Source: Kagunavirus NRG857CP3. Taken from it: a DNA stretch of 44,234 nucleotides. The stretch's first letter is position 1; each line of letters begins with the position of its first letter. Both the position numbers and the translations under genes were made by a program. This document shows positions 1 through 44,234 of this stretch, one piece after another. Below the pieces are notes generated by a model, which worked only from the letters and a program-made list of their open reading frames with translations, had not been told where the DNA came from and searched no databases. The stretch is taken from the sequence record OZ035734.1. One strand, 5' to 3'.

Positions 1-29
1 GTCACAACGAACATGGGTGAGGTTGAGGA

Positions 30-1280
30 ATGAGTATTCAGTTATCCGCCCCACAGGCGCTGTTCCTGAACTGCGAGAACAAATACAAGGCCTATGTCGG
101 CGGCTTCGGCAGCGGTAAGACGTTTGTTGGTTGTCTCGACCTGCTTACGTTCATGCTTAAGCACCCCGGTACGCGCCTCGGTTACTTCGGCCCTACCTAC
201 CCGGCTATCCGTGACATCTTCTACCCTACGTTCGAGGAAGCGGCCAACCTACTTGGTCTCGATGTACTAGTTAAATCCGGTGACAAAGAGGTAGTCGTTA
301 CGCGGGGCAAGACGGTAATCGGTACAGTAATTTGTCGCTCGATGGATAACCCAGGCTCTATCGTCGGTTTCAAAATCGCTGCTGCGGTTGTGGATGAACT
401 GGACGTACTGAGCCGCGAGAAAGCGGAACTGGCGTGGAACAAAATCGTAGCCCGTATGCGTCTGGTTATCCCCGGTGTGGTGAACCACATCTCCGTTACC
501 ACGACACCGGAAGGGTTCAAGTTCGTCTTTTCTAAGTTCAAAGATAACCCGACACCGAGTTACTCTATGGTTCAGGCCTCGACTCACGAGAACGCCAGGT
601 TCCTGCCGCCGGATTACATTAGCTCCTTAACCGAGACGTACCCGGCACAGTTGATTAACGCGTATCTGAACGGGGAGTTCGTTAATCTGACATCCGGCAG
701 CGTCTACTACGCTTACGACCGCCGTAAGCACCGTAGCAAAGAGACAATCGAACCTGGCGACACGCTGTACATCGGCCAGGACTTCAACGTTACTAAGAAC
801 GCCAGCGCCGTGTATGTGCAACGCCCGAACGGCTGGCATGCGGTAGCGGAACTGAAAGGCCTGTTCGATACGCCGGACACCGTGAGAGTTATTACAGAGA
901 AGTGGAAGTCGCAGGGCCACCGCATCGTCGTGTACCCGGACGCCAGCGGCAAGAACCGCAAGACCAACTCGGCGTCGATCTCTGACATCGCCTTACTCCA
1001 GCAGGCCGGTTTCGATGTACGGGCTAAATCCGCCAACCCTCCGGTTAAGGACCGTGTTTTAGCAGTGAATAACGCGCTGGAAAAAGGTAAGCTGTGGGTT
1101 AACGACCACTTATGCCCTGAGATAGCCAAGACGCTGGAGCAACAGGCGTACGACGACAACGGCGAGCCAGCTAAAGACGGCATCATCGACCATATGGCGG
1201 ATGCGCTTGGCTATCCTGTAGTTTACGAGATGCCGGTGGTTAAACCAGTAATCAATATCCCGGTGACTTTCGCACTTTAA
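30..1280 (+). CDS. terL: terminase large subunit
   Basis: Walker A-like GGFGSGKT near N-terminus; nuclease-type acidic motifs downstream; directly precedes portal gene; RBS GAGG upstream. Confidence 0.85.
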   Translation: MSIQLSAPQALFLNCENKYKAYVGGFGSGKTFVGCLDLLTFMLKHPGTRLGYFGPTYPAIRDIFYPTFEEAANLLGLDVLVKSGDKEVVVTRGKTVIGTVICRSMDNPGSIVGFKIAAAVVDELDVLSREKAELAWNKIVARMRLVIPGVVNHISVTTTPEGFKFVFSKFKDNPTPSYSMVQASTHENARFLPPDYISSLTETYPAQLINAYLNGEFVNLTSGSVYYAYDRRKHRSKETIEPGDTLYIGQDFNVTKNASAVYVQRPNGWHAVAELKGLFDTPDTVRVITEKWKSQGHRIVVYPDASGKNRKTNSASISDIALLQQAGFDVRAKSANPPVKDRVLAVNNALEKGKLWVNDHLCPEIAKTLEQQAYDDNGEPAKDGIIDHMADALGYPVVYEMPVVKPVINIPVTFAL

Positions 1281-1292
1281 GAGGATTATTCA

Positions 1293-2774
1293 ATGTTAAC
1301 TATGAACGGTCAGAATCAGGGTGTTAAGACAAAACACCGGGAATGGCTGCATCACTTTGATAAATGGCAGAAGGTACGCCACGCGCTGGAAGGCGACCTT
1401 ATCCGCTACCTGCGCAACGTCGGGAAGAACGAACCGGACCCAACTTACGCGGCCCAGCGCCAGGATGAATACGAGAACGGCGCCATCTGCTACAACTTCA
1501 CCAAGCGCACCCTGTCGGGTATGGTTGGCTCAGTGATGCGCAAAGACCCTGAGCAGATTATTCCACCTGAACTGGAGTACCTGTTACGCAATGCCGACGG
1601 TTCCGGTGTTGGCCTGTGGCAGCACGCACAGGACACGCTGATGGAGATTGACTCGGTAGGCCGTGGCGGGTTGCTGGTGGACGCACCAGAAACAGCCGCA
1701 GCAACGGCGGCAGAGCAGAACGCGGGGTTATTAAACCCGGTCATCGCATTCTATACCGCAGAGAACATCATCAACTGGCGACTCACTCGCGTAGGGTCTG
1801 TTAACCGCGTTACGATGGTAGTGTTGCGCGAGGTATGGGAATATTCAGAACCCGGTGCTGAGTTTGAAACAAAGTTTGGTGAACAATATCGCGTCCTCGA
1901 CCTGATTGACGGGCGCTACCGCCAGCGCATATACCGCTTCGATGCGGAAGGTGGCGCGCAAGATGACGTAATCGAAATCTTCCCGGAACTGGGCGAACAG
2001 TTGCGCGGTAAAATCCCGTTCACGTTTATTGGCGCGAGCAATAACGATGCAACCGTCGATGACGCACCTTTGCTGCCGCTGGCAGAACTCAATATCGGGC
2101 ATTTCCGCAACAGTGCAGACAATGAGGAATCAAGTTTTGTAGTAGGCCAGCCGACTTTGTTCATCGCCCTCGGTGATAACATGAGCATGGAGCAGTGGAA
2201 AGAGGCCAACCCTCATGGTGTGCGCATGGGTTCACGTTCAGGCCACAACATTGGCTACGGCGGCAACGCGTTTCTGGTCCAGGCGGGAGAAAATAACCTG
2301 GCTAAACAGAACATGCTGGACAAGGAGAATCAGGCCATCCAGATTGGCGCGCAGCTTATCACACCTACACAGCAAATCACCGCTGAATCTGCCCGCCTGC
2401 AACGCGGCGCTGACACGTCCGTAATGGCGACTATCGCGCGTAACGTAAGCATGGCGTACACAGAAGCGTTGCGTTGGGTAGCAGCTATGCTTGGGCTACG
2501 CGAAGGCACGGAGATTGAGTTCAAGCTGAACATGGAGTTCTTCCTGCAACCGATGACCGCTCAGGACCGTGCGCAGTGGATGGCTGATATTAACGCAGGT
2601 TTACTACCCGCGACTGCTTACTACGCCGCGTTGCGTAAGGCCGGGGTAACTGACTGGACCGACGAAGAGATTACAACGGCTATTGAGGACGCACCTGTGC
2701 CGTTAGGTGCGGTTACTCAGGTAACTGGTGAGATTCCGCAGTCGGCACAACAGCAGGACGCCACCCAGCAATAA
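1293..2774 (+). CDS. portal protein
   Basis: 493 aa ORF immediately after terL, typical size and position; acidic Q-rich C-terminus. Confidence 0.75.
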   Translation: MLTMNGQNQGVKTKHREWLHHFDKWQKVRHALEGDLIRYLRNVGKNEPDPTYAAQRQDEYENGAICYNFTKRTLSGMVGSVMRKDPEQIIPPELEYLLRNADGSGVGLWQHAQDTLMEIDSVGRGGLLVDAPETAAATAAEQNAGLLNPVIAFYTAENIINWRLTRVGSVNRVTMVVLREVWEYSEPGAEFETKFGEQYRVLDLIDGRYRQRIYRFDAEGGAQDDVIEIFPELGEQLRGKIPFTFIGASNNDATVDDAPLLPLAELNIGHFRNSADNEESSFVVGQPTLFIALGDNMSMEQWKEANPHGVRMGSRSGHNIGYGGNAFLVQAGENNLAKQNMLDKENQAIQIGAQLITPTQQITAESARLQRGADTSVMATIARNVSMAYTEALRWVAAMLGLREGTEIEFKLNMEFFLQPMTAQDRAQWMADINAGLLPATAYYAALRKAGVTDWTDEEITTAIEDAPVPLGAVTQVTGEIPQSAQQQDATQQ

Positions 2775-2807
2775 AACTAAGGCCCCATAGGGGCCTTAGT
2801 TTTATTT
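2774..2807. terminator. bidirectional intrinsic terminator (palindrome AAACTAAGGCCCC-ATA-GGGGCCTTAGTTT)
   Basis: GC stem with A/T runs on both sides, between convergent portal (+) and moron (-). Confidence 0.7.
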
Positions 2808-3323
2808 AAATCGTACGGGCATTAGCACCATAAATGCTGAGTTTGAAAATGATATTTTGCATCCGCTGGTTTGATCCTGGAAATCGAAACGAGCAATTAC
2901 ATTTTTGTATGCCTTAGAAATCTTGTACGCGTCCGCTAAATACTGCATAGTGAATCCTATACTATCAACCACTCCTGGTGAGATGGACGCTATGCGCCTC
3001 CAGTCAGGAAAGTTTCCGTTTACAACATCTACCGGAAGTGTACATATAAGAGTACGACTATCGTCATAGAAAGAAACACTGCCGTTGGTGTGGTCCACCT
3101 CCGCGTAGTTAAATTTAGAAGGTTCTCTACCTTTGATGTCTATGAGAATCCCCTTCTCAACGTTTGTCTTCACATTGTCGCAGAACAACCTATGACCATC
3201 AGCAGAAACTATCAATCCTTCGGGGTCTATGTAAAAAGCATTCAAATAGTAGCGCACATCATTTTTAGCCCTGCAGATTTTCGCCCCTACATACGCAGGG
3301 AAAGTAATAACTGTAGTAATCAT
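2802..3323 (-). CDS. hypothetical protein (AT-rich moron, opposite strand inside structural module)
   Basis: 173 aa ORF on minus strand with own promoter-leader element and terminator; visibly lower GC than flanking genes. Confidence 0.55.
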   Translation of the reverse strand: MITTVITFPAYVGAKICRAKNDVRYYLNAFYIDPEGLIVSADGHRLFCDNVKTNVEKGILIDIKGREPSKFNYAEVDHTNGSVSFYDDSRTLICTLPVDVVNGNFPDWRRIASISPGVVDSIGFTMQYLADAYKISKAYKNVIARFDFQDQTSGCKISFSNSAFMVLMPVRFK

Positions 3324-3350
3324 TTTATGCCTCCTGTTTAATTTAACTGA

Positions 3351-3380
3351 ATAGTACCCTATTATATTGGTGTCTGCAAA
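3351..3380 (-). promoter_or_regulatory. sigma70-like promoter (TTGCAG-N17-TACTAT on minus strand) for moron 2802..3323
   Basis: Copy of conserved element CCAATATAATAGGGTACTATTC shared with promoters at 5237 and 14735. Confidence 0.5.
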
Positions 3381-3423
3381 TATTATTTTTATGCGTTACA
3401 CTGGCGATACTACAGGAGGGCCT

Positions 3424-4467
3424 ATGAGCTTACTAACTTCATTAATCAGCCACCAGATTTGGCTGCAGCGTACAGCATCCGGTGAAGTGAAAGACCTCGC
3501 ACCATTCATTCAGGAGATGCGTGATGAAATCAAACGGCAGGTGCTGCTATTTGGTGACGACGGGCGAAGCACCGCGCGGCTGAATAAACTGTTACGCGAC
3601 CTTGAAGACGCACTGACGGGGCTAACTGGCGACTGGCAAACGAAGCTGACAGAAGACCTTAAGGAGCTTGCAGCGTATGAGGCTGAGTGGAATGCGAAGA
3701 CACTCACGGCTAACGTTAATGCGGAATTTGTTACCCCGACCGCTGAACAGGTGTGGTCCGCCGCCGTGTTTCAACCACTGGCGATAAGCGAAAAGCCCGT
3801 TGACTTCACGAAGCTTATGGAAGGCTGGGGTGAAACGGAAGTAGCGCGCCTCGTTACCGGCGTTAAGATGGGCTTCGTGCAGGGCCAGACAACACGACAG
3901 ATTATCAAGAGCGTTGTTGGCAACGGTGGGCTATCGGATAAATCCGCCAACAACGCCGCCGTTGTAATCCGCACCGCTCTTTCGCACGTATCTAACGAAG
4001 CCCGCAACGAGACTTACAGGCAGAACAGCGACATCATCGAGAAATACGAGTGGGTGTCCACGCTTGACAGCCGTACCAGCACAATCTGCAAGGCCAGAGA
4101 CGGCATGACATGGGAAATCGGTAAAGGACCTATGCCGCCAGCCCATCCGAACTGCAGAAGTACCACTGCACCTGTAATCAGTTCAGAGTTCGACTTCCTC
4201 GACGCGGGCGCAAAACGTGCGGCTAAAGGCGCCGACGGTGGAACACAGGTTAGCGCGGATACCACTTACTACGAATTCCTGAAACAACAACCAGCGTGGT
4301 TTCAGGACCAGGCGTTAGGTCCGGTGCGGGGTAAGATTTTCCGCAACAGCGGTATATCACCAGAAGAGTTTCGCGTAATATCTGTAGATGGTTTCGGGAA
4401 TCCGCTCACGCTCAAGCAGATGGCGGAACTCGATAAACGTGTTGCTGATTATCTGAAAGGGGAATAA
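3424..4467 (+). CDS. head morphogenesis / minor capsid protein (SPP1 gp7 / Mu F-like placement)
   Basis: Position after portal; start chosen at ATG preceded by GGAGGG RBS (ORF track start 3367). Confidence 0.55.
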   Translation: MSLLTSLISHQIWLQRTASGEVKDLAPFIQEMRDEIKRQVLLFGDDGRSTARLNKLLRDLEDALTGLTGDWQTKLTEDLKELAAYEAEWNAKTLTANVNAEFVTPTAEQVWSAAVFQPLAISEKPVDFTKLMEGWGETEVARLVTGVKMGFVQGQTTRQIIKSVVGNGGLSDKSANNAAVVIRTALSHVSNEARNETYRQNSDIIEKYEWVSTLDSRTSTICKARDGMTWEIGKGPMPPAHPNCRSTTAPVISSEFDFLDAGAKRAAKGADGGTQVSADTTYYEFLKQQPAWFQDQALGPVRGKIFRNSGISPEEFRVISVDGFGNPLTLKQMAELDKRVADYLKGE

Positions 4468-4928
4468 TGATGGGCTTTTTCAAAGTAACTGATGTACCGT
4501 CGCGTCGCGTAGTCCAGTACGCCCGCGTGTCTGTCTCTGGCGAGAACGTGGTATTTATCGAAGACGAAAGTGTACTCGGTACACCAGTAGACGATATGCC
4601 GTTTGCGGATAAAACTGGCATTGCGCTGCCGGCGGCAGGTATGCTTTATGAGATTCCGTATCTGGCGGACGCTGGCGACGTATATTTCTCGGTGCAACCG
4701 CAGGACGCTGAACTGGCAGACGGCAGCGCAACTATCACGGTCGAAGTTAAGGCTGGCAAAGCACCATATGTGCTGACTTGGTACAAAGACGGTAAGGAAG
4801 TAGTAAACGCCCCGGAAGAGGCCTTGTCTCTGACGGTTAACGCAGTCGGTGAATACTTCGTTAAAGTTACTGATGCCGATGGTGTAGAGGCTGTTAGTAA
4901 AGCGGCGAAGGTTATTAAGCCTGAATAA
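4467..4928 (+). CDS. Ig-like domain structural protein (possible decoration protein)
   Basis: C-terminal motif YVLTWYKDGKEV typical of Ig-like I-set/Big domains; start overlaps upstream stop (TAATG). Confidence 0.45.
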   Translation: MMGFFKVTDVPSRRVVQYARVSVSGENVVFIEDESVLGTPVDDMPFADKTGIALPAAGMLYEIPYLADAGDVYFSVQPQDAELADGSATITVEVKAGKAPYVLTWYKDGKEVVNAPEEALSLTVNAVGEYFVKVTDADGVEAVSKAAKVIKPE

Positions 4929-4958
4929 ACTAAGGCCCCGAAAGGGGCCTTAGTTTCA
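4927..4958. terminator. bidirectional intrinsic terminator (AAACTAAGGCCCC-GAAA-GGGGCCTTAGTTT)
   Basis: Perfect palindrome, same family as 2774, 12279, 25044. Confidence 0.7.
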
Positions 4959-5207
4959 ATACCCAGTCTCTTGGGTTAAGTTAATCTCTTTATTCCAGAC
5001 GTTTCGGTCATACTTTTCACGAATCTGGCGCATACTTCTACCGAGCGCGGCGGATATAGACATATCCCCGTCTTCTTGCGCGTCCAGTTGCATCTGCTGA
5101 AGCTCAATATACGCCGAAATATCGCCGCGTAATTCGGCCTGTTCATACTCTTTTTTAAGAAAAGAACCAAGGTCCTGTACACGATGTTTTGCTGGTTTCG
5201 TAATCAT
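4956..5207 (-). CDS. hypothetical protein (moron)
   Basis: 83 aa minus-strand ORF with own promoter-leader and terminator; RBS GAGGAG. Confidence 0.5.
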   Translation of the reverse strand: MITKPAKHRVQDLGSFLKKEYEQAELRGDISAYIELQQMQLDAQEDGDMSISAALGRSMRQIREKYDRNVWNKEINLTQETGY

Positions 5208-5236
5208 TTCTTCTCTCCTCTTGTTGGTGTGAATGA

Positions 5237-5265
5237 ATAGTACCCTATTATATTGGGGTGTGCAA
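5237..5265 (-). promoter_or_regulatory. sigma70-like promoter (TTGCAC-N17-TACTAT, minus strand) with conserved leader ACACCAACAA
   Basis: Near-identical to elements at 3351 and 14735. Confidence 0.55.
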
Positions 5266-5287
5266 ACTATTTGTTTACGTATTCCAG

Positions 5288-5333
5288 TTATTCCACCGAA
5301 TTGTAAATGTTGGAATAAACTATTCGAATAGTT
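5288..5333. promoter_or_regulatory. inverted repeat TTATTCCA-N15-TGGAATAA followed by perfect 16-bp palindrome AACTATTCGAATAGTT overlapping the -35 box
   Basis: Read directly from sequence; half-site AATAG/CTATT shared with promoter-spacer palindromes elsewhere. Confidence 0.5.
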
Positions 5334-5360
5334 GACTTTTCACTAAAAATATGCTAAGCT
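5332..5360 (+). promoter_or_regulatory. sigma70 promoter TTGACT-N17-TAAGCT with extended -10 TG
   Basis: Paralogous to promoter at 36064 (identical -35, spacer pattern and -10). Confidence 0.6.
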
Positions 5361-5567
5361 CCACCTGAGCTTGTGAAGTATGAACAAGCGACCGCGGCGC
5401 GGGCAGGTAACGGAGCGGGACGTAAGTCCTGAGTGTAGTTACGCCGACGCGTTCGGAAGGGCCATACTATATTGCTTGTGTAAAAAGTAACTGGTTTACT
5501 GGGATTACGCCGTTTCTATGTTTAAATGATAAGGACTAGCGCCCCGCTTTATGGCGGGGCTTTACTT
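5361..5567 (+). ncRNA. candidate structured leader RNA / small RNA, copy 1
   Basis: About 105 nt core roughly 75 percent identical to copy at 36093; conserved hairpin GCTTGT..ACAAGC; ends at terminator 5538..5567. Confidence 0.35.
5538..5567 (+). terminator. intrinsic terminator (GCCCCGC-TTTATG-GCGGGGC + TTTACTT)
   Basis: GC stem plus U-rich tail just upstream of spanin gene. Confidence 0.55.
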
Positions 5568-5584
5568 ATCTAGAAAGGAGAAAC

Positions 5585-5971
5585 ATGAATCTTAAAGCAA
5601 CTGTCGTAGCGGGAGCATGTTTCATCATCCTTGCTTACGCACACGGCATCTACCAGTATCGCAGCGGCTGGAACGAAGGCCGGGCGAATCTCGTTTCGCA
5701 GCAACAGCAGAAAGCACAGGCTGAGTTAGCGAAGAAAACACAACGGCAGCAGCAAGATGAATCAAAGGCCGCAGCCGCTGACAACGAAGGCAAGACGAAA
5801 TCAGAGGTAATTACCCGTGAAGTCGTTAAGTACATTAAAACGCCTGGCCGCAGCGTGTGCACTTTCGACGATGCTCGCGTCCTGCTCAAGTCCCGCGCCG
5901 TCGCAAACGCCAATTCCATCCCCGGATACGACGATGATGCAACCACCGTGCAAACTGGCACCGCCAAGTAG
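5585..5971 (+). CDS. i-spanin (Rz-like)
   Basis: N-terminal TM helix, Q/K-rich coiled-coil periplasmic region; contains embedded out-of-frame lipoprotein ORF. Confidence 0.5.
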   Translation: MNLKATVVAGACFIILAYAHGIYQYRSGWNEGRANLVSQQQQKAQAELAKKTQRQQQDESKAAAADNEGKTKSEVITREVVKYIKTPGRSVCTFDDARVLLKSRAVANANSIPGYDDDATTVQTGTAK

Positions 5972-6080
5972 CGACGCTGACGAGGATTTAGCTATCGACG
6001 TTCAGAACGCCGAATGTGTACGGCAACTGAGGCTGAAAGTGTTCATGTTGCAGGATTACGTGAGGAATATTCTGGAATAG
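5817..6080 (+). CDS. o-spanin (Rz1-like outer membrane lipoprotein), overlapped architecture
   Basis: Signal peptide with lipobox LASC, proline-rich mature region; starts inside Rz-like ORF in another frame (GTG start). Confidence 0.45.
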   Translation: MKSLSTLKRLAAACALSTMLASCSSPAPSQTPIPSPDTTMMQPPCKLAPPSSDADEDLAIDVQNAECVRQLRLKVFMLQDYVRNILE

Positions 6081-6162
6081 TTGCCTTGCGTGTTGGAATA
6101 ATTTATTCTTGACATGTAAATCCGGGTGGCCCGGGTTCCAACGTCCAGGGGACATACTGACT

Positions 6163-6867
6163 ATGAATCGTTTTTTACGTTATCCGTTCCAGGAAGAAGC
6201 TGGGGCAGAAGATAAATCTGGCGGCGGTGCCGCGCCGAAAATGTTCACAGCCGAAGAAGTTCAGGCGCTGATTGAGAAAGAAGTAGCCGGGCTTAAGGCC
6301 AATCAGGAAGCATTGCTGGCGGAGAAGAAAGAAGCCGCTCGTAAAGCAAAAGAAGCCGAAGAAGAACGGCAGCGCGCACACCAGGAGGCGTTAAAAGCTG
6401 CTGGTAAGATGGACGAGTTCGAAAAAACGATTCGTAGCCAGTATGACCCGGTGTTAGCCGAGAAAGATGGTCGCATCTCCAAAATGGCAGAGCGCATCCT
6501 CGGTAGCGAACGTAAAGCAGTGTTAGGTTCTTTCGCGGGGGACTTCATTACCCCGGAAGCAGTGGACATTCTTGCCCCGTTCGTTAAGACTGAGTTTGAA
6601 GGTGATGATGTGGTTACTAAGTTTGTCGGCGCAGACGGCAACGTAATCACGACTGACCCTGAACAGTTCCGCAAATACCTGCGTGAACACAAAGCGTTTT
6701 CGCATTTGATTAAAGCAAATGCAGCTTCCGGCGGCGGGGCTTCCGGTAGCAAAGGCGGCGGGGCCGCACCAGCGTTTAAAGACATGAGTGAAGCGGAGCG
6801 TATTGCTCTGTACGAATCGAACCCTGCCGAATTTGAACGGCAACTTAAAGCCCTGAGGAAAAAATAA
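6163..6867 (+). CDS. scaffolding protein
   Basis: Coiled-coil, A/E/K-rich protein directly upstream of and overlapping the capsid gene (TAATG); ORF track gives TTG start at 6109. Confidence 0.55.
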   Translation: MNRFLRYPFQEEAGAEDKSGGGAAPKMFTAEEVQALIEKEVAGLKANQEALLAEKKEAARKAKEAEEERQRAHQEALKAAGKMDEFEKTIRSQYDPVLAEKDGRISKMAERILGSERKAVLGSFAGDFITPEAVDILAPFVKTEFEGDDVVTKFVGADGNVITTDPEQFRKYLREHKAFSHLIKANAASGGGASGSKGGGAAPAFKDMSEAERIALYESNPAEFERQLKALRKK

Positions 6868-7916
6868 TGGCAATTACTACTATCGGCGATATCGTAACTG
6901 GTAAAGAATCGGTAATCCTGTCCTACATGACAGAGGACCCGGTAGAGAAAACCGCGTTCTTCCAGTCCGGTATCCTTACCCCGACTCCGTACGCCGCCGC
7001 TATCGCAAACGGCCCGTCCAACAAAGCTGTTCTGCCGTACTGGAAAGCGATTGATACCTCTATCGAACCGAACTATTCGAACGATGTGTATCAGGATGTC
7101 GCCACCCCACGTAACGTGCAAACCGGTGAGATGGATGTTCGCGTGGCTTATCTGAACGAAGGTTTCGGCCAGGCGGATTTGACTGTTGAACTGACCAGCC
7201 AGAACCCGCTGCAATCCGTAGCGTCCCGTCTGGATAACTTCTGGCAGCGTCAGGCACAACGCCGTCTGATTGCCACCGCCCTCGGCCTGTATAACGACAA
7301 CGTAACGGCAACCGATGCTTACCACGAGCGGAACGACATGGTTATCGACGTGTCCGCAACTCTGGGCTTCGATTCTGGTGCGTTCATTGACGCTACCCAA
7401 ACCATGGGTGACGCGCTGATGGGTAATGGTGGTGAAGTGCTGGGGGCAATCGCGATGCATAGCTTCGTGTATGCACAGGCGCGTAAGCAACAGCTTATCG
7501 ACTTCATCCGCGATGCCGACAACAACACCATGTTTGCTACTTACCAGGGCTACCGCGTGATTGTTGACGACAGCATGACCGTAGTTGGTACTGGCTCCAG
7601 CCGTAAGTTCATCTCCATCATCTTCGGCAACGGCGCTATCGGTTATGGCGAAGGCAATCCGTCTAATCCACTGGAATACGAGCGCGAAGCATCTCGCGGC
7701 AACGGCGGTGGCGTCGAAACCCTGTGGACCCGTAAGACCTGGTTGCTGCATCCGCTGGGTTACAGCTTCACCAGCGCGGTAATCACCGGTAACGGTACTG
7801 AAACCGTAGCCCGCTCTGCTTCCTGGCAGGACCTGGCGAACGCCTCCAACTGGAACCGCGTTGTTGATCGTAAGCATGTACCGATTGCCTTCCTGGTAAC
7901 TGGTGTAGGGGCTTAA
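6867..7916 (+). CDS. major capsid protein
   Basis: 349 aa, follows scaffold with overlapping stop/start, followed by strong terminator. Confidence 0.75.
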   Translation: MAITTIGDIVTGKESVILSYMTEDPVEKTAFFQSGILTPTPYAAAIANGPSNKAVLPYWKAIDTSIEPNYSNDVYQDVATPRNVQTGEMDVRVAYLNEGFGQADLTVELTSQNPLQSVASRLDNFWQRQAQRRLIATALGLYNDNVTATDAYHERNDMVIDVSATLGFDSGAFIDATQTMGDALMGNGGEVLGAIAMHSFVYAQARKQQLIDFIRDADNNTMFATYQGYRVIVDDSMTVVGTGSSRKFISIIFGNGAIGYGEGNPSNPLEYEREASRGNGGGVETLWTRKTWLLHPLGYSFTSAVITGNGTETVARSASWQDLANASNWNRVVDRKHVPIAFLVTGVGA

Positions 7917-7931
7917 GGTTAAGTTATAATC

Positions 7932-7960
7932 GAGAGGGACTTCGGTCCCTCTTTTCATTT
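7932..7960 (+). terminator. intrinsic terminator (GAGAGGGAC-TTCG-GTCCCTC + TTTTCATTT)
   Basis: GC stem-loop with U tract right after capsid gene. Confidence 0.7.
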
Positions 7961-7975
7961 ACTAAGAGGTAAATT

Positions 7976-8230
7976 ATGGCTAAGACCGGAAAGGGCTTAC
8001 CGCGCAGCCTTGAGAACACCGATTTCAGCAGTGTTGTGCCAGAAGCAACGGCAGAAACCGCTGGACTGGTTAAGAAAGGCGCTGCGGTAACGAACATCGG
8101 ATCACAGACCGTTACTGGCGAAGACGCCGCTGCCGTGGCTACGTCCGCGCAGACCGCGGTTAACGCAGTAGGTACTAAATTGAACGCACTTCTGGCGCAA
8201 CTTCGCGCCGCTGGCGTAATTGAATCGTAA
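7976..8230 (+). CDS. hypothetical protein (A/T/V-rich, structural region)
   Basis: 84 aa ORF with AGAGG RBS. Confidence 0.4.
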   Translation: MAKTGKGLPRSLENTDFSSVVPEATAETAGLVKKGAAVTNIGSQTVTGEDAAAVATSAQTAVNAVGTKLNALLAQLRAAGVIES

Positions 8231-8242
8231 AGGAGATTTAAC

Positions 8243-8593
8243 ATGGTTGATGTAATCAAGCGTCGCACCACCGGTGTAACTGACGACGGTCCGGCCGACG
8301 GTCAACTGGAAATCGACATGGTGAACATTTCACCTGCGTCTTTTTCTACCGCTTTGGCTGCCACTACGGCAGTAACCGCCGGGCAGACTATGACCCTGAC
8401 CGTAGTCGTTACTGGTGGTCTGGCACCGTACTCCTACCAGTGGTACAAAGATAACAACGCTATCGCTGGCGCAAACGCTGCTTCTTATGCGAAGGCGTCC
8501 ACTACTACCGCAGATTCAGGCACGTATAAAGTGGTTGTTCACGATGTGTATGGTAATATTATCTCCAGCAGCACTGTAGCAACTGTGTCTTAA
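8243..8593 (+). CDS. Ig-like domain protein (possible capsid or tail decoration)
   Basis: Motif YSYQWYKDNNAIAG, same Ig-like signature as 4467..4928. Confidence 0.45.
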   Translation: MVDVIKRRTTGVTDDGPADGQLEIDMVNISPASFSTALAATTAVTAGQTMTLTVVVTGGLAPYSYQWYKDNNAIAGANAASYAKASTTTADSGTYKVVVHDVYGNIISSSTVATVS

Positions 8594-8629
8594 TACAACG
8601 GCCCTTCGGGGCCGTAATAAGGAAAGGTC

Positions 8630-8809
8630 ATGGCAGATAATTATGTAATCCGCGAAAAGTACACCCACGTTGATATGGTTGATGGTCAGGTGATGCCAGT
8701 GCGCGGTGTTGTAGATGCGGATGAGCTTGTAGCAACGCAACCGGATAACGAAGAAGCGCTCAACAACGGCGGTGGTACTAAACGTCGTCGCCGTAAGTCA
8801 GAGGAATAA
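8630..8809 (+). CDS. small hypothetical protein (59 aa, basic C-terminus KRRRRK)
   Basis: ATG preceded by AAGGAAAGG; below ORF-track size cutoff; found by reading. Confidence 0.3.
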   Translation: MADNYVIREKYTHVDMVDGQVMPVRGVVDADELVATQPDNEEALNNGGGTKRRRRKSEE

Positions 8810-8812
8810 CTT

Positions 8813-9325
8813 ATGCCGCTAATCGTGGAAACGGGAGAAATCGTCCCTAATGCTGACAGTTACGTTAGCCTGGCTGACGCCCGCGCGTTAGCGGCTAATT
8901 ATGGTCTGGAGCTGCCGGAAGACGATACCGCCGCCGAAGTAGCCTTGCGCAACGGTGCTACTTATGTCGGGCTTGCAGAGCCGCAGATGTGCGGTCGCCG
9001 CGTATCTGCTGAACAGTCTCTTGCATACCCCCGCACAGGCGTAACGTTAAACGGATTCCCCGTAGCTAACAACGTCATCCCGAAGCAGGTGATTCTTGCG
9101 CAGGTAATCGCCGCTGCTACATATGGCGCAGGTACTGAGGTGCGGGCTAACTCAGATGGTCGCTCTGTGCAGACCGAGCGTGTTGAGGGTGCAGTAACCG
9201 TGACGTACTTCAACAACGGCAGCAGTGGTGCTACGACCGCGATTACCGCTGCGGACGACGCCTTACGCCCGTTACTGTGCGGCGGTCTTAACAATGGCTT
9301 CTCGTTTAACGTGTACCGGGGTTAA
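8813..9325 (+). CDS. putative head-tail connector / adaptor protein
   Basis: Position between capsid and tail genes only. Confidence 0.35.
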   Translation: MPLIVETGEIVPNADSYVSLADARALAANYGLELPEDDTAAEVALRNGATYVGLAEPQMCGRRVSAEQSLAYPRTGVTLNGFPVANNVIPKQVILAQVIAAATYGAGTEVRANSDGRSVQTERVEGAVTVTYFNNGSSGATTAITAADDALRPLLCGGLNNGFSFNVYRG

Positions 9326-9327
9326 AA

Positions 9328-9942
9328 ATGGCGAAGACTAAAACAGAGATGTTTACCCTTATTGGGGCAAATCTCCCGGACAACACCACCGGAGCTATTA
9401 CACCTGCGAAGCTACGCGAGGTAATGACTCAGATGGCGGACTCACCTATTTACGCCACTCCCGGTGTTAAAGAGGTTGAAGTTCTCCGTGCCGCGTCAAC
9501 CGTGGTACAAGCGCCTACCGCAGTAGATACAGCATTGCAGTTAACTTTCGGCTCTGCTCAGGGAAGCGTATCTGACCCGGTAATGATTAATGCGGCGGGG
9601 CTGGTTACGTTCAACACTGCGGGTAACTATGCCGTTCGCATCAAGTTACAGGCCGGGCGCACTGGGGCAAGCGGCACGTCTATTTTGTTATCACGCATTC
9701 TGGTAAACGGTGCTCAGTACGGCTCACCGGCAGCTACGAAACTGGTAAGTGCCGACACCACAATCCCGATTGAGTCTCGCGTTGTTATTAACCCGACCGC
9801 GGGCCAGACGTTTGCCGTTCAGATTATGCGAGATAGCGCCGGAAGCAACTTCGGCGGCGTATACCCGCAAGCGGCTACCGTAACTGCATGGGGCACAGCA
9901 CCGTCGGCGCTACTGGTTATCTCGAGACTGGAGGCCGCGTGA
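9328..9942 (+). CDS. structural protein (head-tail joining region)
   Basis: Gene order, tight coupling. Confidence 0.35.
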   Translation: MAKTKTEMFTLIGANLPDNTTGAITPAKLREVMTQMADSPIYATPGVKEVEVLRAASTVVQAPTAVDTALQLTFGSAQGSVSDPVMINAAGLVTFNTAGNYAVRIKLQAGRTGASGTSILLSRILVNGAQYGSPAATKLVSADTTIPIESRVVINPTAGQTFAVQIMRDSAGSNFGGVYPQAATVTAWGTAPSALLVISRLEAA

Positions 9943-10301
9943 TGGGCACAGCTTTCAGCAAACGTATGCAAGGCGTGGGTACACGCCTGCTAACCAAATT
10001 CGGCAGCACGGTATCTCTGGTTCGCGCTGGCTCGAAAGTATGGGATGAGGTTCTCGGTGAGTTCGTCTGGTCTGACGATGAAGTGTTGCCGTTGAAGGCC
10101 GTCCCGGTTCCGGTAAACGCGGGACTGGTAAACGGTACGACGATTCAGGCTGGCGACATGATTGTTAAAGCGGATTGTAGTGTAGTTCCGAAGATGGAAG
10201 ACAAGGTGCAATTCGGCGGCGAGCAATGGTCTGTCATAGCTATTGAGAAGAAGATGGTTAATGATGATGTCGTGGCCTACTTTATTCAGGTGAGAAAATG
10301 A
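9942..10301 (+). CDS. structural protein (head-tail joining region)
   Basis: Start at ATG after GGAGG RBS (ORF track 9888); gene order. Confidence 0.35.
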   Translation: MGTAFSKRMQGVGTRLLTKFGSTVSLVRAGSKVWDEVLGEFVWSDDEVLPLKAVPVPVNAGLVNGTTIQAGDMIVKADCSVVPKMEDKVQFGGEQWSVIAIEKKMVNDDVVAYFIQVRK

Positions 10302-10696
10302 GTTTCGCGCTTGATGTCTCTAAGTTCGTGGAAAAGGCGAAGAAGAACCCTGAGAAGGTGATACGCCAGGTGTCTATCAAGCTGTTTTCCGCTATTATAA
10401 AGGCGACGCCAGTTGATACTGGTCGTGCTAGAAACAACTGGTTTGCGTCGGGCAGTACTCCGTCGCAGGAGACTACCACCTACGGCGCACCGCAAGGAAC
10501 CGCTACTATCCAGCGCGCTATCGCGGTTATAAATACCGCTACAGACTGGAGCGAGTTCACACTTACTAACAACCTGCCATATATACAGCGGTTGGAGTAC
10601 GGCCATTGGTCGAAACAGGCCCCACAAGGCATGGTCAGGATAAATGTGTCCCGCTTCCAGCAACTCATTAACGAAGAAGCCAACAAGGTGAAATGA
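10298..10696 (+). CDS. structural protein (possible head closure / tail completion)
   Basis: Overlapping stop/start (ATGA), gene order. Confidence 0.35.
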   Translation: MSFALDVSKFVEKAKKNPEKVIRQVSIKLFSAIIKATPVDTGRARNNWFASGSTPSQETTTYGAPQGTATIQRAIAVINTATDWSEFTLTNNLPYIQRLEYGHWSKQAPQGMVRINVSRFQQLINEEANKVK

Positions 10697-11109
10697 TGGG
10701 CTACTTTGAGGACTTAACCAAAGCGTTCGATGTGCCGCTGGTAGCCTTCGGAGCCACCAACAACATCAAGGTCGCGCTTGAAAACATTGACGCGCCGACG
10801 TCAACCGATACGCCGTATCTGGCAAGTTACATGTTACTTGCGGATACCGAGCAGGCGGATTTGTTCTTCACGGAACAACGCTCTGGTGTTTATCAGGTCG
10901 ACATTAACTACGCATCGGTGAAAGGTAGCGCGCCAATCAATAAAATGGCAGACTTACTTAACACGGCGTTTAAAGCAGGTAAGTCATTTTCACGTAACGA
11001 CATCTGCGCCGAGGTTCAATCGGTAAGCCTGGGGCCGCTGATTGTAGAAAACGGATGGGCCAAACGACCATTGTCAATTAACTTTATTGCATTCACCAAG
11101 AGGCTGTGA
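10693..11109 (+). CDS. structural protein (possible tail completion)
   Basis: Overlapping stop/start, gene order. Confidence 0.35.
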   Translation: MMGYFEDLTKAFDVPLVAFGATNNIKVALENIDAPTSTDTPYLASYMLLADTEQADLFFTEQRSGVYQVDINYASVKGSAPINKMADLLNTAFKAGKSFSRNDICAEVQSVSLGPLIVENGWAKRPLSINFIAFTKRL

Positions 11110-12278
11110 ATATGGCTACAACTCCTTTTAAGGGCGCGAATACCGCGCAATTCTATGTTGCGGAAACTACCCCGGGCGTAACCCCAGACAACCCTGTCTG
11201 GTCGCCGTTGCGTAACACGGGTGGCGTCCCTGCTATTACCCGCGACACGCTGACATCCAACGAGCTGGACGGCAGCCGTGAAACTACGTCCATCCGCACC
11301 GGTAACAAACAGGTTAGCGGGGAATATGCTATTGAGCTTAGCTCGAAAAGCCAGGATGACTGGTTGGCAGGTGCCTTAGGCTCTACATGGCAATCCGGTG
11401 TTTCTCTGTCCGGGCTGTCGATTACCGTCGCGCCTGCAGGTAAGACGTTCACCCGTGCTGATGGCAGCTTTATTACCGACGGCGTTGAAGTTGGCGACCT
11501 GATTGCGTTTACCGACTTAACCGGCGATAACGCAAAACCGTTTATCGTAACCGGGGTAAGTGCGACTGTTGTCACCGGTGCAGGTATTCAGCACACTCTC
11601 ACCACTGAGACGGTAACTACCGCAGCTAAGACCGGCGACAAACTGGAAACTGGTAGCCAGTGTAAAACGTTCTCTATTCTCACCTGGTACAAAGGCCAGT
11701 GCGGCGGGACTGACGCGTACGCACTAACCAAAGGCGTGGAAGTTTCTGGTTTTACCGTCGAGCAGGCCGTTAACGCGATGGTAACGGGCAGCTTCCCGTT
11801 CATCGGGCGCAGCCAGGAGATTCTCACCGAGCCGCCGTCTGGTTCTGATTTCTCCTCTGTTACGTTTGGTGACGAGCCATTCTCTTCGGTTGACGTTTCT
11901 GTGTTCGACGGTTCCACGCCGTTGCGTTGCGATAGCCTGACTATCACCAACGATAACAGCGCGTCTGCGCAGTTCGAACTCGGCAACACTAACGTGGCAT
12001 TTGTGGAGCGTAGCCGCGCGGCTAATACCTTCTCCATCTCCGGTAAGCTGTACGACATGGCTATGATTCAGAAGTTTATCAACGAGCAGCAGGTAGAGAT
12101 TAACTCTATTCTGGCGGGGGTAAACGGGGCTATGTCTTTCAGCCTGAAACGCGCGGAACTAACGGCGGTTACACCAGAGATTGGAGGACCTGAGTCAATC
12201 ACTCAGTCTATTGAGGGTCAGGCTACAGGCAACCAGTACCAGTCGTCTATCGTAATTCAACGTATCACCTACGCATAA
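11106..12278 (+). CDS. major tail protein (putative)
   Basis: 390 aa T/S/G-rich protein located upstream of chaperone pair and tape measure. Confidence 0.5.
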   Translation: MNMATTPFKGANTAQFYVAETTPGVTPDNPVWSPLRNTGGVPAITRDTLTSNELDGSRETTSIRTGNKQVSGEYAIELSSKSQDDWLAGALGSTWQSGVSLSGLSITVAPAGKTFTRADGSFITDGVEVGDLIAFTDLTGDNAKPFIVTGVSATVVTGAGIQHTLTTETVTTAAKTGDKLETGSQCKTFSILTWYKGQCGGTDAYALTKGVEVSGFTVEQAVNAMVTGSFPFIGRSQEILTEPPSGSDFSSVTFGDEPFSSVDVSVFDGSTPLRCDSLTITNDNSASAQFELGNTNVAFVERSRAANTFSISGKLYDMAMIQKFINEQQVEINSILAGVNGAMSFSLKRAELTAVTPEIGGPESITQSIEGQATGNQYQSSIVIQRITYA

Positions 12279-12308
12279 AACTAAGGCCCCAAACGGGGCC
12301 TTTTTCTT
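12279..12308. terminator. bidirectional intrinsic terminator (AACTAAGGCCCC-AAAC-GGGGCC-TTTTTCTT)
   Basis: Same palindromic family; between major tail gene (+) and island (-). Confidence 0.7.
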
Positions 12309-12861
12309 ACAAACCTAATTTTAAAGCAATGTCTACAACGTTCGATTTAACATCACCTGGTATGATGTATGTGTCGTAATCTTTTACACCGATAACATCA
12401 TACAGATACTCCCTGCTATCGCCGATGAACGTATAACCGTCCCGGTGCAAGCGAACAATTCGCACGTCATGCCCCGCGGCGACGATAGGGGCTACTTCGC
12501 TGGCGAACCCGCCATCGGACACTACAAAAACTTCGTCGCCGTCTGGCAAGTTTTCAGCAAGATACTTACCGAAATAATCATCGCCGAATACCGGTTTAAT
12601 GAACTGTTCAGAGATAGCAATCATGAATTGACGGCGAGACAAGCCATTAAGGAAACATTCTGGCTTTTCTTTCCGCGCTCGGTCGTCGTAGCCGTCGAGA
12701 AATTCGTGGTAAGCATCCGGGCCTAACGCGGCCAGAGCAATATTGAACATTGGATTCTTGAAACTGGTAGTTCCCTTCGCAAAGCCCATCTCTACCAGCG
12801 CCCTAGCAAGCGTGTCTTTCCCGCAACCCGCAGGGCCATTAAGAATAATTACCTTAGCCAT
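12307..12861 (-). CDS. P-loop nucleotide kinase, dNMP kinase-like
   Basis: Walker A GPAGCGKDT at N-terminus; later block FVVSDGGF...GHDVRIVRLHRDG resembles T4 gene 1 dNMP kinase pattern (recalled, not searched). Confidence 0.6.
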   Translation of the reverse strand: MAKVIILNGPAGCGKDTLARALVEMGFAKGTTSFKNPMFNIALAALGPDAYHEFLDGYDDRARKEKPECFLNGLSRRQFMIAISEQFIKPVFGDDYFGKYLAENLPDGDEVFVVSDGGFASEVAPIVAAGHDVRIVRLHRDGYTFIGDSREYLYDVIGVKDYDTYIIPGDVKSNVVDIALKLGL

Positions 12862-13346
12862 TATTTATCGCTCCCGTGTGATTTTAAGTGTGTAGAGTTC
12901 CCATTACAGTCGTATTCAGTAACCGCGTGAGTGGTTATACCGAGTCCGCGGAAATGCTTTATTACCGCCGGAGAGTCGTCGAACGCACACAAGATTCTTT
13001 CCAGCCCGATAGCGCGCAACACTTCTTCTTTAATTACAATGTCTTTTCTGTTGTCGTGTTTGCTGCGCATGATTAGCTGATAAAATTCGACGCGGTGGCG
13101 CTGCAACCACATTCTGGTTTCTTTTTCTGCGTCATCACTGCGGCCGGTTAAAATAATAACGGCATAGCGACGATTAAGGGCGTTACACAGTTCGATGTTA
13201 TCTTTAATCGGCGCATCATCTTTGCACGCCATGTTAAAGGGCTTCCATGCCCATGTTTCGTTGTAGTTATCTTTCGGCAACAGGTGTAAGCGATGCGTAC
13301 CGTCTGCTAATGTTCCATCTAAATCGAAAATAACAATATCTTTCAT
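12861..13346 (-). CDS. HAD-superfamily phosphatase, polynucleotide kinase 3'-phosphatase-like
   Basis: N-terminal DLDGTLA (DxDGT) motif, TGR, NRKDIVIKEEV and AFDDSP blocks resembling T4 Pnk phosphatase domain (recalled). Confidence 0.65.
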   Translation of the reverse strand: MKDIVIFDLDGTLADGTHRLHLLPKDNYNETWAWKPFNMACKDDAPIKDNIELCNALNRRYAVIILTGRSDDAEKETRMWLQRHRVEFYQLIMRSKHDNRKDIVIKEEVLRAIGLERILCAFDDSPAVIKHFRGLGITTHAVTEYDCNGNSTHLKSHGSDK

Positions 13347-14473
13347 CCCAGCATCTCCGGTGAAATAGTTAAACGTGCGACCTCGCCATATTCGGCGCTA
13401 TAAGTAATTACATTTGCACTACGGCCTGACATCCATCCGCCGCGAGAGGCGTAGGCGTCTTTAGCCGCTAAGGTGCGGTGCTGCTCAACAATCATGTTAC
13501 GGCTTTCCACAATCTTCTGATGGTGCAGGTGACCTACGTGAGCGTAGCTGTAAACACTCTCGCCGAACGCTTTGCGAAACTTGGCAATCATAACAGGCTC
13601 GATTGCGTCGAATCGTGCTTTATGGCCGTGGTGGAAAAACAGTGTCGTTTTGCCGTGTTGCACCATCTTATATACGTCCGGCGACGTATCGACAATCACC
13701 CGGCTGTCGTTTGCATATAAAGTTGTGAACATCTCTGCCAACCACACGGAGCCTACAGGGTCGTGGTTTCCTTGCACAACTAGCAGCTTCACGGTTTTAT
13801 GCTTAACCAGCGCCATATCTACAACACGGCGTACCATGCGAATCATGTAGCGGACAAGCTTCTGGTAGCGCGTGTCGGCGTCAAGGACGTGGCGTGACTC
13901 CGGTGTAACGGCGTCCAGACTATCGAAGTGTGCGAAGTCGCCAAGCAGGTTAATAACCCCTGTTCCCGCGTCCGGCGCTCTCTGGAATGCCGCGTCGAAC
14001 CATCGAGAGAACAGGTCTTCCGCAATTTTCATATCCCAGTCATCGCCGCTCTCGTCGGCCCACGCCAGCATACCGAGATGGAAATCAGACACGGTGTACA
14101 GGTTAAGCAGCTTATCGTCGCGTTTGGTACGGGCGGCCTTCACTGGGGCTACCGGGGTAATCTCCGACTTCATGCCTTCGATTACGGCTTTCATCAACTC
14201 AACCTGACGTTCGGCGTCTGTATCGGTCTTAACCCACTGCAACTTAGTGTTTCCGAACTCGTCCACCAGAGACGACGTACCCTTAATCTTGTATCCATCC
14301 GGCACAAGGTGGCTTACGTCGCGCCCGTGGCCTACACCCTTCTTAGCCAGCTTCGCTTTACGGATGCGGATAACGCGGTCTGAGATGCCGTATTTACGGG
14401 CGATATCGATATTCTTCATCCCGGCGTTCAATTCTTCCTGTAATTGCTCGTCGGTTATTTTCTTCTGGGCCAT
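13343..14473 (-). CDS. HTH domain fused to calcineurin-like metallophosphoesterase (Mre11/SbcD/CpdA-type motifs)
   Basis: Motifs DFH, LLGDFAHFD, QGNHD, FHHGH, HVGHLHH; N-terminal HTH-like segment NIDIARKYGISDRVIRIRKAKL; start set at ATG after GAGGAAG (ORF track 14578). Confidence 0.65.
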   Translation of the reverse strand: MAQKKITDEQLQEELNAGMKNIDIARKYGISDRVIRIRKAKLAKKGVGHGRDVSHLVPDGYKIKGTSSLVDEFGNTKLQWVKTDTDAERQVELMKAVIEGMKSEITPVAPVKAARTKRDDKLLNLYTVSDFHLGMLAWADESGDDWDMKIAEDLFSRWFDAAFQRAPDAGTGVINLLGDFAHFDSLDAVTPESRHVLDADTRYQKLVRYMIRMVRRVVDMALVKHKTVKLLVVQGNHDPVGSVWLAEMFTTLYANDSRVIVDTSPDVYKMVQHGKTTLFFHHGHKARFDAIEPVMIAKFRKAFGESVYSYAHVGHLHHQKIVESRNMIVEQHRTLAAKDAYASRGGWMSGRSANVITYSAEYGEVARLTISPEMLG

Positions 14474-14511
14474 GCTTACTTCCTCGTGTTTAGGATTTGT
14501 CTTATAGTAGC

Positions 14512-14703
14512 CTACTTCTCTTTCACGTTCGAGTTGCAAGCCCAGATTAAAATGAATACCCACGGCAACAGAACCCACCCTAGAAATAAGTTAGCCATGA
14601 ATATCGCCAGCTTTGCTTTATGGTTACGGAAGTAGGCAACTAAAAAAGGCGCAAAGTACGCGAGCAGTGCAAACAGGATTAAGGAAATCGGTAAACTGGA
14701 CAT
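14512..14703 (-). CDS. small membrane protein (two predicted TM helices)
   Basis: 63 aa hydrophobic ORF, first gene of island transcript, RBS GAAGGGG. Confidence 0.45.
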   Translation of the reverse strand: MSSLPISLILFALLAYFAPFLVAYFRNHKAKLAIFMANLFLGWVLLPWVFILIWACNSNVKEK

Positions 14704-14734
14704 TTTAAAACCCCTTCATTGTTGGTGTAAGCGA

Positions 14735-14763
14735 ATAGTACGCTATTATATTGGGGTGCGCAA
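14735..14763 (-). promoter_or_regulatory. sigma70-like promoter (TTGCGC-N17-TACTAT, minus strand) with conserved leader ACACCAACAA driving the island
   Basis: Third copy of conserved promoter-leader element. Confidence 0.55.
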
Positions 14764-14870
14764 GTAGTGTGTTAGAATAATTTTGCGCCTAGTGTCGCAC
14801 ACGAAAAGCGGGTGGTTCCCGTCTGGCGCATTTCCTTTAACCAGTAACCTCTTAACCAAAGGATTAAAGA

Positions 14871-15290
14871 ATGAAACTTTCTGATTTTTATTTTGAAGAG
14901 AAAGCGATGGTAGGCAAGAAGATGCCGATTCTCCTGCCGAACGGTGAAGACTCGGGGGAGTGGCTTAACGTAGTAAGCCCTGATGCCGATGTCGCCGTTA
15001 AAGCGGGTCGCGCTTTCATTATTGCGTACCGTCGCGGGCTTGCACGTTTTGAAGAACTCGAAAAAGCCGCCAAAGAATCCGGCGACTATACTGAATATAA
15101 CCTGGCGATTAATGAACTGGCAGAAGACCTGAACCGCCAACTCGCTGCGGAAGTCGTCAACGGCTGGAGCTTTGATGATGAACCGTTCTCCAAAGAGGCG
15201 TTTAATAAGCTTCTAGACCAGTTCAAGGGGCTTGGTACTCAGGTAGCCGCGTTTCACAATGCAGAGCGTAAAGCGTTACAGGAAAAGTAG
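14871..15290 (+). CDS. tail assembly chaperone (G-like)
   Basis: 139 aa acidic protein immediately upstream of tape measure; followed by overlapping -1 frame ORF. Confidence 0.55.
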   Translation: MKLSDFYFEEKAMVGKKMPILLPNGEDSGEWLNVVSPDADVAVKAGRAFIIAYRRGLARFEELEKAAKESGDYTEYNLAINELAEDLNRQLAAEVVNGWSFDDEPFSKEAFNKLLDQFKGLGTQVAAFHNAERKALQEK

Positions 15291-15655
15291 ACGCGCTGTA
15301 CAGGTTCGCCACCTATGAGTTCGTGGATAAGCATAAAATCAGAGAATTTGATTCTATAGCCGACGGACACGAACAGGCGCTTATCGCGATGGGTGTAATC
15401 GATAAGAAAAAACGTGCAGCGCGACGGGGTGGGCCAGAATGTCCGCCCCTTTTCATATCCACCTTTGAAACGTATTGCGACATTAAGTTTACGCGACACG
15501 TGCGTGATGACGCGGTAGTATTGTTTGCAAGAGAATCCGTAACGTGGCAAGACCTGAAAGCCTATCTCGACGTCACACAGAAACAGCTTAGCCTGTTTGA
15601 GATAGACATTATCATGGGCCTAGAAGCAATCTTTGAAGGTAGAAATCATGGCTGA
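15272..15655 (+). CDS. tail assembly chaperone frameshift extension (GT-like, putative -1 programmed frameshift)
   Basis: Frame -1 relative to 14871 ORF is open from 15272; ORF-track start 15323 is GTG with no RBS; candidate slip site GGAAAAG at about 15281..15287. Confidence 0.4.
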   Translation, partial: SVTGKVDALYRFATYEFVDKHKIREFDSIADGHEQALIAMGVIDKKKRAARRGGPECPPLFISTFETYCDIKFTRHVRDDAVVLFARESVTWQDLKAYLDVTQKQLSLFEIDIIMGLEAIFEGRNHG

Positions 15656-17921
15656 TACCGCTAGTTTGATAGTACGAGTATCTTCGACCGGCGTCGATAA
15701 AACAACATCTCAACTGAACGGGCTTACTAAGGCTGCGGGGGCTGCCGCCGCTGCCGTCGTCAGTCTGGAAACCGCTAAGCAGGTGTTCAGTGCGCTGGTG
15801 GACTCTCAGCGCAACTTCGATAAGCTGAACTCCGGCCTCATCACAATGACCGGGAGCGCCGAGAACGCGGCAAAGGCTTTCAGCGTACTGCAACAGTTTG
15901 CTAAAGAAACCCCATATGGTCTTAACCAGGCGGTAGAGGGATTTACCAAGCTCGTGGCGCTCGGGCTTAACCCCAGCAAAGAGGCGTTAATCTCCTACGG
16001 CAACACCGCCGCAGCGATGGGTAAAGACCTTAACCAGATGATTGAGGCAGTTGCTGACGCCAGTACATTTGAATTCGAGCGTTTAAAAGAGTTTGGCATC
16101 AAGTCGTCACAGCAGGCTGATACTGTTTCGTTCACGTTCCGTGGCGTAACTACCACGGTTAAGAAGAACTCCGAAGAAATTCAGAAATACCTGCTAAACA
16201 TCGGTAACACTGATTTTGCGGGGGCGATGGAAACGCGTTCGAAAACCCTTGACGGGCAGTTGTCGAGCCTGGCGGACTCATTTGACGGTCTTGTGCTCGC
16301 CGTGGCGCAATCAGGTTTCGGGGATGCGGTAGGCGAACAAGCCGCAACAGCAGAAGATGCTATCACGGCACTCACCGACGCAATTGCGTCTAATGAGATA
16401 GCTGCTACGCTCCAGGATTGGGTGACGCTGTTCAATGAGTCGTTCAAGTTCATTTCTGACGCTTTGAACGATTTGGCATACGACACGGAAGGCAAATCGG
16501 CGGACATGTCCGACTCGCTTGGCACAATCCCTGATGCCATCCGTGAGTGGTTGCCGGATATCCAGCAGACATTCCACGAGGTTATTGCATGGTTTCAGCG
16601 CATTGATGATTATGCCGTAGCGTTAGGCCAGACTCTTGCTGACGTGTTTGACCCGAGCAAAACGGCAGCGCTCACATTTAAAAACCTGACCGCAGAGGCT
16701 GACGCCGCATACGCCGCCAGCATAAAACGCGCAGCGGCGGAGTCCCAGGCCATTACCGACAGGTCTAAGCAGCGTAAGAAAGAAATTAAGGAACAGCGCA
16801 AGCAGTATGACGAGCGCAAGAAGCAAGAAATTGACTTAGCCAGCCTTGTTAATAAAAAGGGTGGAACGGAAGGCACTGGAAACGCCGACGATAAAGCGAC
16901 AAAAGCAGCCGCTAAGAAAGCAGAACAATTGCGGAATCAGGCGCAAGATTACCTCGACACTTTGGCCCGTCAGAACAACGACGAGTTAAAGGCTATTGAC
17001 GCGCAGGAACAGCAGAAACTGGCTAAAGCGAAAGAGTTCTACAGTCAGGGTGCGCTATCGTTAAAAGAGTACGAACAGGCTAAAACCGCCATTGTTCTTG
17101 AAGCAGGGCAAAAACGGCAGGATGAACTGGATAAACGCCAGAAGGAGGCCCAGGAAAAGCAACAGAAAGGTGATGATTTCATGGCTCAGATTATGGGCCA
17201 GAACGCCACCGAGCTTGAGCTTCTGGATATTCAGGAACAGCAGAAACTGGCGGTAGCCGATAAGTACCGAGAACAAGGTCTTATTAGCGAGAAGCAATAT
17301 CAGGCTGCGCTTAGCGCCATCAACGAGCAGTACGCAACCAAGCGTGCTGACGCAACGGCAACAGCTTTTGGCAACATGGCTTCTAACATTGGATCCGCGT
17401 TAGGTGAAGCATCCGGCGCTTATAAGGCGTTCGCTATTGTGCAGGCCACTATCGCTACGTACACTGCAGCTATTGAAGCGTATAAGTCAACGGCCGCTAT
17501 CCCGGTTGTTGGGCCATTCCTTGCACCAGTAGCCGCTGCCGCTGCCGTTGGGGCAGGTATGGCGCAGGTTTCTGCTATCAGGTCTGCACGTGAACAGGGT
17601 GGTCAGTTATCCGCGGGCCAAGCGTCTACCATCGCGGAACGAGGTAAACCTGAGGTCATCATGCCCGCTGGGGCATCGCGAGTGCGCACCGCGCAACAAA
17701 TGAAAGAGATTATGGGGCAAAACGGGTCTTCTTCCGGCCCATCTAATGTTACCATCGTAAACAACACGAGTTCGCAAATCGGCAACGTGTCTACCGAGCA
17801 GGATGATGAAGGGCGTCTGCGCATCATCATCGAGGAACAGGTAGCCGCCTCTTTGCAGAACAGTAACAGTAAGATTAGCAAGGCCCGCAAGGCCACAAGA
17901 AACGCGCCGGGGTTCAAATAA
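15648..17921 (+). CDS. tail tape measure protein
   Basis: Largest alpha-helical/coiled-coil ORF after chaperones; start at ATG after GAAGG RBS (ORF track TTG at 15633). Confidence 0.8.
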   Translation: MADTASLIVRVSSTGVDKTTSQLNGLTKAAGAAAAAVVSLETAKQVFSALVDSQRNFDKLNSGLITMTGSAENAAKAFSVLQQFAKETPYGLNQAVEGFTKLVALGLNPSKEALISYGNTAAAMGKDLNQMIEAVADASTFEFERLKEFGIKSSQQADTVSFTFRGVTTTVKKNSEEIQKYLLNIGNTDFAGAMETRSKTLDGQLSSLADSFDGLVLAVAQSGFGDAVGEQAATAEDAITALTDAIASNEIAATLQDWVTLFNESFKFISDALNDLAYDTEGKSADMSDSLGTIPDAIREWLPDIQQTFHEVIAWFQRIDDYAVALGQTLADVFDPSKTAALTFKNLTAEADAAYAASIKRAAAESQAITDRSKQRKKEIKEQRKQYDERKKQEIDLASLVNKKGGTEGTGNADDKATKAAAKKAEQLRNQAQDYLDTLARQNNDELKAIDAQEQQKLAKAKEFYSQGALSLKEYEQAKTAIVLEAGQKRQDELDKRQKEAQEKQQKGDDFMAQIMGQNATELELLDIQEQQKLAVADKYREQGLISEKQYQAALSAINEQYATKRADATATAFGNMASNIGSALGEASGAYKAFAIVQATIATYTAAIEAYKSTAAIPVVGPFLAPVAAAAAVGAGMAQVSAIRSAREQGGQLSAGQASTIAERGKPEVIMPAGASRVRTAQQMKEIMGQNGSSSGPSNVTIVNNTSSQIGNVSTEQDDEGRLRIIIEEQVAASLQNSNSKISKARKATRNAPGFK

Positions 17922-19318
17922 TGAGCGACTTATATTTCCCACGTAGCCTTAAGCCTATTGTGTCAAAAGGCTACTCAATGACCCGACGTAACAACGTCTG
18001 GAGTGTTGATTTAGCTGGTGGTGGCGTCCGTCAGGGGCGCGACACCTATTATGATGTGTTCCCCATTAGTGTGACGCTTATCACCTCCGCGATGGGGAGA
18101 CAGGCGTTTCTGTCGTTCCTTGAGAAAGTAGACGGCGGCGCGTCCAGTTTCTGGATGGCCAACGACTTTGGCATGGGTATCGAGGATTACCAGGTAACAA
18201 TTACGTCCACCATCGCAGAGTCCACCGAAGACGGGATTAACTGGACGATTACTTTCACGGCAACCGCCGAGAAATCGCCGTTCCAGGACCTTGAGAACCA
18301 GTGCCTGATTAACAATCTGCCAGATTTGTACGGCTGCTATGGCGATTGCCTGGGTAGTTTCCTTAAGATATACGCGAACTATGAAACGACGTTCCCTCGT
18401 ATCTGGAGTAACGAAGGACCTGCCGGTTACCCTCCGATTAACCTTCTGGCGTCGACTCTTGATAGCCGTATCGTTTACGAAGGGCCGCAGGTGTACTACA
18501 TCAACAGAAACGGCAATCTTGTACAATCCGCAGCCAATGAATGGCCTCTTACGTTTATTGATGGTGTTGCTGTTGGGCGTGTGCCACCAGAGGTGGCATC
18601 GTCTAATATTCTAGTTAAATCATCTCAATTATCTGACTCATCCTGGAGTAAAACTAGCACAACGGTAGCTAGCATCGCCGACTCGATTATTAACGGCGGC
18701 GCATTTTCTTTAACCCCAACACTCACCAATGGCAACCATATCGTACAGCAATCAGTGTCTTCCGCTTTTGCGGAGGGAGATACATACACGCTCAGTTACT
18801 TGGCTAAGGCGAATGGCTATAATTATGCACGCCTACGGGCCGCCGATGACGCGGGGTTTATTTCCGATTGTAGGGCAAATTTAGCCGACGGAACCATTTC
18901 TGCGGGCGCGGCACAAAGTACCATCGTTTCTTGCGGGAACGGATGGTACAGATTTACAGAAACAGTCGCGGTCAAAACCGGCGGCGCATCTTCTCTACTT
19001 TTAGCAGCCTGGGTGTACGATAATTCGCAAGCCGCCTCTTTTCCCGGGGATGGTGTCAGCGGTGTTCTTGCGTGTGCAATGCAAATAGAAAAAGCTGCGT
19101 TCGCAACATCACCAATAGTAACCGACGCAGCGCCAGTTACACGTCAGGCTTCATCGGCAAAAGTAGCAATGAATGGTGCAACAAGCATCGACATTACCTA
19201 CTCCGACGGCTCTACCGTAAACGTGCCCGCAGTAGATAACTACGCTGTTATCCCGCAGGCGGATTCTGCGTGGGGAAGTAAGTATATCACTCGTATCGAC
19301 TTTAATGTGGACGGTTAA
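17921..19318 (+). CDS. minor tail protein / distal tail protein with C-terminal extension
   Basis: Gene order after tape measure, overlapping start. Confidence 0.45.
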   Translation: MSDLYFPRSLKPIVSKGYSMTRRNNVWSVDLAGGGVRQGRDTYYDVFPISVTLITSAMGRQAFLSFLEKVDGGASSFWMANDFGMGIEDYQVTITSTIAESTEDGINWTITFTATAEKSPFQDLENQCLINNLPDLYGCYGDCLGSFLKIYANYETTFPRIWSNEGPAGYPPINLLASTLDSRIVYEGPQVYYINRNGNLVQSAANEWPLTFIDGVAVGRVPPEVASSNILVKSSQLSDSSWSKTSTTVASIADSIINGGAFSLTPTLTNGNHIVQQSVSSAFAEGDTYTLSYLAKANGYNYARLRAADDAGFISDCRANLADGTISAGAAQSTIVSCGNGWYRFTETVAVKTGGASSLLLAAWVYDNSQAASFPGDGVSGVLACAMQIEKAAFATSPIVTDAAPVTRQASSAKVAMNGATSIDITYSDGSTVNVPAVDNYAVIPQADSAWGSKYITRIDFNVDG

Positions 19319-19321
19319 TTT

Positions 19322-19837
19322 ATGAGCCAAGAATCAGTAGAAGCAGCCTATCGCCGTAAGCTGGCCTCAAATCCCGACGGCGAGATGGACTACATCACGC
19401 TGCAAATCAGCCACCCGTTGCTGTCAAAGACGTATTATCTCGTGCGCGGGTTACAGGAACTAACGGCAACACTGGAGACAGGCGAAACAATTACGTTTGA
19501 ACCTACCCCGATGGAGGCGTCGGGGGCCGCTAATAACAGCGATATGGACCAAACGACGACGTTTACTCTGCCGGATATCCTCAATCAACTGGACGATGAG
19601 ATGGATAAAATTCCGATGAGTAATACCGAGTTGCCTAAGTTCATCTTCCGGCGCTACGTCAGCACAGACCTGTCATACCCCGCAGATGGTCCTGTCGTGT
19701 ACGAGTTGCAGGCAATCAACCAAGAAAAAGGCGAGTTCTCAGCTGACGTCGGTACACCTATGCTGAACCAACGAAGCACTGGTATACTGATGACACCTAA
19801 AGAGATACCACTACTACGCGGTCTTCTTACAACATGA
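19322..19837 (+). CDS. minor tail protein
   Basis: Gene order. Confidence 0.4.
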   Translation: MSQESVEAAYRRKLASNPDGEMDYITLQISHPLLSKTYYLVRGLQELTATLETGETITFEPTPMEASGAANNSDMDQTTTFTLPDILNQLDDEMDKIPMSNTELPKFIFRRYVSTDLSYPADGPVVYELQAINQEKGEFSADVGTPMLNQRSTGILMTPKEIPLLRGLLTT

Positions 19838-20199
19838 ATATCAACGATTATACCGGGCTGCCGTATGATTTCCGTAAGCGTAATTGCTGGCAGCATGTCC
19901 GCATGGTGCGTGCAGATGCAGGGCTTGATACCCCCGCTTTTGACGTGACCAGCCCAACGGCAATAGACACGGCATTCGAGCAGGGCCACAGCGACCCGAA
20001 AGGGTTAGCTAAGATAGACAAGCCCGAAAACATGTGTGCTGTCCTGCTTGGGTATCGCCGTAGTGGGCGTATCGTGTGGCACGCAGGAGTTTACTTCGAC
20101 GGGATGGTGAGCCATTGCGAGATGGCGTCACGCCAGGTGCGTCTTGACCGCCTTTCAGACCTCAGAGACACGTACACGGAGATTGAATTTTGGCGATAA
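19834..20199 (+). CDS. tail assembly protein with NlpC/P60-like Cys/His motif (lambda K-like)
   Basis: Conserved NCWQHV and downstream His; position before tail tip protein. Confidence 0.45.
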   Translation: MNINDYTGLPYDFRKRNCWQHVRMVRADAGLDTPAFDVTSPTAIDTAFEQGHSDPKGLAKIDKPENMCAVLLGYRRSGRIVWHAGVYFDGMVSHCEMASRQVRLDRLSDLRDTYTEIEFWR

Positions 20200-22745
20200 T
20201 CCTGCATTACACACGAAACGCCGACGGGGCATTTGACCGTACAAAACACGTCGGGATGCCGATGGAGTTTGTCGTTAACCGTATCCCTGACGGCGTTCCG
20301 GTGCGCGTCTATCTCGGCGAAATCGGGGAGGATACAGACGTAACTGATGACTTCGATGCGCTTAAAGATGAAGAAGCGGTTTACCATATTATCGAGGGTG
20401 CCGGTAGCGGGGCGCTTGGCGCTGTTAGTAAGGTCTTTGGCTTTATCCTCAAGCCCATTGCCAAACTGTTCGGTCTTAACACGTCCGCTAACGCCAATTA
20501 CACGGCGACAAATAACCAGACAACATCACCAAACAACAGCCTCACAGACCGCTCCAATAAGCCACGCCCGTACGAGCGCTCTTACGACATCTGCGGAACC
20601 GTACAGACAATCCCTAATGACCTGATGCAAACGTATAAGGCGTTCAACTCCACAGGTGCCTTACTGGAATACTCATATTACGACGCCGGGCGCGGGTATC
20701 TGCATATTGAAGCCGATGGCGTTACAGAAGGTGATACCCTGATAAGCGACATCACAGGGTCGTCTGTTGCCGTGTACGCACCATACACATCGCCCAACAA
20801 TACGACGTCACCGCAGTTGCAAATCGGCGATGTCATTGACCAGAAGTTATACGTCACCTACTCCAACGACGACGTTGACGGCATCGTACTGAAAGCACCT
20901 AACGATATCGGAGCTAACCCAAGCGCAGACGGAACCGCCAAGCGTATTTCTAACACCGGGTATATCTACGACCCGTCCGGCGACTCTGCGTTTTCGGAGT
21001 TTCTTAGCGTTGGCGATGTGGCGGTGCTCAGCAACTTTGACGTCGCTGACGTCACTAACCTGAACGGCTCGTTTGAGGTTTTATACGTTGACGACTTCGA
21101 AGTAAGACTGGCGGTAAATGGTGCGTCTAACTGGGCGGCGTTGATCAGCGGGCAGACGTACACCCTAACCGAGCGTTCAGATACGTTCATAGCACCAAGC
21201 AACACTTATGACGTGTCGCTAACAGACTGGTACTACATGGTGCGCGGTGAAGTTAACCGTGTGCTCGCTAACGTGGCAGGTCAAAACGGCCTGTATAAAT
21301 ACGACGGCGGATATAACCGCACCAGCGTAACCGTAGAACTCCAGTACCAGATGATTGATTCTCAGCGCAACCCGTTGAGCGATATTTACACTGTACGGGC
21401 AACAATTACAGGCAATAGCACCGATTACGTCGGCACGTCTATTTACGGGCAGTTGCCGACAGCTTCTCGCTTCCGCGCCCGTATGCGCCGTATAACGAAT
21501 TTTGATAAGGATTACGACGGTACGGTAAGTGATGAGATAACGTTCATCAACCTGTACGGGCAGTCACTGGACACGACGCCGCACTACGGCAACCGGACCA
21601 CTGTACACTGCGCACGTAAACAGACACCGCGGGCCGCGAGTATTGACAACCCGGAACTGCGCATGATTGCAACCGAGATGTGTTATAAATACCTCGGCAA
21701 CGGTGTGTTTGACACAGTAATGACTCCGAATACGAAAGCCGTGCAGTCACTAATCCGACTGGCCCGCGACCCGGCTGTTGGAAATCTGGAGATGACAACC
21801 GCAAATATGGATAAGTTACTTGCAGTGCAGGAAGAAATTGAATCCTATTTTGGCAGCGAGTTAGCCGGACAATTCTGCTACACGTTCGACGACTACGACA
21901 CCACCATGCAGGACATCGTTCAGACCATAGCAGAAGCCGTGTTCTGCACCGCGTACCGTAAAGGTGCGGATATTATGTTGCGCTTCGACCGTCCTGTCGC
22001 GGGGCCTGAAATGGTGTTCACACACCGCAGTAAGACAACCGGCACGGAGAAATGGACCCGCACGTTCAACGATTCTACGACTTATGATAGCCTGTCGTTC
22101 TCGTACATTGACCCGGATACTAACGTACAGGAAACTATTTATATCCCGGAAGAACTCGGCGCTAACACCGAGGAATATGAGTCTAAGGGCGTGCGCAACT
22201 ACCAACAGGCCTACTGGCTGGCGTGGCGTCGTTACCAGCGCAACGCGTTAAGCAAAGTTGTCGTTGAGTTCGAAGCTACAGAGGAAGGCGCGCTGGCTAC
22301 ACCCGGTGGTGTAATAAGCGTGGTTAAAGGTTCGCGTATTGCACCGCAGGATGGTTATGTTGTTGCCGTTAATGGGCTTACGCTAACTCTGTCACAGCCT
22401 GTTACGTTCACCTCCGGGGACGACCACTCAATAATCCTCAAGAAGCGCGACGGCTCGGTGCAGAGTATCTCTGTTATCAAAGGAAGCCACGACCGCGAGG
22501 TGGTTATGCTATCCGCACCAGAGGAAGCCATTTACACCGGGAATAGTGCACTAAAAACTGAGTTTTCATTCGGCAACGAAGCAAGGCATAATGCTCAGAG
22601 GATAGTTGTCTCTTCAATCGACCCAGGCGACGACCGCACGGTTAAGATTACAGGCTACAACTATGATGAAGGTTTCTATAAATACGACGGCGTCGCACCT
22701 TTCGGTCGCGGTTTCTCCGACGGATTCAGCAACGGTTTTTATTAA
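20190..22745 (+). CDS. tail tip / host specificity protein (lambda J-like)
   Basis: 851 aa ORF after K-like gene; start uncertain (TTG in ORF track). Confidence 0.55.
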   Translation: MAIILHYTRNADGAFDRTKHVGMPMEFVVNRIPDGVPVRVYLGEIGEDTDVTDDFDALKDEEAVYHIIEGAGSGALGAVSKVFGFILKPIAKLFGLNTSANANYTATNNQTTSPNNSLTDRSNKPRPYERSYDICGTVQTIPNDLMQTYKAFNSTGALLEYSYYDAGRGYLHIEADGVTEGDTLISDITGSSVAVYAPYTSPNNTTSPQLQIGDVIDQKLYVTYSNDDVDGIVLKAPNDIGANPSADGTAKRISNTGYIYDPSGDSAFSEFLSVGDVAVLSNFDVADVTNLNGSFEVLYVDDFEVRLAVNGASNWAALISGQTYTLTERSDTFIAPSNTYDVSLTDWYYMVRGEVNRVLANVAGQNGLYKYDGGYNRTSVTVELQYQMIDSQRNPLSDIYTVRATITGNSTDYVGTSIYGQLPTASRFRARMRRITNFDKDYDGTVSDEITFINLYGQSLDTTPHYGNRTTVHCARKQTPRAASIDNPELRMIATEMCYKYLGNGVFDTVMTPNTKAVQSLIRLARDPAVGNLEMTTANMDKLLAVQEEIESYFGSELAGQFCYTFDDYDTTMQDIVQTIAEAVFCTAYRKGADIMLRFDRPVAGPEMVFTHRSKTTGTEKWTRTFNDSTTYDSLSFSYIDPDTNVQETIYIPEELGANTEEYESKGVRNYQQAYWLAWRRYQRNALSKVVVEFEATEEGALATPGGVISVVKGSRIAPQDGYVVAVNGLTLTLSQPVTFTSGDDHSIILKKRDGSVQSISVIKGSHDREVVMLSAPEEAIYTGNSALKTEFSFGNEARHNAQRIVVSSIDPGDDRTVKITGYNYDEGFYKYDGVAPFGRGFSDGFSNGFY

Positions 22746-22757
22746 AGAGGACTCTAT

Positions 22758-25043
22758 ATGTCAAGCGGATGCGGTGACGTTTTAAGCCTGGCGGATTTAC
22801 AGACCGCCAAGAAACACCAGATTTTCGAGGCTGAGGTTATCACTGGTAAATCTGGCGGTGTTGCTACGGGCGCTGATATCGATTACGCGACAAATCAGGT
22901 TACTGGACAGACCCAGAAGACGTTACCTGCCGTGTTGCGTGATGCTGGTTTTTCTCCTGTATCGTGGGATTTCTCCACTGGCGGTACGTTAACAGTTAAT
23001 GACCGCGACAAAGTGGTGTACGACCCCGTCAGTCAGACGTGGTATTCATACGCGGGTACGTTGCCGGTGGTAGTTCCCGCTGGTTTTAACCCAGTAGGGG
23101 CTGCTAACTGGAAACCTCAAAACTACATGGACCTGGAACAATCTCTGGCAGAGGATGATGGATTTAAATTAATCGGAAAATGCCCCGACGTATCAACCTT
23201 ACGTACTATTGAACCTGACGACAACAATCAGCGAATTTTTGTAGTAGCACACACCTCCGGGGTTCCTGTCGGGGACTCTGGCGACTCCGGCGGCGGGTGG
23301 TTTTACGCTGACTTAACAGACTCTGCATCTGGTGATGACAATGGGGTTGTTATAGTTACTAGCGGAGGAAAGCGCTGGAAGCGAGACCTATCGAAAGTCC
23401 GAGGAATTACCCCCAAAATGTTTGGCGCGTGGATGGATGCTCCGTATATTGACGGCACAACCATTCAGGGAACGCCTTACCCTAAAGCACCGAGCATGGG
23501 CGCCGCCGACTTGTCAGCCACCCATAACGATGGGTCAGCTATGTACTCTGCATATACAGCAAGTATTGCACACAATATTCCTTTATTAATTGAACAGCCA
23601 ATCTATATCGGCAGTACACAGATTGACATTAGCGCGTACAGATGGGATGGGGTAATGCTTAACATTATCGGTGATTCCCCCCGTAAAAGCATTATATACA
23701 CATCGACAACTGGTGGATTCGTAAGTACCTCGTGGGGGCATAACCTTTCTGTTGAAAACATTGCTTTCAGAAATGCTGACGCAGATTATGTTGGATGCCC
23801 GTTAATGGTAAGTGGGTCCGAATTATCCGGTGGTGGCGGTAAACTGTACACGATTCGTAATGTTGAGTTCTATCATTATAAATTCGCGCTGCCGTCGCTT
23901 ACTTTCGTCAGTACAATAGAAAATATCTATATGTACGATTGCAAGTACGGACTTGCTCTTAGCGGAAATACCAGCACCAACATTAATTCTGTGTGGGCGC
24001 ACCATTGCGACGATGGCTTTCTGTGGGGTTATTCCATAAACAGAAGCACGTACGAACCTGTGGCCGGGGGGTACCCTGTCATGTACGTAACCGCATCAAA
24101 TATCGCCGCCGATGGGTGCATCCGACCACATCGCGTAGGTGGTCAGTTACGGTCAGTAACCGTAGACGGCATGGGTATCGAAGGTATAAACGGCACTGTT
24201 GGTATTGATTTCTCAGACTACGCCGAAACAGACGACCAGTTTAAGTTCACCATTAAAGGTCTATCATGCTGGATTCAAAGTTCAATGAACACCGGTGTTA
24301 CTCGGTTCATCGAAATGCCGACAAGCGAAACAAGAATGCCGAACGGGAGTATTGTGCTAGACTCCGGTTATGTTAAGGCGGATTATCAAATTGCCTTAAT
24401 AAACAAAAATACGTCAGGAAACGTTGATGCTTACGGTAATTCTCTGGTTTTAGGTGATAATTTCAGATTCGTTAAAGTTACTGACACCTCAAGATTGGCA
24501 GATACCAGAATCCGAAGCGTCAGAGCAGGCGGTCGTGTGTACGGGCAAGGGCCTCTGGAGGGACGTAACTCCTACGACGGCGTGACTCTTTCATCAATAA
24601 ATGCGACGGCTGACGCCTACTTTAACGAAGTAAAAACCGAACAGGCAACATTTATACTCCCGTGGAACCGAGCGGTGGACATTCTGCTAACCACGGTCGG
24701 CGAAGAATCAAGATATGGTGCGTGTTTCCTTGCCGGGGAGATGTCAATAATTCCAGTAAACAAAAATGGACTTGGAGGTACAGAAGCCGGTGGGCGTGTG
24801 ATGTTTAGCATATCAGGGAGCAGCCAGGCCAACGTATCGTCCGGGGCTTTATGGAGTAACCTCGATGCGGGGGATAAAAGTCTGTCAGGATTTAACGTAC
24901 AGAAATTAGTTAATAACGGTCAGACGTTCATTCGTGTTAGTTGTCCGTCGGCGTCAATCTCAATGGCTATTGTGCACATGACTTTGACGTACAGCGGGTT
25001 CTCCCATTATTACGACCGAAGATGGCAGATAAGAACTATTTAA
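22758..25043 (+). CDS. tailspike / receptor-binding protein with predicted beta-helix (depolymerase-type) domain
   Basis: 761 aa, last structural gene, G/N/S/T/V-rich repeats typical of right-handed beta-helix; RBS AGAGGA. Confidence 0.55.
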   Translation: MSSGCGDVLSLADLQTAKKHQIFEAEVITGKSGGVATGADIDYATNQVTGQTQKTLPAVLRDAGFSPVSWDFSTGGTLTVNDRDKVVYDPVSQTWYSYAGTLPVVVPAGFNPVGAANWKPQNYMDLEQSLAEDDGFKLIGKCPDVSTLRTIEPDDNNQRIFVVAHTSGVPVGDSGDSGGGWFYADLTDSASGDDNGVVIVTSGGKRWKRDLSKVRGITPKMFGAWMDAPYIDGTTIQGTPYPKAPSMGAADLSATHNDGSAMYSAYTASIAHNIPLLIEQPIYIGSTQIDISAYRWDGVMLNIIGDSPRKSIIYTSTTGGFVSTSWGHNLSVENIAFRNADADYVGCPLMVSGSELSGGGGKLYTIRNVEFYHYKFALPSLTFVSTIENIYMYDCKYGLALSGNTSTNINSVWAHHCDDGFLWGYSINRSTYEPVAGGYPVMYVTASNIAADGCIRPHRVGGQLRSVTVDGMGIEGINGTVGIDFSDYAETDDQFKFTIKGLSCWIQSSMNTGVTRFIEMPTSETRMPNGSIVLDSGYVKADYQIALINKNTSGNVDAYGNSLVLGDNFRFVKVTDTSRLADTRIRSVRAGGRVYGQGPLEGRNSYDGVTLSSINATADAYFNEVKTEQATFILPWNRAVDILLTTVGEESRYGACFLAGEMSIIPVNKNGLGGTEAGGRVMFSISGSSQANVSSGALWSNLDAGDKSLSGFNVQKLVNNGQTFIRVSCPSASISMAIVHMTLTYSGFSHYYDRRWQIRTI

Positions 25044-25072
25044 AACTAAGGCCCCAAACGGGGCCTTTTATC
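25044..25072. terminator. bidirectional intrinsic terminator (AAACTAAGGCCCC-AAAC-GGGGCCTTTTATCT)
   Basis: Between convergent tailspike (+) and minus-strand replication operon. Confidence 0.7.
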
Positions 25073-25296
25073 TACTCTTCTGATAACTTTTCCAGTACAA
25101 ACGCCAGTTGCGCATTAGCGGCGTCTCTTTGCTGCCGTAGTCGTAGAACCTCTTCTTCAAGTTCCTTAACGCTCAAGGCAAGTTCAACTATCTCTGCGCT
25201 ACCCACAGTTTGGTACGCGCGCGGAGATATTTTCTTACCGCTTTCTAATACCTTAAAACCCAACGCGGCGATTTCACTAACACGACTGCTTCTCAT
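25072..25296 (-). CDS. hypothetical protein (coiled-coil)
   Basis: 74 aa, last gene of leftward operon. Confidence 0.4.
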   Translation of the reverse strand: MRSSRVSEIAALGFKVLESGKKISPRAYQTVGSAEIVELALSVKELEEEVLRLRQQRDAANAQLAFVLEKLSEE

Positions 25297-26723
25297 TTCT
25301 TACCTCGTCTCTTCATGTAATTAAGCAACTCTTCCTGGACGGATTTCTTCTCGTCCGTACGCGCGGCAACAACCTCGTCCAGCGTGTCTTTAGCGACGAT
25401 ATGATAGAGGAACACCGGGCGCTCGTGTCCAGCCTGTTTCTGGCGGACCGGGCCTATACGCTCGACAACCTGCAAATAGTGTTCAAGGTTCCAGCCTTGC
25501 GAGATGAACGCCAGATGATGGCCACCGTCCTGTAAATTCAAACCATGACCGGCTGACGCAGGGTGGACGCACAAAATCTCAATTTCACCACGGTTCCACG
25601 CTTCCATCTGCTTATTACCCTTAGCGCCTTTGGCAAACGCTTGTGCCTGCGGGAATCGCTTAAGGATGCGCTCCAGTTCGTGCTTAAACTGATAGGCTAC
25701 CAGTAACGGCGCACCCTGTAGTTCCTCAACAATGGACTCAAGCGCATCCAGTTTCGTGTCGTGCACTTTCTCCCAGTCTTTGGTTGCTTCGCCGTCTGGC
25801 CCTGACACATATACGGCGCCAGATGCAATCTGTAGGCACTTCGACGTCTTCGCCGCAGCGTTAGCCGCTTCGACTTCTCCGCTCTCCAGTTCCGCGAATA
25901 ACTTCTCCTCCATATCCATGTACGCCTGACGCGCTTTCTTCGGCAGGTCGATTTCAACCGGTACGATAATCGGCGCTTCGCATCCGAACCACTCGGCGGC
26001 GTCAATCGTGAGACTAATGTCCTTCATCTTCTGGTGAATTTCATTATCCGCGCCCGGGCGCGCATGATACTCACGCGCCATCGCCGATTTGCCTTTCTGC
26101 ACCGAGTTAAACCATCGGTCGGTGAATGCCGTGTACGACGACCCCAGGCGCTCGCCAGCGTCGATAAACCAGTTCTGGCCCCACAAGTCCTTGAGGCCGT
26201 TAGGCGATGGTGTGCCTGTCAGGTTAATGAAACGCTTAACCTTACCGAACGCCACCTTACTGAGCGCCTTTGCCCTTTTGCTACCGCCTGAACGGCTGCG
26301 GAACGATTTCAGCTTCGTGCTCTCATCGGCAACGATAACGGTAAAAGGCCAGTCGTCTTTGCCGTAGTAGTCAATCAGCCACTCGATAACTTCGTAGTTC
26401 GTGCACACCACGTTAGCATCCGACTCCAGCGCCGTGATGCGGCGCTTCTCTGAACCGGTCGCGTCAACAACACGCAGACACGGGAAGCCCCATTTCTCTT
26501 GTTCCGCGGGCCATGTACCGGATGCAACGCGCAACGGGGCGAGGATTAACACCCTGTCGTCATCATTAAGTTGGCCGTTGCGGAACAGTCGGTTGAGCAC
26601 CCACATCGTTGCGGAACTTTTGCCCGCACCCATCGAAGCCCAGATATTACAGCGCGGGTGTTGCAACATGAACGAAGTCATGAGCTTCTGGTACTCTCGG
26701 CGGATAAATTTAGACATACTCAA
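25293..26723 (-). CDS. SNF2-family ATP-dependent DNA helicase
   Basis: Walker A MGAGKS, IVADEST (DExx box), LTGTPSPN motif III. Confidence 0.8.
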   Translation of the reverse strand: MSMSKFIRREYQKLMTSFMLQHPRCNIWASMGAGKSSATMWVLNRLFRNGQLNDDDRVLILAPLRVASGTWPAEQEKWGFPCLRVVDATGSEKRRITALESDANVVCTNYEVIEWLIDYYGKDDWPFTVIVADESTKLKSFRSRSGGSKRAKALSKVAFGKVKRFINLTGTPSPNGLKDLWGQNWFIDAGERLGSSYTAFTDRWFNSVQKGKSAMAREYHARPGADNEIHQKMKDISLTIDAAEWFGCEAPIIVPVEIDLPKKARQAYMDMEEKLFAELESGEVEAANAAAKTSKCLQIASGAVYVSGPDGEATKDWEKVHDTKLDALESIVEELQGAPLLVAYQFKHELERILKRFPQAQAFAKGAKGNKQMEAWNRGEIEILCVHPASAGHGLNLQDGGHHLAFISQGWNLEHYLQVVERIGPVRQKQAGHERPVFLYHIVAKDTLDEVVAARTDEKKSVQEELLNYMKRRGKK

Positions 26724-26914
26724 TCCTTAACGTAGAGTACCAATTCCTTACGCCCGAACGCCGTAACGTTACCCGTTACGTCTTCAATTACCAGTTTACC
26801 GTTCGACTCGACGAACACCGTATCAACGGCAACAGGGCGACGGGTCTTAACGTTGAAAATCATGTCGCCAGGAACGATGTCACGTGCTGGTTTGCGGTCA
26901 TATTCGTGTTTCAT
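26720..26914 (-). CDS. hypothetical protein
   Basis: 64 aa, first gene after promoter 26948..26976. Confidence 0.4.
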   Translation of the reverse strand: MKHEYDRKPARDIVPGDMIFNVKTRRPVAVDTVFVESNGKLVIEDVTGNVTAFGRKELVLYVKD

Positions 26915-26944
26915 TTCTCAATTCCTTATATTGTTGGTGTGTGA

Positions 26945-27232
26945 CTAACTATAATAGTTCGCTATTAGGTCGTCAACCTGTTTAAACGAACCAACGACAA
27001 AAACATTCGCGCCGCGTTTACGCATCCGCGCATGCTCACGTAACTGGTGCGGGTCTGGCTTCGTGTTTTCGTCTTTCTTAACCTCAACGAACCAGACGAT
27101 GCCGCCGGGGAGAATTACCAGCAGGTCAGGAGCGCCCACTCTATTTTCGTAGGAAAGTTTACGAACGAGGCCCCCCAGGGCCTCGAATCGGTCTTTAGCG
27201 TATTTCTGCACACGCCCCTCAGGCGTACTCAT
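26945..27232 (-). CDS. VRR-NUC domain nuclease
   Basis: PD-(D/E)XK-type motif PDLLVIL...VEVKK. Confidence 0.7.
   Translation of the reverse strand: MSTPEGRVQKYAKDRFEALGGLVRKLSYENRVGAPDLLVILPGGIVWFVEVKKDENTKPDPHQLREHARMRKRGANVFVVGSFKQVDDLIANYYS
26948..26976 (-). promoter_or_regulatory. sigma70 promoter TTGACG-N17-TATAGT with spacer inverted repeat AATAG-CGAA-CTATT
   Basis: Consensus-like boxes read from minus strand; leader ACACCAACAA. Confidence 0.65.
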
Positions 27233-27317
27233 CTACGCACCCCTCACGTTTCGTATGCTCAACCCCGCAGCGCGGACAGATTAGGCAGTCTTCTTCGTAG
27301 AACCAGTAAATTTTCAT
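27219..27317 (-). CDS. small Cys-rich ORF (32 aa, CxxCxxC, possible zinc ribbon)
   Basis: Found by reading; overlaps VRR-NUC start; coordinates approximate. Confidence 0.2.
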   Translation of the reverse strand: MKIYWFYEEDCLICPRCGVEHTKREGCVDEYA

Positions 27318-27445
27318 TCAAGCACCCACAGATAAATCGCGATGAACATACCTAATACGGCGACCATCATGCCGTATTGGCCCTCGTGACAGTAGACACC
27401 GGCGGCAAACCCCGCCAGTACCGCAATACTCAGTTTACTTAGCAT
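27314..27445 (-). CDS. small hydrophobic ORF (43 aa, predicted membrane peptide)
   Basis: Found by reading; overlaps 3' end of polymerase gene; coordinates approximate. Confidence 0.2.
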   Translation of the reverse strand: MLSKLSIAVLAGFAAGVYCHEGQYGMMVAVLGMFIAIYLWVLE

Positions 27446-29687
27446 AACGCTTCATCTCCGCACCTTCCGCGACAAGAGGGAAGCCTTCTGCCCATTCCGG
27501 TAATTCGCACATCAATCGCCCCAGTTCAGCTACATTGTATTCCGGTAAATCCGGTGTCTCGCAGATAATTTCGTCATGTACGTGAAGCACAATCGGATAG
27601 CCGTTTGCTTCGACGTTCAGCAGCGCATTAGCCAGCAAATCACGGCACAGCGCCTGCGTGCAGTTTTCCACCAGTTTACCGGAGTAGGTGTACTGGAACC
27701 CCCACTGACGGGTTAACTGGTTTTCACCCTGGTACTTGATGCGCACGTTAGTTGACACCTTTCCATCTTCGTCTGTCTCTTTCGACACGCTTAACCCGAT
27801 GCCCGGGTAAGACATAACGCGACCCGACGGCAACGTCATGCGCAACCACCAACCAGCGACTTTGTTGCCGTTGTTGTCTGTCTCCACGTTACGCGAAAAC
27901 TTGACCCCCCGCGGCCCTGCAGTAAACTCTTTGCCAGGATTTCGGATAGCCGCCATTGCCGCGTCTTCAATATCCCGCCAGAAAGCTACGGTTTCCGGGT
28001 GGGACTCGCGCCACATACGCTTGATAGCGTCACAGGTACGCCACACTTTCTTATCAAGAATATACGAGGGTCTGTCATCCTTTTCGCCAGGACGTGGGGG
28101 GCGCTTAGCCTCCTGAATACGCGCCCACTCGTATCCGCGTGCGGTAGCAGCCCATATATGGTCAGGGAATGTCCCTTCCATTGTTTTTGCCATATCAACA
28201 AGGTTTAAGCCGAGGTTCTTAGCAAACTGAACGAAAGCACCGACACCGCCCGCGTAGCCGAGGCCCAATTCACAGGCTTTACCAATCTGGCGTAGGTCAC
28301 TACGGCTTTCGAGAATGTAATCAGGGTCCATGCCGAACATCTTACCCGCCGTTACGCAGTAAATATCCAATCCAGCACGGAAGGTATCCAGCGCGGTTTC
28401 TTCACCAGCAAGCCACGCAAGCCCACGGCCTTCGACGTTAGAGTAATCGGCGACGACAAACTTATGTCCGGATTCCGGTATGATGCAGCTACGCACCGTA
28501 GATGCCGTTAGTTTGGCTACATCAAAACGGCGATGTGCACGGCCTTTAAACAACAGGTCGATTCCGTAGGACAATGGGTGTGTTACTCGCCACCAGTCCT
28601 TCTCTGACATCCAGTCATAACGTACTTTCTTCTTTTTATTCTTCGGGTCGTCGTGATAGTACCCGCGCGCGAGGTTCTGCGGCTGGAAGCCTTTACCAGC
28701 AAATCGTAACGTACGCTTAGCTCCACCGTACTGGATGCAACCACGACGGCGGTCGTCAGACGAGCGGCCCAACAGCAGCGGGTTATATTTCGTTGACGCC
28801 GTGGACGCGGCCCCGAGGCGCATTTCGATAATCGTGCGGGCATCGTCAGGTAAATCATCGTCCGCCAACAAGTCATTCAGCGTTGACTTCTGTGCGTTGT
28901 GGATCCGGTGCGCAGGCGCAAGTTCACGCAGAATAGGCAGGAAATCTTTACCAGTAAGCGACCCGCCGTATTTGCGCTGGGCTTCCTCCTGTAACTGTGC
29001 CTTGTGCTTCTCCACGGCTTCAATCGCGGCTTCCGCCAGCGCGACGTCAACCTTAAACCCACGGTCGTTGATTAACTGGTCCAGTTCCAGTACGCGGTCC
29101 TCGAACTCGGAGTTACCCCAACGCGGTAGCTTATGGAATACTTCTCGCATCGCAGTGATGTCGCTCACGGCGTACTTGATAAACAAAGCCCACTCGTCTG
29201 GGTGTGTTTCGGCGGTGTAACGGCGGATTTTGTAGTTCTTCGGTGTCGGTTTAGAGAAACGCTTAATCAGTGCCTTGCCGCGTTTATCTTTCGCGTTGTC
29301 GGCGGATACGCCAAACACTTCGCACAATGCGTCAAGTGAACCCGGCAGCGCGTGACGAAACGCCCAAATCATCGTATCAATGGTGTTGCTTACAGGAATA
29401 TCAAAGCCCCAGCAATGTTTCATGATGAGACGATCGAACATTGAGCCGTTGTGCCACACCATCTTGATGCGACTGTTCGGTTTCACCAGACGGCGTAACG
29501 CGCGGTGCAAATCTCCCGGCATGTCGCTGCCGTCGGTGCAATCCCATACCTGTACAGGCTCGTCGTCAAAGGCATATGTGCAGATAAGCACTTCGGTTGA
29601 CGGGTGTTCGGCGTAAGCATAGGAACCGACTTTCTTTAAATCGATGTCGCTGTAGGTTTCAAAGTCTAAGAAGAGTAATTCTGGCAT
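27435..29687 (-). CDS. DNA polymerase I family (family A) with N-terminal 3'-5' exonuclease domain
   Basis: Exo I motif LFLDFETYS at N-terminus; 750 aa; C-terminal HVHDEI-type block. Confidence 0.85.
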   Translation of the reverse strand: MPELLFLDFETYSDIDLKKVGSYAYAEHPSTEVLICTYAFDDEPVQVWDCTDGSDMPGDLHRALRRLVKPNSRIKMVWHNGSMFDRLIMKHCWGFDIPVSNTIDTMIWAFRHALPGSLDALCEVFGVSADNAKDKRGKALIKRFSKPTPKNYKIRRYTAETHPDEWALFIKYAVSDITAMREVFHKLPRWGNSEFEDRVLELDQLINDRGFKVDVALAEAAIEAVEKHKAQLQEEAQRKYGGSLTGKDFLPILRELAPAHRIHNAQKSTLNDLLADDDLPDDARTIIEMRLGAASTASTKYNPLLLGRSSDDRRRGCIQYGGAKRTLRFAGKGFQPQNLARGYYHDDPKNKKKKVRYDWMSEKDWWRVTHPLSYGIDLLFKGRAHRRFDVAKLTASTVRSCIIPESGHKFVVADYSNVEGRGLAWLAGEETALDTFRAGLDIYCVTAGKMFGMDPDYILESRSDLRQIGKACELGLGYAGGVGAFVQFAKNLGLNLVDMAKTMEGTFPDHIWAATARGYEWARIQEAKRPPRPGEKDDRPSYILDKKVWRTCDAIKRMWRESHPETVAFWRDIEDAAMAAIRNPGKEFTAGPRGVKFSRNVETDNNGNKVAGWWLRMTLPSGRVMSYPGIGLSVSKETDEDGKVSTNVRIKYQGENQLTRQWGFQYTYSGKLVENCTQALCRDLLANALLNVEANGYPIVLHVHDEIICETPDLPEYNVAELGRLMCELPEWAEGFPLVAEGAEMKRYAK

Positions 29688-29703
29688 ATTATTTTCGACC
29701 CTT

Positions 29704-29732
29704 AGTAAAAAGGCCCAATGAAGGGCCTTAGT
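29704..29732 (-). terminator. intrinsic terminator on minus strand (AAGGCCC-TTCATTG-GGCCTTTTT)
   Basis: Stem-loop plus U tract downstream of SSB-like gene, upstream of polymerase start. Confidence 0.55.
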
Positions 29733-29748
29733 TAAATTGATTCAGATA

Positions 29749-30375
29749 TTAGCGGCGGCGACGTTCGCGGCGCGGTGCTTCATCTTCTTCGTCGTCTTCA
29801 AGGTCGTCGACACTTGCCGCGACGTTAGAACCGCCAAACGCTTTACCTTCGCCGACGTATTTAATCGCCAGCAGGTTAACACCGAGGACTTTGTATTTCT
29901 GGCTGAACCAGATTTCAACGCTTACGTTAGCGACGCAGCCGCTGTAAACCTGTTCACCTTCAATCTGTTCGCCGTCTACATTGAAGTCCTGCTCTACCTG
30001 AGTCTCACCTTTTTTAGAGGTTACAATCAGTGGCTGTTTCTGTGCCTTAGCCTTGAAGTAGAAGCCTTCCGGGAAGTCTTCAAACGGATTGTCGCGCTCT
30101 GCGATATCTTTAATTGCACATTTATCCATGTGCTTACCTTCGCCGTAGTTAGACTTCATCCACTTCTCGGCAGCAGCGGCTCCTAACGCTTCTTCAACTA
30201 CCGCGTAAACAGTGTCGTAGAGCGCATCGATTTGAGCATGGTCAGACGGCAGGATAATAGTTGCGCTGTACTGGCCTTTAGTGATTGAGCCATCATCGTT
30301 TTCACGGTCTTTTTCGCGTTCAAATACGTTAACCCATGCAGTGTTTACTTTACGCAGATTTAATTTCAGTCCCAT
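29749..30375 (-). CDS. putative ssDNA-binding protein (DUF2815-like), acidic C-terminal tail
   Basis: Acidic C-terminus DDLEDDEEDE then basic RRERRRR; paired with Cas4-like nuclease upstream (recalled family association). Confidence 0.4.
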   Translation of the reverse strand: MGLKLNLRKVNTAWVNVFEREKDRENDDGSITKGQYSATIILPSDHAQIDALYDTVYAVVEEALGAAAAEKWMKSNYGEGKHMDKCAIKDIAERDNPFEDFPEGFYFKAKAQKQPLIVTSKKGETQVEQDFNVDGEQIEGEQVYSGCVANVSVEIWFSQKYKVLGVNLLAIKYVGEGKAFGGSNVAASVDDLEDDEEDEAPRRERRRR

Positions 30376-30429
30376 CTTGATTTCTCGCTTTTCAGTTTAC
30401 TCCGGGAAGCTGCCCGGCCAGTGATTAGA

Positions 30430-30458
30430 ACTATAATAGTTAACTATTCAGGTGTCAA
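30430..30458 (-). promoter_or_regulatory. sigma70 promoter TTGACA-N17-TATAGT with perfect spacer palindrome AATAGTTAACTATT
   Basis: Consensus -35, near-consensus -10, 17-bp spacer. Confidence 0.7.
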
Positions 30459-30462
30459 CACT

Positions 30463-31719
30463 TTATTCCAGATCTTCTTCACTAACCTGATTCCACTCAG
30501 GACGTTTGTCGTCTGCCGTTGCGACACATGGCGCTCCGGGCTTACGAGTGATGAAGTCTTTCAGCTCTTCTTCCGGCACAACTTTAACAGCTTCGGTTGG
30601 CGTCATGAGCACTTCTTTAGTTAGCTTGTCGCCGTAGAGTTCTGCCACTTTCCCCGCGTCTTTCCACGCACGGTTGCCCATCTTACCTTCGACCAGCTTA
30701 TACCCCGGCACTTTCTTGCCAGAATGCAACGCGGCGGACATCGCTTTTTCAACCTTGTCAATGTGCTGGCGTAACAACGGCAGCTTCTCATACTCGGCGA
30801 CGAGTTGCCCTGGTGTCAGTTCCAGCGCAAAGTCGTCCTCCAGTTCCTCTGCCAGTACAGAATTAACCGTCTTCGTTCTGGCAGCGCACTGTTCTGAGAA
30901 CCTACACCACTGACAGCCATCGACCGACGGCTTAAAGTCTGACGCTTTCAGGTTCTTCTTACCACGGAAGTACGCGTCGAGTGCTAACAGTGCACGTTTC
31001 TGTGCGAACTTAGCGAACAGTTCCAGGCCTTCAACCGAGATGTCCCACTCCGACGCACCACCAGCGTACGGCTGGAAGATGACCAGACGAACAGTTGTTA
31101 TGTTATAACGTCTCTTGAGTCGGCGATAAACACCGAGAGCATAAAGCATAAGCTGCTTGTTTTCTTTCGCTTCGACACGATGCCGTCCGGTTTTCAGGTC
31201 GCCGATGATAAGCATGTGCTCGTCAGTGTTCGCCATCTCCTGAACGGCAACAAGGTCGGCGGTTCCGAACGTCTCAACGCCTTCATGACCCGGATGCAAT
31301 ACCTCAGTAAGATTGACACGCATCTCGAGCTTGGCATAAGTCGCAACGTCTATAATCGCTTTGCAGTAGTCGGTGTACTTGCGCACCTGCTCAATCATGT
31401 CCGCCGTAATCAGTACCGCGCCTTTCATCGGACTGATTAGTGCCTTAATCTGGCCTTTACCCTCATCCAGCACGTAAGCGCCGACTTCACGCTCTAACGG
31501 CAGCGCAGTACCTTTGATGTACTGGTTAAGGTGCATCTCAGCTATCGTGTGCATAGCTGTGCCTAATACCGCAGCTTTACCGGACGTGTTGGGAATATCT
31601 TTTTCACAGGCCAGTGACGCAGCACAGCTAAGCCACTTTTTAGCACCTGACGGTGACAGCAGGGCGTGCACATCGTTATTGCCGCCGCGTTCCTTTAAAA
31701 TCATACCCTGTTCTCCCAC
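30463..31719 (-). CDS. PD-(D/E)XK exonuclease, Cas4/RecB-like (DUF2800-like) with C-terminal Cys cluster
   Basis: C-terminal CQWCRFSEQC plus upstream Cys; nuclease-type motifs. Confidence 0.6.
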   Translation of the reverse strand: MGEQGMILKERGGNNDVHALLSPSGAKKWLSCAASLACEKDIPNTSGKAAVLGTAMHTIAEMHLNQYIKGTALPLEREVGAYVLDEGKGQIKALISPMKGAVLITADMIEQVRKYTDYCKAIIDVATYAKLEMRVNLTEVLHPGHEGVETFGTADLVAVQEMANTDEHMLIIGDLKTGRHRVEAKENKQLMLYALGVYRRLKRRYNITTVRLVIFQPYAGGASEWDISVEGLELFAKFAQKRALLALDAYFRGKKNLKASDFKPSVDGCQWCRFSEQCAARTKTVNSVLAEELEDDFALELTPGQLVAEYEKLPLLRQHIDKVEKAMSAALHSGKKVPGYKLVEGKMGNRAWKDAGKVAELYGDKLTKEVLMTPTEAVKVVPEEELKDFITRKPGAPCVATADDKRPEWNQVSEEDLE

Positions 31720-31973
31720 TGGTCAATCATATGTCGTGTCTTATGTTCGCAGTGCATAGCCCAGCCATACATCGACTCGAAGACATAAAAGTCAGGTTTG
31801 GCGAATGTAGTGCGCTTAATCTGCGACACGTGACGGCCCATATCTTTAGGCTGTGGTACTTTGCCTAAATAGGCCGTCTCTTCCATCTGGTGCGCACCGG
31901 ACGGCGCACGCAATAGCCATAGCGCCTCCGTGTTATCCCTCCGGTCGACGGCGCGGTAGAGTTGGTAAATCAT
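31701..31973 (-). CDS. hypothetical protein
   Basis: 90 aa ORF overlapping exonuclease start. Confidence 0.4.
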   Translation of the reverse strand: MIYQLYRAVDRRDNTEALWLLRAPSGAHQMEETAYLGKVPQPKDMGRHVSQIKRTTFAKPDFYVFESMYGWAMHCEHKTRHMIDQWENRV

Positions 31974-31987
31974 ATTTCCGACCCTCA

Positions 31988-32010
31988 GTTAAAGCGGCCC
32001 GAAGGCCGCG
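31988..32010 (-). terminator. stem-loop GCGGCC-CGAA-GGCCGC (weak terminator / attenuator)
   Basis: GC hairpin with short U run on minus strand. Confidence 0.3.
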
Positions 32011-32016
32011 AGATAG

Positions 32017-32514
32017 TTATTCTTCTTCGAAATACTTGTTCTTGATTGCCGTCAGGCGTTCCAGGTATTCAACAAGGTCTTCGTCTTTAATCGCGGCAAT
32101 CTTCATCTTCTTACCGGTGAACTCTTCCAGCAGTTCATCAGAATCGTCGCACGCGGCATCGCTCGGGCCTTCGTTAATCGCATCGTCGATAGCCTGAATC
32201 TGGTCACGCAGAGACTGGTAATCAATCATCTCGTCTACCTGCTCTGGTGTTACGGTTTCCTCTACTTTAGGTTTACGCGGCTTGCGTTTTGGCTTCTCTT
32301 CTTCTGCCGGTTTAGTGTCAACGATGCCTTCACCTTCGACCGGGATTTCTTTTGTTTTCTCGATTGTTGCGGTTTCTGCAACACCACTGTCGACGTCTTT
32401 ACCATATGGCGCAGTGATAGCCTTCGGCAGTTCAGTACGGCGTGCGCTGTTCGCAGCAATCAGTTCGTGTGCAACTACGAAACGTTCCAGTAATACTAAG
32501 AATTTCTCTAACAT
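32017..32514 (-). CDS. acidic hypothetical protein, first gene of leftward early operon
   Basis: About 24 percent D+E, acidic C-terminal half; directly downstream of consensus promoter. Confidence 0.5.
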   Translation of the reverse strand: MLEKFLVLLERFVVAHELIAANSARRTELPKAITAPYGKDVDSGVAETATIEKTKEIPVEGEGIVDTKPAEEEKPKRKPRKPKVEETVTPEQVDEMIDYQSLRDQIQAIDDAINEGPSDAACDDSDELLEEFTGKKMKIAAIKDEDLVEYLERLTAIKNKYFEEE

Positions 32515-32535
32515 TTGTTTCTCTCCTCTCGTTTG

Positions 32536-32564
32536 GTATGGGCTAACTATAATAGCGAACTATT
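32536..32564 (-). promoter_or_regulatory. sigma70 promoter TTGACA-N17-TATAGT with spacer inverted repeat AATAG-TTCG-CTATT
   Basis: Consensus boxes; leader AAACGAGAGGAGAGA. Confidence 0.7.
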
Positions 32565-32590
32565 CACATGTCAATGGGCTTTTCTAAAAT

Positions 32591-32620
32591 AATTAATATG
32601 GTACTATTCACATATCAACT
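32591..32620 (-). promoter_or_regulatory. second copy of TTGATATGTGAATAGTAC element (weak tandem promoter or operator repeat)
   Basis: Direct repeat of ACTATTCACAT(G/A)TCAA about 50 bp from first copy; -10 poor. Confidence 0.3.
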
Positions 32621-32638
32621 GACTAAGGAGTAATTGAC

Positions 32639-32854
32639 ATGCAACCATCTGAACTAGGCATCCGTGTAGAACAACGCCGTAAAGAACTCGGCATCTCCCA
32701 GCGCCGTCTGGCTGTCCTGACCGGAGTTTCCCAGGGCGCAATTAACCAGCTGGCACTCGGCGTAACTCAGGACGTCCGCCCGGCAACGCTGTTTAAACTG
32801 GCGGAAGTGCTGGAAGTAGACGCCAAGTGGCTGGCGTTTGGTGAAGGGGCTTAA
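32639..32854 (+). CDS. XRE-family helix-turn-helix transcriptional regulator (Cro/CI-like)
   Basis: HTH signature ISQRRLAVLTGVSQGAINQL; RBS AAGGAG. Confidence 0.8.
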   Translation: MQPSELGIRVEQRRKELGISQRRLAVLTGVSQGAINQLALGVTQDVRPATLFKLAEVLEVDAKWLAFGEGA

Positions 32855-32870
32855 TGCCCCTTTCTTTTTA
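32845..32870 (+). terminator. intrinsic terminator (AGGGGC-TTAAT-GCCCCT + TTTCTTTTT)
   Basis: Stem-loop and U tract overlapping the stop of the XRE gene. Confidence 0.6.
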
Positions 32871-33182
32871 TTGCAACTTATCAAGTTCTTCCAAATTCTT
32901 AATCGTGTGTTGCACATTCAGGTACTGAATCCAGGCAAAAAGCCATACGCTCACCGGAAAACTAACCACGGCAGCCGTTCTGAAAACAATGTGGATAGTG
33001 CACGCTATAATCTCCTTTACCGTCATATTCAGAACGTGGCGCAATTCTGCAACTTCCTCTAACGCTAGCTTGCAAGCAGGCCACCATTGGTTTGCTACGC
33101 AGGAAACGCATGTCAGGTATGTCGGGCGGTACCCCGACCTCACTGCTTTAAACGGGTTATCTATAAAATCGTAAATATTCAT
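32868..33182 (-). CDS. hypothetical protein (hydrophobic C-terminus)
   Basis: 104 aa ORF overlapping primase-helicase stop. Confidence 0.4.
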   Translation of the reverse strand: MNIYDFIDNPFKAVRSGYRPTYLTCVSCVANQWWPACKLALEEVAELRHVLNMTVKEIIACTIHIVFRTAAVVSFPVSVWLFAWIQYLNVQHTIKNLEELDKLQ

Positions 33183-35443
33183 TCCAAATCCTCCTCTGTC
33201 ACTGTCAACATTTCATTCGGTTCGTATATTGTCTTCGGAATCTTGTTATCCGTTATTCGGGTGTTCAGCCTGTAACGGCCAGGGATTATCTGATTGTTTT
33301 CGTCAGTCCCCGGAACAAGATACCCCGCCTCAACCATTTTCTTAATCTTCCCGCGTTCTATGGCTTCTTTGGAGTTGAACGCCTTTGCGTTGGGGTCGGA
33401 CTGTGCCAGCTTATTCGCTGCGGCTACCGTGATGCCTTCGTTGCCGTTGTAGGTTCCTTCCGCCAGCTCAAACGCTGCCAGTATCGTGGCTTCCGAATTG
33501 TTGACGGCGTTCTCTACGGTTTTACGTACGTTTTCTTTACCTTCCTTTGTCAGCCCTTCTTCCCGCTCTTTCTCCTCGTCGGTCTTGAACGGCTCGAAGC
33601 CCCACGGCATCAACACAAGCGCCTTGTGCGGTTCAGGCAGGTCGAGGTTAACGATTGTGCCATACTCCTCTGTGCTACCCAGGAACTCAACCGCGCGGTA
33701 CTCTTTCGGCGGCGGGGCTTCACGAAACTGTACCGACTCCAGCACCATACCAATCGTTTTCTGTTGCGGCCCGTGCTTAAATTTAGTGTGTGACACGTTA
33801 ATCTGGCGGTCGGTTGCACGCTCGATTGTCAGCTCCACATCGACACCCGCATACAATGCACCGCTGCCACGGGCTTTCTTTCCACCTTTCGGTGTGTGAT
33901 GGACTACACCAACGGCGGCTTTAGTCGCGTCGCGAACTTCTTTCAGGATGGCGATAACCTTACCCATACCGATTGCCGTTGATGAACTGTTCTCGTCGAA
34001 CTTATCGATGGTCAGGGCCAGCGTCTGGTTAAGGGTGTCAAATGCGACCATACCGATTGGATCATCGCCCGCGGTTTCGCGCATTAACTTAATCAGGCTT
34101 TTCAGTTTGCCGACTTCACCCATATCGATAAGGTGGATGTAGTTCTTTCCTTCCTCGCCGTATTTAGCCGCGAGTGCGTCGATACGTGTGCGTGTAGCCG
34201 CACCGCCTTCACCGTCGATATAAAAGTGATGGCAGCGCTGTGTATCAGCGCCCGCAAACCGATATCCGGCAGCGCTCAGGTACATCATGCCCAGGGTGTA
34301 GAAAGACTTATACGTGCCGGACTCTCCGACAATATCCCATATACAATCTGACGGCATGTAGCCTTCGACGACGAAATCGGCCTTTACAGGTTCCGGTAAC
34401 TCGTCTTCCTCAGAGTCGTCATCCTCCAGGTCGTCGAGGCTACATTCGACCGTCTCACGCGCACCCCAGCCGATGGCCTCAGCAACTTCACTGAACGGCA
34501 GCCCGGTCGCTTCGCAGGCGTATTTCCACACCTCTTTCGGCGACATGCCCTCTGTTGCCGTCAGGTCGGTGTCGTGAATCATGGTTACGTTAGGTGCGGC
34601 GTACCCCTCGCGCGGGAAGCACAGCAGGAAATCATCCGGGCGCGGTGTCGGGTCGCTGTAGTTCTCAGCGTGCTCAGGCGTCGCGGGCATCTTCAGACCG
34701 CGTGGCGTAATGACACCACCATACTCAAACGCCAGTGCTTCGAACGCGTCCGTAAACGCTGTGCGCAGTTCTTCCGGTATCTGGTAGTCGGATGCGCTGC
34801 TTACCTCGTAATCCGGGACTCCTTCCAGCAGACGGTCTGGGTCAATCAGGTCATTGCGGCGTGACCAGACGACCTCAGAGTTAACTGGTGGCAGGTACAT
34901 CGGCTGGGACAGGGTAAACCCGCTGCGGTCAGCACCCATGCCTTTAAAGAAATGCTCCAGCAGCCCGTGACGAACGCGGATGATATCACCGCCTTCTACC
35001 GGGCGCGCCAGCGGCATAACGACACGGAAACGCGGTGATTCGTCGGTGTGCGATGCCGTGGTGTACAGGCACATCGCTACACGGCTACGTTTAACCAGCC
35101 GCACGGCTTCCTGATACTCTTCGGGCGTCGCGCTGTCGAAATCCAGATAAGCCAGCGACGATTTGCTTACGGACGCATCACAGCGGTAGAAGAAGCCCCG
35201 GCGCGCCTGTTTAAACTCGCCTGTTTCCGGGTCTTTCACAGTGCTATGTGTTGAATCGCACGCAGCGGTAATGTAACCAGGCGCGGTCTTTGGGTTAACC
35301 CCGTCACGAACGGCGTCAAGTGGCTGGATTAACTCTTTCAGGTCGTCCAGTGTTGCCGTGTGGGTGGTTCTGACGTTTATATCCTTTTTCTCCGCCCGCG
35401 CGTTGCGACGGGACCACGAATAGGATAAAATTACATCGGACAT
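33179..35443 (-). CDS. primase-polymerase / RecA-like helicase fusion (replicative primase-helicase)
   Basis: 754 aa; central P-loop block GESGTYKS and RecA-like helicase motifs. Confidence 0.6.
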   Translation of the reverse strand: MSDVILSYSWSRRNARAEKKDINVRTTHTATLDDLKELIQPLDAVRDGVNPKTAPGYITAACDSTHSTVKDPETGEFKQARRGFFYRCDASVSKSSLAYLDFDSATPEEYQEAVRLVKRSRVAMCLYTTASHTDESPRFRVVMPLARPVEGGDIIRVRHGLLEHFFKGMGADRSGFTLSQPMYLPPVNSEVVWSRRNDLIDPDRLLEGVPDYEVSSASDYQIPEELRTAFTDAFEALAFEYGGVITPRGLKMPATPEHAENYSDPTPRPDDFLLCFPREGYAAPNVTMIHDTDLTATEGMSPKEVWKYACEATGLPFSEVAEAIGWGARETVECSLDDLEDDDSEEDELPEPVKADFVVEGYMPSDCIWDIVGESGTYKSFYTLGMMYLSAAGYRFAGADTQRCHHFYIDGEGGAATRTRIDALAAKYGEEGKNYIHLIDMGEVGKLKSLIKLMRETAGDDPIGMVAFDTLNQTLALTIDKFDENSSSTAIGMGKVIAILKEVRDATKAAVGVVHHTPKGGKKARGSGALYAGVDVELTIERATDRQINVSHTKFKHGPQQKTIGMVLESVQFREAPPPKEYRAVEFLGSTEEYGTIVNLDLPEPHKALVLMPWGFEPFKTDEEKEREEGLTKEGKENVRKTVENAVNNSEATILAAFELAEGTYNGNEGITVAAANKLAQSDPNAKAFNSKEAIERGKIKKMVEAGYLVPGTDENNQIIPGRYRLNTRITDNKIPKTIYEPNEMLTVTEEDLE

Positions 35444-35500
35444 GTGTATATTCCTTCAGAAAGTAATTTGGCCTCGGCGTTCTAGCGTCGGGGCTTTCTT

Positions 35501-35791
35501 TTAACGTTTAGCCAGACATTCCATTAAATGTGAATATTTTCTGTAATAGCAAGGAACTAAATCACACCCAAAATAATGATAAACATAAGCCAAGTGGTCG
35601 GTAACATCTATAGCGGCCGACATTGTGTTAAGACGGCGAAGGCTAATCAACCGTAATTCTTCCGTAATGCAAAATGGTTCATACGTATCAAGTTTGCAAG
35701 AAACGTTAAAACACAGAGCATAGCCGTCTTGTGCGGAGTAGACCAGAAATGCGCTGTCGTTCTCTTTATCGTGAAAAATTACACCTTTCAT
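35501..35791 (-). CDS. hypothetical protein
   Basis: 96 aa, RBS AAGGAGA. Confidence 0.4.
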   Translation of the reverse strand: MKGVIFHDKENDSAFLVYSAQDGYALCFNVSCKLDTYEPFCITEELRLISLRRLNTMSAAIDVTDHLAYVYHYFGCDLVPCYYRKYSHLMECLAKR

Positions 35792-35958
35792 TTCACATTC
35801 TCCTTAACCCACGCTTCTACTTTATTTCGGTCAAACGTACCCGGCATACGGCGGCCCATTACTTTAACGCTGCAATCAGGAAACTTCCCGCTTTTAATCC
35901 AGTTATTTATTGTCTGGCGAGTAACTCCGATTAATTCTGCTACTTCATTTATAGTCAT
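35788..35958 (-). CDS. small HTH DNA-binding protein (AlpA/excisionase-like fold)
   Basis: MTINEVAELIGVTRQTINNWIKSGKFP; start set at ATG after AGGAGA RBS (ORF track 36048). Confidence 0.5.
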   Translation of the reverse strand: MTINEVAELIGVTRQTINNWIKSGKFPDCSVKVMGRRMPGTFDRNKVEAWVKENVK

Positions 35959-35987
35959 TTCACGATCTCCTGTGTAAGATGTAGTGA

Positions 35988-36016
35988 AGTATAAAGCGGT
36001 AACTTTGTAAAAGCAA
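35988..36016 (-). promoter_or_regulatory. sigma70 promoter TTGCTT-N17-TATACT (minus strand) for HTH/primase operon
   Basis: Read from reverse complement; divergent partner of promoter at 36064. Confidence 0.5.
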
Positions 36017-36063
36017 CCAAAACAACACACAAAGTAACTAATATACAAAAGATGCTACTGGTA

Positions 36064-36092
36064 TTGACTTTTACTTAAAAATATGCTAAGCT
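36064..36092 (+). promoter_or_regulatory. sigma70 promoter TTGACT-N17-TAAGCT with extended -10 TG (paralog of 5332)
   Basis: Near-identical to promoter at 5332..5360. Confidence 0.6.
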
Positions 36093-36335
36093 TCACTGAG
36101 CTTGTGAGATATCGCAAGCGACCGCGGAGCGGCAGGGAACGCAACGCGTGCCATTAGGCACTTGAGTGTAGTTCCGCTGGCGCTTTCGGAAAGGCCAAAG
36201 TCTATTGTTAATCCCGCCTAAATACCCAAGTCACTGATAATTAAAAGTTTCTATAGTTGCCGTAAGCAAGGTAGAGAGTACTTCACTCCGCTGGGGTGGG
36301 CTAACGCCCACCCACTGCGTTGCGTACTCTTTTAA
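36093..36335 (+). ncRNA. candidate structured leader RNA / small RNA, copy 2
   Basis: Core about 75 percent identical to copy 1 with conserved blocks CTGAGCTTGTGA, CAAGCGACCGCGG, TGAGTGTAGTT, TTCGGAA, GGCCA; followed by GC hairpin GGGGTGGGC-TAAC-GCCCACCC. Confidence 0.35.
36291..36335 (+). terminator. GC hairpin with distal U tract (weak terminator)
   Basis: Stem GGGGTGGGC/GCCCACCC; T run 16 nt downstream. Confidence 0.3.
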
Positions 36336-36371
36336 GAAACGAAGAATCACAACGGCAACGTAACTAATCTC

Positions 36372-36400
36372 TTGCACACCCCAACATAATAGTATACTAT
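36372..36400 (+). promoter_or_regulatory. sigma70-like promoter TTGCAC-N17-TACTAT with spacer palindrome AATAGTATACTATT
   Basis: Same architecture as minus-strand morons' promoters; leader AAACGAGACAGAGGAG. Confidence 0.55.
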
Positions 36401-36434
36401 TCACTTATCGAAACGAGACAGAGGAGTGAGGGTT

Positions 36435-36620
36435 ATGTTTAAGAAGGGTCAGTTGGTGAAAACTAAGCGCAACGGTGTCGGGGTAATTAGGCGAGTTTCA
36501 CAGAAGGTAAAAGGTCGATATCTTCTTAGTAACCCGGAATGGGCTTTTGATATGTATTTCCGGGAGCCCGAAATAGTAGAACTCATCGGCAACAATTTTA
36601 AATTCAAAGGGGCGAAGTGA
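36435..36620 (+). CDS. hypothetical protein
   Basis: Start at ATG after AGGAG RBS (ORF track GTG 36426). Confidence 0.4.
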   Translation: MFKKGQLVKTKRNGVGVIRRVSQKVKGRYLLSNPEWAFDMYFREPEIVELIGNNFKFKGAK

Positions 36621-36823
36621 TGGAAGAATTATTTGAAGAGCTAAAACACCATGAACTGGAAGAAGTGCATTTCATAGCTAACCATTACAGGGTTACTTTA
36701 TTAGGCGGTTCGACTATTTCTTCCGGGGTATGGGAAGACCTGCTAAAAGTTTTGCGTGTGCTTCGAACGGCATCGAATCATGATGCTCGTGCCGACGGCT
36801 CTGAGGGAGGTTGCCGTAAATGA
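36617..36823 (+). CDS. hypothetical protein
   Basis: Overlapping stop/start GTGATGG. Confidence 0.35.
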   Translation: MMEELFEELKHHELEEVHFIANHYRVTLLGGSTISSGVWEDLLKVLRVLRTASNHDARADGSEGGCRK

Positions 36824-37077
36824 ATAACACTGAACTGGAAACTGTTGCCGAAAAACTGCATAAGGTGCGGGTAATGGCTCGGGGCGCAGGGCTGGAGCAA
36901 TTTTACAACATGTGGCGCACAGCGACGCGCGACCCTGATTTCACGAGAACAGGGTGTCTCTTGTATAAAGACGTTTATCCGATTCGTGCTCGCAAGGATT
37001 ACGGTTGGGTTCGTGAAACGCCTAATCTTTTGTGGTGTTGGGCGCATGGTGAGTTCTGGGTAAGGGTTAAGGACTAA
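36820..37077 (+). CDS. hypothetical protein
   Basis: Overlapping stop/start ATGA. Confidence 0.4.
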   Translation: MNNTELETVAEKLHKVRVMARGAGLEQFYNMWRTATRDPDFTRTGCLLYKDVYPIRARKDYGWVRETPNLLWCWAHGEFWVRVKD

Positions 37078-37080
37078 GTT

Positions 37081-37224
37081 ATGAGAGAAGCATTTGAACG
37101 GTGGGCCGTCGTCGAGGGTCTGCCGGTTAACAAGGGTTCGAAGAAAGAGTACCTGAACGTTAAGACGCGTCTCGCGTGGCGGGCGTGGAAAGCTGGTGTG
37201 TTGTCTGTTACGAGTCCGAGGTGA
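37081..37224 (+). CDS. small hypothetical protein (47 aa)
   Basis: ATG after AAGGA; found by reading. Confidence 0.3.
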   Translation: MREAFERWAVVEGLPVNKGSKKEYLNVKTRLAWRAWKAGVLSVTSPR

Positions 37225-37227
37225 GAT

Positions 37228-37452
37228 ATGGGCAAGTGGGTTAAGTGTAGTGAGCGGATGCCTGATAGCAATTGCTTGTATCTTTGCTGGGGGACGTATT
37301 TTGAAGGGGGTGAGCCAGGTTACATTCCATCTTATTTCTTCGCCCATCAAACCAATGGATGTGTGGAGTGGCAGCCGGTAGAGGATGACTGCAATCCTCG
37401 CGAAGTAAGCATAACTCACTGGATGCCGTTACCGGAGCCGCCGGAACAATAG
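37228..37452 (+). CDS. DUF551-like protein
   Basis: N-terminal WVKCSERMPD motif characteristic of DUF551 (recalled). Confidence 0.45.
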   Translation: MGKWVKCSERMPDSNCLYLCWGTYFEGGEPGYIPSYFFAHQTNGCVEWQPVEDDCNPREVSITHWMPLPEPPEQ

Positions 37453-37465
37453 TTTGGGATTTTAC

Positions 37466-37500
37466 TGAGTGACTTACGCTGCTACACAGCAGCGTATCAT
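37466..37500 (+). terminator. intrinsic terminator (ACGCTGCT-ACAC-AGCAGCGT + TATCATTTTTCTCATTTTT)
   Basis: Perfect 8-bp stem and U-rich tail. Confidence 0.65.
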
Positions 37501-37566
37501 TTTTCTCATTTTTGTTCTATTTCACCAAACGCAACAATCGAAGCGACTATTGCAGGAGATGCAACA

Positions 37567-37851
37567 ATGACAGACAGAGAGAAGATAGAATTCTTACGCG
37601 GCTACATGACGGGCGTAGGCCATACCGACGGTACGCCATTCAGTGATGCAACACTAACCCTGAATAGCGGTCGTTCGTGTGATATGTATTACATGCGCGA
37701 AATTGAAGGGTTACTGGCGCACCTGAATATCGTCGGGGTTCTTGGAGCGCCGTCCCCGAGCGATGTGTTCGTGTACCGCTGGTTAAAGGCGAACAGAGTT
37801 ATTGACGCCTTCTCCGCGTTGCAGGAGATGCAACAATACAAACACCAATAA
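37567..37851 (+). CDS. hypothetical protein
   Basis: 94 aa ORF, RBS GGAG. Confidence 0.4.
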   Translation: MTDREKIEFLRGYMTGVGHTDGTPFSDATLTLNSGRSCDMYYMREIEGLLAHLNIVGVLGAPSPSDVFVYRWLKANRVIDAFSALQEMQQYKHQ

Positions 37852-37858
37852 AATTTAC

Positions 37859-37887
37859 TTGCACACTAAGATAGAATAGGCTACTAT
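37859..37887 (+). promoter_or_regulatory. sigma70-like promoter TTGCAC-N17-TACTAT with spacer repeat AATAG-GCTA-CTATT
   Basis: Leader ACAAACGAGAGGAGAGA precedes ATG. Confidence 0.55.
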
Positions 37888-37918
37888 TCATTTACACAAA
37901 CGAGAGGAGAGACCGAAG

Positions 37919-38644
37919 ATGAGTAACAAAAACGAAGTATTCGAGTATCTGATTGACCAGCTACGGCAGCAGGTAAATAAGAAAGATGTGACATCCTTCA
38001 ATGTATCTGTGCGGATATCAGACCTTGATGAGGTCAAGCAGGTAATCCACAACCTACAGCAGCATATCGCTGGTAAGGACGACGAAATACGTGTGCTGAA
38101 AGACAGACTACGGCAGCAGCTAGAGGTCGTAGATGTAGTGGGTGAAATCAAACGGTGGAGTATTGACCGTAGTATTGCTGGCCGCGGTAACTATACCGAC
38201 GAGGAAAACGCCGTAATCGATGCTTACATCGGCCTGGAGCACGACCCGTACAAGCAACAGTGCGAAGACCTGGCGCATGAGGTGCAGTCACTTAAGAATC
38301 AGTTACGTGATGCGTCGGCGCAGATTAAGGAGTTGCATAAAGGGCTTGAGTATATTGGGGGCGAGTACAGACGAGCACTTGATTACGATCTTAGCGATGA
38401 ACCTAAGCAATCTGGTTGCCGTAAGGGATACACCCAGAAATCATGCTGGATTGAGTGGTCAGGAGGAGCTTGCCCTGTGCCGCGCGGAACACTTGTAGAT
38501 GTTATTTACCGCGACGGGGAAACCTTATGTGGCTTGCCTGCTGATGAGCTTAACGACACGGAAAGAGATGCTAGCGTCTGCTTTTGGCGACACAATGGTA
38601 TGTCTAATGACATAGTTCGTTACCGTAAGGCCGTGCGCCAATGA
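37919..38644 (+). CDS. hypothetical protein, coiled-coil N-terminus, conserved Cys/Trp-rich C-terminal domain (possibly Ea22-like)
   Basis: C-terminal block WIEWSGGACPVPRGTLVDV; family assignment from memory only. Confidence 0.4.
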   Translation: MSNKNEVFEYLIDQLRQQVNKKDVTSFNVSVRISDLDEVKQVIHNLQQHIAGKDDEIRVLKDRLRQQLEVVDVVGEIKRWSIDRSIAGRGNYTDEENAVIDAYIGLEHDPYKQQCEDLAHEVQSLKNQLRDASAQIKELHKGLEYIGGEYRRALDYDLSDEPKQSGCRKGYTQKSCWIEWSGGACPVPRGTLVDVIYRDGETLCGLPADELNDTERDASVCFWRHNGMSNDIVRYRKAVRQ

Positions 38645-38841
38645 CCAGCATCTTATTTATATGGGTACTGACCGCAGGCCGGTTACAACTCGCGGCAACA
38701 GAAACGTTTTACTCACTGGAGGCGTGCCAGGCAGCGGCACGCAACGCAGAGAACGCGCACTTCCTGTTTCAGGATAAGCCGATTGATACCGAGGTGCGCG
38801 CAACATGTTCAACGAAACGATTAGGTAAGCAGGAGAAATAA
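38641..38841 (+). CDS. hypothetical protein
   Basis: Overlapping stop/start ATGA. Confidence 0.35.
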   Translation: MTSILFIWVLTAGRLQLAATETFYSLEACQAAARNAENAHFLFQDKPIDTEVRATCSTKRLGKQEK

Positions 38842-38842
38842 G

Positions 38843-39124
38843 ATGGTACAGAGATACGATTTACAAGAAGACTGGGTTACCGGACATATTGACTTAGAGA
38901 AAGATACCGACGGCGACTGGGTTAGCTACGAAGACTACGCGGAGCTTGCGCGTAAATTTAATGAGCTTAAGGCATGGCGTACGCGGATACTTAATGACGC
39001 CTCCGACTCTCTGACACGGGCGGAGAAAGCGGAAGCCGAGGTACAGAAATACAAAGACCAGTTCCCGGATTACGTCGAGTGCCCGAACTGTGGGTCGTTT
39101 ACATATGTGGAATGGGTGGAATGA
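38843..39124 (+). CDS. hypothetical protein with C-terminal CxxC
   Basis: RBS AGGAG; ECPNCG motif. Confidence 0.4.
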   Translation: MVQRYDLQEDWVTGHIDLEKDTDGDWVSYEDYAELARKFNELKAWRTRILNDASDSLTRAEKAEAEVQKYKDQFPDYVECPNCGSFTYVEWVE

Positions 39125-39372
39125 TGATGACGAGTAGAGAACGGTTTGAAAAGTGGTTTAATAAAAGAAGCAACTGGAAAATAACTCCATCAATGAGAAA
39201 GAAGGATGGATATATTGGCAACCCATCTGCGCAAAGCAAATGGGAGGTGTGGAAGGCGTCACGCGAAGAAATTGAGATTCAAGCGTGTCCGTGCCCAAAC
39301 GACCATGGCCCGTATGTTGATGACCATTATCGCGAGCAAATTGATAACGCAGGCCTAAAGTTGAAAAAATGA
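39121..39372 (+). CDS. hypothetical protein
   Basis: Start at ATGATGATG overlapping upstream stop (ORF track 39079). Confidence 0.35.
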   Translation: MMMTSRERFEKWFNKRSNWKITPSMRKKDGYIGNPSAQSKWEVWKASREEIEIQACPCPNDHGPYVDDHYREQIDNAGLKLKK

Positions 39373-39414
39373 TTATCCAACTGAACAACATCATGAAAGC
39401 AGGTATCATTCAGC

Positions 39415-39747
39415 TTGAAGATTACGGTATACAACTCGCGGAGATTGTGGGATATGAGCCTTGCAACTGACATCCTGAAACGAAGCGGCCTTGCGCCGCT
39501 GTCACCGAGAGCGAACACTCGGATATACAAGCGCCGCCGTAACGCGTTGTACCCAGAGATTCAGGCCAGACGCAAAGCGGTCCGCGCCTGTGGATTCCAG
39601 AACGGGAAGGCCGTGAATCTCGGTGAGTTTAAAACACAGGAACGCGCAGCAATCGCTAATCGGTTATTTAATTACTGGAAATCGCTGGGGTACGATGATA
39701 TTCCGACGAAACCGCAGAGACGACAATACATCTGGAGACACAAATAA
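39415..39747 (+). CDS. hypothetical basic protein
   Basis: 110 aa, R/K-rich. Confidence 0.35.
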   Translation: MKITVYNSRRLWDMSLATDILKRSGLAPLSPRANTRIYKRRRNALYPEIQARRKAVRACGFQNGKAVNLGEFKTQERAAIANRLFNYWKSLGYDDIPTKPQRRQYIWRHK

Positions 39748-39822
39748 ACAACTATTAGGATAATTCCTACCCGTGGTATCCTCCAGTTACTGCATACTTA
39801 ATACGCACCTGGAGGATTAATC

Positions 39823-40131
39823 TTGGATAAATTTACTGAAACAGTGACGGGGTGGCTTCTCGCCGCCGCACTGGTCGGTGGATTGGTCGGACTAAGACAA
39901 CATAAAAAGTCTATATCCGGGCCGATTGACGGACTGGTATTTCTTCTAACCGGCTTCGCGTGTGCCATTTTCGGTGCACCTCTTGCCGCTCAATGGTTCG
40001 GTATTACCGGTGAGCGCGAGATAGCTGGCCTCGGATTCATCATTGCCATTCTCTGGATGCCTATCTATTCCCGCCTTTCTGGCATCGTATCGGGTGGCGA
40101 TATTTCCCGCCCGGGAGGACCTCATGACTGA
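39823..40131 (+). CDS. holin (putative)
   Basis: Small protein with 2-3 predicted TM helices, immediately upstream of endolysin; RBS GGAGG; TTG start. Confidence 0.5.
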   Translation: MDKFTETVTGWLLAAALVGGLVGLRQHKKSISGPIDGLVFLLTGFACAIFGAPLAAQWFGITGEREIAGLGFIIAILWMPIYSRLSGIVSGGDISRPGGPHD

Positions 40132-40396
40132 GCTATTCTGGTTTGTCGTAATGCTGGCAATGGGCGCTTCGTCCCTGTTCAACGTGTATCACCCCAGCGT
40201 GGACGACGGGTTATTTGGTCGGGTGCTCTATATCCTGACCGCTATTGTCTGCGCCGCCGGATGCATCCACCTGTTACAGGGCAGTATGTCACCGACGCTG
40301 CCCGAGACATTAATCACATTAGTCGCGCTACGTCAGATTCGTCAGGCGTGGCTGTCGTACGGAGGACATAAGCGTGTCTCGAAATATTTCAGATAA
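40124..40396 (+). CDS. second small membrane protein (holin/antiholin-like)
   Basis: Two predicted TM helices; start at ATG after GGGAGGA (ORF track 40043). Confidence 0.4.
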   Translation: MTELFWFVVMLAMGASSLFNVYHPSVDDGLFGRVLYILTAIVCAAGCIHLLQGSMSPTLPETLITLVALRQIRQAWLSYGGHKRVSKYFR

Positions 40397-40862
40397 TGGA
40401 TTGCATTTCACCGCTGCATTTGAGGGATTCCGCGGAACTGCGTATCGCGCTACGCCAAACGAGAAGTACCTGACGATAGGCTATGGGCACTACGGGCAGG
40501 ACGTAACGCCTGGCAAGACCATCACACCAGGACAAGGCCTTCTGTTACTGAATCGCGATATGGCTAAGGCCGTAGCTGCGGTCGATGCCGCAGCGCACCA
40601 TTCGTTGACACAGGCGCAGTTCGACGCTGTGTGTGACCTGGTGTACAACGCGGGTGCTGGTGTGATTTCCGCCACTACAGGCACGGGTAAGGCGCTGCGT
40701 TCCGGTGATATTGCGACGCTGCGTGCCAAGCTGGCGCTGTTTGTCAACCAGAACGGCAAGCCGTTACTCGGCCTGCGTCGCCGTACCACCGGTCGCTTGG
40801 CGCTGTTCGACGGTAAACCGTGGCAAGAGGCGGAGGCTATCGGGCGCGCGGTGAAAGGTTGA
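40374..40862 (+). CDS. endolysin, lysozyme (glycoside hydrolase family 24-like)
   Basis: Motif FEGFRGTAYR...TIGYGH typical of T4/lambda-type lysozymes; GTG start after GGAGGA. Confidence 0.75.
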   Translation: MSRNISDNGLHFTAAFEGFRGTAYRATPNEKYLTIGYGHYGQDVTPGKTITPGQGLLLLNRDMAKAVAAVDAAAHHSLTQAQFDAVCDLVYNAGAGVISATTGTGKALRSGDIATLRAKLALFVNQNGKPLLGLRRRTTGRLALFDGKPWQEAEAIGRAVKG

Positions 40863-40928
40863 CACCTAAGATTAATCCGACGATACTTAAATCACCTCCT
40901 GTTCCATCCCTCTGCTCTCCAGTTTTAT

Positions 40929-40958
40929 CCCGGCCCTGACCCAGCCGGGATTTTTTTT
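40929..40958 (+). terminator. intrinsic terminator (CCCGGC-N9-GCCGGG + TTTTTTTT)
   Basis: GC stem and 8-T run after endolysin. Confidence 0.75.
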
Positions 40959-40980
40959 ATCTATTATTTGCAATGACTAG

Positions 40981-41009
40981 TTGACTATTACCTACAACCC
41001 TACTATATT
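40981..41009 (+). promoter_or_regulatory. sigma70 promoter TTGACT-N17-TATATT
   Basis: Leader CGACAACGAGAACGGAG precedes ATG at 41043. Confidence 0.55.
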
Positions 41010-41042
41010 TACTCCATCGACAACGAGAACGGAGTAGAGAAG

Positions 41043-41255
41043 ATGAAATTATATTTAGTAGAAGCCAGCTGGTGCGATTATGACCAATACGATTCTTTTG
41101 TGGTGTGGGCTAAGTCCCCGGAAGAAGCATTGAGCCTGGTTCGCGCTAAGGATGACCCAACAACTATGAATAACTTCAACGATAACGTAAAAGTTACCGA
41201 AATCAAGAAACCAAAAGAAAGCGGCATCGTACTAGGCTCATTTAACGCAGGATAA
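41043..41255 (+). CDS. hypothetical protein
   Basis: 70 aa, RBS GGAG. Confidence 0.4.
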   Translation: MKLYLVEASWCDYDQYDSFVVWAKSPEEALSLVRAKDDPTTMNNFNDNVKVTEIKKPKESGIVLGSFNAG

Positions 41256-41410
41256 TGAATATGAAAATCACAGATACAGAAGCATTCGAAGACGCACAAC
41301 TGATGGCACGTATCGCCGTTGGCAACCTGAGCAGCAATATCCCGGCGGACGCGTTCTGGGCCGCGGCGATGCAGGCACTGAAAGCAGCTTATGCAGGAGA
41401 GAAGAAATGA
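41255..41410 (+). CDS. small hypothetical protein (about 51 aa)
   Basis: Found by reading; start overlaps upstream stop; stop overlaps next start. Confidence 0.3.
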   Translation: MNMKITDTEAFEDAQLMARIAVGNLSSNIPADAFWAAAMQALKAAYAGEKK

Positions 41411-41610
41411 TTGTTAGCTATGAGATGCCGTCGGAGGGCCAATTTGTAGCGGTGTGGTTTATCGGGGATTTCCCCTATTCAGCAACTCTTAGATGGGAGC
41501 ACGGTCAACTTAAAGCCTATAACTACTCTGAGGACTGCTGGGATTGCGAATGCGCCCACGGGTATAGTGCTCAGGCACTGGAAGAATTAGAAGCAACATA
41601 TTACAGGTGA
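41407..41610 (+). CDS. hypothetical protein
   Basis: 67 aa, overlapping start. Confidence 0.4.
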   Translation: MIVSYEMPSEGQFVAVWFIGDFPYSATLRWEHGQLKAYNYSEDCWDCECAHGYSAQALEELEATYYR

Positions 41611-41616
41611 TAAGAA

Positions 41617-41775
41617 ATGAGTGAACAAGGCCCAGCAAACCAGCCATTACGGGTAGGCCGTAAAGTTAGTCACACCCCGTTCCCGACACGCGAGGAACTG
41701 ATGAAACGTAACAGTTTCCCGGGGCCGGACAAGAACAAGTATCTCAATCGCATGTGGGGAGAGCGTAAAGAATGA
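41617..41775 (+). CDS. small hypothetical protein (52 aa)
   Basis: Found by reading; translationally coupled chain. Confidence 0.3.
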   Translation: MSEQGPANQPLRVGRKVSHTPFPTREELMKRNSFPGPDKNKYLNRMWGERKE

Positions 41776-41945
41776 CCAATAACGAATACGAAAAAGTATG
41801 CGTCGAATCTGCTACCGGTGAATCTGAAATAGCGTGGATTGACGCGCACATCGAGCACTACCTACGGCAGGTAGACATCCTTATGGAACGCCGCCGTGAA
41901 CTGATTAACCGCTTCAACCTGAACAAAGGAAACACCAATGCCTAA
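41772..41945 (+). CDS. small hypothetical protein (57 aa)
   Basis: Found by reading; ATGA overlap with previous ORF. Confidence 0.3.
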   Translation: MTNNEYEKVCVESATGESEIAWIDAHIEHYLRQVDILMERRRELINRFNLNKGNTNA

Positions 41946-42123
41946 AATCACAATCGCATCACTCGAGCGCCGTATTATGGTGCTTGAGTCAGAGAAACAG
42001 ACGTTAGGTGGGCAACTGTCAATTAACGGTGAGTTTCAACTGGAGGCGTTTAAGATGTTGCTTGAGCGCATGAAGGACGAGGAAGATTGGGCGCATTCCT
42101 TGCAAGACCTCTGGCAATACTAA
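41938..42123 (+). CDS. hypothetical protein
   Basis: 61 aa. Confidence 0.35.
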   Translation: MPKITIASLERRIMVLESEKQTLGGQLSINGEFQLEAFKMLLERMKDEEDWAHSLQDLWQY

Positions 42124-42125
42124 AT

Positions 42126-42308
42126 ATGAAAGCTCCTGAGCCAGTAGTTATAGATGGCGTCCTGTGGAAACCTTACTCGGTTAACCACATCGACGCCGAC
42201 GGGAAGAAGTTCAGCTTCTACATTTTTGCAATCAGCCGTGAGCACGCCGCCTGTGTGGTCGACGATATACGAGAAACGGCGTGCCTCGGCGACGAGATAG
42301 TGGGGTGA
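42126..42308 (+). CDS. hypothetical protein
   Basis: Start at internal ATG right after previous stop (ORF track 42087). Confidence 0.35.
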   Translation: MKAPEPVVIDGVLWKPYSVNHIDADGKKFSFYIFAISREHAACVVDDIRETACLGDEIVG

Positions 42309-42312
42309 GAGT

Positions 42313-42543
42313 ATGTTTCATGAATTAAAGATATTACCTGAGCATTTTGAGCCTGTTCTGGCAGGCCTTAAACTGGCGGAACTGCGATTAAACGACCGCG
42401 ACTTCAAGGAAGACGACACTCTGTGCCTGAGAGAATACGAAAACGGTGAATACACTGGGCGCATAGTTTACCGTCGTGTTACCCATGTTGCTGATGTATC
42501 TTCGTACCTTCCTGGTTACGTGTTGCTGAGTATGGAAGATTAA
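42313..42543 (+). CDS. DUF3850-like (ASCH-fold) protein
   Basis: HELKILPEHFEPVLAGLK...NDRDFKEDD...YTGR pattern recalled as DUF3850/ASCH-like. Confidence 0.45.
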   Translation: MFHELKILPEHFEPVLAGLKLAELRLNDRDFKEDDTLCLREYENGEYTGRIVYRRVTHVADVSSYLPGYVLLSMED

Positions 42544-42545
42544 TT

Positions 42546-42716
42546 ATGTTCGACAATATTGATGTAGCAATCGAAGAAGCAATCTGGCGTCGCTACAACG
42601 GCGAACAACAAAGGCACTTCTGCCTCGTGCAGCGTGGTAACATGATTGCCGTAGTGCAGGACAGAGATAACAAATACCCAAATGCGATGTGGACGACGAG
42701 GAATTTCTTAGGATGA
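42546..42716 (+). CDS. small hypothetical protein (56 aa)
   Basis: Found by reading. Confidence 0.3.
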   Translation: MFDNIDVAIEEAIWRRYNGEQQRHFCLVQRGNMIAVVQDRDNKYPNAMWTTRNFLG

Positions 42717-42949
42717 TTACCAGCATTCCGAACCTGATTAAAGAATTTGGCACGATGGCGGAGACATGCCGACAAACCGGCATCAACGAAATGACGATTG
42801 CGAAGTACAGCAAAGACGTTAACTGCGAGCGCCACGTAATTTATAACAATCGTCTCATGACGCACGTTAAGACGAGCCCGGTGCTATTCACGCGCCGTGG
42901 TATCACTAAAACAGAGCAACGTATTGCTAAAGAGGAGAGCGGGGAGTGA
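42713..42949 (+). CDS. hypothetical protein (possible HTH)
   Basis: ATGA overlap with previous; segment ETCRQTGINEMTIAKYS HTH-like (ORF track 42689). Confidence 0.35.
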   Translation: MITSIPNLIKEFGTMAETCRQTGINEMTIAKYSKDVNCERHVIYNNRLMTHVKTSPVLFTRRGITKTEQRIAKEESGE

Positions 42950-43218
42950 TTGAATATGATAACTACCACATAAACCGGTGTGAGGCACTTGAATTTTTGT
43001 CCAGAAACTTCCGCGATTTCCCAGAACACATGCCTAATGTGCGCGAAGTTGCGGAGGGTATTTCCGAGAACATATTCAAAGGCTGGCGATTCGTCGTTAT
43101 TGATTCTGGTGAGTTGGTTTTCGCTGATTGCCTTTCACCGTGTATTCGTAAAATAGACCTTGAGGAATTTAATGCAACTTTTAGTCTTTCCGAATGCCTG
43201 GACTATAGCCGTAGCTAA
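42946..43218 (+). CDS. hypothetical protein
   Basis: 90 aa. Confidence 0.4.
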   Translation: MIEYDNYHINRCEALEFLSRNFRDFPEHMPNVREVAEGISENIFKGWRFVVIDSGELVFADCLSPCIRKIDLEEFNATFSLSECLDYSRS

Positions 43219-43288
43219 CGACCACTACGGTGGTGATGGTAAAAGAGCACCACGACACGGCCTATACAACTGATACGAGCAGAAGTTA

Positions 43289-43317
43289 TTGACGTCTGAA
43301 TAGTATGCTAGTATAGT
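43289..43317 (+). promoter_or_regulatory. sigma70 promoter TTGACG-N17-TATAGT
   Basis: Consensus-like boxes; leader AACAAACAGAGAGAGAAC. Confidence 0.6.
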
Positions 43318-43358
43318 TGAAACGCTTCATACACTAATTTAACAAACAGAGAGAGAAC

Positions 43359-43589
43359 ATGGATACTAAATTTGAAGTGATCGATGAAAACACAGTTACG
43401 GTAACGGAAGAAGGTAGCCACTACATCCTTATTGATAAGGTAAATGGTAGCTGGAGGGCAAAAGCGTACTTTAACGGCGGTGCTACAGTTGTCTCAAAAG
43501 GCGCACATACGTCTTTTACTTCCGCGTACGATAACCTTAAAGATGCGGTTAAGGCCGCGGCTAACCACCTATCATCTGTAGAACTATAA
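43359..43589 (+). CDS. hypothetical protein
   Basis: 76 aa followed by terminator. Confidence 0.45.
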   Translation: MDTKFEVIDENTVTVTEEGSHYILIDKVNGSWRAKAYFNGGATVVSKGAHTSFTSAYDNLKDAVKAAANHLSSVEL

Positions 43590-43604
43590 AATACCCAGCC
43601 AACA

Positions 43605-43628
43605 AGCCCTCTACGGAGGGCTTTTCTG
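43605..43628 (+). terminator. intrinsic terminator (AGCCCTC-TACG-GAGGGCT + TTTCTGT)
   Basis: 7-bp GC stem and U-rich tail. Confidence 0.6.
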
Positions 43629-43656
43629 TACATCCCGCCCAATCCCCTTATATAAT
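43627..43656 (+). promoter_or_regulatory. candidate late promoter with perfect -10 TATAAT and weak -35
   Basis: TATAAT at about 43651..43656; poor -35 suggests activator dependence. Confidence 0.35.
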
Positions 43657-43662
43657 CCCTTT

Positions 43663-43706
43663 AGACGCGTAGGGCGCGTCTGATGCGCTCTGATGGTCAG
43701 ACGCAT
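43663..43706 (+). repeat. two adjacent GC-rich hairpins with direct repeats TCTGATG in terS 5' leader (candidate packaging or regulatory site)
   Basis: AGACGCG-N5-CGCGTCT and ATGCG(C)TCTGA-TGG-TCAGACGCAT. Confidence 0.4.
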
Positions 43707-43721
43707 ATGTCAGGGGGTTAT

Positions 43722-44234
43722 ATGAAACTTACACTTAAGCAACCATCACCTGAGGTGGTGCAAGCTGCACATGAAGAGGCTGTTAGCGCCAACCGTCGCC
43801 GTAAACGGCCACGCGGCAAACAGAGCCTTTACCAGTCATCCCGTAATTCCGCTGCATTGTGGAACCCGGACTATTGCGACGAGTTAATCAGGTTCTTTGA
43901 CCGTAACTCGTGGGAACTCGTACCTACGTCCAAGGGTGACGAACGCCCGCTGATTCAGGATAAGCCCCCGTCACTGGCCCGCTTCGCCTTACACATCGGC
44001 GTCACTATCCCTATTATTAAGCTGTGGCTGCGTGAGATTCCGGCGTTTGCAGAAGCCTATGAGACCGCACAGGCGCTGGAAGAGGCCTATTTCACTGAGA
44101 CAGGGGCTGCGGGCATCTCCGCTACGTTTGCTGCCGCTAAGCTGGGGCTGAGCAAAGAGAAACCTGTTGAATCTACCGAAGAAACGGCTCCGACTGAGAT
44201 TGTGTTCACCGTGGCGGAGCCTGTGGGTAAAATC
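43722..44234 (+). CDS. terminase small subunit (putative), 3'-truncated by window edge
   Basis: ATG after AGGGGG RBS, open to end of window; basic N-terminus; position upstream of terL across the wrap. Confidence 0.45.
   Translation, partial: MKLTLKQPSPEVVQAAHEEAVSANRRRKRPRGKQSLYQSSRNSAALWNPDYCDELIRFFDRNSWELVPTSKGDERPLIQDKPPSLARFALHIGVTIPIIKLWLREIPAFAEAYETAQALEEAYFTETGAAGISATFAAAKLGLSKEKPVESTEETAPTEIVFTVAEPVGKI

Follow-up and report, generated by a model that had tools for sequence, protein, structure and literature searches.

Background

The ea and nin regions of phage P22 are delayed-early and non-essential, and in the lambdoid phages such regions are found either in the interval from the replication genes to Q or in that from exo to xis. 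Morons, which were defined in temperate phages and are expressed from the prophage, are promoter-gene-terminator cassettes that are inserted between two phage genes. Lambda Ea22, of the Ead/Ea22 family, has a three-part architecture (PMC10834534). For Kagunavirus the one RNA-seq study, on K1B4, placed the lysozyme and a NinH homologue in the "middle" class and counted only four early genes (PMC12645636). The phenotyping of the BASEL collection found Kagunavirus phages to be highly sensitive to restriction-modification systems and variably sensitive to Old (PMC11990801), and machine learning flagged proteins of phrog_6094, phrog_2180 and phrog_1402 as anti-CRISPR candidates in Jerseyvirus SeF1 (PMC9409062).

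The window that was analysed (44,234 nucleotides) is a whole Kagunavirus (Guernseyvirinae) genome, that of a 44-kb E. coli phage. We studied the region 36435-43589, which runs from the ATG of g1 (with AGGAG 8 nt upstream) to the stop codon of g27, and which is flanked by the leftward replication module on one side and by the terminase genes on the other; the small-gene arm itself runs rightward and its last gene, g27, adjoins the small terminase gene terS. No lysogeny genes were found in the regions of the phage that were examined.

Results and discussion

Gene content and packing

In total 27 genes were called, all on the plus strand: 24 non-lysis ORFs (33-241 aa), the holins g13 and g14, and the endolysin g15 (Table 1). 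The median length of all 27 products is 74 aa and the gene spans sum to 93% of the region, overlapping bases being counted twice. The junctions are coupled or near-coupled (an overlap, or a gap within 6 nt) in 21 of the 26 cases, and comprise: 4-nt overlaps of the ATGA/GTGA type (8), 1-nt overlaps (2), longer overlaps of 8-23 nt (4) and short gaps of 1-6 nt (7); real gaps of 67-180 nt make up the other five. The description in an earlier note of a dense run of small, translationally coupled genes with few recognisable domains was accurate; for 19 of the 24 small ORFs, no family with a known or named function was matched.

Table 1. Genes and predicted signals of the small-gene arm and its borders (positions in the window)
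Feature	Position	Strand	Description
HTH_17 protein	35788-36048	-	just outside the region
P1	36372..36400	+	predicted promoter, TTGCAC-17-TACTAT; before g1; conserved in 37-43 loci
g1	36435..36620	+	61 aa, basic (pI 10.4), phrog_12538
g2	36620..36823	+	67 aa; chimeric, phrog_30617 match = C-terminal 18 aa only
g3	36820..37077	+	85 aa; variable, 6/31 loci; pN/pS 0.31
g4	37081..37224	+	47 aa, phrog_15836; genus-core
g5	37228..37452	+	74 aa, DUF551 domain protein
T1	37469..37512	+	predicted terminator, 9-bp GC-rich hairpin, then U-run; conserved in 48-49 loci
g6	37567..37851	+	94 aa, phrog_37277; rare, 2/31 loci; between T1 and P2
P2	37859..37887	+	predicted promoter, TTGCAC-17-TACTAT; conserved in 38-40 loci
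g7	37919..38644	+	241 aa, phrog_6094
g8	38641..38841	+	66 aa, phrog_3766; hydrophobic N-terminus; subfamily-wide conservation
g9	38843..39124	+	93 aa, acidic (net -11)
g10	39121..39372	+	83 aa, phrog_343; rare, 2/31 loci
g11	39369..39470	+	33 aa; matches first 24 aa only of 108-aa phrog_14549
g12	39454..39747	+	97 aa, very basic (pI 11.2), phrog_9632; conserved across subfamily
RBS hairpin	39779..39816	+	holin GGAGG (39811-39815) paired with UCCUCCAG; before g13 TTG start
g13	39823..40131	+	holin, phrog_2359 (E=4.6e-32); TTG start
g14	40124..40396	+	holin, phrog_2508 (E=6e-35)
g15	40374..40862	+	endolysin, Pfam Phage_lysozyme (E=1.4e-27)
T2	40927..40959	+	predicted terminator, AUCCCGGC...GCCGGGAU then U8; after endolysin; conserved in 45-47 loci
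P3	40981..41009	+	predicted promoter, TTGACT-17-TATATT; 10/12 consensus
g16	41043..41255	+	70 aa, phrog_5444; rare, 1/26 loci
g17	41255..41410	+	51 aa, phrog_2180; conserved across subfamily
g18	41407..41610	+	67 aa, acidic (net -8), phrog_6314; rare, 2/26 loci
g19	41617..41775	+	52 aa, DUF2737 (E=7.4e-10)
g20	41772..41945	+	57 aa, phrog_1402; NinZ-like (P22 NinZ, E=1e-6)
g21	41938..42123	+	61 aa, phrog_9023
g22	42126..42308	+	60 aa, phrog_10509; strong constraint, pN/pS 0.09
g23	42313..42543	+	76 aa, DUF3850/ASCH domain; variable, 5/26 loci
g24	42546..42716	+	56 aa, phrog_5407
g25	42713..42949	+	78 aa, NinH-like putative DNA-binding protein, phrog_268
g26	42946..43218	+	90 aa, acidic (net -8), phrog_34180; 0/26 Kagunavirus loci compared
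P4	43289..43317	+	predicted promoter, TTGACG-17-TATAGT; 10/12 consensus
g27	43359..43589	+	76 aa, phrog_10134; moron-like cassette, own P4 + T3
T3	43604..43629	+	predicted terminator, AAGCCCUC-UACG-GAGGGCUU then UUCU
P5	43627..43656	+	predicted promoter, TGTACA-18-TATAAT; 10/12 consensus; before terS
terS	43722 to window end		preceded by P5; phrog_3064

Homology to genes of the P22 ea and nin regions was detected for five ORFs. Two domains that the earlier note had proposed were recovered above the Pfam cutoffs: DUF551 in g5 (53.5 bits vs cutoff 22; E=4.5e-14), which is homologous to P22 orf87 (E=2e-9) and to the C-terminus of EaA, and DUF3850/ASCH in g23 (67.9 bits vs 22.9 and 23.6 bits vs 21.2, respectively), which also matches PDB entry 3iuw (E=5e-8). 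It had overlooked DUF2737 in g19 (homologous to P22 orf56, E=1e-10), the NinZ-like g20 and the NinH-like g25; the latter matches P22 NinH (E=5e-6), and its Pfam score is below the cutoff (22.0 vs 29.8 bits).

The "Ea22-like" ORF of the note we took to be g7, because it is the sole coiled-coil protein with a separate C-terminal domain: its N-terminus is conserved, its middle part is a long coiled coil, and it ends in a portable, beta-rich C-terminal domain of ~60 aa (phrog_6094). The proposed identity failed every direct test and was not confirmed: Pfam Ead_Ea22 was not matched, blastp against lambda Ea22 gave E=0.99, and the searches of PDB by sequence and with Foldseek both came back empty.

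Chimeric genes are g2, g7, g9 (a conserved C-terminal CxxC tail, phrog_29624, behind a variable N-terminus) and g11, whose partial family match suggests that it is probably a recombination remnant. Divergent alleles are found for g1 (median identity 44%), g4 matches the family of g10 weakly, and g12 possibly has an AP2-like DNA-binding fold.

Conservation and variable slots

About 15 of the 27 genes are genus-core, each being present in at least 85% of the Kagunavirus loci. Seven of these (g8, g12, g14, g15, g17, g20 and g25) are likewise found in 90% or more of the more remote loci, i.e. those with an endolysin that is less than 85% identical, and g19 occurs in 8 of 12 of these. Nine genes (g3, g6, g10, g11, g16, g18, g23, g26 and g27) occupy hypervariable slots that are filled by unrelated ORFs in different relatives; the slot that holds g16 adjoins P3, and the homologues of g3 are confined to Kagunavirus-sized contigs. 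The lengths between anchors vary, in three examples, over 2-791 nt, -1 to 257 nt and 180-723 nt; any one phage covers at most 60% of the region. The comparison with related phages thus confirmed that gene content varies, and the label "accessory" holds for the nine slot genes but not for the genus-core. The variable genes may be dispensable modulators of host or phage processes.

Promoters, terminators and other signals

A generic promoter scan recovered 18 sites where 10.6 ± 3.6 were expected, a weak enrichment of ~2 sd above shuffles. Five plus-strand promoter-like sites, however, fall precisely within intergenic gaps, with conservation across 25-47 related loci, and on this ground the claim of several promoters stands; they are not all consensus promoters, as had been stated, because two have the -35 element TTGCAC (3/6). 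These two, P1 and P2, also have their leader in common. Each intergenic block is conserved in 25-49 of the ~60 related loci, including those that have other genes next to it. Each predicted terminator has a U-run behind the hairpin (folding energies -13.8 to -16 kcal/mol, z -3.2 to -5.5; the extremes -16 and -5.5 are those of T1). No terminator was found after g26 (folding z -0.4), and no recognisable promoter of its own was found for g6.

A 14-bp palindrome is embedded in phage promoters: AATAGTATACTATT (36388-36401) in P1, AATAGGCTACTATT in P2 and a copy with one mismatch in P4. This palindrome-bearing promoter type is shared with replication and recombination genes, and the tail chaperone/tape-measure operon also carries the palindrome in its promoter. 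A candidate structured RNA lies just 5' of g1. Every one of the 43 loci with a g13-type holin has the hairpin in which the ribosome-binding site of that gene is locked; the spanin genes are unlinked from the lysis cassette.

Organisation of the region

We consider it probable that a lytic Kagunavirus has its rightward small-gene arm here, organised in serial transcription units and composed of a backbone and swapped genes. The units would be transcribed by host sigma-70-type polymerase activity, and within each unit ribosomes would move from gene to gene via the overlapping stop and start codons. The predicted signals suggest the following order: P1, g1-g5 and T1, with g6 behind T1; P2, g7-g12, the holin-holin-endolysin cassette and T2; P3 and g16-g26; and P4, g27 and T3, a self-contained moron-like cassette, after which P5 would start terS. 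In the lack of a terminator behind g26, the third and fourth unit may be one. The backbone, kept genus-wide and partly subfamily-wide, would include likely nucleic-acid-binding or regulatory proteins (the NinH-like g25 and, immediately upstream of the lysis genes, the basic, AP2-like g12) and the lambdoid ea/nin families DUF551, DUF2737 and NinZ-like, whereas the nine slot genes would be swapped among relatives through recombination, with the conserved promoter/terminator blocks and conserved gene junctions as its sites.

It is conceivable, though in our view unlikely, that the region serves mainly as a conserved module for regulation and the timing of lysis: small proteins such as g12, g25 and g20 would govern the transition to late transcription, lysis and packaging, with the variable genes as passengers. 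The subfamily-wide conservation of g12 immediately before the holin, the conserved holin hairpin and the position of g25 near terS would fit such a module, as would the palindrome, which recurs in many phage promoters and so implies a DNA-binding regulator encoded by the phage. The palindrome is, however, tied to no protein, and the HTH_17 protein is an equally good candidate to bind it; moreover, the DNA-binding assignments of g12 and g25 are weak, and no nucleic-acid-binding signature could be detected in most of the conserved ORFs.

The view of the earlier note, in which the region is an early-expressed set of genes for host takeover and anti-defence, appears improbable. Three predicted intrinsic terminators cut the region, which includes the lysis genes and reaches terS, so that it would form about four units and not one early block; more than half of its genes are genus-core, and the K1B4 transcript classes place the lysozyme and the NinH homologue outside the four early genes. 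The use of the palindrome-bearing promoter type by P1, P2 and P4 could be taken as an early signature, but its occurrence before the tail genes deprives the palindrome of that meaning. Hypervariable, promoter-proximal small genes do resemble known counter-defence loci, several products are acidic (g9, g18, g26), the P22 homologues belong to early, non-essential regions, and the families flagged in SeF1 correspond here to g7, g17 and g20; searches of Pfam, NCBIfam and PADLOC nevertheless found no known anti-defence or defence family in the region, leaving the machine-learning predictions as the only pointer to such genes, and the sensitivity of Kagunavirus to restriction-modification and, variably, to Old argues against the claim.

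That artefacts of gene calling or functionless, decaying remnants make up many of the small ORFs is very improbable and for the set as a whole largely refuted: although g11 matches only the start of its family, g10 shows too few differences (5) for a pN/pS test, and g16 and g26 each have a single homologue among the ~60 related loci, the ORFs behave as genuine genes, with PHROG family matches for 26 of the 27 (only g3 has neither a Pfam nor a PHROG family) against 0 of 7 antisense or alternative-frame control ORFs from the same span (83-213 aa), a pooled pN/pS against homologues in those loci of 0.08-0.65 for 26 genes (below 1 wherever testable), and Shine-Dalgarno motifs at most starts.

Comparison with known systems

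The layout of g7 is that of lambda Ea22: the N-terminus is short and conserved, a long coiled coil follows, and the C-terminal domain differs from relative to relative. No part of g7, however, has sequence or fold similarity to Ea22, and the Kagunavirus phage is not temperate; DUF551, which one Ea22 variant of an Stx phage has as its C-terminal domain, is encoded here by a gene of its own, g5. The likeness to the nin and ea/exo-xis regions of lambda and P22 lies in the runs of small non-structural ORFs, in the overlaps between neighbours (annotated for P22 nin, of the ATGA type here) and in common families: NinH-like, NinZ-like, DUF2737 (P22 orf56), DUF551 (P22 orf87, EaA) and, weakly shared, EaI/ASCH. 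The comparison with lambdoid phages yielded no homologues of NinB, NinG, Q, N or Ea22, and the small genes sit here in a virulent siphovirus, where they flank a lysis cassette and adjoin terS.

With a moron, g27 has in common its own 10/12 promoter and own terminator between two conserved blocks, and its sharing by distantly related phages (~90% identity to copies in loci with an endolysin <85% identical); it differs in that the regions examined of its phage hold no lysogeny genes.

The published Kagunavirus/Jerseyvirus genomes (K1G, K1H, K1ind1-3, Golestan, SCS44, EC3-1 and BASEL Bas70-76) have an equivalent region at the same genome position, with the holin-holin-endolysin cassette, the conserved small genes and the intergenic promoter/terminator blocks in common (87-93% nucleotide identity to Kagunavirus genomes where alignable), yet none covers more than the 60% given above. 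Among the 26 Kagunavirus loci compared, g6, g10, g11, g16, g18 and g27 occur in only 1-2 and g26 in none, and g3 and g23 occur in about one fifth of the loci. The region is an ordinary small-gene arm, of a kind already catalogued for Kagunavirus, in which the overall combination of genes is new.

Gene content and organization

The window represents the complete genome of a Kagunavirus, a genus of small virulent E. coli siphoviruses within the subfamily Guernseyvirinae. The span under study (36435-43589, plus strand) shows 87-93% nucleotide identity to published Kagunavirus genomes, the best of which covers no more than 60% of it, and K1ind2, K1G and their relatives are ~88-89% identical to the structural half of the genome. 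The span is directly followed by terS, the small terminase gene, which has no stop codon before the window end; as the large terminase begins at position 30, the sequence appears to have been opened within terS or right at its end.

The boundaries of the span are exact: an ATG preceded by AGGAG starts at 36435, and a stop codon closes at 43589. We called 27 plus-strand genes, numbered g1 to g27 from left to right: 24 small ORFs of 33-241 aa, two holins (g13, g14) and an endolysin (g15). The 26 junctions between them include 4-nt ATGA/GTGA overlaps (8), 1-nt overlaps (2), longer overlaps (4), gaps of 1-6 nt (7) and true intergenic gaps (5). A PHROG family was matched by 26 of the 27 genes and by none of 7 antisense or off-frame control ORFs (83-213 aa) of the same span, and the pooled pN/pS over homologues in ~60 related loci was 0.08-0.65 for each gene with enough differences. 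Boundaries, junctions, family matches and selection together confirm the dense, translationally coupled set of real small genes that had been described earlier from the sequence alone.

No ORF in the left part of the span is longer than one of 213 aa on the minus strand (36778-37419), which lies opposite g3-g5 and has no PHROG family; since the overlapped plus-strand genes are under purifying selection, it was considered a chance ORF. Six further off-frame ORFs, likewise without a family, were also regarded as chance.

Coordinates of predicted signals, repeated elements and genes in the window
Feature	Position	Strand	Remarks
Palindrome, perfect copies	3350, 5236, 14734, 26953, 30435, 32551, 36388, 37875
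Palindrome, one mismatch	43299, 40976, 39743, 32595, 5327, 21836
P1	36372-36400	+	TTGCAC-17-TACTAT, promoter-like
P2	37859-37887	+	TTGCAC-17-TACTAT, promoter-like
P3	40981-41009	+	TTGACT-17-TATATT, promoter-like
P4	43289-43317	+	TTGACG-17-TATAGT, promoter-like, 10/12 match
P5	43627-43656	+	TGTACA-18-TATAAT, promoter-like, before terS
Terminase and structural genes	30 to about 25,000	+
Replication genes	25,293-36,048	-
Rz-type spanin	5585-5971	+	phrog_2536, E=7.5e-56
Rz1-type spanin	5817-6080	+	phrog_5672, E=4.4e-30; lipobox LASC
terS, small terminase	43,722 to window end (44,234)	+	phrog_3064, E=3.3e-72

Predicted transcription units and regulatory signals

The five intergenic gaps carry conserved signals, namely the predicted promoters P1-P5 and three predicted intrinsic terminators: T1 after g5, T2 after the endolysin and T3 after g27. 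Each terminator ends in a U-run and folds at -13.8 to -16 kcal/mol (z -3.2 to -5.5). These signal blocks are kept in 25-49 of ~60 related loci, often beyond the genes that neighbour them here. The conserved signals thus divide the span into about four units and not one, predicted to be: g1-g5; g7-g12 together with the holins and the endolysin; g16-g26; and g27 as a cassette of one gene. The search for a terminator after g26 was negative, and g6 lacks an evident promoter. A non-coding block after g26 (43219-43280, plus strand) is conserved in 21-25 related loci irrespective of the gene before it; its RNA structure is not significant (z -0.4) and it may represent a recombination junction.

A 14-bp palindrome (AATAG-N4-CTATT) was encountered in 14 copies, allowing at most one mismatch, against 1.06 ± 1.01 expected and a maximum of 5 in 100 shuffled sequences. 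Sigma-70-like promoter sites of both strands contain at least 10 of the copies, and such sites precede g1, g7, g27 and the RusA-like resolvase, as well as the Gp2.5-like single-strand-binding protein, the helicase and the tail chaperone. The element has been kept at corresponding positions in related Kagunavirus and Jerseyvirus loci, and unrelated phages lack it. It has the appearance of an operator bound by a phage-encoded regulator, for which the HTH_17 protein encoded at 35788-36048 (minus strand), g12 and g25 are candidates. Since it also stands before the tail chaperone operon, its use to identify early genes was rejected.

Just downstream of the palindrome-bearing promoter-like site that precedes the tail assembly chaperone gene, an Rfam int-alpA RNA (RF02996) was matched at 14782-14846 (plus strand; 36.6 bits, gathering score 35.8); such a setting is not usual for int-alpA.

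The 386-nt gap before g1 possibly specifies a separate plus-strand RNA of ~240 nt. An invariant promoter (TTGACT-17-TAAGCT, 36064-36092) is followed by a structured segment at 36100-36200 (plus strand; -47.8 kcal/mol, z -3.2), in which four pairs show compensatory changes and conserved G-U pairs favour the plus strand, and by a GC-rich hairpin with UUUU at 36273-36336 (z -3.8) that is replaced by a different hairpin in other lineages. An Rfam search with the structured region gave no match. The stretch 36064-36336 (plus strand) is a candidate non-coding RNA or structured leader; another possibility is an origin-related or primer RNA beside the primase operon.

Conserved and variable genes

We counted the presence of each gene among the loci covering the relevant part of the span. 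Genes g4, g5, g8, g12-g15, g17, g19-g22, g24 and g25 are found in at least 85% of the Kagunavirus loci. Among the loci with an endolysin less than 85% identical, Jerseyvirus genomes included, g8, g12, g14, g15, g17, g20 and g25 reach at least 90% as well, and g19 occurs in 8 of 12. Genes g3, g6, g10, g11, g16, g18, g23, g26 and g27 are each present in 0-20% of the Kagunavirus loci. The distances between conserved anchors vary widely in relatives, from 2 to 791 nt (g8-g12), -1 to 257 nt (g17-g19), 180 to 723 nt (g15-g17) and 207 to 848 nt (g25-terS), and these slots are occupied by many unrelated small ORFs. Gene content varies between relatives, and by presence in Kagunavirus loci the term accessory suits about nine genes and does not suit about fifteen.

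The chimeric or truncated state of g2, g7, g9 and g11 suggests that conserved junctions have served as sites of recombination. Gene g27 (43359-43589) is a moron-type cassette with its own predicted signals: P4 and the terminator T3 (43604-43629, -14.8 kcal/mol). Of 26 Kagunavirus loci only one carries it, whereas several loci with an endolysin less than 85% identical have a version of 89-92% protein identity, a pattern implying that distantly related members of the subfamily exchanged it recently.

Domain and family assignments

Two domains that had been tentatively recognised in the earlier note proved to be well founded. Gene g5 matches DUF551 (PF04448) over profile positions 1-68 of 68 with 53.5 bits (cutoff 22) and is similar to P22 orf87 (E=2e-9). 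Likewise, g23 exceeds the curated Pfam cutoffs for both DUF3850 (67.9 bits, cutoff 22.9) and ASCH (23.6 bits, cutoff 21.2) and matches the ASCH structure 3iuw_A over its full length (E=5e-8); a literature search on the function of DUF3850 gave nothing usable. Overlooked before were DUF2737 (PF10930) in g19 (39 bits, cutoff 25), a NinZ-like protein by sequence comparison (g20) and a NinH-like protein (g25). The last of these is a probable assignment: the Pfam score of g25 for NinH (PF06322; 22.0 bits, E=1.6e-4) is under the gathering cutoff of 29.8, and its resemblance to P22 NinH (E=5e-6) and phrog_268 (E=4e-30) provides supporting but weaker evidence. Gene g12, directly before the holin and conserved across the subfamily, encodes a 97-aa protein of pI 11.2 with a confidently modelled strand-strand-helix core; that it may bind DNA is our hypothesis.

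Various labels in relatives were not adopted. A 60-aa ORF of phage EC3-1 in the position of g22 is called "host nuclease inhibitor", a label for which g22 has no functional support in Pfam, PDB or PHROG, and "head protein", "cell division protein", "ferric uptake regulation protein" and "early transcription antiterminator", as used in equivalent regions, belong to other or unverified genes.

The Ea22-like C-terminal domain tentatively proposed earlier was taken to be that of g7, the only gene whose product combines a coiled coil with a distinct C-terminal domain. The homology was rejected after four direct tests: Pfam gave g7 no Ead_Ea22 match at E≤0.1, the best blastp comparison with lambda Ea22 gives E=0.99, phmmer against PDB retrieves no Ea22 chain at E≤10, and a Foldseek search of PDB with the AF2 model yields no match at E<1. 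The structure of the lambda Ea22 C-terminal domain has been solved by NMR. What g7 does have in common with lambda Ea22 is the three-part layout of a short N-terminus, a coiled coil and a variable C-terminal domain. Its model contains helices at residues 33-87 and 110-158 and a beta-rich domain at about 175-240, which is confident (pLDDT about 70-93) yet without a PDB counterpart at that threshold. Members of the g7 family (951 matches) have the N-terminus and the coiled coil in common; their alignment is conserved in the N-terminus and at residues 114-166 and heterogeneous at the C-termini. The C-terminal domain that g7 has in this phage is portable and about 60 aa long; tblastn recovered it in 142 phage records, from phages of Escherichia, Klebsiella, Pseudomonas, Caulobacter, Aeromonas and Burkholderia; among the 40 records listed none is named Ea22 and the annotated ones are hypothetical or without function. 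In one Stx-phage Ea22 variant the C-terminal domain is DUF551 (PMC10834534), whereas here DUF551 is a separate gene, g5.

Most g7-family members end in a Cys-rich, zinc-ribbon-like tail (GCRKED..C.H.W...C..CG), and this tail is fused to a g9-like protein in some relatives (loci L004 and L005). At 38420-38450 the g7 of this phage changes to a different C-terminal domain directly after the common SGCRK motif. Domains are thus shuffled among these small genes.

Lysis genes

The span holds the holins and the endolysin, and the lysis cassette is incomplete there as the spanins are placed among the head genes: the Rz and Rz1 genes overlap each other ~9 kb from the holin-endolysin cassette. A hairpin of 8-9 bp (39779-39816, plus strand; -18.9 kcal/mol) pairs the Shine-Dalgarno of holin g13, which starts with TTG. 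It is present in 43 of 43 related loci with that holin, and one variant lengthens the stem through matching changes, which suggests that the timing of lysis is under translational control.

Possible early expression and anti-defence functions

As a description of the span the earlier note was accurate; its interpretation as an early region with possible host-takeover and anti-defence genes is unproven and in part contradicted, although for a minority of genes it is plausible. Five ORFs have homologues in the ea and nin regions of P22, which are early and non-essential, and P1, P2 and P4 are of the palindrome-bearing type that also serves replication and recombination genes. Against an early role of the whole, that palindrome precedes the tail chaperone/tape-measure operon as well, the lysis genes lie inside the span, and the span abuts terS. 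Moreover, in the only Kagunavirus transcriptome study (phage K1B4, coarse time points) the lysozyme and a NinH homologue are classed as "middle", and the HTH gene just outside the span is the only annotated one among four early genes (PMC12645636).

For anti-defence functions, Ocr, ArdA, Gam, Acb, Tad and anti-CRISPR-type families were all missing from the Pfam matches of the 27 proteins, as were anti-defence families from the NCBIfam matches of 10 proteins, and PADLOC gave no real match for 10 proteins (the products of eight variable genes, g3, g6, g10, g16, g18, g23, g26 and g27, together with g7 and g9). The PADLOC matches of g7 (E about 4e-3) were dismissed as coiled-coil noise. The BASEL study, furthermore, reports that Kagunavirus isolates are highly sensitive to restriction-modification systems and variably so to Old (PMC11990801). 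The only published pointer in favour, an unvalidated one, is a machine-learning anti-CRISPR scoring of proteins of Jerseyvirus SeF1, which belong to phrog_6094 (g7), phrog_2180 (g17) and phrog_1402 (g20) (PMC9409062). A literature search on gene essentiality in Kagunavirus gave nothing usable.

We consider it possible but rather unlikely that at least one of the rare genes in the hypervariable slots inhibits a host defence or process by an undescribed mechanism, with the promoter/terminator blocks serving as landing pads. Candidates for such a role would be g16, directly after P3, the self-contained g27, g6, the orphan g3, and the acidic g18 and g26. If true, the conserved blocks would shuttle such genes between phages of E. 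coli and Salmonella.

Relation to known regions

The practical use of the map is that ~15 conserved genes, likely needed or regulatory, are set apart from the variable ones, and that it places the promoters and terminators to be respected in genome redesign; the BASEL authors consider this small phage an attractive model for synthetic biology (PMC11990801). As it stands, the span is of little significance: nearly all ORFs fall in catalogued families of unknown function, and dozens of Kagunavirus and Jerseyvirus genomes have an annotated region of this kind. The combination of genes is new and the kind of region is known: its closest counterpart is the equivalent region in other Guernseyvirinae, and its nearest analogues by function are the nin and ea/exo-xis regions of the lambdoid phages.
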